From Microbotryum violaceum (lineage: Eukaryota): a stretch of DNA of 64,000 bases. The stretch is from the NCBI GenBank assembly GCA_001244265.2, contig LN717261.1, positions 3,115,591-3,179,590 on the forward strand, given 5' to 3'. Both the position numbers and the translations under genes were made by a program. The notes under the pieces are model-generated. The model searched no databases. It saw only the letters and a program-made list of their open reading frames with translations, and was not told where the DNA came from. This document shows, piece by piece, positions 1 through 64,000 of the stretch (position 1 is the stretch's first letter; the number at the start of each line of letters is the position of its first letter).

Positions 1-780
1 GAACCAACATCATCGCTCTTTGAAGGCTACGCAACAACGCACTGCATAACGACTCTGATGAACCAGTATTCGAACACGTCCATGTGCCGCCACCCCTACC
101 GACGAACCAATTCACTCATGACTGCTCTTTGAGAAAGCTCTCCGTTATCTCAACCAGGACAAGCCCACCTATGTCATTCCGACAGGCGACGCCCCTTTGT
201 GGGAACTCTCGGACGAGCTCGTGCTCTCAAAGCTGTGGCCACACCTCGATCCATTTGGTCTCATCGATTTCTGTGTCGAGCGCAACCTCAAGATTTCTCT
301 GGACGAGCAAGTCAACCATTTGTTCAATTTATACGACAGCGATTTCGATGCGACCCGTCTTTCCCATTCATCGTCTCGAACATGCTCCGCCGACGAGAAG
401 TGTTTCGCCAACTCGCTTTTCGGGTCCCCAAAGAGAAGGTGGCTCGAATCGGAGCAGCACTGCTCGAAATCGACATGGATGTTGTGTCCGAAATGATAAA
501 AAAATCGAGGACACCAAAAGGTACAAGGCAACAACAGAAGCAGAGAAGCATATCAACCGTATTATGGCGGAATTGCACAGTGTCGGAGACAAAATTCACG
601 GCACAACTGCGCAAATGCTCGACATGAGGAATTAGATCCGCGGAAAAGTCAACGCGTTCGGTATGTACACCTTCTTCCGTCACCGTCAACCAGGCAGATT
701 TACACTCACCGTTGCGATGACGAGGTATCTCAGCTTTGGGCGCATCAAGGACAAGATTCTCGACCAAGCAGATACCGTTT
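1..780 (+). pseudogene. Frameshifted fragment of a Helitron-type (Helitron2/Helentron-like) Rep N-terminal region
   Basis: Pieces across frames: LWPHLDPFG..SLDEQVNHL, RFRCDPSFPFIVSNMLRRR, GDKIHGTTAQMLDMRN*IRGKVNAFGMYTFSVTVNQADLHSP. These resemble the Helitron_like_N pattern (G.P..F.T.NPAD.H.P). Multiple frameshifts and stops. Confidence 0.65.
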
Positions 781-1927
781 AGGCCAACGACAAAAATTCA
801 TCTAATCGTGGGTTGTAACGCTATTCCCACTGTGAAAGATCTGTGGGGAATACTGACACTCCTTGCCATTTGATTCCCATGTCTCTCAGCGGTGGACACA
901 TTCACCACGCCTAGCGAGGCCATCTCGCGCCCAAGTCGCTCCCGGAAGTCCCGATCTCTCAACATCAACTGAAATCACTTCTTACAGCTGACTTCGGTGA
1001 GCGCGCGATGTGGGTCCCCAACGCTGACGACCACATGCGAACACAAACTCGTCCAGACGCGCACTGTGACATGGGCGATGTCGAGTGATCTCAGCTTATG
1101 CATTTACGCCCCGGCTCGGGCTCGATCTCGTTGTCTGCAAGGTTCATTAACGTTTGGCACATTTACACGCCTCATTCATGTGAACCGAACTGACTCGGGA
1201 ACTCGGTGCTGCATACCCGATCCATGAAACGTATTTAGTAATACTAGCTGACGCTGTCAGTCGGTGTTATGTACTCCGTCAGAGGTTCAGGGACCCGTCG
1301 CCCCTTCCGGGGGCGCGTTAATGTTTTCTTGCATTCTCAAGCTCAACATCGCGTACGTGGCCGAGCAGCCTCCGAGCAGCCTCCGAGGGGCCACTCGGTC
1401 TCTCAGTGCTTGTCTGCGGCTTGCGGGTGGCTCCGGCCGTGCCCGGGGGCGGGGGCTGAGACCGACCGGTTGTGAGAGAGGAGGCGAGAGGAGGCGAGAG
1501 GAGCCAGCTGGAGCGGCCCTGGCGCTTTCGCGGAGCCCCGCCCTCTCTTTGCTGCCCATGTGACAATCCCGGGCACAACACGCCCCTCGACAGCCAACAC
1601 GATGTCCGTTCAGTTGAGGGACTTGGAACAAGTCATGGAGAAGGGTGGGTGCTAACGACGTCATGGTTCCCGGCCGACCTGGGTGGTAGGGACTCCTTGC
1701 GGCACTCGGACCCCCGCCCAGCCGCCGGCTCGCAGTCGCGTTGACGCGAACACTTTCATCATGTCATCATCCTCATCGTCATCATCCACAGACTTTGTAT
1801 TAGTACACAAGCGTGCCCGATTCGTCGCATCCCCGGTATCCCTTCCCCAGGCAGAACGTGCGCCGATCTACTCTCGTTGCTCCGGAATCACGCGATCGGC
1901 CAGGAGCTGACCCCCTTGCGAACATAG

Positions 1928-2218
1928 ATGATGATCATCGTCGTTTTTCTCAGATCCCACAAACGCCGGGTCGGCGTGCAAGAGCTGGACGACATGCTTG
2001 CATTCGCCAAGGCCTTCGGCGTGCAGGGTCTTCCTGCGGCGTCTTCCGTCAAAAAGTTTCTGGCCAGCTTGGAAAAAGAGATTCCGCTCTTCAAGCCCCG
2101 CCAGTATACGGAGGAGGACTCACGGACGCTCCCTTCACGTGGTGTTGCCTCGCGATTAGATCGCTGCGGTAGGTCCCTGCGATTCCGTGCGTGTCAATGG
2201 TCGAATGCCTTTGACTGA
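1928..2218 (+). pseudogene. Possible DNA-transposon (CACTA/Plavaka-like) transposase N-terminal fragment
   Basis: DDMLAFAKAFGVQGLPAASSVKKFLASL resembles the helical LPS-type motif of fungal CMC-class transposases; short and isolated. Confidence 0.3.
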
Positions 2219-2689
2219 ATCGTTTCCGGGAACGAACAATTCTGCACAGCATTTTGCAACGCCTTCATTGGCCCCTCTCGTGCGAAGCGCGGAGGAGAAT
2301 CAAAGACGCGCTCGAGTGGATGAAGGAAGATCGAAAAGAAGTGGGTCGACGACGAATTTTACATCAGCAAGGCTAAAAAAGCACGTTTAACCCTGCCGTG
2401 GCACGCGTTACCGGGCGTGGGCAACGAGCTGGGGCATAAGCGACTTGTGAACTTGCTCACTGCAGTAAGTTTACCCTTCTCACGCCCACTCTTGCCACTC
2501 TCCTTGTCGCCATGATCTGATGAGCAATGGTCTGATCGTATGCTCTCCTTTTCCGTTCATCAGGCAATGAATGGGTTGGCGAGACACTCATCAATTTTCT
2601 CATCGGAGGCATTATTCACACCCAGCAGCTCGAACACACGACGACAATACTAGTATATGGACTTGTTGCATCTCATACGCTATTACAGG

Positions 2690-3171
2690 ATGCCGACGAC
2701 TCATCTGATGTTCAATGTTTGCTTGGACAATATCATTTCGAATCGTGGCTCGCCGACTTGGCAAGGCACGACTGCATCGGGATCGCGAGCAGTGGCACCG
2801 CCGAGTTCATCAGGGCACACCCCGACTCCGAGTCGCTCTAGTTTTTGCCAATTTGTGACGAGAACCACTGGTTCCTGGGAAGGATTGATGTGAAACATGG
2901 AGCCTGGTCCATACACAATTCACTTTCCTCAAGGACGCTCACGGTCGCCGCCGCTCTAAACGCTCTGGAGGCACTTTTCAAAGTACTTAATCTCATCATC
3001 GATGTGAATCACGGTACGACGACAAGGGCACCTCAACAACAAGATACCTTCTCGTGCGGTCCTGCCATTGTAAATGTCGTCGAACACAAACTCGTACACG
3101 AGAAGGCGTTTGATCCAACGCACGCCACTCTATCGCGAATCCGTCAATTTTGCCGCGCTATCGACATGTAG
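2690..3171 (+). pseudogene. Ulp1-like (peptidase C48) protease domain, transposon-associated
   Basis: ENHWFLGRID (catalytic His-Trp) and PQQQDTFSCG (Gln...Cys) motifs; in-frame stop just upstream of 2845. Confidence 0.7.
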
Positions 3172-3173
3172 TA

Positions 3174-3270
3174 CTAGAGCCTGTCGACTCCTTCGTAGAG
3201 CGCGCGAGCGGAGCCAAGTTAGCCGGTAAAGCCAGTCAAGTTGCAGGTTTTGGCTGAACCCGGCATCCTG
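3174..3270 (-). repeat. Dispersed repeat end, probable Helitron-like 3' terminus (CTAG|T); second copy at 62056-62353
   Basis: GTCGACTCCTTCGTAGAGCGCGCGAGCGGAGCCAAG and CCAGTCAAGTTGCAGGTTT..GCTGAACCC recur as reverse complements at 62056-62090 and 62290-62347; this copy ends CTAG, the other CTAA. Confidence 0.45.
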
Positions 3271-6239
3271 CGGCCTGCGGGATGACGTCAGGCCTTGCGC
3301 TAAATTTTGCCCGGGTCGCACACGCGGCTACGAGCGTGACCGCGTGATCTCCGCTGATTCGCCTTTGACGTCGTACCTCCCACTTCTGATCACCCACAGG
3401 CGTCTTCGCGCTCGAGGCGCTGCCTCCGACATCATGGCAGGTCCTTTTCACCCCTGTGCTTCAAGATCATACCCCACGTGCTCGATTCGACCTTTTCTGG
3501 CGACCTCCACTCAACTTGGGTCCATACCGGCTGATCGACACGTGCACTCCAGCGTGCGCCTGCTCGTCGACCCCGAACGACGCAACAGAAGTTGGCAGCT
3601 CCCAAGACCACGGGTAATTCACTAAAGACGTGATCAACGAAGACCCAGCCAAGAAGTCCCAAGATGAGCCTGCGGACGACACTACCACTACGTCGACCCA
3701 CCATCATCACGCCGCCACTTGGCGTCCCCACCCCTCACACTAAGACCTTGACGGTTGGCACCACTACCGCGAAAACCAGTGCCTCACTTCTGTTTGAGCC
3801 GATTTCTGACGGAAAGAGCCATGTCGCCGATGTCGGCCCATCCGCTCGCCACGCGGCCTCCACGCACCTCGAACCCGAAGCATCGCATGGCTTCAACCTC
3901 GAGGACTCGGTGGTATGTCGCACAAGCTGAGAATGCGACCTTGTGATCTGGTTTTGTCTCGGCTGATATCCTGTCGTTTATTCAAGGTGCAGCGCAAACA
4001 GGCTTCCTCAGAAACCGGAACCAAGCGCAAACGTGCCTGGGGAGTTGCCGATGAGGTCGATGAGGTCAATACAGAATCAGAGGTAAGGTCGATCATGGAT
4101 AATTGTTTAAAAGCGAAATCTCCCAAGCTAAATCTCCCGCCAATCGGGAACGCCTGGACGTGCAGAAGGTCCATACCAAGCCCGACTCATCTTCCTCTCG
4201 CTTGAATCTAAGCTCGGAATCCGACGTACGTCCGAGCCCGGCCTGGCTTCCCTCTAGTCTAGCAGTAAGACGACACTGACGAAGTGTAAACCCGCACAGA
4301 GCTCTGAAGCTTTTGGTGAGGGGAACGGCAGTGATATCGATGGCAACGTACCATCCGAGACGGCCTTAGGTGAAGATTGGTCCAAACTAAGACGAAGGTC
4401 GTCTGCTTGGACGTAGACGACGAACCCGACGACACGTTCGAGGTGCGCTCTTGTGTGCCTTGAGATGAATCCGCACCCTGCTGACTGCCATTGCGTCTCC
4501 TGCAGGTCTGTATTCGCCAGTTGAAAGGCGCACAAGCGTATATCGATAACTCTCGCAAGGTGAGCTGTAACCGATGCGATCATCCGCCACGCTTCGCGCC
4601 ACTGACAAGAGTCATGACCCACTGCTCTCTGGCATCGATCGTCGTTGGCCTGCCAATCTTACAGTCCTCGACCGAAGAACCCGATGCCAAGAGCCGTGAA
4701 GATCAGCTTGGCCAGATACGACGCGACCTCCAGGCATTACATGCCATGCTCGAGCCAATGATCACGTTCATCAACACGCCAAGCATCGACCATCTCTAGG
4801 TACGTGTGATTTCTACGCGTGAGGACGCCAAGCATAGATTCAACTGACGAGACGTATTTCACAACCATTGGCAGAGCCGACTTCCCCCCGTGGTAAACAT
4901 CTTTGTGGCTACCCCCTTCTTTTACAAGCAATTGGCTTCGGCGGAGTCTTTTGCAATACGTGACCTTCACTTCGGTACCAGCGCACGATTGTCTCATACA
5001 GGCTTCATCACCCGCAGTTGGTCTTGACGAAAAGCGGCCTCGTCCCTACCGAAGCGTACAACAAGAATTTCCCGTTCCGCCACAACCTACTTTCAAACAT
5101 TCCGGCTCTGTTGGTGCAGGGTCATAGTGATCTCCTCCGACACGTGAGCAGACGCCTCGCGTCTTGTGGTCTCCGAGCGGTCCTGACAAAATTGTAACTC
5201 TTCCCAGATCCATAAAGCTCAAAAGGACAAAGCTACTCTAGGCCATACCATCAATCAATGGTACAAAGGCCAACAGGTTGCCGTCACGGAAGGACACGTG
5301 ACCTGGTGGAGTATACTGGTCCGTATATATGAAGAGCCCGCCTCCACCCTCGATCCTGACCTGCGCTTGTAATCACCAAACCAGTGGCAGGCGATGAAGG
5401 CGCCGAACGTTTCGAACCCCAGCGATTGCAAGGCCAACAGCTTCGCAAACAAGCTCAAGCGTTATGGTGACAGCCTCGCGGCAGACGCCGCGACAACACA
5501 CCTCGCGGGCGGCTACAAGAAGAATGGAAGATTTGACCATCAAGCGTGAGCTTCATGCTTCATGGTGAGATACATGGCATAATCGAATATGCTGACACTT
5601 GGTGACTTTTTTGGCGCGTACAAGGTTTCTCTTCGACACGGTCACTGCGAAGATGAAGCGGCATTCCGGCATACGGACGGCTCCCCAAAACACACAGCGA
5701 TCACGCGATACAAGCCATCTGCTCCGAAGTCGTCGAGGATCCGGTGAACAACCTCAGCTTTTCCAGCCGAGTAGCCGTGAGTGGGTGGCCTCAGTCCACC
5801 ACATGCCGAACTTGGACTGACGAACGATCCCCTGGATCGAACACAGGACGCAGTACAGGAGATGGGTGAAAATTCGGGAAAGGCGAGGAAGAAGAAGAGG
5901 ACGGAAGACCACCAAAGACGAGGAGCAAATCGAGGACGGGCAACCCTAAGCAAATTGAACATGCTCTCTGGAGCATTCGACGTGTGCAAGGGGACTCGGG
6001 CGCGACTTGGGGTGGAGTCAGGGTGGACCATGGGTGGGGCTTTCTGAGACATATAACGGGGGTTTTTAGACTTGTATCAACATGTTTTTAGTGTTTGCAA
6101 TGAGTGTTGCTTCGTGTGATAAGTCTACAGGAGCCAGAAGAGAGCAATATGTACCTACAGCACCTGGTCCAGCATTTACTACAGCGTCCACCTGGTCTCC
6201 TTATTGATGCCCTACGTGTACCACATTGCGTCCATGCTT

Positions 6240-6460
6240 CTACATTAGGGCCACCCTATCGTCCCACTATGGCTTCCTTCGGGAGTCTATATCAAGCCGC
6301 CCTATGGCTGCCGTATGGCTCGCACGTGTTCATGCCCTATGGGCTGGCCATATATGGGCCATAGGGCTATTCGCCTAAATGATTAGGAAGGCCGTATGCC
6401 AAGGCCATATGGAGCCATAGGGATGCCTTAAGGGTGCCATAATTTTCGCGCGCGCATGTG
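6240..6460. mobile_element. CACTA/CMC-like right terminus with subterminal repeats
   Basis: Ends AATTTTCGCGCGCGCATGTG (reverse complement starts CACATG); preceded by many CCTATGGC/GCCATAGG/GCCATATG motifs in both orientations. No partner TIR found. Confidence 0.5.
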
Positions 6461-6690
6461 TAATAGGCTTGCGTCTGCTTGCGTTAGGCTTAGGTATTAG
6501 GCTTGGGGTATTACGCGCGCTCGGCTGTCACTTTGGCCAGACTCGGCCAGACTCCGAAAGCCGACGGGCCAGCGCCGAGTTGAAAGTGGGGTCTCCTTTC
6601 CAACCGCCTCCTCCCACACGGACCACGGTGCATTGGAGGGCCTCCACCGTGCTGCCCCGTCGCACAGTCACACGCACCCTCCCCCGCGCC

Positions 6691-9490
6691 ATGAGCTCGC
6701 GACGAGCCTCGACGCGTTCATCTCGTGGCAGCACTGGCAACAACAACGGCACCTCTCGTCGCATCTCGTCGCATCTCGTCCGGACCACCGACCACACCTA
6801 CGACACCGACCCTGCCTGCACACCACATCACCTACGAGTCGTTCGCTGATCTGGTCCACATTGGGAGTGCACCACCTCAACACGCTTTGCCCAAGTTTGC
6901 GCCTTCTTCACTCTCCAATGCGACGTCAAACTTGTGGAATCGTTCGAGTCCTCATCGACCAGGCGCAGGCGGGCGCGCCCACAAGAACCAGAACCAGCCC
7001 ACGACGACCACCGTGACGAACACAACACCTCACCGGGAGTCATCGTCCTCTTGTTCTGCCTCGTCACCTTCGTCGAACCGGCGCACCCGAGTAGCATCCG
7101 CCATCACTCTGCCGGGCAGTCGGAGACCCCTCACAGCCGGCCCCCCACGTACCGCCCCGATTGGCACCCCACCCCACCGTGAAGAAGAGTACTACGCCTC
7201 AACGGGCGAACGTCTCGCAGCCGGAGACGACGACGACGAAGAGGAAGAGGACGATGACACCAGCTGTCGCAGGGTCGCACAAGGGATCATGGGCTACAAA
7301 CCACAGTCCCATCAACCACATCCCATGCGCACCCACCCGGACAAGCACCCCCTAGACCACACCGGCACCGGCACCTCCTCCTCTACCCCCGACCTCACCA
7401 CCTTTGACCTCGTCAAGTTGACCCTTGGTCTAGCCGGTGCTCAATTCGCGTGGACGGTCGAAATGGCGTTTGGCACACCTTACCTCTCGTCCCTCGGTCT
7501 GACCAAACGCACCACTTCCCTCGTATGGCTCGCAGGACCGTTGGCAGGCTTGATCATGCAACCTAGCATCGGAGCCTTGTCCGATGCATCGAAAACAAAG
7601 TACAGACGAAGAGCGTTCATCGCCGCCTCGACTGCCTCGGTCGTCGTCTCGACTCTTTTCGTCGCTTATGCCAACGAGATTGGCTCCTTGTTGAGTGGGT
7701 GGTCCGGCCTGGGCGATTGGGATCCCAAGCAGGACCACGTTCGAGCAAGCGCGATCGCGATTGGGGTCCTAGGCTTTTACGTTCTCGATTCCAGTCTCAA
7801 CGGACTAAAGGCCTCGTTGCGCGTGAGTCGGTGATCCGTTCTACCCAAGGCTCACGACGCAGCACGGTCTGATCCTGACACCGCATCTCACCCCCTAGGC
7901 CCTGATCCTCGACCAATCCCCAAGGCATCAACAAAACGTCGCCAACGCCTGGCACGGTCGCATGACCCATTTCGCCAACATCTTCGGCTACGGCGCGGGT
8001 TACATCGATCTAGGGCATTGGGCCGCCCTTTCCTGGGTTGGTGGAGGTCAGTTCCGTAAATTGGCCGTCATGGCTTGCGTCATCATGACCCTCTGCGTCG
8101 CCATCACCTGTTGGACCCAAGTCGAGCGCATTTCCTCCGAGCTCCAGATAGCAAACCGGGGGATCCGCTGGTCCAGCATCTGGATCAACGTCCGCAAAGC
8201 GACTCGCGAACTCCCCCTCTCCGTACGAAGGGTCTGTTATCTCCAAGTCTTCCAATGGACCGCTTGGTTCCCCTTTTTGTTTTATTCGACGTCGTACGTC
8301 GCCGAAGTACTTTATGCGAGTCTGCCGCCTGATCAAGAGGAACCTTCGACGGATACGGCGACGAGGGCCGGTTCATTGGCTCTGCTTCTTTATGCGCTCG
8401 TCTCCCTCGGGTCGGGATCGTTGCTACTCTGGTTAACGACTCTAGGCCGCAGAAAAATTGTCGACAGGCGACTATCAAGGACGTCGAAGAAGGTTAGGCT
8501 GATGTGGCATTTATTGGCGAACATGACACCGAGGAATATGTGGACTTTGGGGACCGTGTTGTATGCTTCTGCCATGGTCGCGACGTTTTGGGTCAAGACG
8601 GTAGAAGGGGCGATGAGTATTGTGGCGTTCTGTGGCGTTTCTTGGGCAGTGCAGTGTTGGGTGAGTACCTGGACGATATTCTTTCGGGGCAACCTTGCTG
8701 ATTTGTATCGCTTTCACTTTAGGTCCCTTTCGCCCTCGTCATGGAATCCATCCGCGAAATCGAGCCCGCATCTGCTCCAACCGCATCCTCTCTTCCCTCC
8801 TCGGAAGACGCACGTACGAGTCCCTCTCAAGCGCCCTCCCGAACAAACTACGGGAGTACGCATTTCGATCGGGGATCGAAGAAGAAACCCTTTTCGCCTC
8901 CCCCGCCACCTTTTGCGCATTCCTCTTCGCAGCTAGAGAGAGTCAGACAGGGGTTGGCGGAATGTTCACCGCTTTTGTCATCGAGGCCTGAGGTGGTTTC
9001 GAGGGGTTCGACACGTGGTTCTCAAGGACGAATCGAAGAGCGAGGCCATTGAGAAGCGCATTCCGATCCAGCCGCATCGAACTCGAGCTCTACAGCGGGA
9101 GGTACGATTCTAGGCATCCACAACCAAGCGTGTTGCATGCCGCAGTTCTTCGTCGCTGTCGTGGCGGCTTGCATCTTCTCTCTATTGGAGAAGAAACGTT
9201 CCGTAAACGAAGGGAATGGGAAATTGACCGATCTCGTGCTGCGACGCGGACTCGAACTCCTCGTCTCCACCTTCGCTTCCGAAGGCGGAGGAGGTAGCGA
9301 CTCCGAACCCACGGACGGTCTTCGAGGAGCCAACGACGTCGTATGGGTACTCCGTTTTGGCGGTCTTGCGGCTCTGGTGGGTGTTTTCTTCAGTCGTTAT
9401 CTGTTGGAGACGACGAGTGAGGCCGAGTATAAGGATCAGGTCCTGGCGTGGCCTTTTCAGCTGGTTGAGGAGGAGGAGGCGGGGGAATGA
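6691..9490 (+). pseudogene. Sucrose/alpha-glucoside:H+ symporter (GPH/SUT, MFS), apparently inactivated
   Basis: GAQFAWTVEMAFGTPYL, VWLAGPLAGLIMQPSIGALSD..RRRAF, WTAWFPFLFYSTSYV, GTILGIHN..PQF. Introns 7823-7898 and 8661-8722 (GTGAGT..AG) restore frame. A 10-bp duplication (6761-6780) shifts the frame after ATG 6691; in-frame TGA at 9050-9052. Confidence 0.85.
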
Positions 9491-9673
9491 GGTGAAGGTC
9501 TTGTAGCTTCGTTGATCTTGTGCGCCATTTTTTTCTTCGTGTGTAGTTGCAGTTCATTTTGTCCCTGTAATCTTATACACGACTGTACAACATCCTCGTA
9601 CTTTCATTTCGAGAGTGGGTTAGAAGAGTATGACAACATTATAATAGCCACAAAGGAAGCCGCCTACGCAAAC

Positions 9674-11200
9674 TCATGCATCCGCCTCCGCCTCCGCGGC
9701 CCCTTCCCTCCCCCTTCTGATCAACCGATACACATCCGCGGCCAAATACAAGCTCCCCGCCACCACGACGCGATCCGCCTCCCCTAAACTCTTCAAAGCC
9801 TGCTCAACGTCCCCAAAGACCTGCACCTCTTGCACGTGCTCGAACGCTGGGTCACGAAGAAGGAGCTCCCTGATCTCTTCGGGGGGCGTCGGTTCTATCC
9901 AAGGCATCCCATCGGGACGACTAAAACCTACACACACGACCTTGCGAATCGATCCTCGGGGTCTTAAAAGGGGTTCCAAGAGTACCGTCGGTGGTCTCGG
10001 GGCCGAAATAGCAATGATCAACGTCGTCGGTGCCGAGTCCTCGGCAAGGGTGTGTAGGTACTGGTGAAGTTGTTCGGCTGCTGAAGAGTTGTGCGCTCCG
10101 TCGATCAAGATGGGGTGTTCGGTCCTACTAAGTTCAGAGGGAAGGTTGACCCAATCCAATCGTCCTGCACACCGGGTCACTTCGATTCCTTTTCGGTAGG
10201 CCAGAGGAGAAACGTTCGACAAAGCCGGGACAAGGGAAAGAGGACGAGAGGAGGTACGGAGCAGTTCGACAGCGAGCAGGGCAACGGCGCTATTTTGGTA
10301 TTGGTAGGAACCTGGGAGAGGGAGGTTCGCTCGGATCGAATCGGGAAGGGTTGTGGAGCGCGTTGAGGGGAGGGAAGGAGGGTGGAAGGAGATGGGAGTC
10401 AAAGGGATTGAGACGAGGGAAGAAGTGGGGGACGACGAGTTTCCCGTAGAAGCGTTCGTGATGGCGTGATGAGGTAGAGCTTCTCCAGCAATGTACAACC
10501 TCGCCTCTTGTTGTTTTGCTATCCTTTTGACTACGTCTTGTACTTCCTGATGCCTCTGCTGTGCTAAAACGACCTCGGTCCCCTGCTTGATGATTCCCGC
10601 CTTGACCTCCGCGATCTCAGCGATCGTATTCCCGAGGAACTTCTGATGGTCCAATTCGATCGAAGTAATGATGGACATCAACGTCTTGTCCGCCGGAACG
10701 ACATTGGTCGCGTCGGTGGCTCCACCCATTCCGACTTCGATGACCGCGAGATCCAATTTGGGTTCGGTCGAGGCAAAGACTGAATAAGCGGTCGCGGTGA
10801 GGATCTCGAATGGGGTCGCACCGACTTGCTCGAGCTTGTTCGTGTGCATAACCTGAGCTTTGGTTGATTCGTAGATCTTGCGAGGGACGGTCCGGTCGTG
10901 GGGGACAGTAAGACAGTCCCATTCGTCGACCAAGTGGGGGGAATTGAACCTTCCCACGCGAAGACCGGCGACGGTGAGCACCGAGGAGAGGTACGATGAT
11001 ACGGAACCTTTACCATTCGTTCCTGAGATGTGGATGATCGGTGTCGAGAGGTGGGGCGAGTGGAGGCACGAGAGAAGGCGGTGAATGCGAGCCAGTCCGA
11101 GCAAGATGCCGGACGATGACATGTCCGACGCAGAGGGAGAGTTGGGAGAGGAGAGAGCCGATGTCAAGGGACCGTTGGATTCTTGATTGGAGCTGGACAT
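9674..11200 (-). CDS. FOL3: Dihydrofolate synthetase / folylpolyglutamate synthase (FolC family, FOL3-like)
   Basis: Intact single-exon 508-aa ORF: LGLARI, HISGTNGKGS P-loop, FNSPHL, EVGMGGATDATN, DGAHN, GSLYL. FOL3 rather than MET7 is inferred from the N-terminal LGL.RI motif. Confidence 0.88.
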   Translation of the reverse strand: MSSSNQESNGPLTSALSSPNSPSASDMSSSGILLGLARIHRLLSCLHSPHLSTPIIHISGTNGKGSVSSYLSSVLTVAGLRVGRFNSPHLVDEWDCLTVPHDRTVPRKIYESTKAQVMHTNKLEQVGATPFEILTATAYSVFASTEPKLDLAVIEVGMGGATDATNVVPADKTLMSIITSIELDHQKFLGNTIAEIAEVKAGIIKQGTEVVLAQQRHQEVQDVVKRIAKQQEARLYIAGEALPHHAITNASTGNSSSPTSSLVSIPLTPISFHPPSLPSTRSTTLPDSIRANLPLPGSYQYQNSAVALLAVELLRTSSRPLSLVPALSNVSPLAYRKGIEVTRCAGRLDWVNLPSELSRTEHPILIDGAHNSSAAEQLHQYLHTLAEDSAPTTLIIAISAPRPPTVLLEPLLRPRGSIRKVVCVGFSRPDGMPWIEPTPPEEIRELLLRDPAFEHVQEVQVFGDVEQALKSLGEADRVVVAGSLYLAADVYRLIRRGREGAAEAEADA

Positions 11201-11657
11201 GGGGCACTCGTTGAGAGGCTTGTGGTATGCAGTGTCCGACCGTGGTGAGCTCCGACGATCGATTGCGGAGCTGGCTGCGAAGCTCCACTTGCTCTCCTAA
11301 CGCCCTCCACCCGCTCTCCTAAGGCCGATCAGACCACGCGACCGTTCCGACTTTCTCGGCGACTTCTCCGATCCCTTGAGAAGCTGTGTCGGAACGGATT
11401 CAATCTTGCGAGTGTCCGATTCGGGCGGGTAGAGATGAATGCTAAAGGCAAAGAGAGAGGCCAATGACGTCCGCTGTACCTTTTCCCAAGCTCGCGCGCC
11501 GGTCTGTTTCCTGGGTGTTTCCTGACTAATGCCACACCCGCATCGGCCACTATTCGCTTCCGGTTTGGTCCCCCTCTGTCTCTCCCTCTTCACCATCGAT
11601 CCTAATATTTCCCTCAACCTCTTCCTTTCCCTCCCCAGCGGTGGATCTCCCCCTCTC

Positions 11658-12447
11658 ATGGTCGCCGCCTCTCGTCGTTTCGTCATCGCAGGTCAGTCCC
11701 CGTTTCCTCCTCCTCGCCGCGGCGGCCGCCACGTGACTTGCCTCAACTCACCGTTCCTCTGTATCCCTTCCCCCAGGCCTGGGCAACTACCCCTACCCAC
11801 TCACACGTCACTCTATAGGTCAAATACTACTCAAAGCCCTTGCCCGCAAAGCGGCCTCCCTACCCCATTCGTCCGGAATTCCCCACCTCAAACTCGATTC
11901 CTCTAAACACGTTTGGTCTACGATTGTCACCGTTCATTCTCAGAATGCTGCGTCCGCCCAAGGGGGGGGTTGCCTGCCGTTCGAGTTGATGTTCTGTCTT
12001 CCCAAAAGGTTGATGAACATTTGTGGGCCTGTGATCGTTGAAGCGTCGAAGAGTTTCTTGGGGTCGTCGGCATCGGCATCGATGGTGCATTCGAAGTCCC
12101 GAGTGGACGGATGGAAGATCTTGACCCTTCAAGACGATCTCGATCTCAAACCTGGATCGTTCAAGATTCAGCGAGGGGGATCACCAAGAGGTCATAATGG
12201 AGTCAGGTCCGTCGAAGGCGCTTTGGGCAATCGGGCTTTCAATCGGATACGACTTGGGATAGGCAGACCAGAGAACAAGGCCGAGGTCGCCTCCTACGTC
12301 CTTGAGCCTTTAGGAAGAGATGAGGTGCAAAATATCGATTGGGATGAAGGTACACAACGGGGTGGAGAATTGGTCGAGCAGGTTTGGCTCGACGTGATGC
12401 GGATAGCCCAAGAGCACGCTTCGAACAAGCCATCAACCTCGACGTGA
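11658..12447 (+). CDS. PTH1: Peptidyl-tRNA hydrolase (bacterial-type, PTH1)
   Basis: ATG 11658; intron 11692-11776 (GTCAGT..CCCCAG) gives VIAGLGN..TRHSIG; then LMNICG, QDDLDL, GHNGVRSV, RIRLGIGRP. Confidence 0.9.
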
Positions 12448-12518
12448 ATTCCGCCCATGTAGCAACAACTACTCAGACACTTTATCGCATGATGCAAGGT
12501 GCAAATTTTAATACCCAT

Positions 12519-17291
<4,773 letters not shown>

Positions 17292-17380
17292 CGTACGTCG
17301 ATGCAGGCGCAGCGCGAGCGAGGACAGGAGAAGAAGGACGCCAACAACGATCGGTGCGCCAGTCGCGCTCTTTCGGGTGT

Positions 17381-17428
17381 GCCATCTCCTGCCATCTCCT
17401 GCCATCTCCTGCCATCTCCTGCCATCTC
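17381..17428. repeat. 10-bp tandem repeat (GCCATCTCCT)x4.8 upstream of PRP16
   Basis: Directly visible. Confidence 0.95.
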
Positions 17429-18135
17429 ACCGCCCTCATCCGCCCTCGTGCTCGCTCCGAGTCGAGCATCAAGATTCAACTTGAAGGTCCAGCTCACAGC
17501 GGTGGCATACGTCACCACTTGACCCTCGTTTCAGCTAGCCATTGTTTTCCGGCTACACAGGACGAGCAGCTCTTTGCTATTCGATCGCCACACTGCACCG
17601 CGTGACTACTACATAATGCCCCACCGACCGCTGCAGGTGATCTAGGACCTAAGGGCGTGTTCGGCTGGAAAAGCACTTTTAGGGCTTTCACCTCAGGCAG
17701 GTTAAAAAGTAACCAGTCTTAGTAGCGCCGCCGCGCGGCCGGAAAAACCTATGCAAATAGGCGACCTAGGCCCGGTGGCACACCGCTACCGACGGGAGCA
17801 ACTCGGCGCCGGGACAGGCCCGTCTACCTCTTCCAAGTCCGTTTAGACCACTACCTTGATCATATGACGACATGAGTAGTTCCAGCAGATAACAAGAAGC
17901 AAATATTAGTTTCGCGTTGAATCAGTAACCGCACGTAATTTTCTAAATGTTTAGACAAGAAGCACGCGGGAACAAGCTCGCAAAGGTTTAGAGTCATTAC
18001 AATTGATCCGGAAATGATTTTCCGGCTTGGCCCTATGACGTAAGTCATTGACGGGGGAAGCTTGTAGAGCTTATAGAAAGGCTTGTTGAAGTCCAGGTAT
18101 ATCCATTAACGCCTCAGCACTGCTGAAGCCGTGGT

Positions 18136-21052
18136 AGGACCCCCGAAAGCCCAGCCATAGGCGGCCCTCTAAAAACGGCCTTTTTCGAGGCAAAATGTCC
18201 AAAAAAAATCCAGATTTTGACTGAAAATGTCCAAATATGAGGGTCGCCTAGTGCTGAATAATTTTTGAAAACTACTCTCCAAGCTCTACAATGCTCAGAA
18301 ATTTTTCTGCGCTGCGCGCAGACTGCGTTTCCGCCGCGCGCGGGCCGGAAAGGTCGCGCGCGCGCACACCAAGAGCGCCGCCAGCGCTCTGCTAGCTCTG
18401 CTCCACACCCGCCCCGCCGCGATCCACTGCCGCGCTTGATGGGCCAAGCTCTGACAAAGCTTACCGCCATACGAGCATGAGCCAGGCTGACCTTCATTCT
18501 TCATCATTATTGACGCTCTTCGTCTTCGTCTGAACGGCCTGCTGGTGCAAGACAAGCAAGGGATGCTGCTCAAATTCCTTTAATGTTCTGCAAAAGCCTG
18601 TACCGTTTTTCTTGATTGACGGTGATGTGAATTTCCCCTTCATCACGCCAGTTAGATCGCGTGGAATCCTTGACCTCGTAGTTGATGCTTGACAAGTCCG
18701 GTTTGAGCGAATTTATGATACAGCGCCCATCGACATGACGAATGCGCGTGTTGCCCTGATGAGACAGGTTGGAGTAAACTTCCGGAGCGATGACACGCAG
18801 CTCTTATATCACGGCATTTGCGAAAAGAGCAAGAGAGTCAAGACTTTCAACAATTTCATGAGTTGTGCTTCACTTCTTGTAAATGTTCCTCACTGCACGG
18901 AAGGTGACAAGTAAAATGTGCAGTCACGGTGCTAGTCAGTCATGTGAAGTTTCCCCACACAAGTAGTAGTTTGGCATACCTATCCCGATTGCCAGTCGTT
19001 CCCCGCATTGTTCACCCGAAGGCAAACCCACAGGTTCTTCTGGAATTCCATACACGACCAGTGTGTCCACCTTGAGAGAACGGAGTGCAGACACATCACC
19101 ATCAACAGCTCGGACGAGTACGTGGTTCGACATGATCTGACCATAGACCTCTTGTCGTCCTTTCATTTTGTCCTGTGGTGTCGGAGTCAAATGTGAGCGC
19201 AAGAAAAGGCACGCCCCAGCTTGCGTCATGATACATCACGATGCAGCGACTAACGTGAGATCGTCCCTCGGTGATGATCGCAGTTGTCGCTTGCTCGTGC
19301 AACGTCTTCTCCCGGATATTTGCCCCTGAAGCGAAGGTTCCTCTCGTTCTCCACAGACTGTCGATTCCTGTCCATTCCCATTGTCTCGACTATCCGTCGA
19401 AGTGCGGCAGAATGCACGTTGCCGCGGTGCTCGGTTCGGTTTTGGGCAAAGGGTTGATCTGACCCTACGTTCTGCGCGCCACCTTTAAACTTGATCTTCT
19501 CGAGGTGTCGGCATTGGTGTGCACGTCGTCGAGCGAGCAAGCTGTCCAAGTCGAGTGTGGGGACAGAGTAGAAAGCCCCCTTCTCTAGAAGATCACGCGG
19601 GTACGGGGGCGCTTCCCACTGGTTGGGAACACGGGTCTGTATCGGTAAATGCATCGATCAACCGATAATTGTGTTCACTCACGGATTGCTCATGCTCATG
19701 GCATGCTTCGGCCAGGATCGTTTGAAACTGTCGATCTTCTTCTTCTGCATCGGCTTGATCGAAGCCAGCATCAACAGCATCGCTGAGGGTTCAATATACG
19801 GTTGTTAGTGATCGTTTGTTGCTCTCAAACACCAAGCTACGTACATCAGAGCTTCCTGGTCAATGTCAAGCGCAGTCACCGAAAGAAGCGCGTCGCATTC
19901 CTCGCGTCGCATAATACACGGTAATGGCTCCGATCCGACAAGACGGAGACGATCGAGGACTTGGTTCAGACCAGCCTCGTTCACGTTCGGAGGGACACCT
20001 TGGCGAACGGTCGACTCGGATGTGTTTCGGAGTACCAGGGGGAGCCTGCAGACACACGCAAGATTCTACCCACATCAGTATCCAAGATCGACTCATGAAT
20101 GAGCCCAGAGGATGCAAACTCACTGAGGATCTGTAGAAAGTCTTGGAGGCGTGTAGATCGACCTCGAAGATTGACGCGGTCGACAGCTGTCCAACGTATG
20201 CGAGTGAGGTGATGACGAGCACTCGCAAGCTCACGCTCCCGAATTGCGTCGGCGTAGCTAATTGAGAAACCTGTTCTTTGAATGTTGTGGATGATATATC
20301 GAATTTTTTCTGCCTTGTCGAGATGGGCCCATAACGCCGAGGCATTGAGAGGAAGGCGCATTGACCGACGACCCCGATACGGCGAATGCGATAGATCGAT
20401 AGCCATCGAGATAAGCCAAGGATAGAAAGCTTTGATCGGAAAACTTTCCGATAGATTGCTTCAAGGGGCGTGGCAGCGCGTCAGAATGTCGAGGGTCATC
20501 TTTCGATAGAGCAAGTCGGAGAGGAGCGTCGGGCGCAGGTAGGTCGTACGCGAGTAGGTCAACGAGGCGTAGGTCGGCAACAGGGCTCAAGATTGCAAAT
20601 TTCTCGGAGGTGAGAGCAAAGCTCGGTTTGATATTAATGATCACAGGCATTTTGAACACCTTTGTAGACACCTTTGTAGAGTATAGAGTGCCAGTGATTG
20701 GGTGCCACGACCGCGGTCGGTGGCGTGTCGCGCGAGTCAAACTGAAATGGACTCGAATAGGATCTCATGATTGATCGCAAATGCAGCACTTCCCAACGCG
20801 CTCAAATCGCAAACAGCGCGACTGTTACCCGCGCGCAGCTGGGCCGGCTATATATGCCCCGCGCCTCCAGCCTCCCGCTACCCTGGTCTGCGCTTCAAAG
20901 TTTGACCGGAGGGAGAAAAATGTCCATAAATGAGGTGAGCCTCGACCCATTTTGAGCCAAAAATGTCCAAATTTGCGGACTGCCTAGCCGATTTTCGGGT
21001 CCCCAAAATGTCCAAATTTGCGGGCCGCCTCTGGCTGGGCTTTCGGGGTCCT
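18136..21052 (-). mobile_element. Unclassified TIR transposon, 'AGGACCCC' family copy 1
   Basis: ~31-bp TIRs AGGACCCC(C)GAAAGCCCAGCCA.AGGCGGCCC; 8-bp TSD GCCGTGGT/GCCGTGGC; AAAATGTCCAAA subterminal repeats at both ends. Confidence 0.85.
18500..20650 (-). pseudogene. Decayed ORF of the AGGACCCC family (unknown protein)
   Basis: MPVIINIKP..LLAYDLPAPDAPLRLALSKDDP..ALWAHL..LDLDSLLARRRAHQC..ELRVIAPEVYS..RHVDGRCIINSL; matches peptides at 35740-37096 (+) and 44800-45529 (-). Confidence 0.6.
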
Positions 21053-21623
21053 GCCGTGGCATGTCTGGCCCAGTGCAACACGTGATCTGACGCGGGTTGC
21101 GCGAGGTTGCGCGCCGTCCGAACCTGACGGAATCGACGCGTGTCGTGCGTTGTTGATACGTTGACAGCTGTTGTTTTTAGGCCCCATCTCGCCCGTACAT
21201 TCAACACGAGACCCATTGGTCTCGCCGCGAATATCCTCGTCCTCAATCGCCGAACCGCATACACGTTACGTCTCTCGTTGATCTCCATTGATCTTGTGAT
21301 CCTTTCACATCGCCAACTCATACCAAGTTTTCACGCTTCGGCGCTCGACAAGCCCCACGTGTATGTCCGGCGATTGTCGTCCGGGCTTTACCAGAGAACG
21401 AGCTTCTGAGGGCCTGCTGACATCCACGTCTTAACTATGCATTCATCGCGTGGCCTCGGAACATTGCGGGCTCCTTCCCTCCTGGATAACCATTCACAAA
21501 CAAGTCTCTGGGTGCGTGGTGGAAGTGCGGCTGCGCGGTCGTCGACGCGCGGTTTGATTGGTTTAATGCAGCACCGTGTCATTCTGACCTTTCCCTGTTC
21601 GCCTTCCAGGCTCTGCCTGTACG

Positions 21624-23534
21624 ATGTTCTCTTCCAATACGATCTCGTCTAGCGAGCAATATGATGCGTACCATCCAAGTCCTGCGCCGCCCAGCCGACC
21701 GCTTGACGCTCCCGCGTTCGCAAACATCGATTATCCAACCTATTCGCTCGAGTCGGGTAGCCAAGCGTCCGCCTTCCCATACCACCTCCCTGTCCTAGGC
21801 AGCACAGCTAGCACAGGGTACCCATCAAATCGACCCTCCTGTCCCGCCGATTCCGCCGCCAATCGCCTGCATCACCTGCATCGCCTGCTGCCTGACCCCC
21901 TTCAATTGCCAATGGACGAAGCCAATACATCGTCGGGCGTTCTGCAATCCTCGCCGAATTTCTCATCAGTAGATGGAAGCACCCCGACAATGCATCCATC
22001 ACCACTTCCCGCCGCGGATCAACAGTTCGCCCGCGTCCAAGTCCCTGTTGCCACCGTGCCGACCGCAGTTTCGCCTTTGACGCCAGCGAAGAGGCCGATG
22101 GGCCCTAGCCTCCACGAACAATGCAAGGCTATCCCTAAGCGCAACTGTCGTAAATCCGAACGACTTATGCACGAGCAATGGGCCCAGAGAAGACTTGACG
22201 AAGAGCTCGAGTATTGTATCCGACACAATATTCGACTCGATTATTTGAGGAGCATTGTTGCGCCCGTGACTCGCCTTGGCTCTCCCACTTGTTGGAATGA
22301 CTTTGTGCAGAGCAAGTACTTCGATTCGCTGGCATTTCAAGATGGATTGGAAGGTAGGCACAGCTCTTGACTACCTGGTGCTAAATTCTAGCATAGCATT
22401 GCACTACGCTATTGTTGAACTAACGGGCTGGGTTGATCCGCTTTAGTGCCGACCAATTTGGTGAAAAGGGTTATACTCGCAAAGCCATATTGGAACGACA
22501 TAAAGGATGACGCAGAGTTGATGACGAGGTTTGACGCGGCGCTTGCCTTGGAGCGTGAGGAAGCGACGCAATTAACGCAAGCGACCGAAAGTTCATCCTC
22601 CATCAAGATCGCCCGAAACAAACCGATGAGTCACGAAGCCATTAAGAAAGCGCGCCGATGCATGCAGGCCGCGTTGGAAACCATGGTGAGTCCAGGCTCA
22701 ATTTGATACTGCTCACAGTAAACTAACTGAAAGGATCATGTCACCCTCAAAACCAACCCAGAGCACTTCATATGCGCAAAAATATGTACTCCAATTGTTT
22801 GCTGTGGTCTCTTCTGATCTTCCTGAACTTAATAAGGAGCGTTTCATGGTCGCGAGCCCCGGTGGTTTGGCCTTTGCCTATCGACAAGACTGAGGCGATA
22901 ATTTGGGTTCAAGACAGCTGCTCTCCGACTTCGCGGATTGCGTTACCGGTAGAGCGTTCTTGGAGGAGAAAAAGGCCGAATTGGAAGCAGCTGGTCAGTA
23001 GGTGCACGCGCCGGCAGACTATTGTCACTTGCTGATTGATGTACATTACGCTGTCACGCAGTTTGGGAGGCGCCACTGACAGAAGCGAATCTTGCAACAA
23101 AAGCCTCGTGGTACAGCACGATCGTGAAAAAACTTTTCTGTGTGGACTATGTTCTAATCGAGATTTCAGTTGCTGCTCACTTGTTGACTACTAACGATGA
23201 GTCTTCTTCTCGGTGCAGATGATGCCATGAAGCGACGTACCAAGAACCAAGGCACGAAAACAAGAACAAACCTCCCAAGTTGGTGTGCGACCCAACCGCG
23301 CTCATGCAACAGGCCAGTATCGTAGTTGAATGCGGCCCGAGCCTCAACTTGGAGACGGACTTCGCCAGCCCCATGGGCAAGCCAAAAATGTCGGGGGCCG
23401 ACTTGGATCGTATCATTCCCCTGCTGCGTGCAGGAGAGTTGAGATTCAGGCTAACGGAAGAGGTACTAGCGGATGCAGAAGATGAAGATGGTGCAGCTAT
23501 CCTGCCGACAACGGCCAAGATGGCAGCGCGGTGA
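21624..23534 (+). pseudogene. Multi-exon cargo/partner gene of the KDZ element, function unknown, integrity uncertain
   Basis: 248-aa ORF (P/S-rich, then TCWNDFVQSK), followed by ORF pieces at 22446-22706 and 23280-23534 separated by GTAGGC/GTGAGT/GTCAGT donor-like sites. Exon structure not fully resolved. Confidence 0.5.
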
Positions 23535-26500
23535 GCTGCCCCGATTCCGACGAGCACTCTTAGAGCTTAGGGCAGCAGGTCTCGACGCCGAAATGAGCCA
23601 GCGCGCTGGGACGGACATGAAATGTAGGGCTGAGTTGGAAGATATAACGAGCGGATGCCGCTGGACGAAGCAAGATGACTACTGGAGTTAGTGCGCTAAG
23701 GATCCTGCCTGTAGTGCACCAAAGCCGCGAGCGTATCCTGCATGATGTTCGCCGTAATGATACCTCTGCTGCTTCCGCAGAACAAGAATACTGAAATGCT
23801 CCGTTTTTTGAAAATTTCGGATTGTAGCGTGCTCTGCGTCCTCCGAAATAGATCGCTCTGGATCCGCAATTCTCTAAGTGCGCTCTGACATACGCAGTTC
23901 CGGATTTCCGCACTGAGTATTCGAGGTGTTCGAGGTGTTTTGAGATCATTTGACACTGGCGCACGGCCAAAAAAGTCTTATCCGATCTCTCATTATGACG
24001 ACTAGCGACCGAGTATGACGGTCCATGCTCAAGTGCTTGCCCCGAGTTGAACCCGCCAGCATGTCGTGCCTCGTCCGAAAGTGTTTCACGCGGTGTGGGC
24101 ATCAGGTAATTGCCACGGGGTCCCTACGTTTCGCTCCATCTGATCTGTCCAATCAACTCAGTCTGGAAGGCGAGCCGGTCTTCTCAACTCCAAAGTACCA
24201 GGCGACCTTTCGTGCTAAAGTTGAAATCATCATTACTAGGGTTTGAAGTGTGAGAGGAACACTGTCAGGGAACCTCGCCGTTCCTAGTAGCATCCGATCC
24301 AAGTGGCACTGCTCACGCTCAGTATGTAGCAAATCGCACGTCTCGTATTGGCCGCCTATTACAAATATCACACCCCACCTTGCTGGGACTCCAGTGAGTG
24401 GGCCCGGGACTCCGACGGGTAACTCACAGTCGCCGCTCCTTCGTCCTTGCAGGCTGACATGTGGATGCCTGTCCGTGCCAAAAGAGAATTGGTTTGTCGC
24501 ATTCACATTACTTTATGAGCATTGTCAAGGAGTAGCTTGGCGGATCCGGGCTAGTGTGGGACTGCGGCGACGCCACTAAAATTGAAGCTCCTCAAAAGCG
24601 ACTCAAACTCCGGTTGAAAGTCGATGGAAGGGTTCAGATTTTGTCGCAAAGCGATTTCGGTGTGTTGAAAACAAAATTTAGATGTTCACAACGGATTGGA
24701 AACATCCGAAGTTACTGCCGGCGGCGGGCGCCACGAGACCTCAAGCGACGCCAGAATACTACTTTTTATTGAATAGATCTCATTAACAGCACAATTATTT
24801 TAGTACCAAGAAACCTTCGAAAAAGTCGGAGGAATGCTTACAGCACACTGGCTAACGGCCACAGGTATTAGCTTGGCCGCTTTATTCTGCTTTGTCTGCT
24901 TTGTAAGAGTAGAAATTGCGCACATTTCGCTCCTTCGACTCCTCCATAGTGCGCGCTGTTTGTGGCGTTTGTTTTAGGACGGAAGAGTCGAGTTGCAGTG
25001 ATAAGAGAAAAACCCGCACTCCGTAACAAACGGAGGGTTTTGTAAACAGGAGTTATGAACAAGTAGGGTGGGAGGGAGGAGCTCAAAAAATAAATAAATG
25101 GTCGATCGGCTTTGCTCAAAGAGCGCAGGTCCGATTAGTACCTAAACACTGCAACTGAATTGGGGATAGGGCATACCTTTGCTCGAAAAGCGCAGGGCGA
25201 TGGCAGGGGAGGAAGGCGACGCGGTAGGTAGACGCGGCCAAACGAGGTCTGTATACAAGGTAGCCCCATGAGTCAACTTGCCCAACAAGGACAAGGAATT
25301 CGGCAACATGCCCAACAAGGACAGTCGTGATCCGGAATGCGAACCTTAGCTAGAAACAGCGAGCCGCGATAGTGCGAGTCTCGAAAAGTTCGCCCTTGCT
25401 CTAAGCAGTGGGTGCGATACGACCTTGCAAAGCAGCGGGTACGGCGGCTGCTTACAACGTAGTGGCAGGCTAGCTCATCAGTCCAACTGTCCAACAAGGG
25501 CAGAGGGCTTACGAGGGATGTTACCCACTTTGAGTGAGTAGAGACTGGCAGGGGGGTGCCGGAACCACAACACGAAACGCTGAGGCGTGCGGGACGACGA
25601 GGGAGAGGGAGAGGAAGGGCCCGCGCGCGCCAGCAGGTGAGCAAGGCGGGAGGCCCGAGGGGGCCGGGAAGAGTGCGTGCTGGCACAGGGTTCGAAGAGT
25701 GGAGCGCGAGCGGGCCCCGTTAGGCCGAGACCAGCGCGCTTGAGCTGTCCGTGTCAAAATCTTGCAGCAAAGGCCGAAAAGACTATCAGCTCCTCTCAAC
25801 GTCCTGTCCGCTGCTGAGAGCTGAGGCTCAGAGTCACCGACGCAATGCGCCGGCCGGCCCAATAGCAGGCAGTGAATTTACTCACTGATGACGCATGGGC
25901 TCTTCGATACCCATGACCAGTGAGAAACCAATTCGAATTGCAAGGATTTCCCCGGAGTGTATCACTTCGGACTCACTCGGAGTGATCCCACAGTGGCCTC
26001 TCCAAGGCGGCAACTTGAGCTGAGCCTTGAAATTTCAGCTTCAACCTCCCGGATGATGTCAGCACAAGTCGAGACGCATAGAACATGCGACAGTGCCCAC
26101 AAGCAGCTATGCTTCTAGCAAAATCGTACTCAATTCTGAGGAAGGGGTGGCAACAGGCGCCTTCAGGTGCAGTGCTCACGGGAACATGGCTCGGGCAAGG
26201 GGAACCTCCGACCCTTGTTCCCGTAGGAGGACGCTCGTGCGTACATCCTAGTATTGCGATTGAACCCCACCTGACGACAGGAGATATGTTGGTCATAGCG
26301 AAGGGACCTGCTCACTCATGTTGACAAGGTTCGTGCTTCAGTTACTCGAGTAACAACTGGCGCTTCGAGTGAAAAAGTCACTCGACTCGGGCAAGAGGAA
26401 CCTCCGAGCCATGTTCCCCTTGATAAGAGGACGCTCTGCATAGGCGCGTTCGCACCCCCGTTACTTCCGACCATCCGAACAGTGGGCTGAGCCCTGCCTG

Positions 26501-26598
26501 ACATGTCATGGTTCATTATTGCAGATGTAGTAATCATCGCCACACCATTAAACATTCGAACTCATGGTAAAATTACTGCAGCCAGTGTTTTTCACATT

Positions 26599-29345
26599 TC
26601 ATTCTTCCGAGTCAGAGTCCGACAAAGAACGCTCCTCGTCGGGAACCAGATTATCAGAGCTGTCCGAATCGTATAGCATGCCCTCTTGCGACTCCAGCAT
26701 CTGGACCGTCAGATCATGCAAAGACTTTGCGCCTTCTACATTCATGTCAGTATCCAGCTGCTCCGTGATGCGCCGCGCGAGCAGACGATCGTCATCGGTG
26801 GTCCGGAACGACTCGGATGGCGCTGCATAGGCGCCCGATGCGTCCTCCCGAGGCGCAACACTACGCGCGCCAGCTCCAGTAGCTGTTGTCGTCTTGGAGA
26901 CGTTGCCCGGGTTCAACAGCAGTTGCGGGGTGATACGCTTCAGAGCTCGAGGGACTGGTTCGTGCGTATCCGCTGGTCCTCTGGTCGTGTACCACAGCAG
27001 TAAGAAAGTGCTATCGCGGAACGGCTTCAAGTTCCTTTCGAGCAGCAGTGCTCCGAGCCTTGGCTGAGCGAAGTCGGCGGGTGAACCAGGACCCTAGTTG
27101 TTGCAAAGAGTCAATACGGCGAAAGACGAAGCGGCGACTGCGGAGCACTGACCAAGCCTTGAGACGTTCGCGTCATTCACTGCCTGCGTGCGGACCGCCA
27201 AATTGACAAGGCGGTGGGACTTATTTGATGGGCGATTGATGGGGATGAGGGAGCGCAGCGCGCTCCATAGTCGCTCACAACCTTCTCCATCAGTGAATCC
27301 AAAGTTCGGGATAAGACGGGGGTTGTAGTCAACCTGGCAACCCCAGGTATGGGCGTATGCATGGAAGGCACTTGTGGCAAACTCGAGTCGCTCAAACAGC
27401 TCAGGCAGAAGATGCCTCTGAAAAGGTTGAAACACAAAGCCCATATGATCAGCAACGACATATCGGAGGGGCCCGAGCCGAGGTGGTCAATGCAAACCTT
27501 CTCAATGTGGTGCTTGAAATTACAAGCGATGTCGTACAAAACTCCAATCCTAGCATCTGGGGGAGATGGTCCGAGATGTGCTTGACAATGGCTAAAGCGA
27601 AGTACAGCCTAGGTGATTGGAGCGCAGGCAGGCATGAGCATGAGCAGTGAAAGTAAAAATGCAAGTTGGAGTAGAGGAACATAAGCTCAATACACTCACT
27701 TTTCGCCGGTCTTCTCAAGATTCATCATTTTTAGGGCGATATCATGGCGGCACACGCCGGCGACAAGTCCTGTATCGATCTTGCGCGACGAGACTCGACC
27801 AGCGCCCCCGTCAGCAGCCTTCCACGACTCTGTGCACGCCTTCCGACGGGGCCGGAGCGATATTACTCAGTATTCAAGGCGGAACGCAAATACATCACGC
27901 TCCTCACCTTCTTCGTTGGCCGCGCTGTATTCTCGACGAGTGCTTTCATGTCCAGGACGGCTTTATCAGACAGAAACAAGCTCGGCACTATTCCCTGGAC
28001 GTCGTATGTCGCATTATTTTCTCGGGTTTGCTGGAAGTTGCCGTCGAGCGCGATCATATAATCCAGTTGGAGGGTGTGATGGTGTCGGTTGAGCCGTTTC
28101 GGCCCGAAGCACGCTGGGCATTTGTTGGCCAGGGCGTCGGCGGTGCCCAAGAGAAAGTCGCCAACGTCGCGCTCAGATGCTTCGATGGCGCGAAACTCGT
28201 CGATCGCCCGCTGCCATTGCTTCCTCAGCTCTTTATCCTGAGCTCCACAACCGGGCAGCAAATGAGTCCGGGTAGAATCCATGGCAAAAAACCGATAACA
28301 AATGCTCACATATGGGTGTCCATGATAATGCTCTGGTTTCGACCACCCGTTGTCTCCGAAATAGTCTTCGAAGCCTGCAGCGTGGCCAGTGAGGGCGTAA
28401 GGGCATTACGCCAACGCGAGTTTTCTAGGCGGATCATGCGGAAGGAGAACGCTGATCCTGGGTTGACAGCGGTCGATGCTATAAACCCAAGTTGAGCCAG
28501 GCGTACAACTTCCCCAACACAGGGCGGATTGGAAGCGCAGAACGTGACTTGCTTGGAATAGACTGAACGGCAAGGCGCAGAGCGGGTTTCACGTGTCAGT
28601 GATACCATGACAACGGCAAGAAACGACGCATCGCGCAAATCGGTGAACGGAGCTGGCACGACACATACCGGTCAGTCCGTCGTACAGGACCACCTCGCGA
28701 GCATACACGTGCTGACAGTGGCATGGTGAAGGAACGTTCAAGTCGTCCTTGTCGCTGTTCGACACGAGCGGCAGATACTGCCCATTGGTGCTTATGCGTA
28801 AATCAAGATAGAGACCCAAAAGGGCAGCGCGCTGACTCTCGCGCTGCCCGTGCTCGAGTGTGATAAACTTGGAGTAACCTTCTTGCTTAGCGGCAACCGG
28901 CGGATCGGAGACACGGGGAGTTGGTAAAACCTCCCGTGCGAGTTCCTGGTGAGTTGAGCGTTGTAAGTCGGGGTCGGGTGGGTCCCAGCGCTCCATGGAA
29001 AGATACATTCCCCCTAGGTCTTCGTACTCGGCCTCTGAGATAATCCTCGCTAAAATCATCGTGTGAGAAGTTCAGGTCATTGGCGAAGACTGAGGTCGAG
29101 GCGACAGGGACGCGTTGGTTCGTACTCGTTTCGACGTATGACGTTGCAGATGTGGTGGGAGTGGCATCCATATCTGTCTTGGGCTTCCTCGGCCTCTTAC
29201 GTCCTCCTTTATCGACGATCGTACCTCCGAAAGTGACAAGGCACAGCGGCATCGTGGCGTATTGATTCGGGCAATCGGGATGGTCGAGGTAGTCCGAAGG
29301 CTTGATCCGCGGAAAGCGTGGTTTGAGTCGCGAGGGGCGGCCCAT
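26599..29345 (-). pseudogene. KDZ transposase with N-terminal CxC-type Cys cluster; frameshifted and C-terminally shortened
   Basis: LAQLGFIASTAVNPGSAFSF; CPACFG..IALDGNFQQ; YDIAC; FHAYAHTWGCQ..GFTDGEGCERLWS. These are diagnostic KDZ motifs. Confidence 0.9.
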
Positions 29346-30109
29346 GGTGACTAAGCGGAATGAATACGAGAACACAAGTGTAGTAGCTCAGCAGAAACGA
29401 GCTCCGGGTGGGACAAGTCTGCGACGATCGAGGTAGTACGTCTGCAGGAAGCAGCGGCCGCCTGCATGCACGCGCGACAGATTTCTTACGTGCCACTTTG
29501 ACGTGTTCCTCATCTCACAACGCGTCAAGCACGTGACTGGACACCCGCCCATGAGCATGAGCCCCGGCCTCAGGCGCTTAGAGTCTAAACATTTAGAAAA
29601 TTACGTGCGGTTACTGATTCAACGCGAAACCAATCTTTGCTTCTTGTTATCTGCTGGAACTACTCATGTCGTCATATGATCAAGGTATTGGTCTAAACGG
29701 ACTTGGAAGAGGTAGACGGGCCTGTCCCGGCGCCGAGTTGCTCCCGTCGGTAGCGGTGTGCCACCGGGCCCAGGTCGCCTATTTGCATAGGTTTTTCCGG
29801 CCGCGCGGCGGCGTTACTAAGATTGGTTACTTTTTAACCTGCCTGAGGTGGGGCCTTTTCACTTTTAGCTGAAAGCGGCGCGCGCCGCGGTTAAGGACCA
29901 CTTTTAGCAGCCCAACACCTCACGTTTACTAGGAACCACTTTTAAGGCGCGAACGGCCGGGAGCGATCTGACGGGTGAGAGAGCTCACCGGACGAGTTCA
30001 GGTCACGTATTTGAACCCGGCATGTCGTCGAAATTCCAACACCCGGCACGAGGAGATGCGTGTCTTGCTTCTGCAATGCGCATCGCTGCATGAGGACATC
30101 TCGAAGTCA

Positions 30110-31100
30110 TGGATACACTCCCCGAGGATCTATCGGACGAGCAGATAGATTATGCCATCGCAGCGGGAATATAAATACTGCAGAAGTATATTGAAAGGCG
30201 TCTGCAGCAACGCCGTCTCCTGGACGAAACGGCCAAACGAAGACGAAATCCGCCCTTGCCTCAGCATATTTCGGTCCGAACCGGCCTTATCTTCGTTATG
30301 GAGCTCTTCAACAACAAGAATCCTGTTCCTAAGAGTAATTCCCTTGGCATGACACCGGCCTGCTTCTCCATCTTCGTGAAAAAAGTGCTTCTTCAAACCG
30401 AGATCGTCCCCTCGAAGCACGTGACCGTCGAGGAGAAACTCGCTATGCTGCTCTACTGGCTGCGGGGCGCCGAGTCTTACCGCAAAATCGTCGAGGTGTT
30501 TCAAAGGTGATTGGATACCATCGCTCGGCTAGTAGTTCCTGCTCTCATGTCCTACTTCATGACAGAACAGGTCCGCAGCTTTCCTCCTGACTCCAAGCCT
30601 GAGCGCTAGTACTCATGCACCTTCCTGTTTGCGTCGCAGTCATTTGCCAGAAACACTTGGATTACTTGTGCACAGCGACCTCAGAAAGCTGTACGTTGTT
30701 CAGCCCACGGCAGACACGCCCACATCGAGCGTTATCACCGACAAACCTCGGTTTGCACGATACTTCGGCAATTGCATCGGCGCCATCGACGGAACGCACG
30801 CGCCCTGTACTCAGCGGCCAACGATGCCAAACGATCGATCGATCGAAAAAGAGACAAGACACAAGACATACTCGCGGCTATGACTTTCGATCTTTGCTTC
30901 TGCTATCTTTAGACCGGCTGCGAAGATTCTGCTCACGATCAGCAAGCGTGGGATTGGGCTCGCGAACGGGACCTTCTCATCCCCGAAGGCAAATACTAGA
31001 GTAGTATCTTGGTGATGCAGGCTTTGCAACCAGCGAGGAGTGCATGACACCGTACAGAAACGTTCGTTACCACCTCAAAGAATGGCTACTGGGTAAAACG
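30110..31100 (+). pseudogene. Harbinger DDE transposase (DDE_Tnp_4), decayed and truncated
   Basis: VTVEEKLAMLLYWL..YRKIVEVFQR (HTH), YFGNCIGAIDGTH, YLGDAG, MTPYRNVRYHLKEW. Confidence 0.88.
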
Positions 31101-31211
31101 GCAAGTCGCTGTTGTAGGACATGGGTTTTGTACCTTGTACACTCGCGATACCAATGGTCCGACCATGGACAAAGGTACGGGAGCGTGCTCCATGAACCAG
31201 AGAGCTTTCAC

Positions 31212-31635
31212 TTAGCCTCGGCTACAGCTCTCTTTGCGCTCAGGGTGTTGCTTCACCATCGCAGCAACAATGATGTTCCAGGCTGGAAGCTTCAGAGAAA
31301 GCTCGGGCGACAGCATGTTGTTGCCATAGAGATGGACCAAAAAGGTGGTCTGCGCAACGGACCAGTTTTCCGCTCGCGTCCCGGCCCCTCGACTTGCTTT
31401 TGCTCTTGCCCTTGCCGTTTTGTTCTTTTTTGCGCAAAGTGTTCGAATGAGCGGAGTGCTCAGAGTCGTTCTTGCTGTCGTCGTCGCTTGCTGAGTGTAA
31501 TAAGGCGGAATTCTTGGCCATGGTAGACAGCGCACGACGTGACGCGACGAAGCTCAACCAATGCGTCCGTGAGCCAATGCTGCAGCCGAGGCGACCTGAG
31601 CGGTCCGAGCGCGTCCCAGCAACCTGCCAGCCCAA
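31212..31635 (-). pseudogene. Harbinger Myb/SANT-like accessory protein fragment
   Basis: ENWSVAQTTFLVHLY..LPAWNIIVAAM tryptophan spacing; convergent with the transposase, as is usual for Harbinger. Confidence 0.65.
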
Positions 31636-32418
31636 GGGGGTCGAAGCTCGGAGTGCGTCCCTAAAAGTGCTAAAAGTGCCCTCGGACCACTTTTAGGGAA
31701 TGGTCCCTAAAAGTGACTTTTAGCGACTTTTAGCGACGCAACCGTACACGCCACCTTTAGGCACTTTTAAGCACTTTTAGGGAGGCTTTCAGAATGGCTG
31801 AGGATTTCCCTAAAAGCGGTCTTAAAAGTGCTTAAAAGTGCAGCCGAACACGCACTAAGCTCAACTAAGCTCAACTAAGCCCTCCCTCTGGGAGGGGCTT
31901 ACGAGTTATCGGCGCGCTTGGCCCAGTTGCCCTCCGAAATTTCAGGGCCATTTTGGGGTGGTTCTCTGTAACTTGGCAAGTAGGCGCATTCATGCAAAAG
32001 TGAGGGATACTATTTTTCTTTGTTCTCTAAAAATGACATGCCCCAAGTGGCAAGAGCTTTCGTAAGCTGTGGGTGGAGCTACAGCGATCCGAAGTCTGCG
32101 ATTTCGGTCGATCGGGGTGGCGGGCTATCCACACGCTCCAGGTTTTTATTGTCCTCGCGCGCGAGTTTTGGATTAATTTCCGCCGCCTAATTCGGCCGCG
32201 CGTTTCGGCCTCCCTATCTCGAGGCGCGTCTGTCAGGTTCGTTGCGACAGCACGTGACCAACGAGCGCGCGGTCCAAGCGCAATGTTTGCTGTTTACTGC
32301 GCTCGCGCTCGTAGATGTTGCGCGCGCGCATGAATAAATAGGGCTATTCAACCCGGTTCTCTCTTTCCTTCCTTCCATGCACTTGCAAGTCCTAAACGAT
32401 CTTCACCACTCCAACACC

Positions 32419-33790
32419 ATGTCGTCAAACCCCCTCTTCGACTCATCGATGTCGTACAAGGTCACGCGCCCTCGTTGCGCCGCCTGGCGCCGAATCGATA
32501 CAAACAACATCGGTTCCCGCCGCCGAATTCCCCGACTGGCTTGCGAGACAACATGCGACCATCAATTGGCAACGCCACAAGATCGCAGGTCCTTCCAATC
32601 AACCGTCAAGTAGGTTCCCATCGCGTTTGCATTCATGACAGTCAAACAGCGCGAAGAGCACGTTGCTCTCGATGCCCATGCTGACTGTTTTGTTGACTGT
32701 CCTTCTACCGCTGCTCCTCTCCACACAGATCCCGGCACTCGTCTCAAGGACAACATCGCAGAGTGTTGTTGGAAAAATACATCTGCAATTGGGCCGGAAG
32801 GCCAAGGGCTGTAGCAGAATCATTGGTCTCGTGCCTGAGTGAAGGTAAGCAACGACCCCCACGGTCCGGCGCGCTGGCCTCGAGATAGTTCCATTGGCTC
32901 ATACCCTTCTGTCTGATGATTCACAGGTCACGTATCACGCGATCGCCACCAAAAAGTACATCGAGTCGTGGCATAAGATCTTGAAGAATCGTTACATTGG
33001 CCGCGGGCAGCGACAGCGGATGGAACAGCTCATCCACACCCTCACAATGGAGGCCGAGCCAGCATAACGCCAAGAGATTAGTCTCATCGTCACCGGCTTT
33101 GTTCGTCGGCGATCGAACAGGGCCGAGACTCAGCGCCAGAACACCGCGCAATCAATTGAGTGGAGGCGAGCGAACGATATGGTCACGGAGATCGACGACG
33201 ACGGTGATGTGAGTTGAACTTAGGATTTTCTCGCGTCTCGGGGTCGAGACTTTGGCTGACTTGACCTCGACGACTTTTTCTTCTTCTTTTTGCCAATCTT
33301 TAAATCTACGTCACGTCTTTCGGAGAGGACGAGCAGGAGGACGAAGACTCGACCTTCATCGAGACAAGCTACATCGTTGGACTCAATCCCACCGACTCGA
33401 GCGTGATCTCGACTTGCGATTGTCCGGATTTCGTTCGCCACATGTTTCTGTGCAAGCACATGTGGCTTGCCGCGCGTGGATCTTTGCACTAGTGACCTGC
33501 TCCTCTCGCATCTCAAGCATCGTCTCATGTGTCTGAAGTTTTGCCCTCGCTGCCGCCGCCGTCATTGTCGCTCGCTCCGCCAGTTCAAGCAATACCCAAC
33601 AACACTGCCGAGCACGAAGATCGCATTCAACTCTACCGACGGCTCGCTGAGGAAGCCGGACGAGTACACGGAAAGCTGCTTCGGACTTTGCAGGAGTTGG
33701 AGGCTGATAAGTGCGACCCTCACGGCTGGCGGACTCTGGGGTGGCCGAGGCTTTCATCGAGGCAGGCAAGTCAGTGACGGAAGGGTATTC
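32419..33790 (+). pseudogene. Mutator/MULE transposase remnant with SWIM zinc finger
   Basis: YIESWHKILKNRY..RQRMEQLIHTL and TCDCPDFVRHMFLCKHMW (CxC-x-CxH) at ~33413-33470; catalytic core deleted. Confidence 0.75.
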
Positions 33791-34341
33791 TAATAGGGGG
33801 CTAAACAGAGGAGAATATGGGGAGACGGGGGCGAGCAGGAGATTTGAGGATGAATTTGTAATGTAGTACATTTGGGCATCCTAGCCCGCCCCCCTATTCC
33901 GAATCGAACCGGCCCAATAGGGCGGTCAAAAGCAGAGCAATTTGGCCAAAAACATTCTGGCTTGGCCGAAATGAAAGTTCGTGTGTGCATATCACGGCTC
34001 GCCTTCAACAGCCGTGCGCGTGCGGGGTATTTCGGCCATTTCCTCCAATAAAATCTCAGAAGTGCACCATTTTCGAGGCTGGGACCCCCCCTATTTTTCG
34101 AAACGAAACCTTCAGCTCTAACGAGCTTCAGGGATATCTCTCCGGTAAGAGCGCTCCCTGACCGCGCTATGGCTAGCAGAGACGGACGTCGGGTCGCGTT
34201 GTTGATGAGCATCAAATGAGCGCACTATAGTTAGTCAGATCTTTTCTCCGTCTCGACGGCCCAGCCATCAACAACGTAACATGACGTCAAGTAGTCCTCA
34301 TTGTCATTCCCCATCCAAGCCGAAAACAACTAAAAAAAAGC

Positions 34342-35179
34342 TCAAACCCTTCTCTGATCGGTCATAACCCTGACGATACACCCCGTTCCCGCGACTTCAA
34401 CGAGCTGTATCGTAAAGAGATCAAACCAGAGCCAAGTCAGTCCCGTATTGCCAACAGGTGCCAACTGTGCCGGTTTCGTACCTTTTCGTGCCAGCCCAAT
34501 ATGACGTTCCCACTGGTCTCGCCCAAGTTCTCCATTGCCTTGTAGAGGTACTTCATCAACGTGACCTGTAGGATTCATAATGAGAAGCAGGAAGCGTGAG
34601 GCAGCTTTTCAAGTCGACGGGCTCGTATCAAGGTACGAAGCTCACCTTCTCGTTCGGGTCGAGGGCTTGGATCAGTTGAGGGATGTCGGTCGAGCGGGTC
34701 GAGTTGAGGATCGAGAGTACGGATTGTAATGCGATGGCCTGAAAGAGTGGAAGAGATTGTACGTCAGCTTTGGAAGAGCGGTGAGCGCGCGTCTGACTGG
34801 GTGAGGCTGTGTGGGGGTGCGGACGTGAGAGCGGGCAAGAGCGCGTTGTAGCACCCATCGAGCACGAGCACGAGCACAAGCACGAGCATCTGCATATGCA
34901 ATACACACCTCCCCAAAACAATGTACCACCCTGCGCCCAACTCACCTTGGCCTGCTCCACCCCTTCCCCGTAAGGCGCCTGGTCCAGCACCTCATGCAAC
35001 GCGGTAACCACGTCCGCGCGTTGCAGATAAGCCCTCGTATTGCTCGCCTTGCTCTGCGTATCGCTGAGGACTTGTTGGACCGGTCGTGGGTCGGGTGTGT
35101 AAAGTTCGTGCTCGAGCACTCGGTCCGGGTCGTATTGGTCCACGTCGAGGCGGCGGAAATTATTGAGGGAGGAACTCAT
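34342..35179 (-). CDS. ARPC5: Arp2/3 complex subunit 5 (p16-Arc), 4 exons
   Basis: Exons 35179-34946, 34738-34646, 34565-34482, 34404-34342 with GT-AG introns; FRRLDVDQYD, LMKYLYKAM, LGWHEK, GCIVRVMTD. Confidence 0.93.
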
Positions 35180-37348
35180 GCTGGGAACGCGGGGGGGTCT
35201 TGCGGGTGGGTTATAGGGTGGGGTGTGTGTGATGTAGTCTGAGGTGGTGGGTTAGAGAGAGAGGAGAGGTGGAGAAGTGAGAAGAGGCGCGCCTGAGAGG
35301 CCAGGAGAGGCCTGGAGCAGCCTGGAGCGGGACCCCCGAAAGCCCAGCCGGAGGCGCTTTTTTTTTTTTTTTTTTTTTTTTGACATTTTGAGGACCCAAA
35401 ATCCTGAACATCGTCGAGGCGCATTGCAAAAAATTGACATTTTGGGACGAAACACACGTTTTGCCCCCGAGGCGCCTTTGCAGATTTTGACATTTTTCCG
35501 TGGGTCGACGCAATTTTGGCCTACCCTGAGCAGCCTTCGGCATGACTTTGGGCCCGTTTGCCTTCGCTTCGAGACGCGTTTCGCGATGCTCGCGCTTGAA
35601 CAAGTCACTTAGTACTAGCCCTCTTCGGTAATCACTTGAGTTAAGTGGCAGTGAGGGATTAGGCCGATTCGATATTGAAGGGGCGCAGGTTCCGTTCCGC
35701 TTCACTTCGGTCCGAGATTGGAGCATAGCACGACAACATCATCCCATGCAGGCCTGCTATTTGAACGATGCCTTCGATTGATTATCGCCGCTCACCAACA
35801 TGAACATGACGATCGCCGAGCTCCTCGCCTTCGATGTCGCTCCCGCCGACGCGTCTCTTCACATCGAGTTGTCCAAAGACGAGCTCACGCACTACTCGAC
35901 CTTATCATCTACTCGAGGCCATTGAGAAGGCAAACAGCTTCTCACGAACAATCGTCTACCAAGCTCAACTATTCAAATTTTGGTCTAAGCTCACGCGTGT
36001 TTGGTTCTACACAGCCCACACACTTGAAACTTCAACTGCGCCTCAAGTTGTCGATGCTCGTGATACCAATTTCTCGCTGAACTGGCCAACCTGATTGCCC
36101 ATCAAGCTGCTCATAAGTGTAGCCACCTCAAGCTGTTCTACTCAAGGGAGGCCGATGGGATCGAGCGACCCAAGTCGCGGAGAGGCAGGCGTAGGGGTTA
36201 GCAATACAGAGGAAGGACGCAGTACAGCACATTCATGCGTCTTGAAAGGGTTGGTACAGTCCATGGGACCATCTCGCTGCGAAGACATGGCGGGCACGAC
36301 GAGGAGCTTGAACGAGATTCAGAAGAACGCCTATATTGAGGATGGCCGCATTCAAGTGAGTTGTTGCTGAATTTAGGAACGAAGGCAACTGGATCTAATG
36401 TTTTGCCGGTCCTATACTTTTAGGAAAAGCTCCCTGAGAGAGACAAGCAGTATGGAGCGCTAGCACAACGCTATCCTCATTTTGGATCGCTTGACGGAGC
36501 TGTAACCGCTGCCACACCATTGGAGATTAGATCTCTGATCTGCTTTGGCCTCAAGTGTGGCATGCATTCACTCAGCTGCGATCAAACTGTTTATGGAGAA
36601 GAAGCGCTGTCTATCGGAATTGGTACGCGCGTTGTTTTGAGTGACAGTTGAGGAAGTTCTCGTTTGACACAAGTATTGTGTCCTACAGTGCGACACATCT
36701 ACAGCAGAGTGACAACAAACCACTGCAACCAAGACACGCTCCGCCTCGTTGGTTCTACTCTCAAATGTCGTCGTACAGGAGCTTCGCCTCATCAAGAAAA
36801 CATGCTATTCCACACACCTCATTGATGGCACTATGCCGTTCCGCATGATTGATGGTCGACAGGTCATCGAGTCATTAGGCCCGCCAAAGATCACATATAG
36901 TTCAACCACGGACCTTACCTCACTTTACCCTGATGAGCGCATAATCAGCACGAGCGCACATGCCGAGCAAAGATTTGCCTCCCTTCGGAGCGTGCCCGGC
37001 CTGCGAGATGCCGCCGGCAGAACCTCTACAAGCCGCAAATGCCACGGCGGATACAAAAAGCTCAAGTTTAGCAAACCGATTCTGACAATGAAGTAGCGAG
37101 CCTGCCAGCCAAGCAAGGAAGGCTTGTCTGATGCCTGGAGCCACGCGCGACTCGGACACTAGCCGAAGCGACGCGCGCCGCAAGCCACTTTCGATTGGCC
37201 GCCGCGCGCCCGCAAACGCTCGGAACGCGTTTTCGAGGACGTTTGAGCGACTTTTGGAACATGTAGAACACATCTTGATAATGTTTCCGAGGAGCATGTG
37301 AAATTTTGACATTTTGGGGCCAAAATAGGGCAAAAAACTTTGACAAAA

Positions 37349-40293
37349 CCAGTGGGAACCCGTTAAATTAACGGGAGGATGAAATCCAAAAAATAGCAGG
37401 ATAATCGAACAGTCTACATGATTTCAGCGCAGAGGTTAAGAAAACACAGTACGAAGTACAGCAAAGAAACAAAATCCGTTCATCACCGAAACAGCCTGGC
37501 CGTTGCTTGTTGCCGGATTTAGTTAAATTTCGGTGCGAGGCGATCTTTGGTCCAGGGAGACGAGTACACAAACTTCAGTCAACGGTCAATAGCAGAGTCA
37601 ATGATTGGTCAATTACACACCTTTGGTCCAGGGAGACGAGAACACGAACTTCAGTCAACGGTCAATAGCAGAGTCAATGATTGGTGAGGAACCAATCAAG
37701 AGGACTCCGCACCGCCGCTGACGCAGTCCGCGCCTCCCTGGCCAAAATGGCTTAAACTACCCAAAAACCCCAAAGACGCTTCTAGCCATTACTGCTCGCG
37801 CAGTCCCTTCCAACAGATTTGGCTTTGAGCGTTCGTGCAATGAGATCCGGACGGTTGTATGCTTCGTCGTTCGGCTCCAGTGCAGCCTTGATTTCCGGCC
37901 ATTCGGTGTTGCACGTCACCGTGATGAACAGCGAAGACTTCCCGTATTTGACGACACACGCCATCGCATCTTGGTAACGCTGCGTGACCTCCCGCGGGCT
38001 ATTCTTGAATGTCGACCCCAATATCACCGAACGTCCAATCTGATCCGGGGTCAAGCCGTTGGCAACGGCGTCGGTGATGCCCTGCGCTGTGGTGAGGCGC
38101 AGGTTCTCTTGATGAAAGCGGATATAGTTAAGTCGATCGGTCTCGACTTGGGAGTATCCGTCAGTGACAAACTCGAGGAGGAGACGCTGGGTGGCATGTG
38201 GGATTGAGAAGTAGTCGCCGCGTTCGTGCAAGTAGTATGCAAGATATTCCTCGTCTCCTTGATGATCGTCCTAGATATTCGAGCATTCTATGTGAGCCTG
38301 TGCTTACGTCTCAACAGAAAGGAACATATGAGAAAGACCCGAAGACGCGTACGTTCACCATCACCATTCTCTTCGTCCCCCGCCGTCTTCATCCTCATCG
38401 TCGCGGTCTTCGTCCTCCTCTTCGCCTTCGTCAGCAAGACCGAGACCGGCAAGTACCTCCCGTGATTGGACCCCATTGTCGATCTGCTCTCGGTTTCTGG
38501 CGATTGGCAGCCCAGCTTAGCGAAACCCGCAAAGAGAAATGTTGGGGTGGAAGCCATCTTCCCCTGCAGGAAATAGTAGTGGGTAACGGAGAGGCATCGC
38601 AGACGGATGGAGCGAGCTAACGACTTGGTACTTGGGCCGACCCTCGGGACATCGATCACCGTGCACCTGGAGAATAAGGTCTTGACGTCCACGATCTCCC
38701 GTGTTGGTGTCGGAATGGCAGATAAGCGTCGCCATTTCCGTGCTCGACGTAGGAAGGTTGTGGGTGCGTCGGTCTCGGCAAGGTGGTAGGCAGAGGCGCA
38801 GGACCCACTCTTTGGCCTAACCTGCGCGAGCTTTGGTTGATGCAAGTTCCCTCACCAAGCGATTGCCGGTACGCAACGTAGAATCGAGCTTGGTCAAAGT
38901 AGATCTTTGTATGCGACTGTCTGCGCCGTCGGGTCCAAGTTGAGTGTCGGTGGCCTCGGCCGGGCATATGAGCCATGTTTTGGCAAAGGTTGGGCGCTGA
39001 TTGACGGCAGGAATCAGGGCGCTGAGAGGCGCCGAGTCGATGGTAAAGGCGTCGAAATATCCGAAACATGCGGGGTCCTTGAGTGCCTAGTCGAGTCTGG
39101 TCAAAGTGGGCAGCGAGCGAAGTGAAGACAGCGCGTTCAAGTTGTTGTACGACCGGGCATTCTCGCGGAATGCTTTAGCTTCTGTGTGGGTGGGTAGAAC
39201 AGTTCAGCATGTGGGTCTACTGCAGACGAACGTTGTTGGACGGAGCAACTGACCGCTATCCGAGCCTTGAAGAAGCTGCCGATACTCGAGATTGGGCTGG
39301 GGAGGGCGAGGTAGCCGCACCTTGCCTTGCGAGCAGCACGCGCTGAAGTGTCTGGTCGACTTGGACCTTTCGCACTCCCAGTGCCGAGCCTTGCAGTGGG
39401 TGCACACGGCCGTCTGGGGGCCGAGGTCGTCGCGGATCGAAACGTGGGCTTGAGGGGTTTCAGCGCGATTCGAGCCCGGCGCACTCGCCTTTGCGGAGGA
39501 GGTGGTGGTGGTGGGGCGAGCTCAGCGTCGGATCGGCCATCGGGCCCTCGCGCTGACCACGCCGTCCGTTCTACAAAGCTGTACGGCGGACGCTTATACG
39601 GGTCGTAATACCAACATCGGTCGAGTGGTTGTCATTGTGCGCGGGGAGCTGATTCTGTTGATCGGAGCGGGACGAAGAGGAGAGTCAAGCAGCCGGCTCA
39701 GCAGCAGGCGCTCGAGCAGGCCCATGGTCTCCCATGGCACGGCGGTACGCTATCCTCGCGCCAGACTCGGCGCGGTTGTCACAAAAATTCGGTGAGTGGG
39801 AGGGAAAGGAAAGAATTAGAGAGAGTATCGCGGGACTATTTACAGCCCCTGGAAGATCCTGTTGTTGTTCAGCCCCTAAAACCGGTGTCGCGTTGTAAAC
39901 AATACACATCACGTGATTGACGGCGCATCCGTAAGCCGCGCCCGCAAAGACAGCGGGACAACCTCTGAGCTCTGTAGAAGAAGTGTCATGCAAACCCACG
40001 CGCTTGCTATGCATTAAATCCCACACAAACTGCTCAATAGTTGCGCACCCTGCCAAAAATCAACAAAAATTTTCCTCGGGCTGTAGCTCGACTTTTATGG
40101 TGCAGAAAATGCGAAAAAGGTCGTACATGACTTCTGGTCGGGACGCCAATAATACAGGCAGGTGCGGCAGACACAATACTGTAGTGGTACATTCATTATA
40201 GGCGGCCCAGAGGGCCGCAACACAGTCAAAAACAGCGATTTTAGGTACATGGGTCGCGGATCGACCTTTTTTTATATAAAGAGGTAGTAAGGA
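37349..40293 (-). mobile_element. Non-autonomous Helitron family B, copy 1
   Basis: 3' hairpin CCCGTTAATTTAACGGG then TTCCCACTGG|T; RepHel N-terminus (CTHCKARHWECE..CCSQGKV, YPLLFPAGEDG, YQDAMA..FITVTCNTEWPEI..RPDLIAR); no helicase. The 5' boundary overlaps the adjacent MULE TIR by a few bases. Confidence 0.85.
37521..37815. mobile_element. Solo LTR inserted in Helitron B copy 1
   Basis: Absent from the other two copies; 5-bp TSD GATTT; termini AGTT..AACA (degenerate TGTT..AACA); contains a ~64-bp direct repeat. Confidence 0.7.
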
Positions 40294-41718
40294 CAAAAAT
40301 GCCCTCGAAAGATAGCGAAAGGACGAAAATGCCCTCGCTTCTTTTCATGAGGACAGAAATGCCCTTCTCTAAAGGACCAAAATGCCCTCGGATTCTCGAC
40401 TTCTGTAATACTTGATATATCAGCTCATAACCAAGAGGGTAGCTTCTTGTAGTCGTTGTGATCAGCGCCGTATACTCAGAATCCCCAGAGATGCTGTGAG
40501 AATTCATATATCATGGTCGCAAAGTCAGGGCCCTATCGCGACTGAAGCGAGTCCAAGTCGAAAGCGAGCGATGAGTATAGACCGAGTGAATTCCATATGA
40601 AAAAGGCCAGCAGTAGTAGCATTGACAGTCTTGACGCCTTATGCTCAGATTCAAATGGTCTATCTATCTATCGCATGTAACTCGGTTGTGTCCGGGGCCT
40701 TTGCAGAGACCACAGATCGTGTCGCGCTTGGACCTCTCGTCCGCACCCCGGAACCTGCGTTTGATCGGACGTCGTATATGCTTGGAGAGATGTGACGGAA
40801 TGATAATGATACCCTCTTCTTCGCCATGACCTCATGACGCTCACGAGGAAGACGATGCAGCTTCCATTCGGCCCGAGATGGAACAGGTTAAAGCGGTGTC
40901 GCGTAAGTCTGCTCTTGCTGTCGCCGGTGTGCAGCAGTGATCGGTAACTGTGGGCTTCATTAAAGACAATGATGGTCCAAACGCTGCATTCTCCTTTGGA
41001 GATAGCAGTGGCAGAGAAGGAGCACGGAGGATCTTGGACACTCTTGCTCACGACGCGTGTCAGACTTGCGAATGTCGAGCTGAAACTGGTGATCAAGCGC
41101 ATATTGATGGCCCGCATCTGTGAGCTCCTTCTTTTCATAGAGACTTTCCCCCTCACTGAAAACATGTTCCATTGTCGAAAGTCGGTGGTGACTGTTAGAA
41201 GTGGGGTCTGAGAGCCTAACTCATTGCTATTAGTCTTGGTTAATACTTTATTCTGCGCGCACGCCTATCTTTGTCTTTGCGTCTTTTTTCCTTCTGGGTT
41301 CCTTCTCCACGCTATTCTCATCATCTCACTCGTGTATCTTGGAGCTGAGTCGTGGAGTACCTCTTAGTCCTTGTTGCAACAGTGACTTCGATGTCGAGGC
41401 GAGAATGCGGAAGGTGGCCAACGTCGCTTCGCGAACTCGCGCACCTCGACGCGTCGACGATCGATGAGGACCCCTGACTTTGCGACCATGATATATGAAT
41501 TCTCACAGCATCTCTGGGGATTCTGAGTATACGGCGCTGATCACAACGACTACAAGAAGCTACCCTCTTGGTTATGAGCTGATATATCAAGTATTACAGA
41601 AGTCGAGAATCCGAGGGCATTTTGGTCCTTTAGAGAAGGGCATTTCTGTCCTCATGAAAAGAAGCGAGGGCATTTTCGTCCTTTCGCTATCTTTCGAGGG
41701 CATTTTTGTCCTTTTCTC
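40289..41718 (-). mobile_element. Non-autonomous Mutator/MULE element with 242-bp TIRs
   Basis: 40289-40530 is the reverse complement of 41472-41713 with no difference seen by eye; right terminus reads GAGAAAAGGAC; internal MuDR DNA-binding domain (YALDHQFQLDIRKSD..C..CSFSATA..WTIIVFNEAH) at ~40940-41172. Confidence 0.85.
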
Positions 41719-41739
41719 TTTTTTTTATAAAGAGGTATA

Positions 41740-44251
41740 CCAGTGGGAACCCGTTAAATTAACGGGAGGATGAAATTCAAATAGCAGGATAATTGTACAG
41801 TCTACGTGATTTCAGGTTAAAAAAGCCAATACGAAGAAGAAACAAAATCCATTCATCCTACATTCATCGCCAAAACAGCCTGCATGTCGCTTGCTGCCAG
41901 ACTTGGCTTCAAACACTCGTGCAATGAGATCCGGACGGTTGCATGCTTTGTCGTTCGGCCCCAGTGCAGCCTTGGTTTGCGGTGATTCAGGAACGCACGT
42001 TATCGTGATGAGCAGCGGAGGCTTTCCATGTTTGACAACGCACGCCATAGCATCCTGGTATCGCTGCATGATGTCGCGCGGTCTATTCTTGAACATCGAG
42101 CCCAAAGTCATCGAGCGTCCAATTTGGTCCGGGGTTAAGCCGTTGATGCCTTGGGTCGTGGTGAGGTGTAGGTTTTTTTAATGCAACCGGATGTAGTTGA
42201 GTCGATCGGTCTCAGCCTGGGAGTATCTTTTGATCACGAACGCCGGGAAGGGACGTTGAGTGCCATGCGGGCTTGTCGCGTTTGTGCAAGTAGAACGCAA
42301 AGGATTTGTGAACGCGAGACTCACCACCTTGACCCCCTTTACTTGACCTTCGTCGTAGGTGTTCAAACATTCAATATCAGTCTGTGCTCGCGCCTTAACA
42401 GAATGGAACACCCGAGGAGGAGCCAAAGATGCTTATGTTCACCATCACCGTTCTCTTCGTCCCCTTCCTCCTCGTCCTCACCTTCTTTGTTGCGGTCTTT
42501 TGGCGAAGAGTGGCCCAACTCGATCGAACCGCAAAGAGGAATGTTGGGGTGGAAGCCATCTTCCCCCGCGGGGAAGAGTAGTGGGTACCGGAGAGGCATT
42601 CCAGACGGATGGAGCGAGCTAAAGATTTGGTACTTGGGCCGACCATCGGGACATCGATCACCGTGCACCTGGGGAATACGACCTTGCGGTCCACGATCTC
42701 CCGTGTTGGTGTCGGAATAAGTATTGCCATTTCCGTGCTTGACGTAGGAGGGTTGTGGGTACGTCGGTCCCGGCCTGGCGGGAGGCAGAGGCGCAGGATC
42801 CACTCTTTGGCCGTATCCCAACCTGCGCGAGCTTGGCCAATGCAAACAGGCTCACAAAGCGAATGTTGGTACCAACGTGAACTCGAGCTTGGTCAACGTA
42901 GATCTTTGTATGCGACTGTCTGGGCTGTCGGGTCCAAGTAGAGTGTCGGTGGCCTCGGCCGGGTCGATGAGCCATGTTTGGGCAAAGGCTGGGCGTTGAT
43001 TCACGGCAGGGATCAGGGCGCTAAGTCGATGACAGCGGCGACCGAACACGCGAAACACGGGGAGTCCTAGAGTGCCCAGCCGTGTCTGGTTGAAGTGAAA
43101 GACGGCGCGTTGTTGTGCGACCGGGCGTTTTCGCGGAATGCTTGAGCTCCTGTGTAGGTGCATCGCACAGTTCAACATGCGGGTCTACCGCAGACGGAAG
43201 TTGTTGGATGGAGCAACTGACCGCTATCCTTTAAGTAGATTTCGATATTTGGGATTGGGCCGGAGAGAGGAGGTAGCTGCACCTTGCCCGGCGAGCAGCA
43301 CGTGCTGTAGTGTCCGGTCGACTTCGACCTTTCGTACTCCCAGTGTCGAGCTTTGTGGTGGATACACACGGCCATTTGGGGCCGAGGTAGTCGCGGATGG
43401 GAACGTGGGGCTTGAGTGGTTTGAGCGCGGTTCGAGGCCTGCGCACTTGCCTCTGCGCAGGAAGAGGTGGTGGTGGGGCGAGCTCAGCGTCGGATCGGCC
43501 ATCGGGCCCTCGCGCTGACCACGCTGTCCGTTTTACAAAGCTGTACGGCGGACGCTTATACGGGTCGCAATACCAAGGTCGGTTGATTGTTGTCATTACG
43601 CGCGGGGAGCTGATCCTGTTGATCGGAGCGGGACGAAGAGGAGAGGAGATGAGCGGGGCGCTATCGTACGGCGCTACCCTCGCGCCAAAGACTCGGCGCG
43701 GTTGTCACGCAAATTCGATGAGAGTGGGAGGGAAAAGGCGAAAGTTGGAGAGAGTAGCGCGGGAGTATTCACAGGAGTATTCACAGCGCCTGGAACCTCA
43801 TGTTGTTGTTGAGCCCCTAAAATCGGTATCGGGATGCCAGAAATACGTCACGTGATCGACGGGGCATCCCGCATGCAGCGTAGCGGCGGCCGCGTCCGCG
43901 CGTCAACGACAGCGAGACCACGCCTGAGCTCTGTAGAAGAAGTGTCATGTAATCCCACGCGCTTCCTATACATTAAATCATACACAAACTGCTCAATAGT
44001 TGGGAACCCGGCCAAAAATCAACAAAAAATGTCCTCGGGCTGTAGCACGACTTTCATGATGCAGAAAATGCGGAAAGGGTCGTACATGACTTCTGGTCGG
44101 GACGCCAATATCACAGGCAGGTGCGGCAGACCCAATACTGTACTGGTACATTCACTATAGGCGGCCCAGAGGGCCACAACACAGTCCAAAACAGCGATCT
44201 TAGGTACATGGGTCGCGGATCGACCTTTTTTTATATATAGAGGTAGTAAAG
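41740..44251 (-). mobile_element. Non-autonomous Helitron family B, copy 2
   Basis: Same 3' hairpin and CTGG|T, same truncated RepHel N-terminus, 5' end CTTTACTACCTCTATATATAAAAAAAGG. Confidence 0.85.
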
Positions 44252-44370
44252 TAAAGGCCAAAAAGGGCGTTTTTCCACATGCGCCTCGGGCTGGGCTTTC
44301 GGGGGGGTCCTCCGAGCGCGCGCCTCTCCAGGGCCTCTCCAGGCTTCTCCAGGATCCAGGCAGCTCCAGG

Positions 44371-45932
44371 AGGACCCCCGAAAGCCCAGCCCGAGGCGCA
44401 TGTGGAAAAACGCCCTTTTTGGCCTTTTTGTCAAAGTTTTTTACCCTATTTTGGCCCCAAAATTTCACATGCGCCTCGGAAATATTATCAAAATGTGTTC
44501 TACATGTTCCAAAAATCGCTCAAACGTCCTCGAAAACGCGTTCCGAGCGTTTGCGGGCGCGCGGCGGCCTATCGAAAGTGGCTTGCGGCGCGCTTCGGCT
44601 GGTGTTGCGCGTGCCTCCAGGCTTCAAACAATCCTTCCGTGCTTTGCTGGCTGGCTCGCTGCTTCGTTGTCAGACCTCCTTTTTGCTGAAGTTGAGCTCC
44701 TTGTTTCCGCGGTGGCATTTGTGCGGCTTGTAGAGGTTCTGCCGGCGGCATCTCGCAGGCCGGGCACGCTCCGAAGGGCGGCAAACCTTTGCTCGGCAGC
44801 TCATGCTGATTAGGCGCTCATCCGGGTAACATGAGGTAGGGTCCGTGGTTGAACGATATGTAGTCGTTGATGGGCCTAACGAATTGATGGCTTGTCGACC
44901 ATCAATCATGCGGAACGGTATAGTGCCATCAATGAGGTGTGTGAATAGCATGTTTTCTTGATGAGGCGAAGCTCCTGTACGACGACATTTGAGAGTAGAA
45001 CCAACGAGGCGAGCGTGTCTTGGTTGCATTGGTTTGTTGTCACTTTGCTGTAGATGTATCACACTGTAGAACACAAGACTTGTGTCAAACGAGAGCTTCA
45101 CAGCTCAACTGCCACTCAAAACAACGTACCAATTCCGATAGACAGCGCTTCTTCTCCATAAGCAGTTTGATCGTAGCTGAGTGAATGCATGCCACGCTTG
45201 AGGCCAAAGCAGATAAGAGATCCAATCTCCAATGGTGTGGCAGCGGTTACAGCTCCGTCAAGCGATCCAAAATGAGGATAGCGTTGTGCTAGCACTCCAT
45301 ACTGCTTGTCTCTCTCAGGGAGCTTTTCCTAAAGAGTCGGGTAGGGTAAGGTTGAATACTGGGTGGGCTCGTCTTTGGACAACTCGATGTGAAGAGACAC
45401 GTCGGCGGGAGCGACATCGAAAGCGAGGACCTCGGCAACCGTCATGTTGGTGAGCGGCGATAATTGATGAAAGTCATCATCGTTCATATAGTAGTCCTGA
45501 TCTTCGTCAAGAAACAAGCATGGAATCATTTTGTCGTGCTATGCTCCAGTGTCAGAACAAAGTGAAGCGGAACGGAACCTCAGGGGCCCCGTCAATATCA
45601 GCAGTGGGAAGTTATATTTATTGTTATTTTACTTGATAGTGGTACCTAATCCCTAATAATCTTTAACAGCCACTGAACTAAAGTGATTACCGAAAATGGC
45701 TAGTGACTTGTTCAAGCGCGAGCATCGCAAAGCGCGTTTCGAAGCGAAGGCAAACGGGCCCAAAGCCATGCCGTAGGCTGCTCAGGGTAGGCCAAAATTG
45801 GGCCGACTCTGAGTCACGGGAAAATGTCAAAATCTGGACATGCGCCTCGGGGGCGAAACGTGTGTTTCGTCCCAAAATGTCAATTTTTTGCAATGCGCGT
45901 CGATGATTTTCAGGATTTTGGGTCCTCAAAAT
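44371..45932 (-). mobile_element. AGGACCCC family copy 3 (inverted; far end lost at a Helitron insertion)
   Basis: TIR AGGACCCCCGAAAGCCCAGCC at 44371; collinear with copy 2 but with an extra internal deletion. Confidence 0.8.
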
Positions 45933-45963
45933 CCTTAAAACTATCTTCTATCTTCTATCTATA

Positions 45964-46071
45964 CTAGTGCGGTGGCGCGCTTTGCGCGCCATGACGTCAC
46001 GCCACGGGGTTTGTCTCGTTCTAGAATGTTCTTTGTCTCGACGATGTTTTTTATTCTTTAAGTTTTATGGA
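45964..46071 (-). mobile_element. 108-bp mini-Helitron
   Basis: Minus strand reads A|TCCATAAAACTT...TGGCGCGCAAAGCGCGCCA-CCGCA-CTAG|T. Confidence 0.75.
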
Positions 46072-46252
46072 TATCGACGTTTTTTATTCTTTAAGTTTTA
46101 AGGATATATCATCACCCTTAAAATTTAATCGACGTTTTTTATTCTCTAAGTTTTAAGGATATATCATCATCCTTAAAACTTAAGAATAAAAAACGTTTTT
46201 TATTCTCTAAGTTTTAACGTTTTTTATTCTCTAAGTTTTATGGATATCATCA

Positions 46253-46359
46253 TCCTTAAAACTTAAGAATAAAAAACGTCGTCGAGACAAAGAACATTCT
46301 AGAACGAGACAAACCCCGTGGCGTGACGTCATGGCGCGCGAAGCGTGCCACCGCACTAG
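46253..46359 (+). mobile_element. 107-bp mini-Helitron
   Basis: A|TCCTTAAAACTT...TGGCGCGCGAAGCGTGCCA-CCGCA-CTAG|T; near-identical to 45964-46071. Confidence 0.75.
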
Positions 46360-46824
46360 TAAGGAATAAATGACTAAGGAACAAGAGACAAACCACGTGG
46401 CATGACATCATAGACAGCTCCCGGTCTAGCGCGTCCCCAGAACTAGCTAGCGCTGATTCCGCATCGGCGACACCGCTTTGTCTACCTTCGCCGAGGTTCC
46501 ATTCAATAGCACGTGACTCTCTCTGTTCCGCGTGTCCGCCACGTTGACGTCAAAGAACGTCAGAGAACGGGAGACAGACCACGTGGCGACAGACCGTTTT
46601 GTCCACGGTTGTCGAGGTTCCATTTCCCATCCAAGCAGCCTGGCACGTGACCCTCTGCTTTGGGCTTCACTCCACGACGCTCCGTGGCCTTCTGCTGTAT
46701 AACATTCTTCATGGAGAGCAGAGCCCCCAGGGGCAGCCGACGGGTCGCCGATGCGCTGTCCGCAAGGCTGCTTCGCCAAAAGCATCAATCCAGAACTCGC
46801 GCGCGATGACAGTAAAAAACTTGA

Positions 46825-49800
46825 ATGTGTACTCCATGCATGGAAGCCGTTGCAGGGACCCCCTGCCTTCCCGCTCCTCCACTCAACCCAATCTCCGCTC
46901 TATTCCAGACGCCGCCGCCAACAACCTCTGCAACTGCCAAAATGCCAGCTAACTTTCACCTTCCGTCTCTTCAACAACAACCTTCACGGAGAGCACAGGG
47001 GCAGCAGAGGTGTCGGCAACGTAAGCGAGCTGAGCACGCCGCCCGTGAGGCTGCAGGCGCCCCTCCGCACAACCCGACTCCCGCTGCAATCACACAGATG
47101 CCGCCACCAATCGATCAACACGACGACGCACAAAATGGATTGTCGAGTTGGTCTGCACAGGCAGCCGGCAGTCCCAATGTTGCCTGGCAAGTGCGACGGG
47201 CTCGCAGTCCTTCACCTCGGGGCTTGAGATTCGTTCGTCCACGCATGGAAGCGGTTTCAAGCCTTTCTCGCGTCGCTGGTTCAAGTACGGAAGCAACTGC
47301 CACTTCAGCCACTACTGTCGTCGATCAGCAATCTGCGGGGCAGCGTCAACGACAACAACGCACAAGAGAGCCATCGGGCCAGACCGTCCCAACAGCGCTG
47401 CTACCGTTGCCAGAAGGGCCTTTTCCCCGACACGATCTTGGATCAATGACGTTGCAATGTCCGATCTGTTCGGCTCTACACTGGGAGTTCGAAAAATCAC
47501 CGACCCCAGGCGGTGCCACACCGTTCAAACTCTGTTGCGCGGACGGCAAAGTTCGATTGCCCGGGATCGAAAAGCCCCCGCCCGAGCTGCTCGAGCTCCT
47601 GACTGGCGATGGCCCAGGTTAGTACACATCAATTCGTTTAACTTGCTAGAATGAGTACAGCGGACTAACGGCCTCGCTGACTATCCGTGAAACAGTTGAG
47701 ACGATCTTTCGGGACCGCATTCTTGCATTCAACGAAAGCTTTGCTATGGCATCATTTGGCACGAGCAAGGGCCATGGCATCATCAGCGGCTCCGGACCAC
47801 CATCTTTCTACCTTAGCGGAACAGTATTTCACCGTATCGGTACGCTGGCCCCAGGCCCAGCAGACGACCCCGTGTTTGCCCAAATTCTATTCTTGGCTCC
47901 GACCGAACGCATTGAAGCCCGACGAAGATTCAATGGACCGCCGGAAGAAGTTCGACGTCTGGACTCGGCTTATCAGCAGATTGTTCCTGTACTCAACGGC
48001 ATGCTGCGACTCCACAACAGTCGCGTCAAACTGTTCTTGACGGCACAAGAGTTCATGAACAGCGAAGCGTCTCACATGTACCAGCTCCGCTTACTTGCAC
48101 CGCGCAATCGAGACCCGAGAACGTACAACTTGCCGACGCAAGAGGAGGTGGCCGTCCTACTACCCGGAGACGACACCGAGTACCGATCTTCAAGAAGAGA
48201 GATCGTCGTTTGGTTACGTCACCCGCCAAACAATGACAGCAGCAGAATTCAGCTCATTCACGATGGTCACCCTGCACTTATGGCACTCACATACCCGCTA
48301 TTGTTACCGTATGGCAAGGACTGGTACCACGACAGAATCCCCCTCAGCCAAAACGCTATCGCAGCAGAGGCAGCTCGGCGTATGCAAGACAAAAACGGTG
48401 TATTGCAACGCACAACAGATAACACCAACGCCAACCCACAAACCGGAACGGCCGGATCCAAACATGTGACACAGAGCCAATTCAACACATATTACTTCCA
48501 TATTTGTCCTCACAATATCAGTTACCCGACGCTGTTCCTAGGGGGGCGGTTGTTCCAGAAATTTGTTGCGGACGCCTGGGCAATGACTGAACAAGAACGG
48601 CAATATTGGATGAGAGCGAACCAGAAAAAGCTCAGAGCTGAAGAGTATTTGTCCCTTCAAGCAAGCCTGGCTGAAGGACTCGATCCCGCACAGATTGGCA
48701 AAAGAGTCATTCTACCGTCCTCACACACCGGATCACCACGCCAAATGATCCAACTTTACCAAGATGCTATGGCCATCGTTCGTGTTTTTGGTGCTCCGGA
48801 CATATTCATCACGATGACATGCAACCCGTCCTGGTCGGAAATTGTGAACGCGTTGCTTCCGGGCCAAACCGCATCCGACCGTCCCGACATACCACACGGG
48901 TCTTTCACGGAAAATTGAAAGCACTTCTTGCGGAGGTATTAGGTGTTGGTCGTGCGTCGGGAGTCTTTGGAAAGGTATGTCATTGGCGCGGTCAATCCTT
49001 AAAATATAAAATGAATAGAATGCTCACGAGCCTCAATTCTTTGCACAGGTCATCGCATATGTCTATGTTGTCAAATTTCAAAAGCGCGGACTGCCTCACG
49101 CCCACATCTTTTTGATCATGGACCCAGAAGACAAACCAGAAACAAACGATGACTACAACAAGATAGTCACCCCAGAAATACCGGACCGCGACAAATTTCC
49201 CGCATTGTTTGAGACCATCACAAACTCCATGCTACACCGGCAATGCAATCGTCCCGGCAACCATACCTGCCACGACAAACATGGAAAATGTACCAAACGG
49301 TTTCCTAAGCGACTCCAACCACGCACGACCAGCGAAGACGGTGGTTATCCACACTACCGGCGTCGCGGCATACACCAATATGTCAAATTCCCGGGCACAG
49401 CGCAAGAAGAAGTTTATACGGATGCAAACGTTGTTCCAACAAATCCGTTCTTTGCGTCCAAGTACAACTGTCATGTCAACGTAGAAATCGCAAGCGGCGT
49501 TGCTGCGATCAAGTACCTGTACAAGTACGTTTACAAGGGCCACGACCGTACTTCATTCACGACCGTACTTCATTCACGACCGTACTTCATTCACGACCGT
49601 ACTTCATTCACGATCGACGAACCCGGAGCTCAAGACGAAATCAACAACTTCCTTGACGCTCAATATGTTTGCGCCCCCGAAGCCATTCACCGGATATTTT
49701 GATTCAGGATGCACGATCGAGATCCCGCAGTGGCCAGACTTGCACTGCACCTCCCGAATGAGCAACAAGTTCGGTTCGACCCAGATCACGGAGCACCGGA

Positions 49801-52109
49801 TTTATCAGCGCCACCGGAAACAACGTTAACCGCCTTCATCAAATTGTGCGCCAAGACGCCGCCCAATCACAACGCACAAGATTTGCTTTACGTCGAAGTG
49901 CCAACCCGTTTCACATGGAACAACAAAGATTGTGCTTGGGTTCACAATAAGTTGACAACCGGACAATCAGAAGAATCTACTTTTGTGGTCCTGAAGGCGG
50001 AGAGTGATACTACTTGCGGCTACTTCTTCTCAAGGTGCCTTCTCCAACATCGTTTGCAGATTTGAAGACTTTCAATGGTGTTGAGTCCCGAACATTCTGG
50101 GAAGCCTGTGTCCAACGGGGGCTCCTACGCAACGACGCTGAAGCCTACAGATGTCTGACCGAGGCAGCCGTCTTCCGTACTGGCCACAAGCTGCGACACC
50201 TGTTTGCTATGCTGTTAACGGCCGATGATGGAGGCACAAACGCGGCGCAGTTATGGATGAAGCACTATGACAACCTCACCCAAGACGTTGAACACCAGCT
50301 ACGAAACCAAAGACGGCAGCCAATCATCACACCCGAGCACGTAGCCAGCTGGGGGCTGCTACAGCTCAGCAATATTCTGCAACGACTCGACTCCTCATTG
50401 TCAAACCACGGCCTGCCGCTGCCAACGATTCAGTTCAATGACAAAGCTTCAACAAATCGTCTCATCATGGAGGAATCAGTCACAGCAGCAGAACTCGACG
50501 AATTGGAGGGTCTCTGGAGGAACAACTTCGAGTTGTGCAACGCCGAACAACGCGTTGTTGTTGAGACAGTTCTTGACTCGATTCTGAACAGCCGCGGAAA
50601 AGTCTTTTTTATTGATGCTCTGGGAGGGACAGGCAAAATGTTCTTGGAAAAAACAATCCTTGCTCGGATTTGCTCAGAGGGAAAATACACTCTTGCTGTT
50701 GCATCATCGGGTATTGCTGCACTGCTACTGCCAAAAGGCAGAACGGCACATTCACGGTTCAAGATCCCGATCGACATCTTCGACGACTCTACGTGCAATG
50801 TTCCAAAACAAGGACAGCTCGCCGAGCTTTTTCGGATGTGCGACTTGATTGTCTGGGACGAGGCACCAATGCAGCACCGTCGATGTTTCCAGCTGGTGGA
50901 CAGGATGTTGCAAGATGTGCAATCGTCAACGGCTTGGTTTGGTGGACTGACCGTCGTGTTGGTAGGTGAGTGCCAATCTTTCAACAGCACAGCACAGCAC
51001 AGCATGACTCACTGACTGATTGGACTGTGACATCACAGGGGATCCGAAGCAATGCCTTCCCGTTATTCCCAAGTCATCGCCTGCACAAATTGTCGACGCT
51101 TGCATCATGAATGCTGACTTCTGGGGGGAAGTTGAGGTGCTGCATCTCTCTGTAAGTAGTAATCCTTCCTTGACTTTCAGACCCTATACTAACCGTGGCA
51201 CGGTGCAAGCACAGACAAACATGCGGCTTCTGGCCGCTGCAGACCGCATGACCGAAACGGAACGGGAAAAGGCACAGGACTTTGCAAATTGGCTCTTGAG
51301 AGTTGGAGACGGCTCGGTGAACAAAACAGAAGACTCTATTGCGCTCCTGCGTGAGCTTCTCCTGCCGGCGACCACGAGGAACAGATCAGGCTTGATCAGA
51401 CACGTGTATCCCGTCCCCGCGCTCGACCTTGACAATATGTCACTAAGCGCAAAAATTGAATACTTCCGAAATTGAGCAATTCTGGCGCCCAAGAACTTGC
51501 AGGTGGATCAGATAAACGACATGGTGCTCGACCTGCTGCCAGGAGACCCTCAGACGTTCTACAGCGCGGATTTGGTCAAAAACGAAGACGAATCAATATT
51601 CTCGATCGAGTACCTTCAGAGGCTCAACATCCCCAGGATGGCGTTGCACGCTGCAAAATTCAAAGTGGGATGTCCCGTTATGCTCCTCAGAAACTTGGAC
51701 CCCGCCGCGGGGCTGTGCAACGGCACCAGGCTGTTGTTAACTCGGTTACACACCCGCGTGCTCGAAGCCATCATTCTCACAGGAGATCATGCTGGACAAC
51801 CGTTTTGTTGCCACGGATCATGCTGAAGACAGGGTCATCGGCTGAGCTTCCATTCACTCTGCACCGGACGCAGTTTCCGATTTGGCTCGCAATGGCTATG
51901 ACGATCAACAAGTCGCAAGGCCAGTCACTTGCGCAGGTAGGAGTCTGTCTGGAGACGCCCGTCTTTTCTCACGGCCAGTTATACGTCGCGTTGTCTCAAG
52001 CAACAAATGTGGATGATGTCAGAGTTTTGCTTCATCAGGCAGAGAATGAAGAAGCAACAATGTAACAGAAAACATCGTCCTTAGAATGGTTTTTGAGTTG
52101 ATGAAATGA
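46825..52109 (+). pseudogene. Helitron Rep/PIF1-helicase (RepHel), intron-containing, with stops and frameshifts
   Basis: Zn finger CPICSALHW..CCADGKV; Rep motifs FITMTCNPSW, FQKRGLPHAH (HUH), KYLYKYVYKG; helicase [48 protein letters not shown]; introns starting near 47618, 48975, 50966 and 51152. Confidence 0.95.
49541..49608. repeat. 17-bp tandem repeat (CACGACCGTACTTCATT)x4 inside Rep
   Basis: Directly visible. Confidence 0.95.
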
Positions 52110-52444
52110 AGAGTTATGTCAAAGCTCCATAGTGAAGCTCCGCCAGTTCCAATCAGCAAGTGAAGGATGGCGATGTCGGGAGGCATCCATGAAAAGGTCC
52201 ACACTTTCAACGCGGGTCTCGACGACGGTCTCAGCCCATCATTGGGCTCCCAGAGAACAAAAAAGGAGTTCAGTGATGAAATGAAGGCTCTGTATATCTG
52301 ATCGTCGTCGCACACTTCTCTACTGACTTCAACCACTACGCTTCCGTTACTCAGCAGTACCGCAGCTGTTGCAACCAAGTACATCACATTGCAGGTCAAC
52401 GGTTACGGTGTGAGGTGGCGCGCAGAGCGCGCCGCCGAACCTAG

Positions 52445-55138
52445 TCTTTACCCTAACTAGTTACCCTAACTAGTTACCCTAACTAGTAAAAAAAAAGTGT
52501 GAGTTAAGGAATGTACCTAAAATCGCTGTTTTTAACTAGGTTGCGGCCTAGAGGGCCGCCTGTGGTGGGTCTACCAGCATACTGTTGTGTCTGCTGCACC
52601 TGCCTGTGGTGTCGGGGTTCCGATCAGAAGTCATGTACAAGCGCTGTGGTGACTTTTGTATTTTCCGCGCCGTTCCAACGAAGCTACAGCGCTCCCAGTA
52701 TTTTCCTTCTTTTTTTCGCTCACATAAAACAATGCTTCCACTCATATTGCATTTAATGAACCGCAAGGGCGTGGCTTTGCATGATATTGCTTCTACAGCA
52801 GAGCTCTGCCTGACGTGCGAGGCGAGGGCTGGCGTTTGTCACGTGATGCGGTGCGCCGGCGGTGGAGTGTCATTCCGGCATTCGACCAGCGGCATTAGGG
52901 GCTGAACAACAAATCAAACCACGTAAATAATCCTGCGCCACTCCCTCGAACCTTTCCTTTCTCCCTCCCACTCTCATCCAATTTTAGTGACACTCATTCA
53001 AGAACAAACCTTCGCTACTATGCCCCGGTCCCAAGGTCGCCAGGGAGGGCCATCGCAACCTCGCCAAGTCTTGGGCGCGAGGATAGCGGCGTACCATGGG
53101 CTACCATGGGCCAGCTCGAGCGCCCGCTGCTGGGCGCCCCGCGGCTCGACCCTCCTCTTCGTCCCGCTCCGATCAACAGAATCAGCCCCCCGGCGCGTCA
53201 TGACAACAATTCAACCGATCTTGGCATTGCGACACGTATACGAGCCCGCCGTGCAGCTGTGCAGAACGGACAGCGTGGTCAGCGCGATGGCCAACTCGAC
53301 GCTGGGCTCGCCCCACCACCACCTCCTCCGCAAAGGCGAGTGCGCCGGGCTCGAATCGCGCTGAAACCCCTCAAGCCCACGTTTCGATCCGCGACGACCT
53401 CGGCCCCCAGACGGCCGTGTGCACCCACTGCAAGGCTCGGCACTGGGAGTGCGAAAGGTCCAAGTCGACCAGACACTTCAGCGCGTGCTGCTCGCAAGGC
53501 AAGGTGCGGCTACCTCGCCCTCCCCAGCCCAATCTCGAGTATCGGCAGCTTCTTCAAGGCTCGGATAGCGGTCAGTTGCTCCGTCCAACAACGTTCGTCT
53601 GCAGTAGACCCACATGCTGAACTGTTCTACCCACCCACACAGAAGCTAAAGCATTCCGCGAGAATGCCCGGTCGTACAACAACGCGTTGTCGTTCACTTC
53701 GCTCGCTGCCCTCTGGGACCAAACTCAAGTGGGCACGCTAGGACCCCCGTGTTTCGCGTGTTTGGCCGCCTCTATCATCGACTCGGTGCCCTGATCCCTG
53801 CCGTGAATCAACGCCCAGCCTTTGCCCAGACATGGCTGATCGACCCGGCCGAGGCCACCGACACACGACTTCAAGGACCCGACAGCGCAGACAGTCACAT
53901 GCAACGATCTACTTTGACCAAGCTCGAGTCCATGTTGCGCACCGGCAATCGCTTTGTGAGTGAGTTCGCATCGGCCAAAGCCCGCGCGGGTTGGGATACG
54001 GCCAAAGAGTGGGTCCTGCGCCTCTGCCTACCACCAGGCCGAGACCGACGCACCCACAACCTTCCTACGTCGAGCACGGAAATGGCGATGCTTATCTGCG
54101 ATTCCGACACCAACACGGGAGATCGTGGACGTCAAGACCTTATTCTCCAGGTGCACGGTGATCGATGTCCCGAGGGTCGGCCCAAGTACCAAGTCGTTAG
54201 CTCGCTCCATCCGTCTGCGATGCCTCTCCGTTACCCACTACTTTTTCCTGCAGGGGAAGATGGCTTCCACCCCAACATTCCTCTTTGCGGGGTTCCACCA
54301 AGCCAGGCCGCCAATTGCCAGAAACTGAGAGCAGATCGACAATGGTTTCCAGTTGCGCGAGGTACTTGCCGGTCTCGGTCTGGATGACGAAGACGAACAG
54401 GAGGACGAAGACCGCGACAATGAGGATGAAGACGGCGAGGAAGGGGACGAAGAGGATGGTGATGGCGAACGTACGCGTCTTCGGCTCTTTCTCTGATGTT
54501 CCATTCTGTCTAAGGCGCAAGCACAGACTGACATTGAACTTTTGAACACCTAGGACAAAGGTCCAGTAAAGGGGTCGAGGTGGCGAGTCTCGCGTTCACC
54601 ATTCTTTGCGCACTACTTGCCAAAGGCGACGAGTACTTCTCAATCCCGCATTGCACCCACGGTCCCTTCCTGGAGTCTGTGATTTATGGATATACTCCAA
54701 GTCGAGACCGATCGACTCTACACATCCGGTTGCATCAAGAGAACCTACGCCTCACCACGACCCAAGGCATCAACGGCTTGACCCCGAACCAAATCGCGAC
54801 ATCACGCAGCGATACCAGGATGCGATGGCGTGCGTTGTCAAAGATGGGAAGCCTTCGCTGCCCATCAAGATGACGTACGACCCCGACTCACCGGAAACCA
54901 AGGCTGCACTGGGGCCGATAGCGCATGCAACCGTCCGGATCTCATCGCACGAGTGTTTGAAGCCAACTCCGGCAACAAGCGACACGCAGGCTGTTTCGGC
55001 GATGAATGTAAGATGAATAGATTTTGTTTCTTTGCTGTACTTTCGTGTTTAACCTCTGCGCTAATGTCATGTAGACTGTTCGATTATCCTGCTATTTTTT
55101 GAATTTCATCCTCCGTTAATTTAACGGGTTCCCACTGG
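52445..55138 (+). mobile_element. Non-autonomous Helitron family B, copy 3
   Basis: Starts TCTTTAC directly after the CTAG of Helitron A; ends CCGTTAATTTAACGG..CCCACTGG|T; the ORF track shows peptides identical to copy 1 over ~53300-53690. Confidence 0.85.
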
Positions 55139-56183
55139 TTTTTGAAAAAGAAAGACGGGACCGACGGGCGCGGGTGGTCGAGCGCGCGCCCACAGCTATC
55201 GGGAACGTCGCCCGCCAGTTTGAGGCCAATTCCAGGCCGCGCTAAAATCGGGGAGGTCTCCCAGGCTGGATTTCAATGATTATCATTCTCAGTCTGCCCA
55301 AAGTCATACCCAACATGGCGTCGTAATCGAGTCATCGTCATCGACCCAAGCGATCATCGATCAAAAACCCAACATTACATCTTCCAACGTCTTGAACCCA
55401 TTCGACGGGCCGGCGTACCCACTTCTCCCTTACTCCAAGCAAGCCCGTCAACGCTTCACTCCTGACTCTTTGCCGCCCCCCACCCCCACTCGATACGAAA
55501 ACCGGCCCAGATCGACGAATCGAGTCGCCGTGAATACTCGGCCCTCGGACCGCTGTCGGCGCCTGGGGAGCAAAAGATTTCATATTCCTCTCGGATTCAT
55601 GTTCAACACCTCTGTGAGGCATTGCACAGCTATGCACCTTCGTGCACGCTCGGATCAAATAGGTCTCCCTCGATCTTTGTTGCGGACGTCCCATCGCCGA
55701 GTGCGCGTCCAATCGAAGTGGAGAAGAAGCAGCTAAGGGCGAGGACCACGATCCACAAGGAATGATCGGCGGGCCAATATGCGGTATGAAGAGTCGGCGA
55801 CAGAGTGAGCTATTTGTGGAGAAACGGCAGTGATATGCAACTTGGGCGGGCAGTGAATTGAAGGGCATGTGAGGCGCAGGCTCGAGCGCGGGACACTCAA
55901 GCGCAGCACCACCGTGGATGACAGTGCAGGACCGTGCCAAACCCGGGGCGCGGTTGGGGCCCGAGAAGCCTCCCGTACGGCAACTCACCCGTGTCGAGCG
56001 ATCGTCCTTTTTCGAGCAGGAACGTGCCTAGACCGCAGCCGAACTCGAGTCGAGTAGAGTCGAGCGGCGCAAAAGTCCTCGGAATTAGCTAAGGCTCGCT
56101 TCATACAATTTACGCCAACGATATATCAATGCACAAGCAACACATTCGTTTATTCTTTTGACTGGTCCCAAATTTATCGCTCT

Positions 56184-56550
56184 CTAGTGCAAGTCCTCCC
56201 CTCCAAGGACCTTCAACTCGTCATCCCTCAAACTCTTCGCCAACTCCGTCCCTCCCGGAATCCCACTCATCTTCCTCTCGTCATCCTCGACCTTCCTCCC
56301 CACCTTGACCGTTCTCTTCTTCACCACCTCTTCTACTCCCTCACTCTCACCGCCACTGTCCTCATCCTTGACCTTTTTCCCCCTCCTCGCTTTCCTCTTT
56401 GGCCTCACACTCGTGCTCTCCACCGTTTCCCAATCCATCCCCTCCTCGACCTTGGTCTCCACCACCTCATTCTCACTCTCCACTTTCAAAACCACATCCT
56501 CGTCCCCTCCCTCCCACATCTTCCCCTTCTTCCCCCTGCTCCCAACCAAC
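56184..56550 (-). pseudogene. 3' stub of an unidentified, probably host, gene cut off by the Copia LTR
   Basis: Open frame from the LTR edge to the stop (charged tail ending LRDDELKVLGGEDLH*), with AATAAA about 30 bp downstream on the minus strand. Confidence 0.45.
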
Positions 56551-56717
56551 TGTTGAAGTAAATTACTCTTGCCTTAAATCCGCACTACGCGCGTCTCCAC
56601 TTTATATTAGTCGCGCGCGCGATTCGCGTCTTTGTCTCCTCTTCTTCACTTGATTACGAACTCATTGGCTCGTCCCTGCCGCCAACTCGTTCAGCACATC
56701 GCTGTTCAGTTTCAATA
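56551..56717 (+). repeat. Copia 5' LTR (167 bp), followed by PBS GGTTACGAGCCC (56718-56729)
   Basis: TGTTGAA..TTCAATA inverted termini; the PBS resembles the GGTTATGxGCCC type of copia and fungal Copia elements; gag ATG at 56764. Confidence 0.8.
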
Positions 56718-56763
56718 GGTTACGAGCCCAACCGAGCGGCCAGCCAATTCGAGTCATCAAGAC

Positions 56764-59525
56764 ATGAGCACTCCTCTCATGGTCACAGGGGGAACAACCC
56801 CTATCGTCCTCGTCAAACCACGCGATGTTGACCCATCATGCCATCTGCGAAACGCTGGGGGCTGGTCGCAATGGATCGACGACGTGCGAGGCGCCCTTGG
56901 CGGCGACTATTGGAACTGCACCCTCGCGACGCCCGTCCAATCACCCAACACGCGCACGGATCTCGATCACGCCAATTTCCAAGCGGTCGCGCTGCTGATG
57001 CGTTCTGTCTCACCGGACATCCGAAAACACATAAAGGATGGTTACGACCACACTCCTGCGGAAGTCTTACAGATGATCAAGAAGGCGGTCGGTACCGGCA
57101 TGGTGGCTGACATTCTCATCCGTCTCCAAGCGTTGCTCGACGTGGGACCCCCTCCCACCGGCATGGACGCCTTCGCAAAGTACCAAGCGACAACCATTGA
57201 GCTATTTAACACGCTCTCGGGACACAAGCTTACTTTCGAACAGATTGTGTTGTTCCGCCTTGTCCACTTTGGCAAGGATCTGTACCGTGAATACTACACG
57301 CAAACACTTCGGCAAGGATTGGATAGGCTACCGAGCCCGACGGAGGTCCTCCAGTCGCTCCACACGCAGGCGGATCAGACGCCAGCTCCCAAACCCGTCG
57401 CCATGGTGGCAAGCCCGATTGCGACAGCGGACAAGTCTACCGCGCCTCCTTTCACCCCGTGCCACCACTGCGGAGGTCCGCACTGGAATCGCAAGTGCCC
57501 GGACAACAAGGCTGGGTCCAAGGGGAAGAAGACGAAGGCTCCTTCAGCGCCTTCCGCCTCGCTCGTCACTGCGCCTGATATCTCGACGCTGGTTGACGGT
57601 TCTGTGCTTGGCTACCTCACAGCCACGATGTCCACCTTGGCCAGGCCCTCCATCATCCTGGACAGCGGGGCGACGCACCACATCGTCAATGATCGCGCAT
57701 GTTTCACATCCTTCCGCAAGTGCAAGCCAGCTCCGCTCGAAGGCATCACTGGTGAAGTTGTCAACTCCATCAAAGGCGTCGGCTCCGCAATCGTTCGTTC
57801 CTTCGACGGCAGCATCGGCCAACTCAACGACGCCTTGTTCGTGCCCACCGCTCCGGTCAACCTGTTCTCCGCCAGTCGTGCCGACATCGGGGGTTACGAC
57901 ATCCGTCTGACTCGGGCCAAGGCATCGGTCTCCATCGCCGACACGGTGTGTCACACTGGCGAGCTCAAGAACGGACTTTACCACATGCAGGCCTCGCTCG
58001 TCAACGTCGCTGCTCTCGTTCATCAAGCGGGTGCGTTCCCGCGTGCGCTCGTGGCCGCTCCCATGTCGGTCTTGCACGGACGCTTCGCTCACCTCCACCC
58101 ACGCGCCCTCCGACAGTTGATTTCGACTGAAGCCGTGTCGGGAGTCAGCATGGAGGTAGATTCAAACGAGGATTTGAAATGTGACACTTGCCAAGCTGGC
58201 AAAATTACGCATCACCCGTTCCCTGCCGTCGCATCGAATTGCTCTGCTCAGCCGCTCGAACGAGTCCACATGGACCTCCTCGCGTTTGACGGTGCCGTGT
58301 CATTAGGGGGTGCAAGATACGCTCTCGTCATCGTGGACGACCATTCTCGGTATTTGTGGGCGATTCCAATGTCACACAAGTCCGACACCTTTGCGGCCTT
58401 CAAATCCTGGCTCGCAAAGGTGGAGCGCTCCACGTCACGCAAAGTCCTTGCTGTCCGCTCGGATAATGGGGGCGAATTCATGTCGAATGAGTTCTCCAGA
58501 TTCCTGGAGGAGCAAGGCATTACTCGTCAGCTCTCTATCCCTGACACGCCTCAACAGAATGGAGTCGCCAAACGTGCAAATCGTTTGATCACCGAGCGTG
58601 TCCGCTCAATGCTCCACCAGTCGGGCCTACCTCACGCTTTGTGGGCCGAGGCATTGGCAATGTATGTTTACGTCAAAAATCGCTCGCCGCACTCTGCAAA
58701 CTCGGGCACCACGCCTCACACATGTTGGTACGGTTCCAAACCTTCAGCTGGCCATCTACGCGTGTTCGGCTGTCGAGCGTGGAAGGCCGCTACCACCGAG
58801 CCGCGCAGCGAGCTCGATCCGTGAGGCATCCCACTCGTCTTCGTCGGCTACGACCTCGAGTCCAAGGGGTACAGACTGCTGGACCCCAACACGAGACAGG
58901 TCTTCAAGTCCCGCAGCGTCACATTCTTTGAGGATGACTTCCCTGCTCGAGCAACGGGTATCCGAGCGCCCCCACTTCCGGCCGCGGGGGACGACGACAG
59001 CAGGGTCGTCATTATTCCCCCTGAGCATGTCGCCCCCGAGCACGTTAACCCACCGGCTGCCTTGCGTTTCGACGCCCCTGGCCCGGCCTGGCAGCCACCC
59101 GCAGGCCCACGTGCGCGCAATCCGCCGGCTCGGTACGGAACCCTCGCATCCTTGCGCACGATGCCTTCTGCCTTTGTGTTCTCACTCGGCAACGAGGTTG
59201 TTGCGCTGGTTGCCAATCTCGCGGAGGCCGGCATTGATGTCTCGAAGGCGGACCGTCCTCTCTCCGAGCCCAAAGATCCTTTCACGCTTCCCACCAGCGA
59301 TCCCAGTACTTGGAAGGAAGCCATACGCCACCCTCATGCGGAAGGTTGGAAAGCTGGTGCCATCGAGGAGTTCCGCTCAATGAAGGACGACGGGCCACGT
59401 TGTCCAGATGGCGGGCTGCGCAATCATTTGGTCGGCCCGACGGCAAACTGGCGTGGCTCATTTGTCTGTCAAAGCTGAATATGTCGCCCTTTTGTGCAGA
59501 GAAGTCATGTGGCTGCGCTCACTGT
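56764..59525 (+). mobile_element. Ty1/Copia gag-pol, truncated (RT deleted)
   Basis: CHHCGGPHWNRKC knuckle, ILDSGATHH protease, GLY..HGRFAH..CDTC, integrase VHMDL/RSDNGGEF/QQNGVA; TGA at 58822 in LDP*GIPLVFVGY; breaks at AIEEFRSMK and resumes with an RNase H scrap (AEYVAL..EVMWLRSLL). No 3' LTR. Confidence 0.92.
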
Positions 59526-60251
59526 TGGTGCACAAAACAAAAGTGATCCTGGATTGCGCAGCCAGTTCGGTCGCACCAGGGTATATCAATATAGAAACAA
59601 TTAGGGGAGGAACGCCAACCGGCTCAGACCATAAGCCGATATTAGTTTGCATCGCCTTCGAAGGATGTAAACCACCGGCTGCCCAGGTGAACGATGCAGG
59701 CCCTAAGCGTGTCCGACTGGCGAGGAAAGGAGATGCGACTAAACCCATCTTCAGAGCCACAATCTCCAGCAGCCTTCGGACAAATGACATCCTTCAACCA
59801 TACCTATCCCCAAACAGAAAGGAAATTTAATCCACAGAGGAATGGGACAGCATGTACAACAGTGGAGACTTCCGGCCGGGGAACGAACGACGGTCAGAGT
59901 CGGCAGGCTCAATGTAGCCAACAGGAGAACGACATCATGGCAAATGTGGAAGCGCAGATCAGAGCACAGGGACTCGACCCGACACAAAAGATCCGGCAGA
60001 GCGTATGGGCAACGGATGGCTTGGTCATAAATTGGGGTACCTGTTGGACATCCATGGCAGCAGCAGTGGTGGGCTCAGTGGACCTTAGGTTACTTCTCCC
60101 GTATTGTGCAACAATTCAGCAAGCGGAAGTTACCGCACTCATTGTGGCGGTGATTGCTGCGCAATACATGATGTCAGATGGGGCACCAATCACTATCATG
60201 ACGGACCATCTGGGAACGGTGCACTTCATCAAGGAGTGGCAGGTGCACCCA

Positions 60252-60393
60252 CATCAGCAACTTTGCCACTTGCGCTTGGTGCAATTTGGCGCACCGGAGA
60301 TTATAGAAAACGAGCTAAATGTCACTAAAAGTGCGCTTTTGGCATTAAAATGCGCTAAAGGGCACTAAAGCGCGAGTGGCAAAGTTGCTGATG
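60252..60393. mobile_element. 142-bp MITE with 2-bp TSD (CA)
   Basis: TIR CATCAGCAACTTTGCCACT(T/C)GCGCTT, 25/26 match; removing the element plus one CA restores ..VHPEREILRKIP.. in the LINE RNase H. Confidence 0.85.
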
Positions 60394-61097
60394 CAGAGCG
60401 GGAGATATTGAGGAAAATACCCAGTCTCCCGTATCACTCATGGCTCCGAAGGTTGGTGTTGGCCACATCAATGCTTACTGTACACCATGTGAAAGCCCAC
60501 ACGACGGGACAGGATGAATGGTCAATACTGAACCAAAGGGCCAACGCAGAAGCGAATTGTGCCCACAAGGATATGCATTTTGTGCTTTGACCACCAACAC
60601 ATGGACTTTCAAGCTGGGTCATGAAGGACAATACCAAATGGATCGAAAACAATATTGGAGAGATAGTGGAGAAAAGGCTGACACAGGTTCAATTTGGAAA
60701 ATCAGCCGACACAACATGGAAGAAAATTCGCCTATTACAGTTAACAGGGATAAAACCAGCAATTTACCCCTACAAAAAAGCGAGATCGTCGTATGCTGCA
60801 CTGGTGCAATGGCAACTTTGAAGCTCATCACTGCCACTAGCAACAAGAATAAAGCGGCGCAGAAGTGAAGAGCAGCAAAATCGGACTGATCCCTCTTGCC
60901 CACGGTGTACCAGCGCAACGGGATCGGAGTTCAAAACGGAGGAGCACATTTTTCTCAGATGCCCAAAATCGGTGAGAATCCGAGTACAACTCCAATCAGA
61001 CCTGAAAAACGCAACCATAGGTTTTATCAAGGCTACAGCCGACAATGTGGGCGAAGGGAATGGGAGATATTGGTCCGATTCGCACAAGATTTGGTAT

Positions 61098-61324
61098 TAC
61101 AACACGGATGGTGGTATTCTAGAATCTTGGTGTCTGATTCAAGGCGGTTCAGTACGTTAGAACACTCAGTTCACTATTGCAATGATACCGTGAGTACTAC
61201 TGACCTGATTCGAGGGGGTTCAATATGTTAGAACGCTTGAATCAGAAGGAAGCTAAGAGAAAGCCCGCGCGCGCTCGCGCTCATGTAGCCTGCAGAGTGT
61301 ACTCCTCTAGTGTCTAACTCAACA
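61098..61324. mobile_element. Probable solo LTR in the LINE C-terminus
   Basis: GGTAT direct repeats flank 227 bp ending CTCAACA; removal gives an open frame IWYGVSFTP..WHH..RIWG. The left terminus is TA rather than TG. Confidence 0.5.
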
Positions 61325-62586
61325 GGTATGGTGTGAGCTTTACTCCGGTACCGACGTTAGCAATGGAGGCGATTCCAGAACGCCTGAGGGCGAAATTACT
61401 GCAGACATGGCATCACAAACTGATTAAAGGGACAGCAAGGATATGGGGTGATCACCAGAAGGCAGGGGCGGAAAACCGTAGGAGAAGATAGTGAGAGTCA
61501 AGGAAGAAGGGATGGATAGGGTGCAGCTCAATGGAGCAGTGTAGGTTGCAGTATTGAACAGGGTAAGGGGAGCGGTTGGAAGTCGTAGGTTAGGTCAGAG
61601 GCGATAGCCCAGTTAATGTGGTCCAGCGCCCAATAAGGGTCGTCTCATTGTAAACTAGCTGGAATTCAAATTCTCATTCTCATTCCAGCACTGGCTCGCC
61701 CCCTGTAACTCCATCTTTCTAAGCTGACTTACTTGGCTACCTTGCTACGCAGACAATCCTCATCACCCAATGTGCCAGCGTTCCGGGTTGATCATCTCGT
61801 TCGTACGCGACGCGCTTTCCAAGCAAAGGTATGCCAAGTCTTCTCAGTCATTTGCAGTAATCCTAGATACTGATAGGAACCGCGCTTTCCAAGCAAAGCC
61901 ATTACATTTTCTGAGCTCCTCCCGCCCACAAAACAAAACAAACTTCCTTGTTGGTTTCCCTTTCTTTTTTTTGTTTTTTTTGTTTTCTTTTATCTTCTTG
62001 GTTACATCTCTGGCTCGTCCTGGTAGCACATCACCCCATGCCGTTTGTTACACGATGCTGGGTTCAGCCCAAACCTGCAACTTGACTGGCTGAAAGGCAC
62101 GAGATTGCTCTCGAGCCCCACTGGTTCCGAGTCCAAACTAAAAGGATCAAATGGTGTAATTCGCAGGCGAAGAAAGACTACTAAATGGACTAAGGTCAAG
62201 AGACGCGGTGGCGCCGCGCGCAAGGGCAAGCGTGAGGCCGCAGAGGTTGGCTCGAGGTCGTCGTGAGGTGTAAGCGGAGCGGCGCCTTACACTGGCTTTC
62301 ACCCGCTAGCTTGGCTCCGCTCGCGCGCTCTACGAAGGAGTCGACTTTCTAATGACTGCACACACCCGTGTCAGCCCAATCATCAGACACTGGAGCACGT
62401 AAAGGCAAACATATACATTACTACTTACATCCTGGGTGTGATCAACTGGTGTTGGATGGAAACCACCTGCGGCTTCGCCGTTAGTAGGTTTGGCGTCTTG
62501 AATGTGATCGCTGTCCGGGCCGGTGAGGGTGAGAAAGGGGAAGGAGTCAGGTCGCTGTCTTTCTTTGCAACGGATTCAACTTACAT

Positions 62587-62686
62587 TGATTGTTTCCCAA
62601 TTTCCATGCCGTTGCCCCATGTTCAGAAAAAGAAGGATTGCTTCCCAATTTCCATGCCGTTGCCCCATGTTCAGAAAAAGAAGGAT
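62587..62686. repeat. ~49-bp tandem duplication
   Basis: GATTG(T/C)TTCCCAATTTCCATGCCGTTGCCCCATGTTCAGAAAAAGAAG occurs twice in tandem. Confidence 0.9.
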
Positions 62687-62989
62687 CGCAACTTGTAAAT
62701 GCCCTGAGTTGCAACTTTGCCTCGGACTCGGACGCCACGCGTCACGAGCAAGTGCTCCGGCCGCTGCCTTTCCGGAGGCAAGCTTGTGCTCGAGACTGAA
62801 CACACAAAGTGTACCCTGAGTCAGCCTCTATAATCACATTCAGTAGTAGGTGTGCTAGCCCTCTAGGTCGTTCCGTCGATGGACCACGTGAATCAGTGAT
62901 TGCAGCACACCACTCCTCGAAATCCAAACATTCATAGCAAGAAAGGCCAAAACGAGGCGACCGTTTAGACCGGTGCTGTACGGTTCCGC

Positions 62990-63371
62990 ACCACCGCCCG
63001 AAGTTGGCAACCCCTACACCATGTGGCACCAGGTGCCAGAGTTGGGAACCGGGTATAATTTGAGCCCGAGGTTCCGAAACCGTGTCCGTAGTCCTGAACT
63101 TGGAGGCGAAGTTTCAAACTTGGGGCTCATGTTTTCAACTTGGGGCGCGAGGTTCCCAACTTGGGTCTGGGATTGAGAACTTTGCCTCGAGGTTTGGCAC
63201 TTGGGGCGAGGTTTTAGGACTTGAAAGATAAAGTCTGGGACTTGGGGCTTGGCCGAGGGACTTGGAGCGAAGGTCTAGAACTTGAGCTCGTAGGGATAAA
63301 CTTAAGTTACTAGTTCACGACTTTGCGGCGAAAATTTTCACTTCGGCTCAGGTTCTCAAACCGCAGCAGTG
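62990..63371. mobile_element. CACTA/CMC-like terminus with degenerate subterminal repeats
   Basis: About ten ACTTGGGGC..AGGTT units at ~20-bp spacing, ending GCAGCAGTG (reverse complement CACTGCTGC). No partner TIR found. Confidence 0.45.
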
Positions 63372-64000
63372 GGACTCGCACGGTCTTCTTCAAATCGAGA
63401 GAGGCATCGATCGCCTTGCACAGGAACTAGCAAACCCAGCCCACAACTATACCACGAGCGATAGTGCCATGAACTTGAGTGGACTCACCAACTTTGATCA
63501 TCATCAGAAACAGCTGTGCAAGGTCAAATCTTTGACTAGGTCTGGACTGGGTTTGGGACAGGAATGGGTTGGATCATGATAGCGTGTCAGTATAATATCG
63601 TGAACAAGGACAGAGATCGAGGAGGGTCAGTCCTTCGGGTGTTTCGAAGCAAGGAGCTCGAGCGTGACGAGAGGGGGTGCGAAGCTCCGACAGCGAGGTC
63701 GGTTCTACGAATCGGACTTGAACGTTCCACCATCCCAAGCCAATCCAGTGCTGTGAAGCAAGCCAAATCAGCAGGGCAGTATGCCACCACAAGCCCACTC
63801 ACACGGTGTCATCGATTAGAGAAGACCGTCACGGTAAGCAGGTGATGGTGCGACGCAATCAAGCACGATCCCAGGGCTCGCAAGGAACGTAAAAGCGCAC
63901 CAGTATTTTGATGGGTTGTACTCACCTTTGTTGGCGATGGCATGGGCGAGAAGGCTTATGATCTACATGAGATCAAGGTGATTGTTGATCAAGCTTAGCC

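What the first reader, a model, noticed from the sequence alone, without database searches (positions are those of the whole stretch)
18136..21052. Unclassified TIR family (AGGACCCC termini, 8-bp TSD) with an unrecognised protein, three copies in the window
Seen: the terminal motif AGGACCCC(C)GAAAGCCCAGCC at 18136, 21052, 35329, 44311 and 44371, 8-bp TSDs in two insertions, and homologous peptides in divergent copies (LLAYDLP..LSKDDP vs LLAFDVA..LSKDE; ELRVI..HVDGRCIINSL vs ELRLI..MIDGRQVIESL). The termini lack the CAG/TAG of hAT and the CA of P elements, the TSD is not Kolobok TTAA, and I recognise no transposase core in these deleted copies. Inference: deletion derivatives of a poorly described basidiomycete DNA-transposon lineage. 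The N-terminus resembles the region preceding Ulp1-like domains, weakly.
Basis: partly seen in the sequence, partly recalled or inferred. Interest (0 to 1): 0.75.

Follow-up and report, generated by a model that had tools for sequence, protein, structure and literature searches.

The report
Deleted P-like transposons carrying Ulp1
The three repeats are worn-down, internally deleted copies of a cut-and-paste transposon of the anther-smut fungus Microbotryum, whose full-length relatives encode a P-element-type transposase fused to a Ulp1-like protease.

Summary
The terminal motif occurs 5 times (0.01 expected). It bounds one complete 2,917-bp element (A, 18136-21052). It also bounds a second element (B) split by a 6.9-kb Helitron-bearing insertion, and a third (C) truncated at one end. 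The TSD is convincing only for A (7 of 8); B is 5 of 8.

The window is Microbotryum DNA. None of the three copies holds a transposase core. Long relatives of 1,375-1,765 aa in M. silenes-dioicae and M. lychnidis-dioicae carry the same N- and C-terminal peptides. Between them lie a Ulp1/C48 domain and a core of about 800 aa. One long gene model reads through the same TIR.

No Microbotryum relative matches a Pfam transposase family. An AlphaFold model of the core nevertheless matches Drosophila P element transposase best (Foldseek E 1.6e-12, TM 0.66-0.70; next family 1e-4). D, D and E columns are conserved. At least 119 Agaricomycete proteins share the core; 2 of them carry the P-element HTH domain.

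So "deletion derivatives" and the Ulp1 hint were right, and excluding P was wrong. I file it as a divergent Ulp1-carrying variant of the P superfamily. Repbase and Dfam could not be checked.

The parts
18136..21052 (-). Copy A: complete non-autonomous element, 2,917 bp, with the gene remnant on the minus strand
   Evidence: Termini. Sequence. Peptides 83-86% identical to M. silenes-dioicae BQ5605 proteins P0004, P0006 and P0008 (69% for P0007). Maps to P0005 residues 67-147 and 976-1329 only.
18128..18135 (.). Target-site duplication of A, left copy: GCCGTGGT
   Evidence: Read; 7 of 8 identical to 21053-21060.
21053..21060 (.). Target-site duplication of A, right copy: GCCGTGGC
   Evidence: Read.
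18136..18167 (+). TIR of A at the gene's 3' side, 32 nt: AGGACCCCCGAAAGCCCAGCCATAGGCGGCCC
   Evidence: one indel and one mismatch against the other arm.
21022..21052 (-). TIR of A at the gene's 5' side, 31 nt
18192..18234 (-). Two subterminal copies of TTGGACATTTT (3' side of A)
   Evidence: 9 matches in the window against 1.25 expected, all inside A, B or C and all on the element's sense strand. See also family D14.
20917..21015 (-). Three subterminal copies of TTGGACATTTT, spaced 43-45 nt (5' side of A)
18570..20650 (-). Remnant ORF of A. ATG at 20650. The frame breaks near 20390-20400. The deletion junction lies near 20010-20040, where one frame reads WYSETH and another reads NTSESTVRQGVPPNV
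   Evidence: No Pfam family on 9 of 9 A pieces.
35329..37348 (+). Copy B, left part: 5' TIR 35329-35357, a T24 run, subterminal TTTGACATTTT motifs, and the gene remnant
   Evidence: Maps to P0017 residues 1-98 and 1322-1661.
44250..44311 (+). Copy B, right end, including the 3' TIR at 44281-44311
   Evidence: Matches the 3' end of C base for base up to the insertion point.
37349..44249 (-). 6.9-kb insertion that splits B. It is not part of the family. It holds two Helitron fragments (37349-40290 and 41739-44249) with a 1.4-kb element with 250-bp TIRs between them (40289-41713)
   Evidence: Self-blastn. Helitron_like_N 1.3e-32. Junctions ..GACAAAA | insert | AGGCCAAAAAG...
44371..45933 (-). Copy C: a deletion derivative inverted relative to B. 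The 3' TIR is at 44371-44399. The 5' end is cut off about 55 bp short of the terminus
   Evidence: Maps to P0017 residues 1-103 and 1457-1662, a larger deletion than in B.
2536..3171 (+). Isolated relic of the family's Ulp1/C48 domain, with an in-frame stop at 2839-2841
   Evidence: tblastn of P0017 residues 191-388: 32% identity, E 1.4e-25. Pfam Peptidase_C48 25.5 bits against a cut-off of 20.7.

Best explanation
The three repeats are non-autonomous, internally deleted copies of a cut-and-paste (TIR) DNA transposon family of Microbotryum.

The autonomous form, inferred from long relatives, encodes one protein of about 1,650 aa. Its parts, in order, are:
- a short N-terminal region;
- a Ulp1-like C48 cysteine-protease domain;
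- a Cys/His-rich region and a helix-turn-helix of the THAP9 / P-element kind;
- a long C-terminal region.

The proposed mechanism is inferred by analogy and is not shown here. The transposase binds the 29-32-bp TIRs, and probably also the subterminal TTGGACATTTT repeats. It excises the element and reinserts it with an 8-bp staggered cut, which leaves the 8-bp duplication.

Copies A, B and C keep both ends and only the first 100-150 and last 200-350 codons. They can therefore move only if a full-length copy supplies transposase in trans. A-type copies with the same N-terminal/C-terminal join occur as four further gene models on four different contigs in M. silenes-dioicae. This suggests that the deleted form itself spread after the deletion.

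The role of the Ulp1 domain is unknown. My guess is that it removes SUMO or a related modifier from a host factor or from the transposase itself.
For: Element structure:
- TIR motif 5 times against 0.01 expected.
- TIRs of 29-32 nt.
- TSD 7 of 8 for A.
- Subterminal motif: 9 of 9 window matches lie inside the elements.

Host: A's ORF is 69-86% identical to M. silenes-dioicae proteins.

Deletion derivatives:
- tblastn maps A, B and C only to the N- and C-terminal parts of the long proteins P0017 and P0005, each copy with different break points.
- P0017 (1,662 aa) contains every peptide of B and C in order.
- Residues 73-114 of the P0016 gene model are the translation of B's TIR and subterminal region. 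A full-length ORF therefore sits just inside the same TIR.
- The A-type join (..LQDFLQILS.. followed by ..LVLRNTSESTVRQGVPPNV) recurs in P0004, P0006, P0007 and P0008, which lie on four different contigs.

C48 domain:
- Pfam is above its cut-off in P0013, P0016, P0017, P0018 and P0022.
- Profile A2 against PDB: Ulp1 1euv 9.9e-16, SENP1 1.6e-14.
- The P0021 model matches Ulp1 by fold, 3.8e-4.

P-type core:
- AlphaFold model of P0020 from a 40-sequence alignment, with pLDDT about 80-94 over residues 40-530.
- Foldseek top hits are 6pe2_A (E 1.6e-12, TM 0.66) and 6p5a_A (2.4e-12, TM 0.70) over about 550 columns. The next families are Hermes 1.1e-4 (TM 0.23), ISCth4 and RAG1.
- The independent model of P0021 again puts P transposase first, 1.6e-6.
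- Conserved columns in A2: D139 40/40, D261 37/38, D326 38/39, H329 39/39, E507 33/33.
- Pfam Tnp_P_element HTH is above its cut-off in 2 of 15 Agaricomycete relatives scanned, P0101 (33.2 bits) and P0106 (25.9 bits).
- The nearest named ESM-Atlas clusters carry TNP-like_RNaseH_N/GBD/RNaseH_C, with scores 0.86-0.94. This is a lead only.
Against: - No Pfam P-element catalytic model (PF21787-9, PF12596) and no THAP model matched any of the 31 relatives scanned (15 Microbotryum and P0022 at E<=1; 15 Agaricomycete at E<=0.01).
- Sequence profiles A1 and A2 found no P transposase in the PDB.
- Sequence identity in the fold match is only 13%.
- The fold evidence comes from relatives (P0020, P0021), not from the window, whose copies lack the core.
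- The four long proteins closest to B and C (P0013, P0016, P0017, P0018) lose alignment over about 130 residues where the catalytic E should lie. No demonstrably intact autonomous copy of that lineage was seen.
- The TSD is clean in only one of the two scorable insertions.
- The termini begin AGG, not the CA that I recall for P elements.
- The subterminal repeats are direct, not inverted, between the two ends.
- GTP binding, catalysis, mobility and protease activity are all untested.
Confidence: 0.78

Rival explanations
1. The family is a separate superfamily-level lineage that merely shares the ancient RNase-H-with-insertion architecture with P, hAT, Transib and CACTA. It is not a member of P.
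For: No Pfam P-element catalytic family on any of the 31 relatives scanned. No sequence-profile hit to P transposase in the PDB. Only 13% identity in the fold match. The domain set is unusual, with Ulp1 and a C-terminal extension of about 350 aa. The termini are not CA.
Against: Foldseek separates P transposase from every other transposase by about 8 orders of magnitude in E-value, and by TM 0.66-0.70 against at most 0.41. The P-element HTH Pfam domain is above its cut-off in two relatives. The 8-bp TSD and roughly 31-bp TIR are the P values (recalled).
Confidence: 0.12
2. It is a member of the Kyakuja-Dileera-Zisupton (KDZ) group, which is common in basidiomycetes. Its Zisupton/Dileera members make 8-bp TSDs.
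For: 8-bp TSD. KDZ occurs in Pucciniomycotina, and Zisupton-1_PGr makes 8-bp TSDs (Kojima 2025, PMC12730594; passages read).
Against: No KDZ or CxC Pfam family on any of the 31 relatives scanned. The fold match is to P transposase. No KDZ structure exists for a direct fold comparison.
Confidence: 0.03
3. It is a hAT element, or a Ulp1-carrying MULE of the Kaonashi kind, with 8-bp TSDs.
For: hAT makes 8-bp TSDs. Ulp1 domains are known (recalled) in plant MULEs. Hermes appears in the Foldseek list at 1.1e-4.
Against: Hermes TM is only 0.23, against 0.66-0.70 for P. No hAT dimerisation, MULE or Transposase_mut Pfam hit on any relative.
Confidence: 0.03
4. The repeats are not mobile elements. They are decayed paralogues of a host Ulp1-related gene family that happen to share flanking repeats.
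For: The ORF remnants have no recognised family. Public annotation calls the relatives hypothetical or Ulp-family proteins.
Against: Inverted termini at both ends of A and B with a flanking 7/8 duplication. Copies lie in both orientations inside a transposon cluster. Related gene models lie on many contigs. Relatives have a transposase fold.
Confidence: 0.02

Closest known systems
P superfamily of DNA transposons (Drosophila P element transposase, PDB 6p5a/6pe2; human THAP9)
   Same: Best fold match of the catalytic region. The D..D..[D-x-x-H]..E layout has a large insertion before the E. The P-type HTH domain is present in two relatives. The TSD is 8 bp and the TIR about 31 bp; the P values are recalled, not tested.
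   Different: No Pfam P-element catalytic or THAP model matches. An N-terminal Ulp1/C48 domain is added. An extra C-terminal region of about 350 aa is present. The termini are AGGACCCC. The subterminal repeats are direct. The host is a basidiomycete. In the passages I read, Muszewska et al. 2017 (PMC5751038) list P in fungi only from Pucciniales and Allomyces in Repbase, and found 11 copies.
Internally deleted, non-autonomous P elements of Drosophila (recalled, e.g. KP-type)
   Same: Both ends are kept, the middle of the transposase gene is lost, and one deletion form has multiplied.
   Different: Here the remnant ORF of A appears broken. The frame shifts near 20390-20400, and the related gene models skip that stretch in different ways. 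No repressor role can be claimed.
Transposons that carry a Ulp1/C48 accessory protease
   Same: A C48 domain is encoded inside a DNA transposon. Oomycete Cryptons do this (Kojima & Jurka 2011, PMC3212892; passages read). The fungal survey PMC5751038 treats C48 as an accessory domain (passage read). Plant MULEs and CACTA elements also do so (recalled).
   Different: Here the protease is fused in one reading frame upstream of a P-type core. I found no paper describing that pairing.
Zisupton/Dileera (KDZ) elements of Pucciniomycotina
   Same: 8-bp TSD, the same fungal subphylum, and large multi-domain transposase genes (PMC12730594).
   Different: No KDZ Pfam match, and the fold matches P.

Membership tests
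P superfamily (P element / THAP9-like) | Catalytic region with the fold of P element transposase (RNase H fold split by an insertion domain) | tested here: met
   Tested on relatives, not on the window copies, which lack the region. P0020 model: 6pe2_A E 1.6e-12 TM 0.66; 6p5a_A 2.4e-12 TM 0.70; next family 1.1e-4. P0021 model: 6pe2_A 1.6e-6.
P superfamily (P element / THAP9-like) | Conserved acidic triad D, D, E | tested here: met
   In the 40-sequence alignment A2: D139 40/40, D261 37/38, E507 33/33. Assignment as the catalytic residues is by position and motif, not by superposition. The long proteins closest to B and C (P0013, P0017) do not align at the E.
P superfamily (P element / THAP9-like) | GTP-binding insertion domain | tested here: inconclusive
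   TM 0.66-0.70 normalised to the 442-456-residue target implies that most of the target, including its insertion domain, is superposed (inference). Atlas neighbours carry PF21788 in 14-77% of members (lead only). No residue-level or ligand test was done.
P superfamily (P element / THAP9-like) | Pfam P-element models (PF21787/8/9, PF12596, PF12017) | tested here: inconclusive
   PF12017 (HTH) is above its cut-off in 2 of 16 Agaricomycete relatives scanned (P0101, P0106) and in 0 of 15 Microbotryum proteins. The catalytic models match 0 of 31.
P superfamily (P element / THAP9-like) | N-terminal THAP zinc finger | tested here: not met
   No PF05485 hit on any relative. A confidently modelled Cys/His-rich region exists (P0021 residues 360-575, pLDDT about 85-95), but its kind was not determined.
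P superfamily (P element / THAP9-like) | 7-8-bp target-site duplication and short TIRs (about 31 bp in P) | tested here: met
   A: 8-bp flanks, 7 of 8 identical. TIRs are 29-32 nt. B: 5 of 8 only. The P values themselves are recalled.
Ulp1 / peptidase C48 | C48 domain with His, Asp/Asn, Gln and Cys | tested here: met
   Pfam is above its cut-off in P0013, P0016, P0017, P0018 and P0022, in 7 of 15 Agaricomycete proteins, and in the window relic 2842-3171. Profile against 1euv: 9.9e-16. H-W, Q and S-C-G motifs are visible. The Microbotryum sequences have N where most Agaricomycete relatives have D. Copies A, B and C lack the domain.
Kyakuja-Dileera-Zisupton (KDZ) | KDZ transposase domain | tested here: not met
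   No KDZ or CxC Pfam family among the hits of 31 relatives.
hAT | hAT transposase fold with a C-terminal dimerisation domain | tested here: not met
   Hermes E 1.1e-4, TM 0.23. No hAT Pfam family.
Annotated TE families (Repbase, Dfam) | Nucleotide or protein match to a deposited consensus | not testable with these tools
   Neither library is on hand. Eukaryotic genome collections were not searchable. The TE superfamily breakdown of M. lychnidis-dioicae (PMC4469406, Additional file 6) is a figure with no readable text.

The most novel reading that the evidence does not exclude
The window copies are the tip of a basidiomycete-wide, so far unnamed clade of P-related transposons whose transposase is fused to a Ulp1-type SUMO protease. 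At least 119 proteins of 980-2,236 aa from many Agaricomycete genera share the core, besides Microbotryum. Because the standard P-element HMMs miss the core, the reported near-absence of P elements from fungi would be a detection artefact. The recurrent protease fusion would then point to de-SUMOylation as part of how these elements transpose or escape host control.
Probability: 0.35. Interest if true: 0.6.

Novelty: new variant of a known kind. Interest (0 to 1): 0.45.

Why it matters
P elements are a textbook transposon family. A 2017 survey reported them from fungi only as rare occurrences, based on Pfam models (PMC5751038, passages read). If this reading is right, a large and divergent P-related lineage has been sitting in basidiomycete genomes annotated as 'hypothetical' or 'ubiquitin-like protease' proteins.

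That would change how TIR elements are classified in Microbotryum, where transposon load on the mating-type chromosomes is actively studied (PMC10502011, passages read). It would also give a natural case of a transposase fused to a SUMO-type protease that can be tested at the bench.

For the window itself the result is modest. It holds three dead, non-autonomous copies and one relic inside a transposon cluster.

Tried and rejected
- Pfam on 15 stop-to-stop ORFs of A, B and C: nothing.
- HMMER of a read-through of A (P0003) against 1.84 billion representatives: only 8 hits at E<=1e-3. One of them (P0011, 3,150 aa, 11 stretches) I did not examine.
- Sequence profiles A1 and A2 against PDB sequences: C48 proteases only, no transposase.
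- A 126-sequence alignment was over the size limit, and an 88-sequence one failed internally. I used 40 of the 127 relatives in hand (8 Microbotryum-search proteins plus 119), favouring shorter ones and keeping both PF12017 carriers.
- Atlas search with the C-terminal region kept in the window copies (P0017 residues 1320-1662): best score 0.77 (THAP9_C), within the noise the tool describes.
- RIP-like mutation between B and C: 62 transitions against 46 transversions, with 6 of 62 transitions in TCG/CGA context. There is no clear signature.
- A looser terminal motif found no further convincing ends: 3 extra matches with 2-3 mismatches, and 2.4 matches expected by chance in all.
- Literature. 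Searches on Ulp1 + P element + fungi, Ulp1 + THAP9 + Basidiomycota, Zisupton + Ulp1 (0 papers), P superfamily + Puccinia and C48 + Ulp1 + transposase + Agaricomycetes found no description of this fusion. This covers only the held library. Repbase Reports and subscription journals are outside it.
- My recollection that Zisupton carries Ulp1 could not be confirmed and is not used.
- The supplement of PMC4469406 with TE superfamilies is a figure. A search for Wicker-style TE classification codes in 12 of its 24 files found nothing.
- Genome contigs holds only bacteria and archaea, so the 'longest genomic copy' could not be fetched.
Full report
**1. What is in the sequence**

AGGACCCCGAAAGCCCAGCC with up to 3 mismatches occurs 5 times, against 0.01 expected, and 0 of 100 shuffles reach 5. 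The core CCCGAAAGCCCAGCC is exact at all five places.

Self-comparison of the window and reading of the ends give this layout.

- Copy A runs from 18136 to 21052 (2,917 bp). Its TIRs are 31-32 nt, with one indel and one mismatch between the arms. Its flanks are GCCGTGGT and GCCGTGGC, 7 of 8 identical.
- Copy B starts at 35329 and runs to 37348. There it is broken by a 6.9-kb insertion (37349-44249). It resumes at 44250 and ends at 44311.
- Copy C runs from 44371 to about 45933, in the opposite orientation to B. It is about 88% identical to B and lacks its last 55 bp or so, terminus included.
- B's flanks (CCTGGAGC and CCGAGCGC) agree at only 5 of 8 positions. The 8-bp TSD is therefore well supported once, not twice.
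- A short motif, TTGGACATTTT, occurs 9 times with at most 1 mismatch, against 1.25 expected. All 9 lie in the subterminal regions of A, B and C, always on the element's sense strand.

**2. The nested insertion and the neighbourhood**

The insert in B consists of two fragments that are about 83% alike. They carry a Helitron_like_N domain (E 1.3e-32). Between them lies a 1.4-kb element with 250-bp inverted ends.

The region from 35 to 60 kb is a transposon cluster. It holds a fuller Helitron (Helitron_like_N plus PIF1), a third copy of the Helitron fragment, and a Copia-type pol gene. The left part of the window holds ordinary eukaryotic genes: an MFS transporter, a Mur-ligase-like gene, peptidyl-tRNA hydrolase, a helicase HA2 domain and ARPC5.

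**3. The copies encode related but coreless proteins**

None of 15 stop-to-stop ORFs from A, B and C matches a Pfam family.

A's longest ORF is 69-86% identical to several Microbotryum silenes-dioicae proteins of 509-645 aa with no Pfam domain. That names the host genus.

Those four gene models (P0004, P0006, P0007, P0008) lie on four different contigs. They share A's join of the N-terminal part to '..LVLRNTSESTVRQGVPPNV..'. The deleted form itself has therefore multiplied.

A's frame breaks near 20390-20400, and the related gene models step around that stretch in different ways. I read the ORF as a relic rather than a working gene; this is an inference.

**4. Long relatives show what was deleted**

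A read-through of A (stops as X) was searched against 1.84 billion representative proteins and found only 8 hits. One of them is P0013 (1,517 aa).

P0013 begins with the B/C N-terminal peptide and ends with their middle peptide. In between it has a Peptidase_C48 domain (23.3 bits against a cut-off of 20.7) and about 1,000 residues with no Pfam family.

A second search with that central part found more relatives:
- P0016, P0017 and P0018, which are 90-94% identical to P0013;
- P0019, P0020 and P0021, which belong to other Microbotryum lineages at 42-54% identity;
- P0022, a 1,752-aa protein of the mushroom Ephemerocybe angulata at 28% identity.

P0017 (1,662 aa) contains all peptides of B and C in order, down to '..VVQELRFIKK..MIDGRQVIESLGP'.

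tblastn of the long proteins onto the window gives the following map.

| Copy | Long protein | Residues kept |
|---|---|---|
| B | P0017 | 1-98 and 1322-1661 |
| C | P0017 | 1-103 and 1457-1662 |
| A | P0005 | 67-147 and 976-1329 |

That makes three different internal deletions. Each removes the protease and the core.

Residues 73-114 of the P0016 gene model are the translation of B's TIR and subterminal region. A full-length ORF therefore lies directly inside the same terminus.

The same tblastn also revealed a fourth relic at 2536-3171. It is a C48 fragment, 32% identical to P0017 (E 1.4e-25), and Pfam C48 scores 25.5 bits on it.

**5. What the core is**

By sequence alone the core stays anonymous. 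Pfam finds only C48, and profiles A1 and A2 find only C48 proteases in the PDB.

Three further lines point one way.

- Language-model neighbours. The nearest named ESM-Atlas clusters of the core carry the P-element/THAP9 domains, with scores 0.86-0.94. The tool rates this as a lead only.
- Agaricomycete relatives. A search with the core of P0022 found 119 Agaricomycete proteins of 980-2,236 aa, all at E<=7e-49. By my hand count, 60 of the 119 carry a precomputed C48 domain and 2 carry PF12017. My own scan confirms the P-element HTH domain above its cut-off in both, P0101 (33.2 bits) and P0106 (25.9 bits), out of 15 scanned.
- Predicted fold. An AlphaFold model of P0020 (M. lychnidis-dioicae MVLG_06469, 862 aa) was built from a 40-sequence alignment. 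Its pLDDT is about 80-94 over residues 40-530. Foldseek against the PDB puts Drosophila P element transposase first: 6pe2_A at E 1.6e-12 (TM 0.66) and 6p5a_A at 2.4e-12 (TM 0.70), over about 550 columns. The next families follow at 1e-4 to 1e-3 with much lower TM: Hermes (TM 0.23), ISCth4 and RAG1.

A second, independent model confirms this. P0021, the long form nearest to copy A, again ranks P transposase first (1.6e-6), followed by yeast Ulp1 (3.8e-4).

The alignment also shows the expected conserved acidic positions:
- D139, 40/40, in '..DDT..';
- D261, 37/38, in '..DG..E';
- D326-x-K-H329;
- E507, 33/33, in 'W.H.TE..EH.FG..R'.

**6. Reading**

The elements are non-autonomous deletion derivatives of a TIR transposon whose transposase is of the P-element type and is fused to a Ulp1-like protease.

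What is shown:
- the terminal structure;
- one good TSD;
- the deletion maps;
- the domain content and predicted fold of relatives;
- the spread of one deleted form to several contigs.

What is inferred:
- that the transposase cuts at these TIRs and makes the 8-bp stagger;
- that the subterminal repeats are its binding sites;
- that GTP is a cofactor, as it is in P;
- that the protease acts on SUMO-like modifiers.

**7. Weak points**

- No P catalytic Pfam model matches.
- Identity in the fold match is 13%.
- No THAP finger was found.
- The long proteins closest to B and C do not align across the E motif, because of a frameshift, decay or a faulty gene model.
- All fold evidence is from relatives, not from the window.

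**8. Comparison with what is known**

P-superfamily features are met for fold, acidic triad, TSD and TIR length. The insertion domain and the Pfam models are inconclusive. The THAP finger is not met.

KDZ/Zisupton also makes 8-bp TSDs in this subphylum (PMC12730594, passages read), but it is not supported by Pfam or by fold. hAT and MULE are not supported either.

C48 domains are known passengers of other transposons (PMC3212892 and PMC5751038, passages read). Five literature searches found no description of a Ulp1-P fusion in fungi.

The 2017 fungal survey lists P only from Pucciniales and Allomyces in Repbase, and 11 copies in its own screen (PMC5751038). Those Pucciniales entries may be the same lineage. 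Repbase and Dfam were not available, so prior description cannot be excluded.

**9. Verdict**

I rate this a new variant of a known kind.

For the window itself the interest is moderate to low: the copies are dead. The interest is higher for the family, which appears widespread in Basidiomycota and invisible to the standard P-element models.

Noticed in passing
window 37349-40290, 41739-44249, 52511-55142; also 46825-51015: Three copies of a 2.5-2.9-kb Helitron fragment, 83-86% alike, with Helitron_like_N on the minus strand at 37782-38270. Two of them sit inside copy B. A fuller Helitron with Helitron_like_N and PIF1 helicase lies at 46825-51015. On the minus strand the insert in B ends with a hairpin (CCCGTTAA/TTAACGGG) followed by ..CTGG. 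It lies between ..GACAAAA and AGGCC...
   Followed up: partly
window 40289-41713: A 1.4-kb element with 250-bp terminal inverted repeats, 98.8% identical, lies between the two Helitron fragments. Its 198-aa ORF (40668-41264, minus strand) has no Pfam family.
   Followed up: no
window 45962-46361: A roughly 400-bp palindromic element (104-nt arms, 94%) with internal 55-nt tandem units abuts the truncated end of copy C. It may be what cut C off.
   Followed up: no
window 2536-3171: An isolated, stop-interrupted Ulp1/C48 fragment of the same transposon family. It is 32% identical to P0017 and scores 25.5 bits on Pfam C48. No recognisable TIR or core lies nearby.
   Followed up: partly
window 17689-17963 and 29576-29850: A pair of 275-bp inverted repeats, 97% identical and 11.6 kb apart, encloses copy A and its neighbours. 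Its nature is unknown.
   Followed up: no
window 56719-59400: A Copia-type polyprotein ORF with gag_pre-integrs, rve and other domains.
   Followed up: no
proteins P0013, P0016, P0017, P0018 (M. silenes-dioicae): The four long proteins nearest to copies B and C are 90-96% alike. All lose alignment for about 130 residues where other lineages have the conserved 'DRQDD ... W.H.TE..EH.FG..R' block. This suggests a shared frameshift or a shared gene-model error.
   Followed up: partly
window 35358-35381: A run of 24 T sits directly inside B's 5' TIR, where A and C have unique sequence.
   Followed up: no
window 35280-35328 and 44312-44370: Both flanks of B are simple repeats built from CCTGGAG (left) and its complement CTCCAGG (right). 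The two flanks are thus in inverted orientation to each other. This is unexplained, and it complicates reading B's TSD.
   Followed up: no
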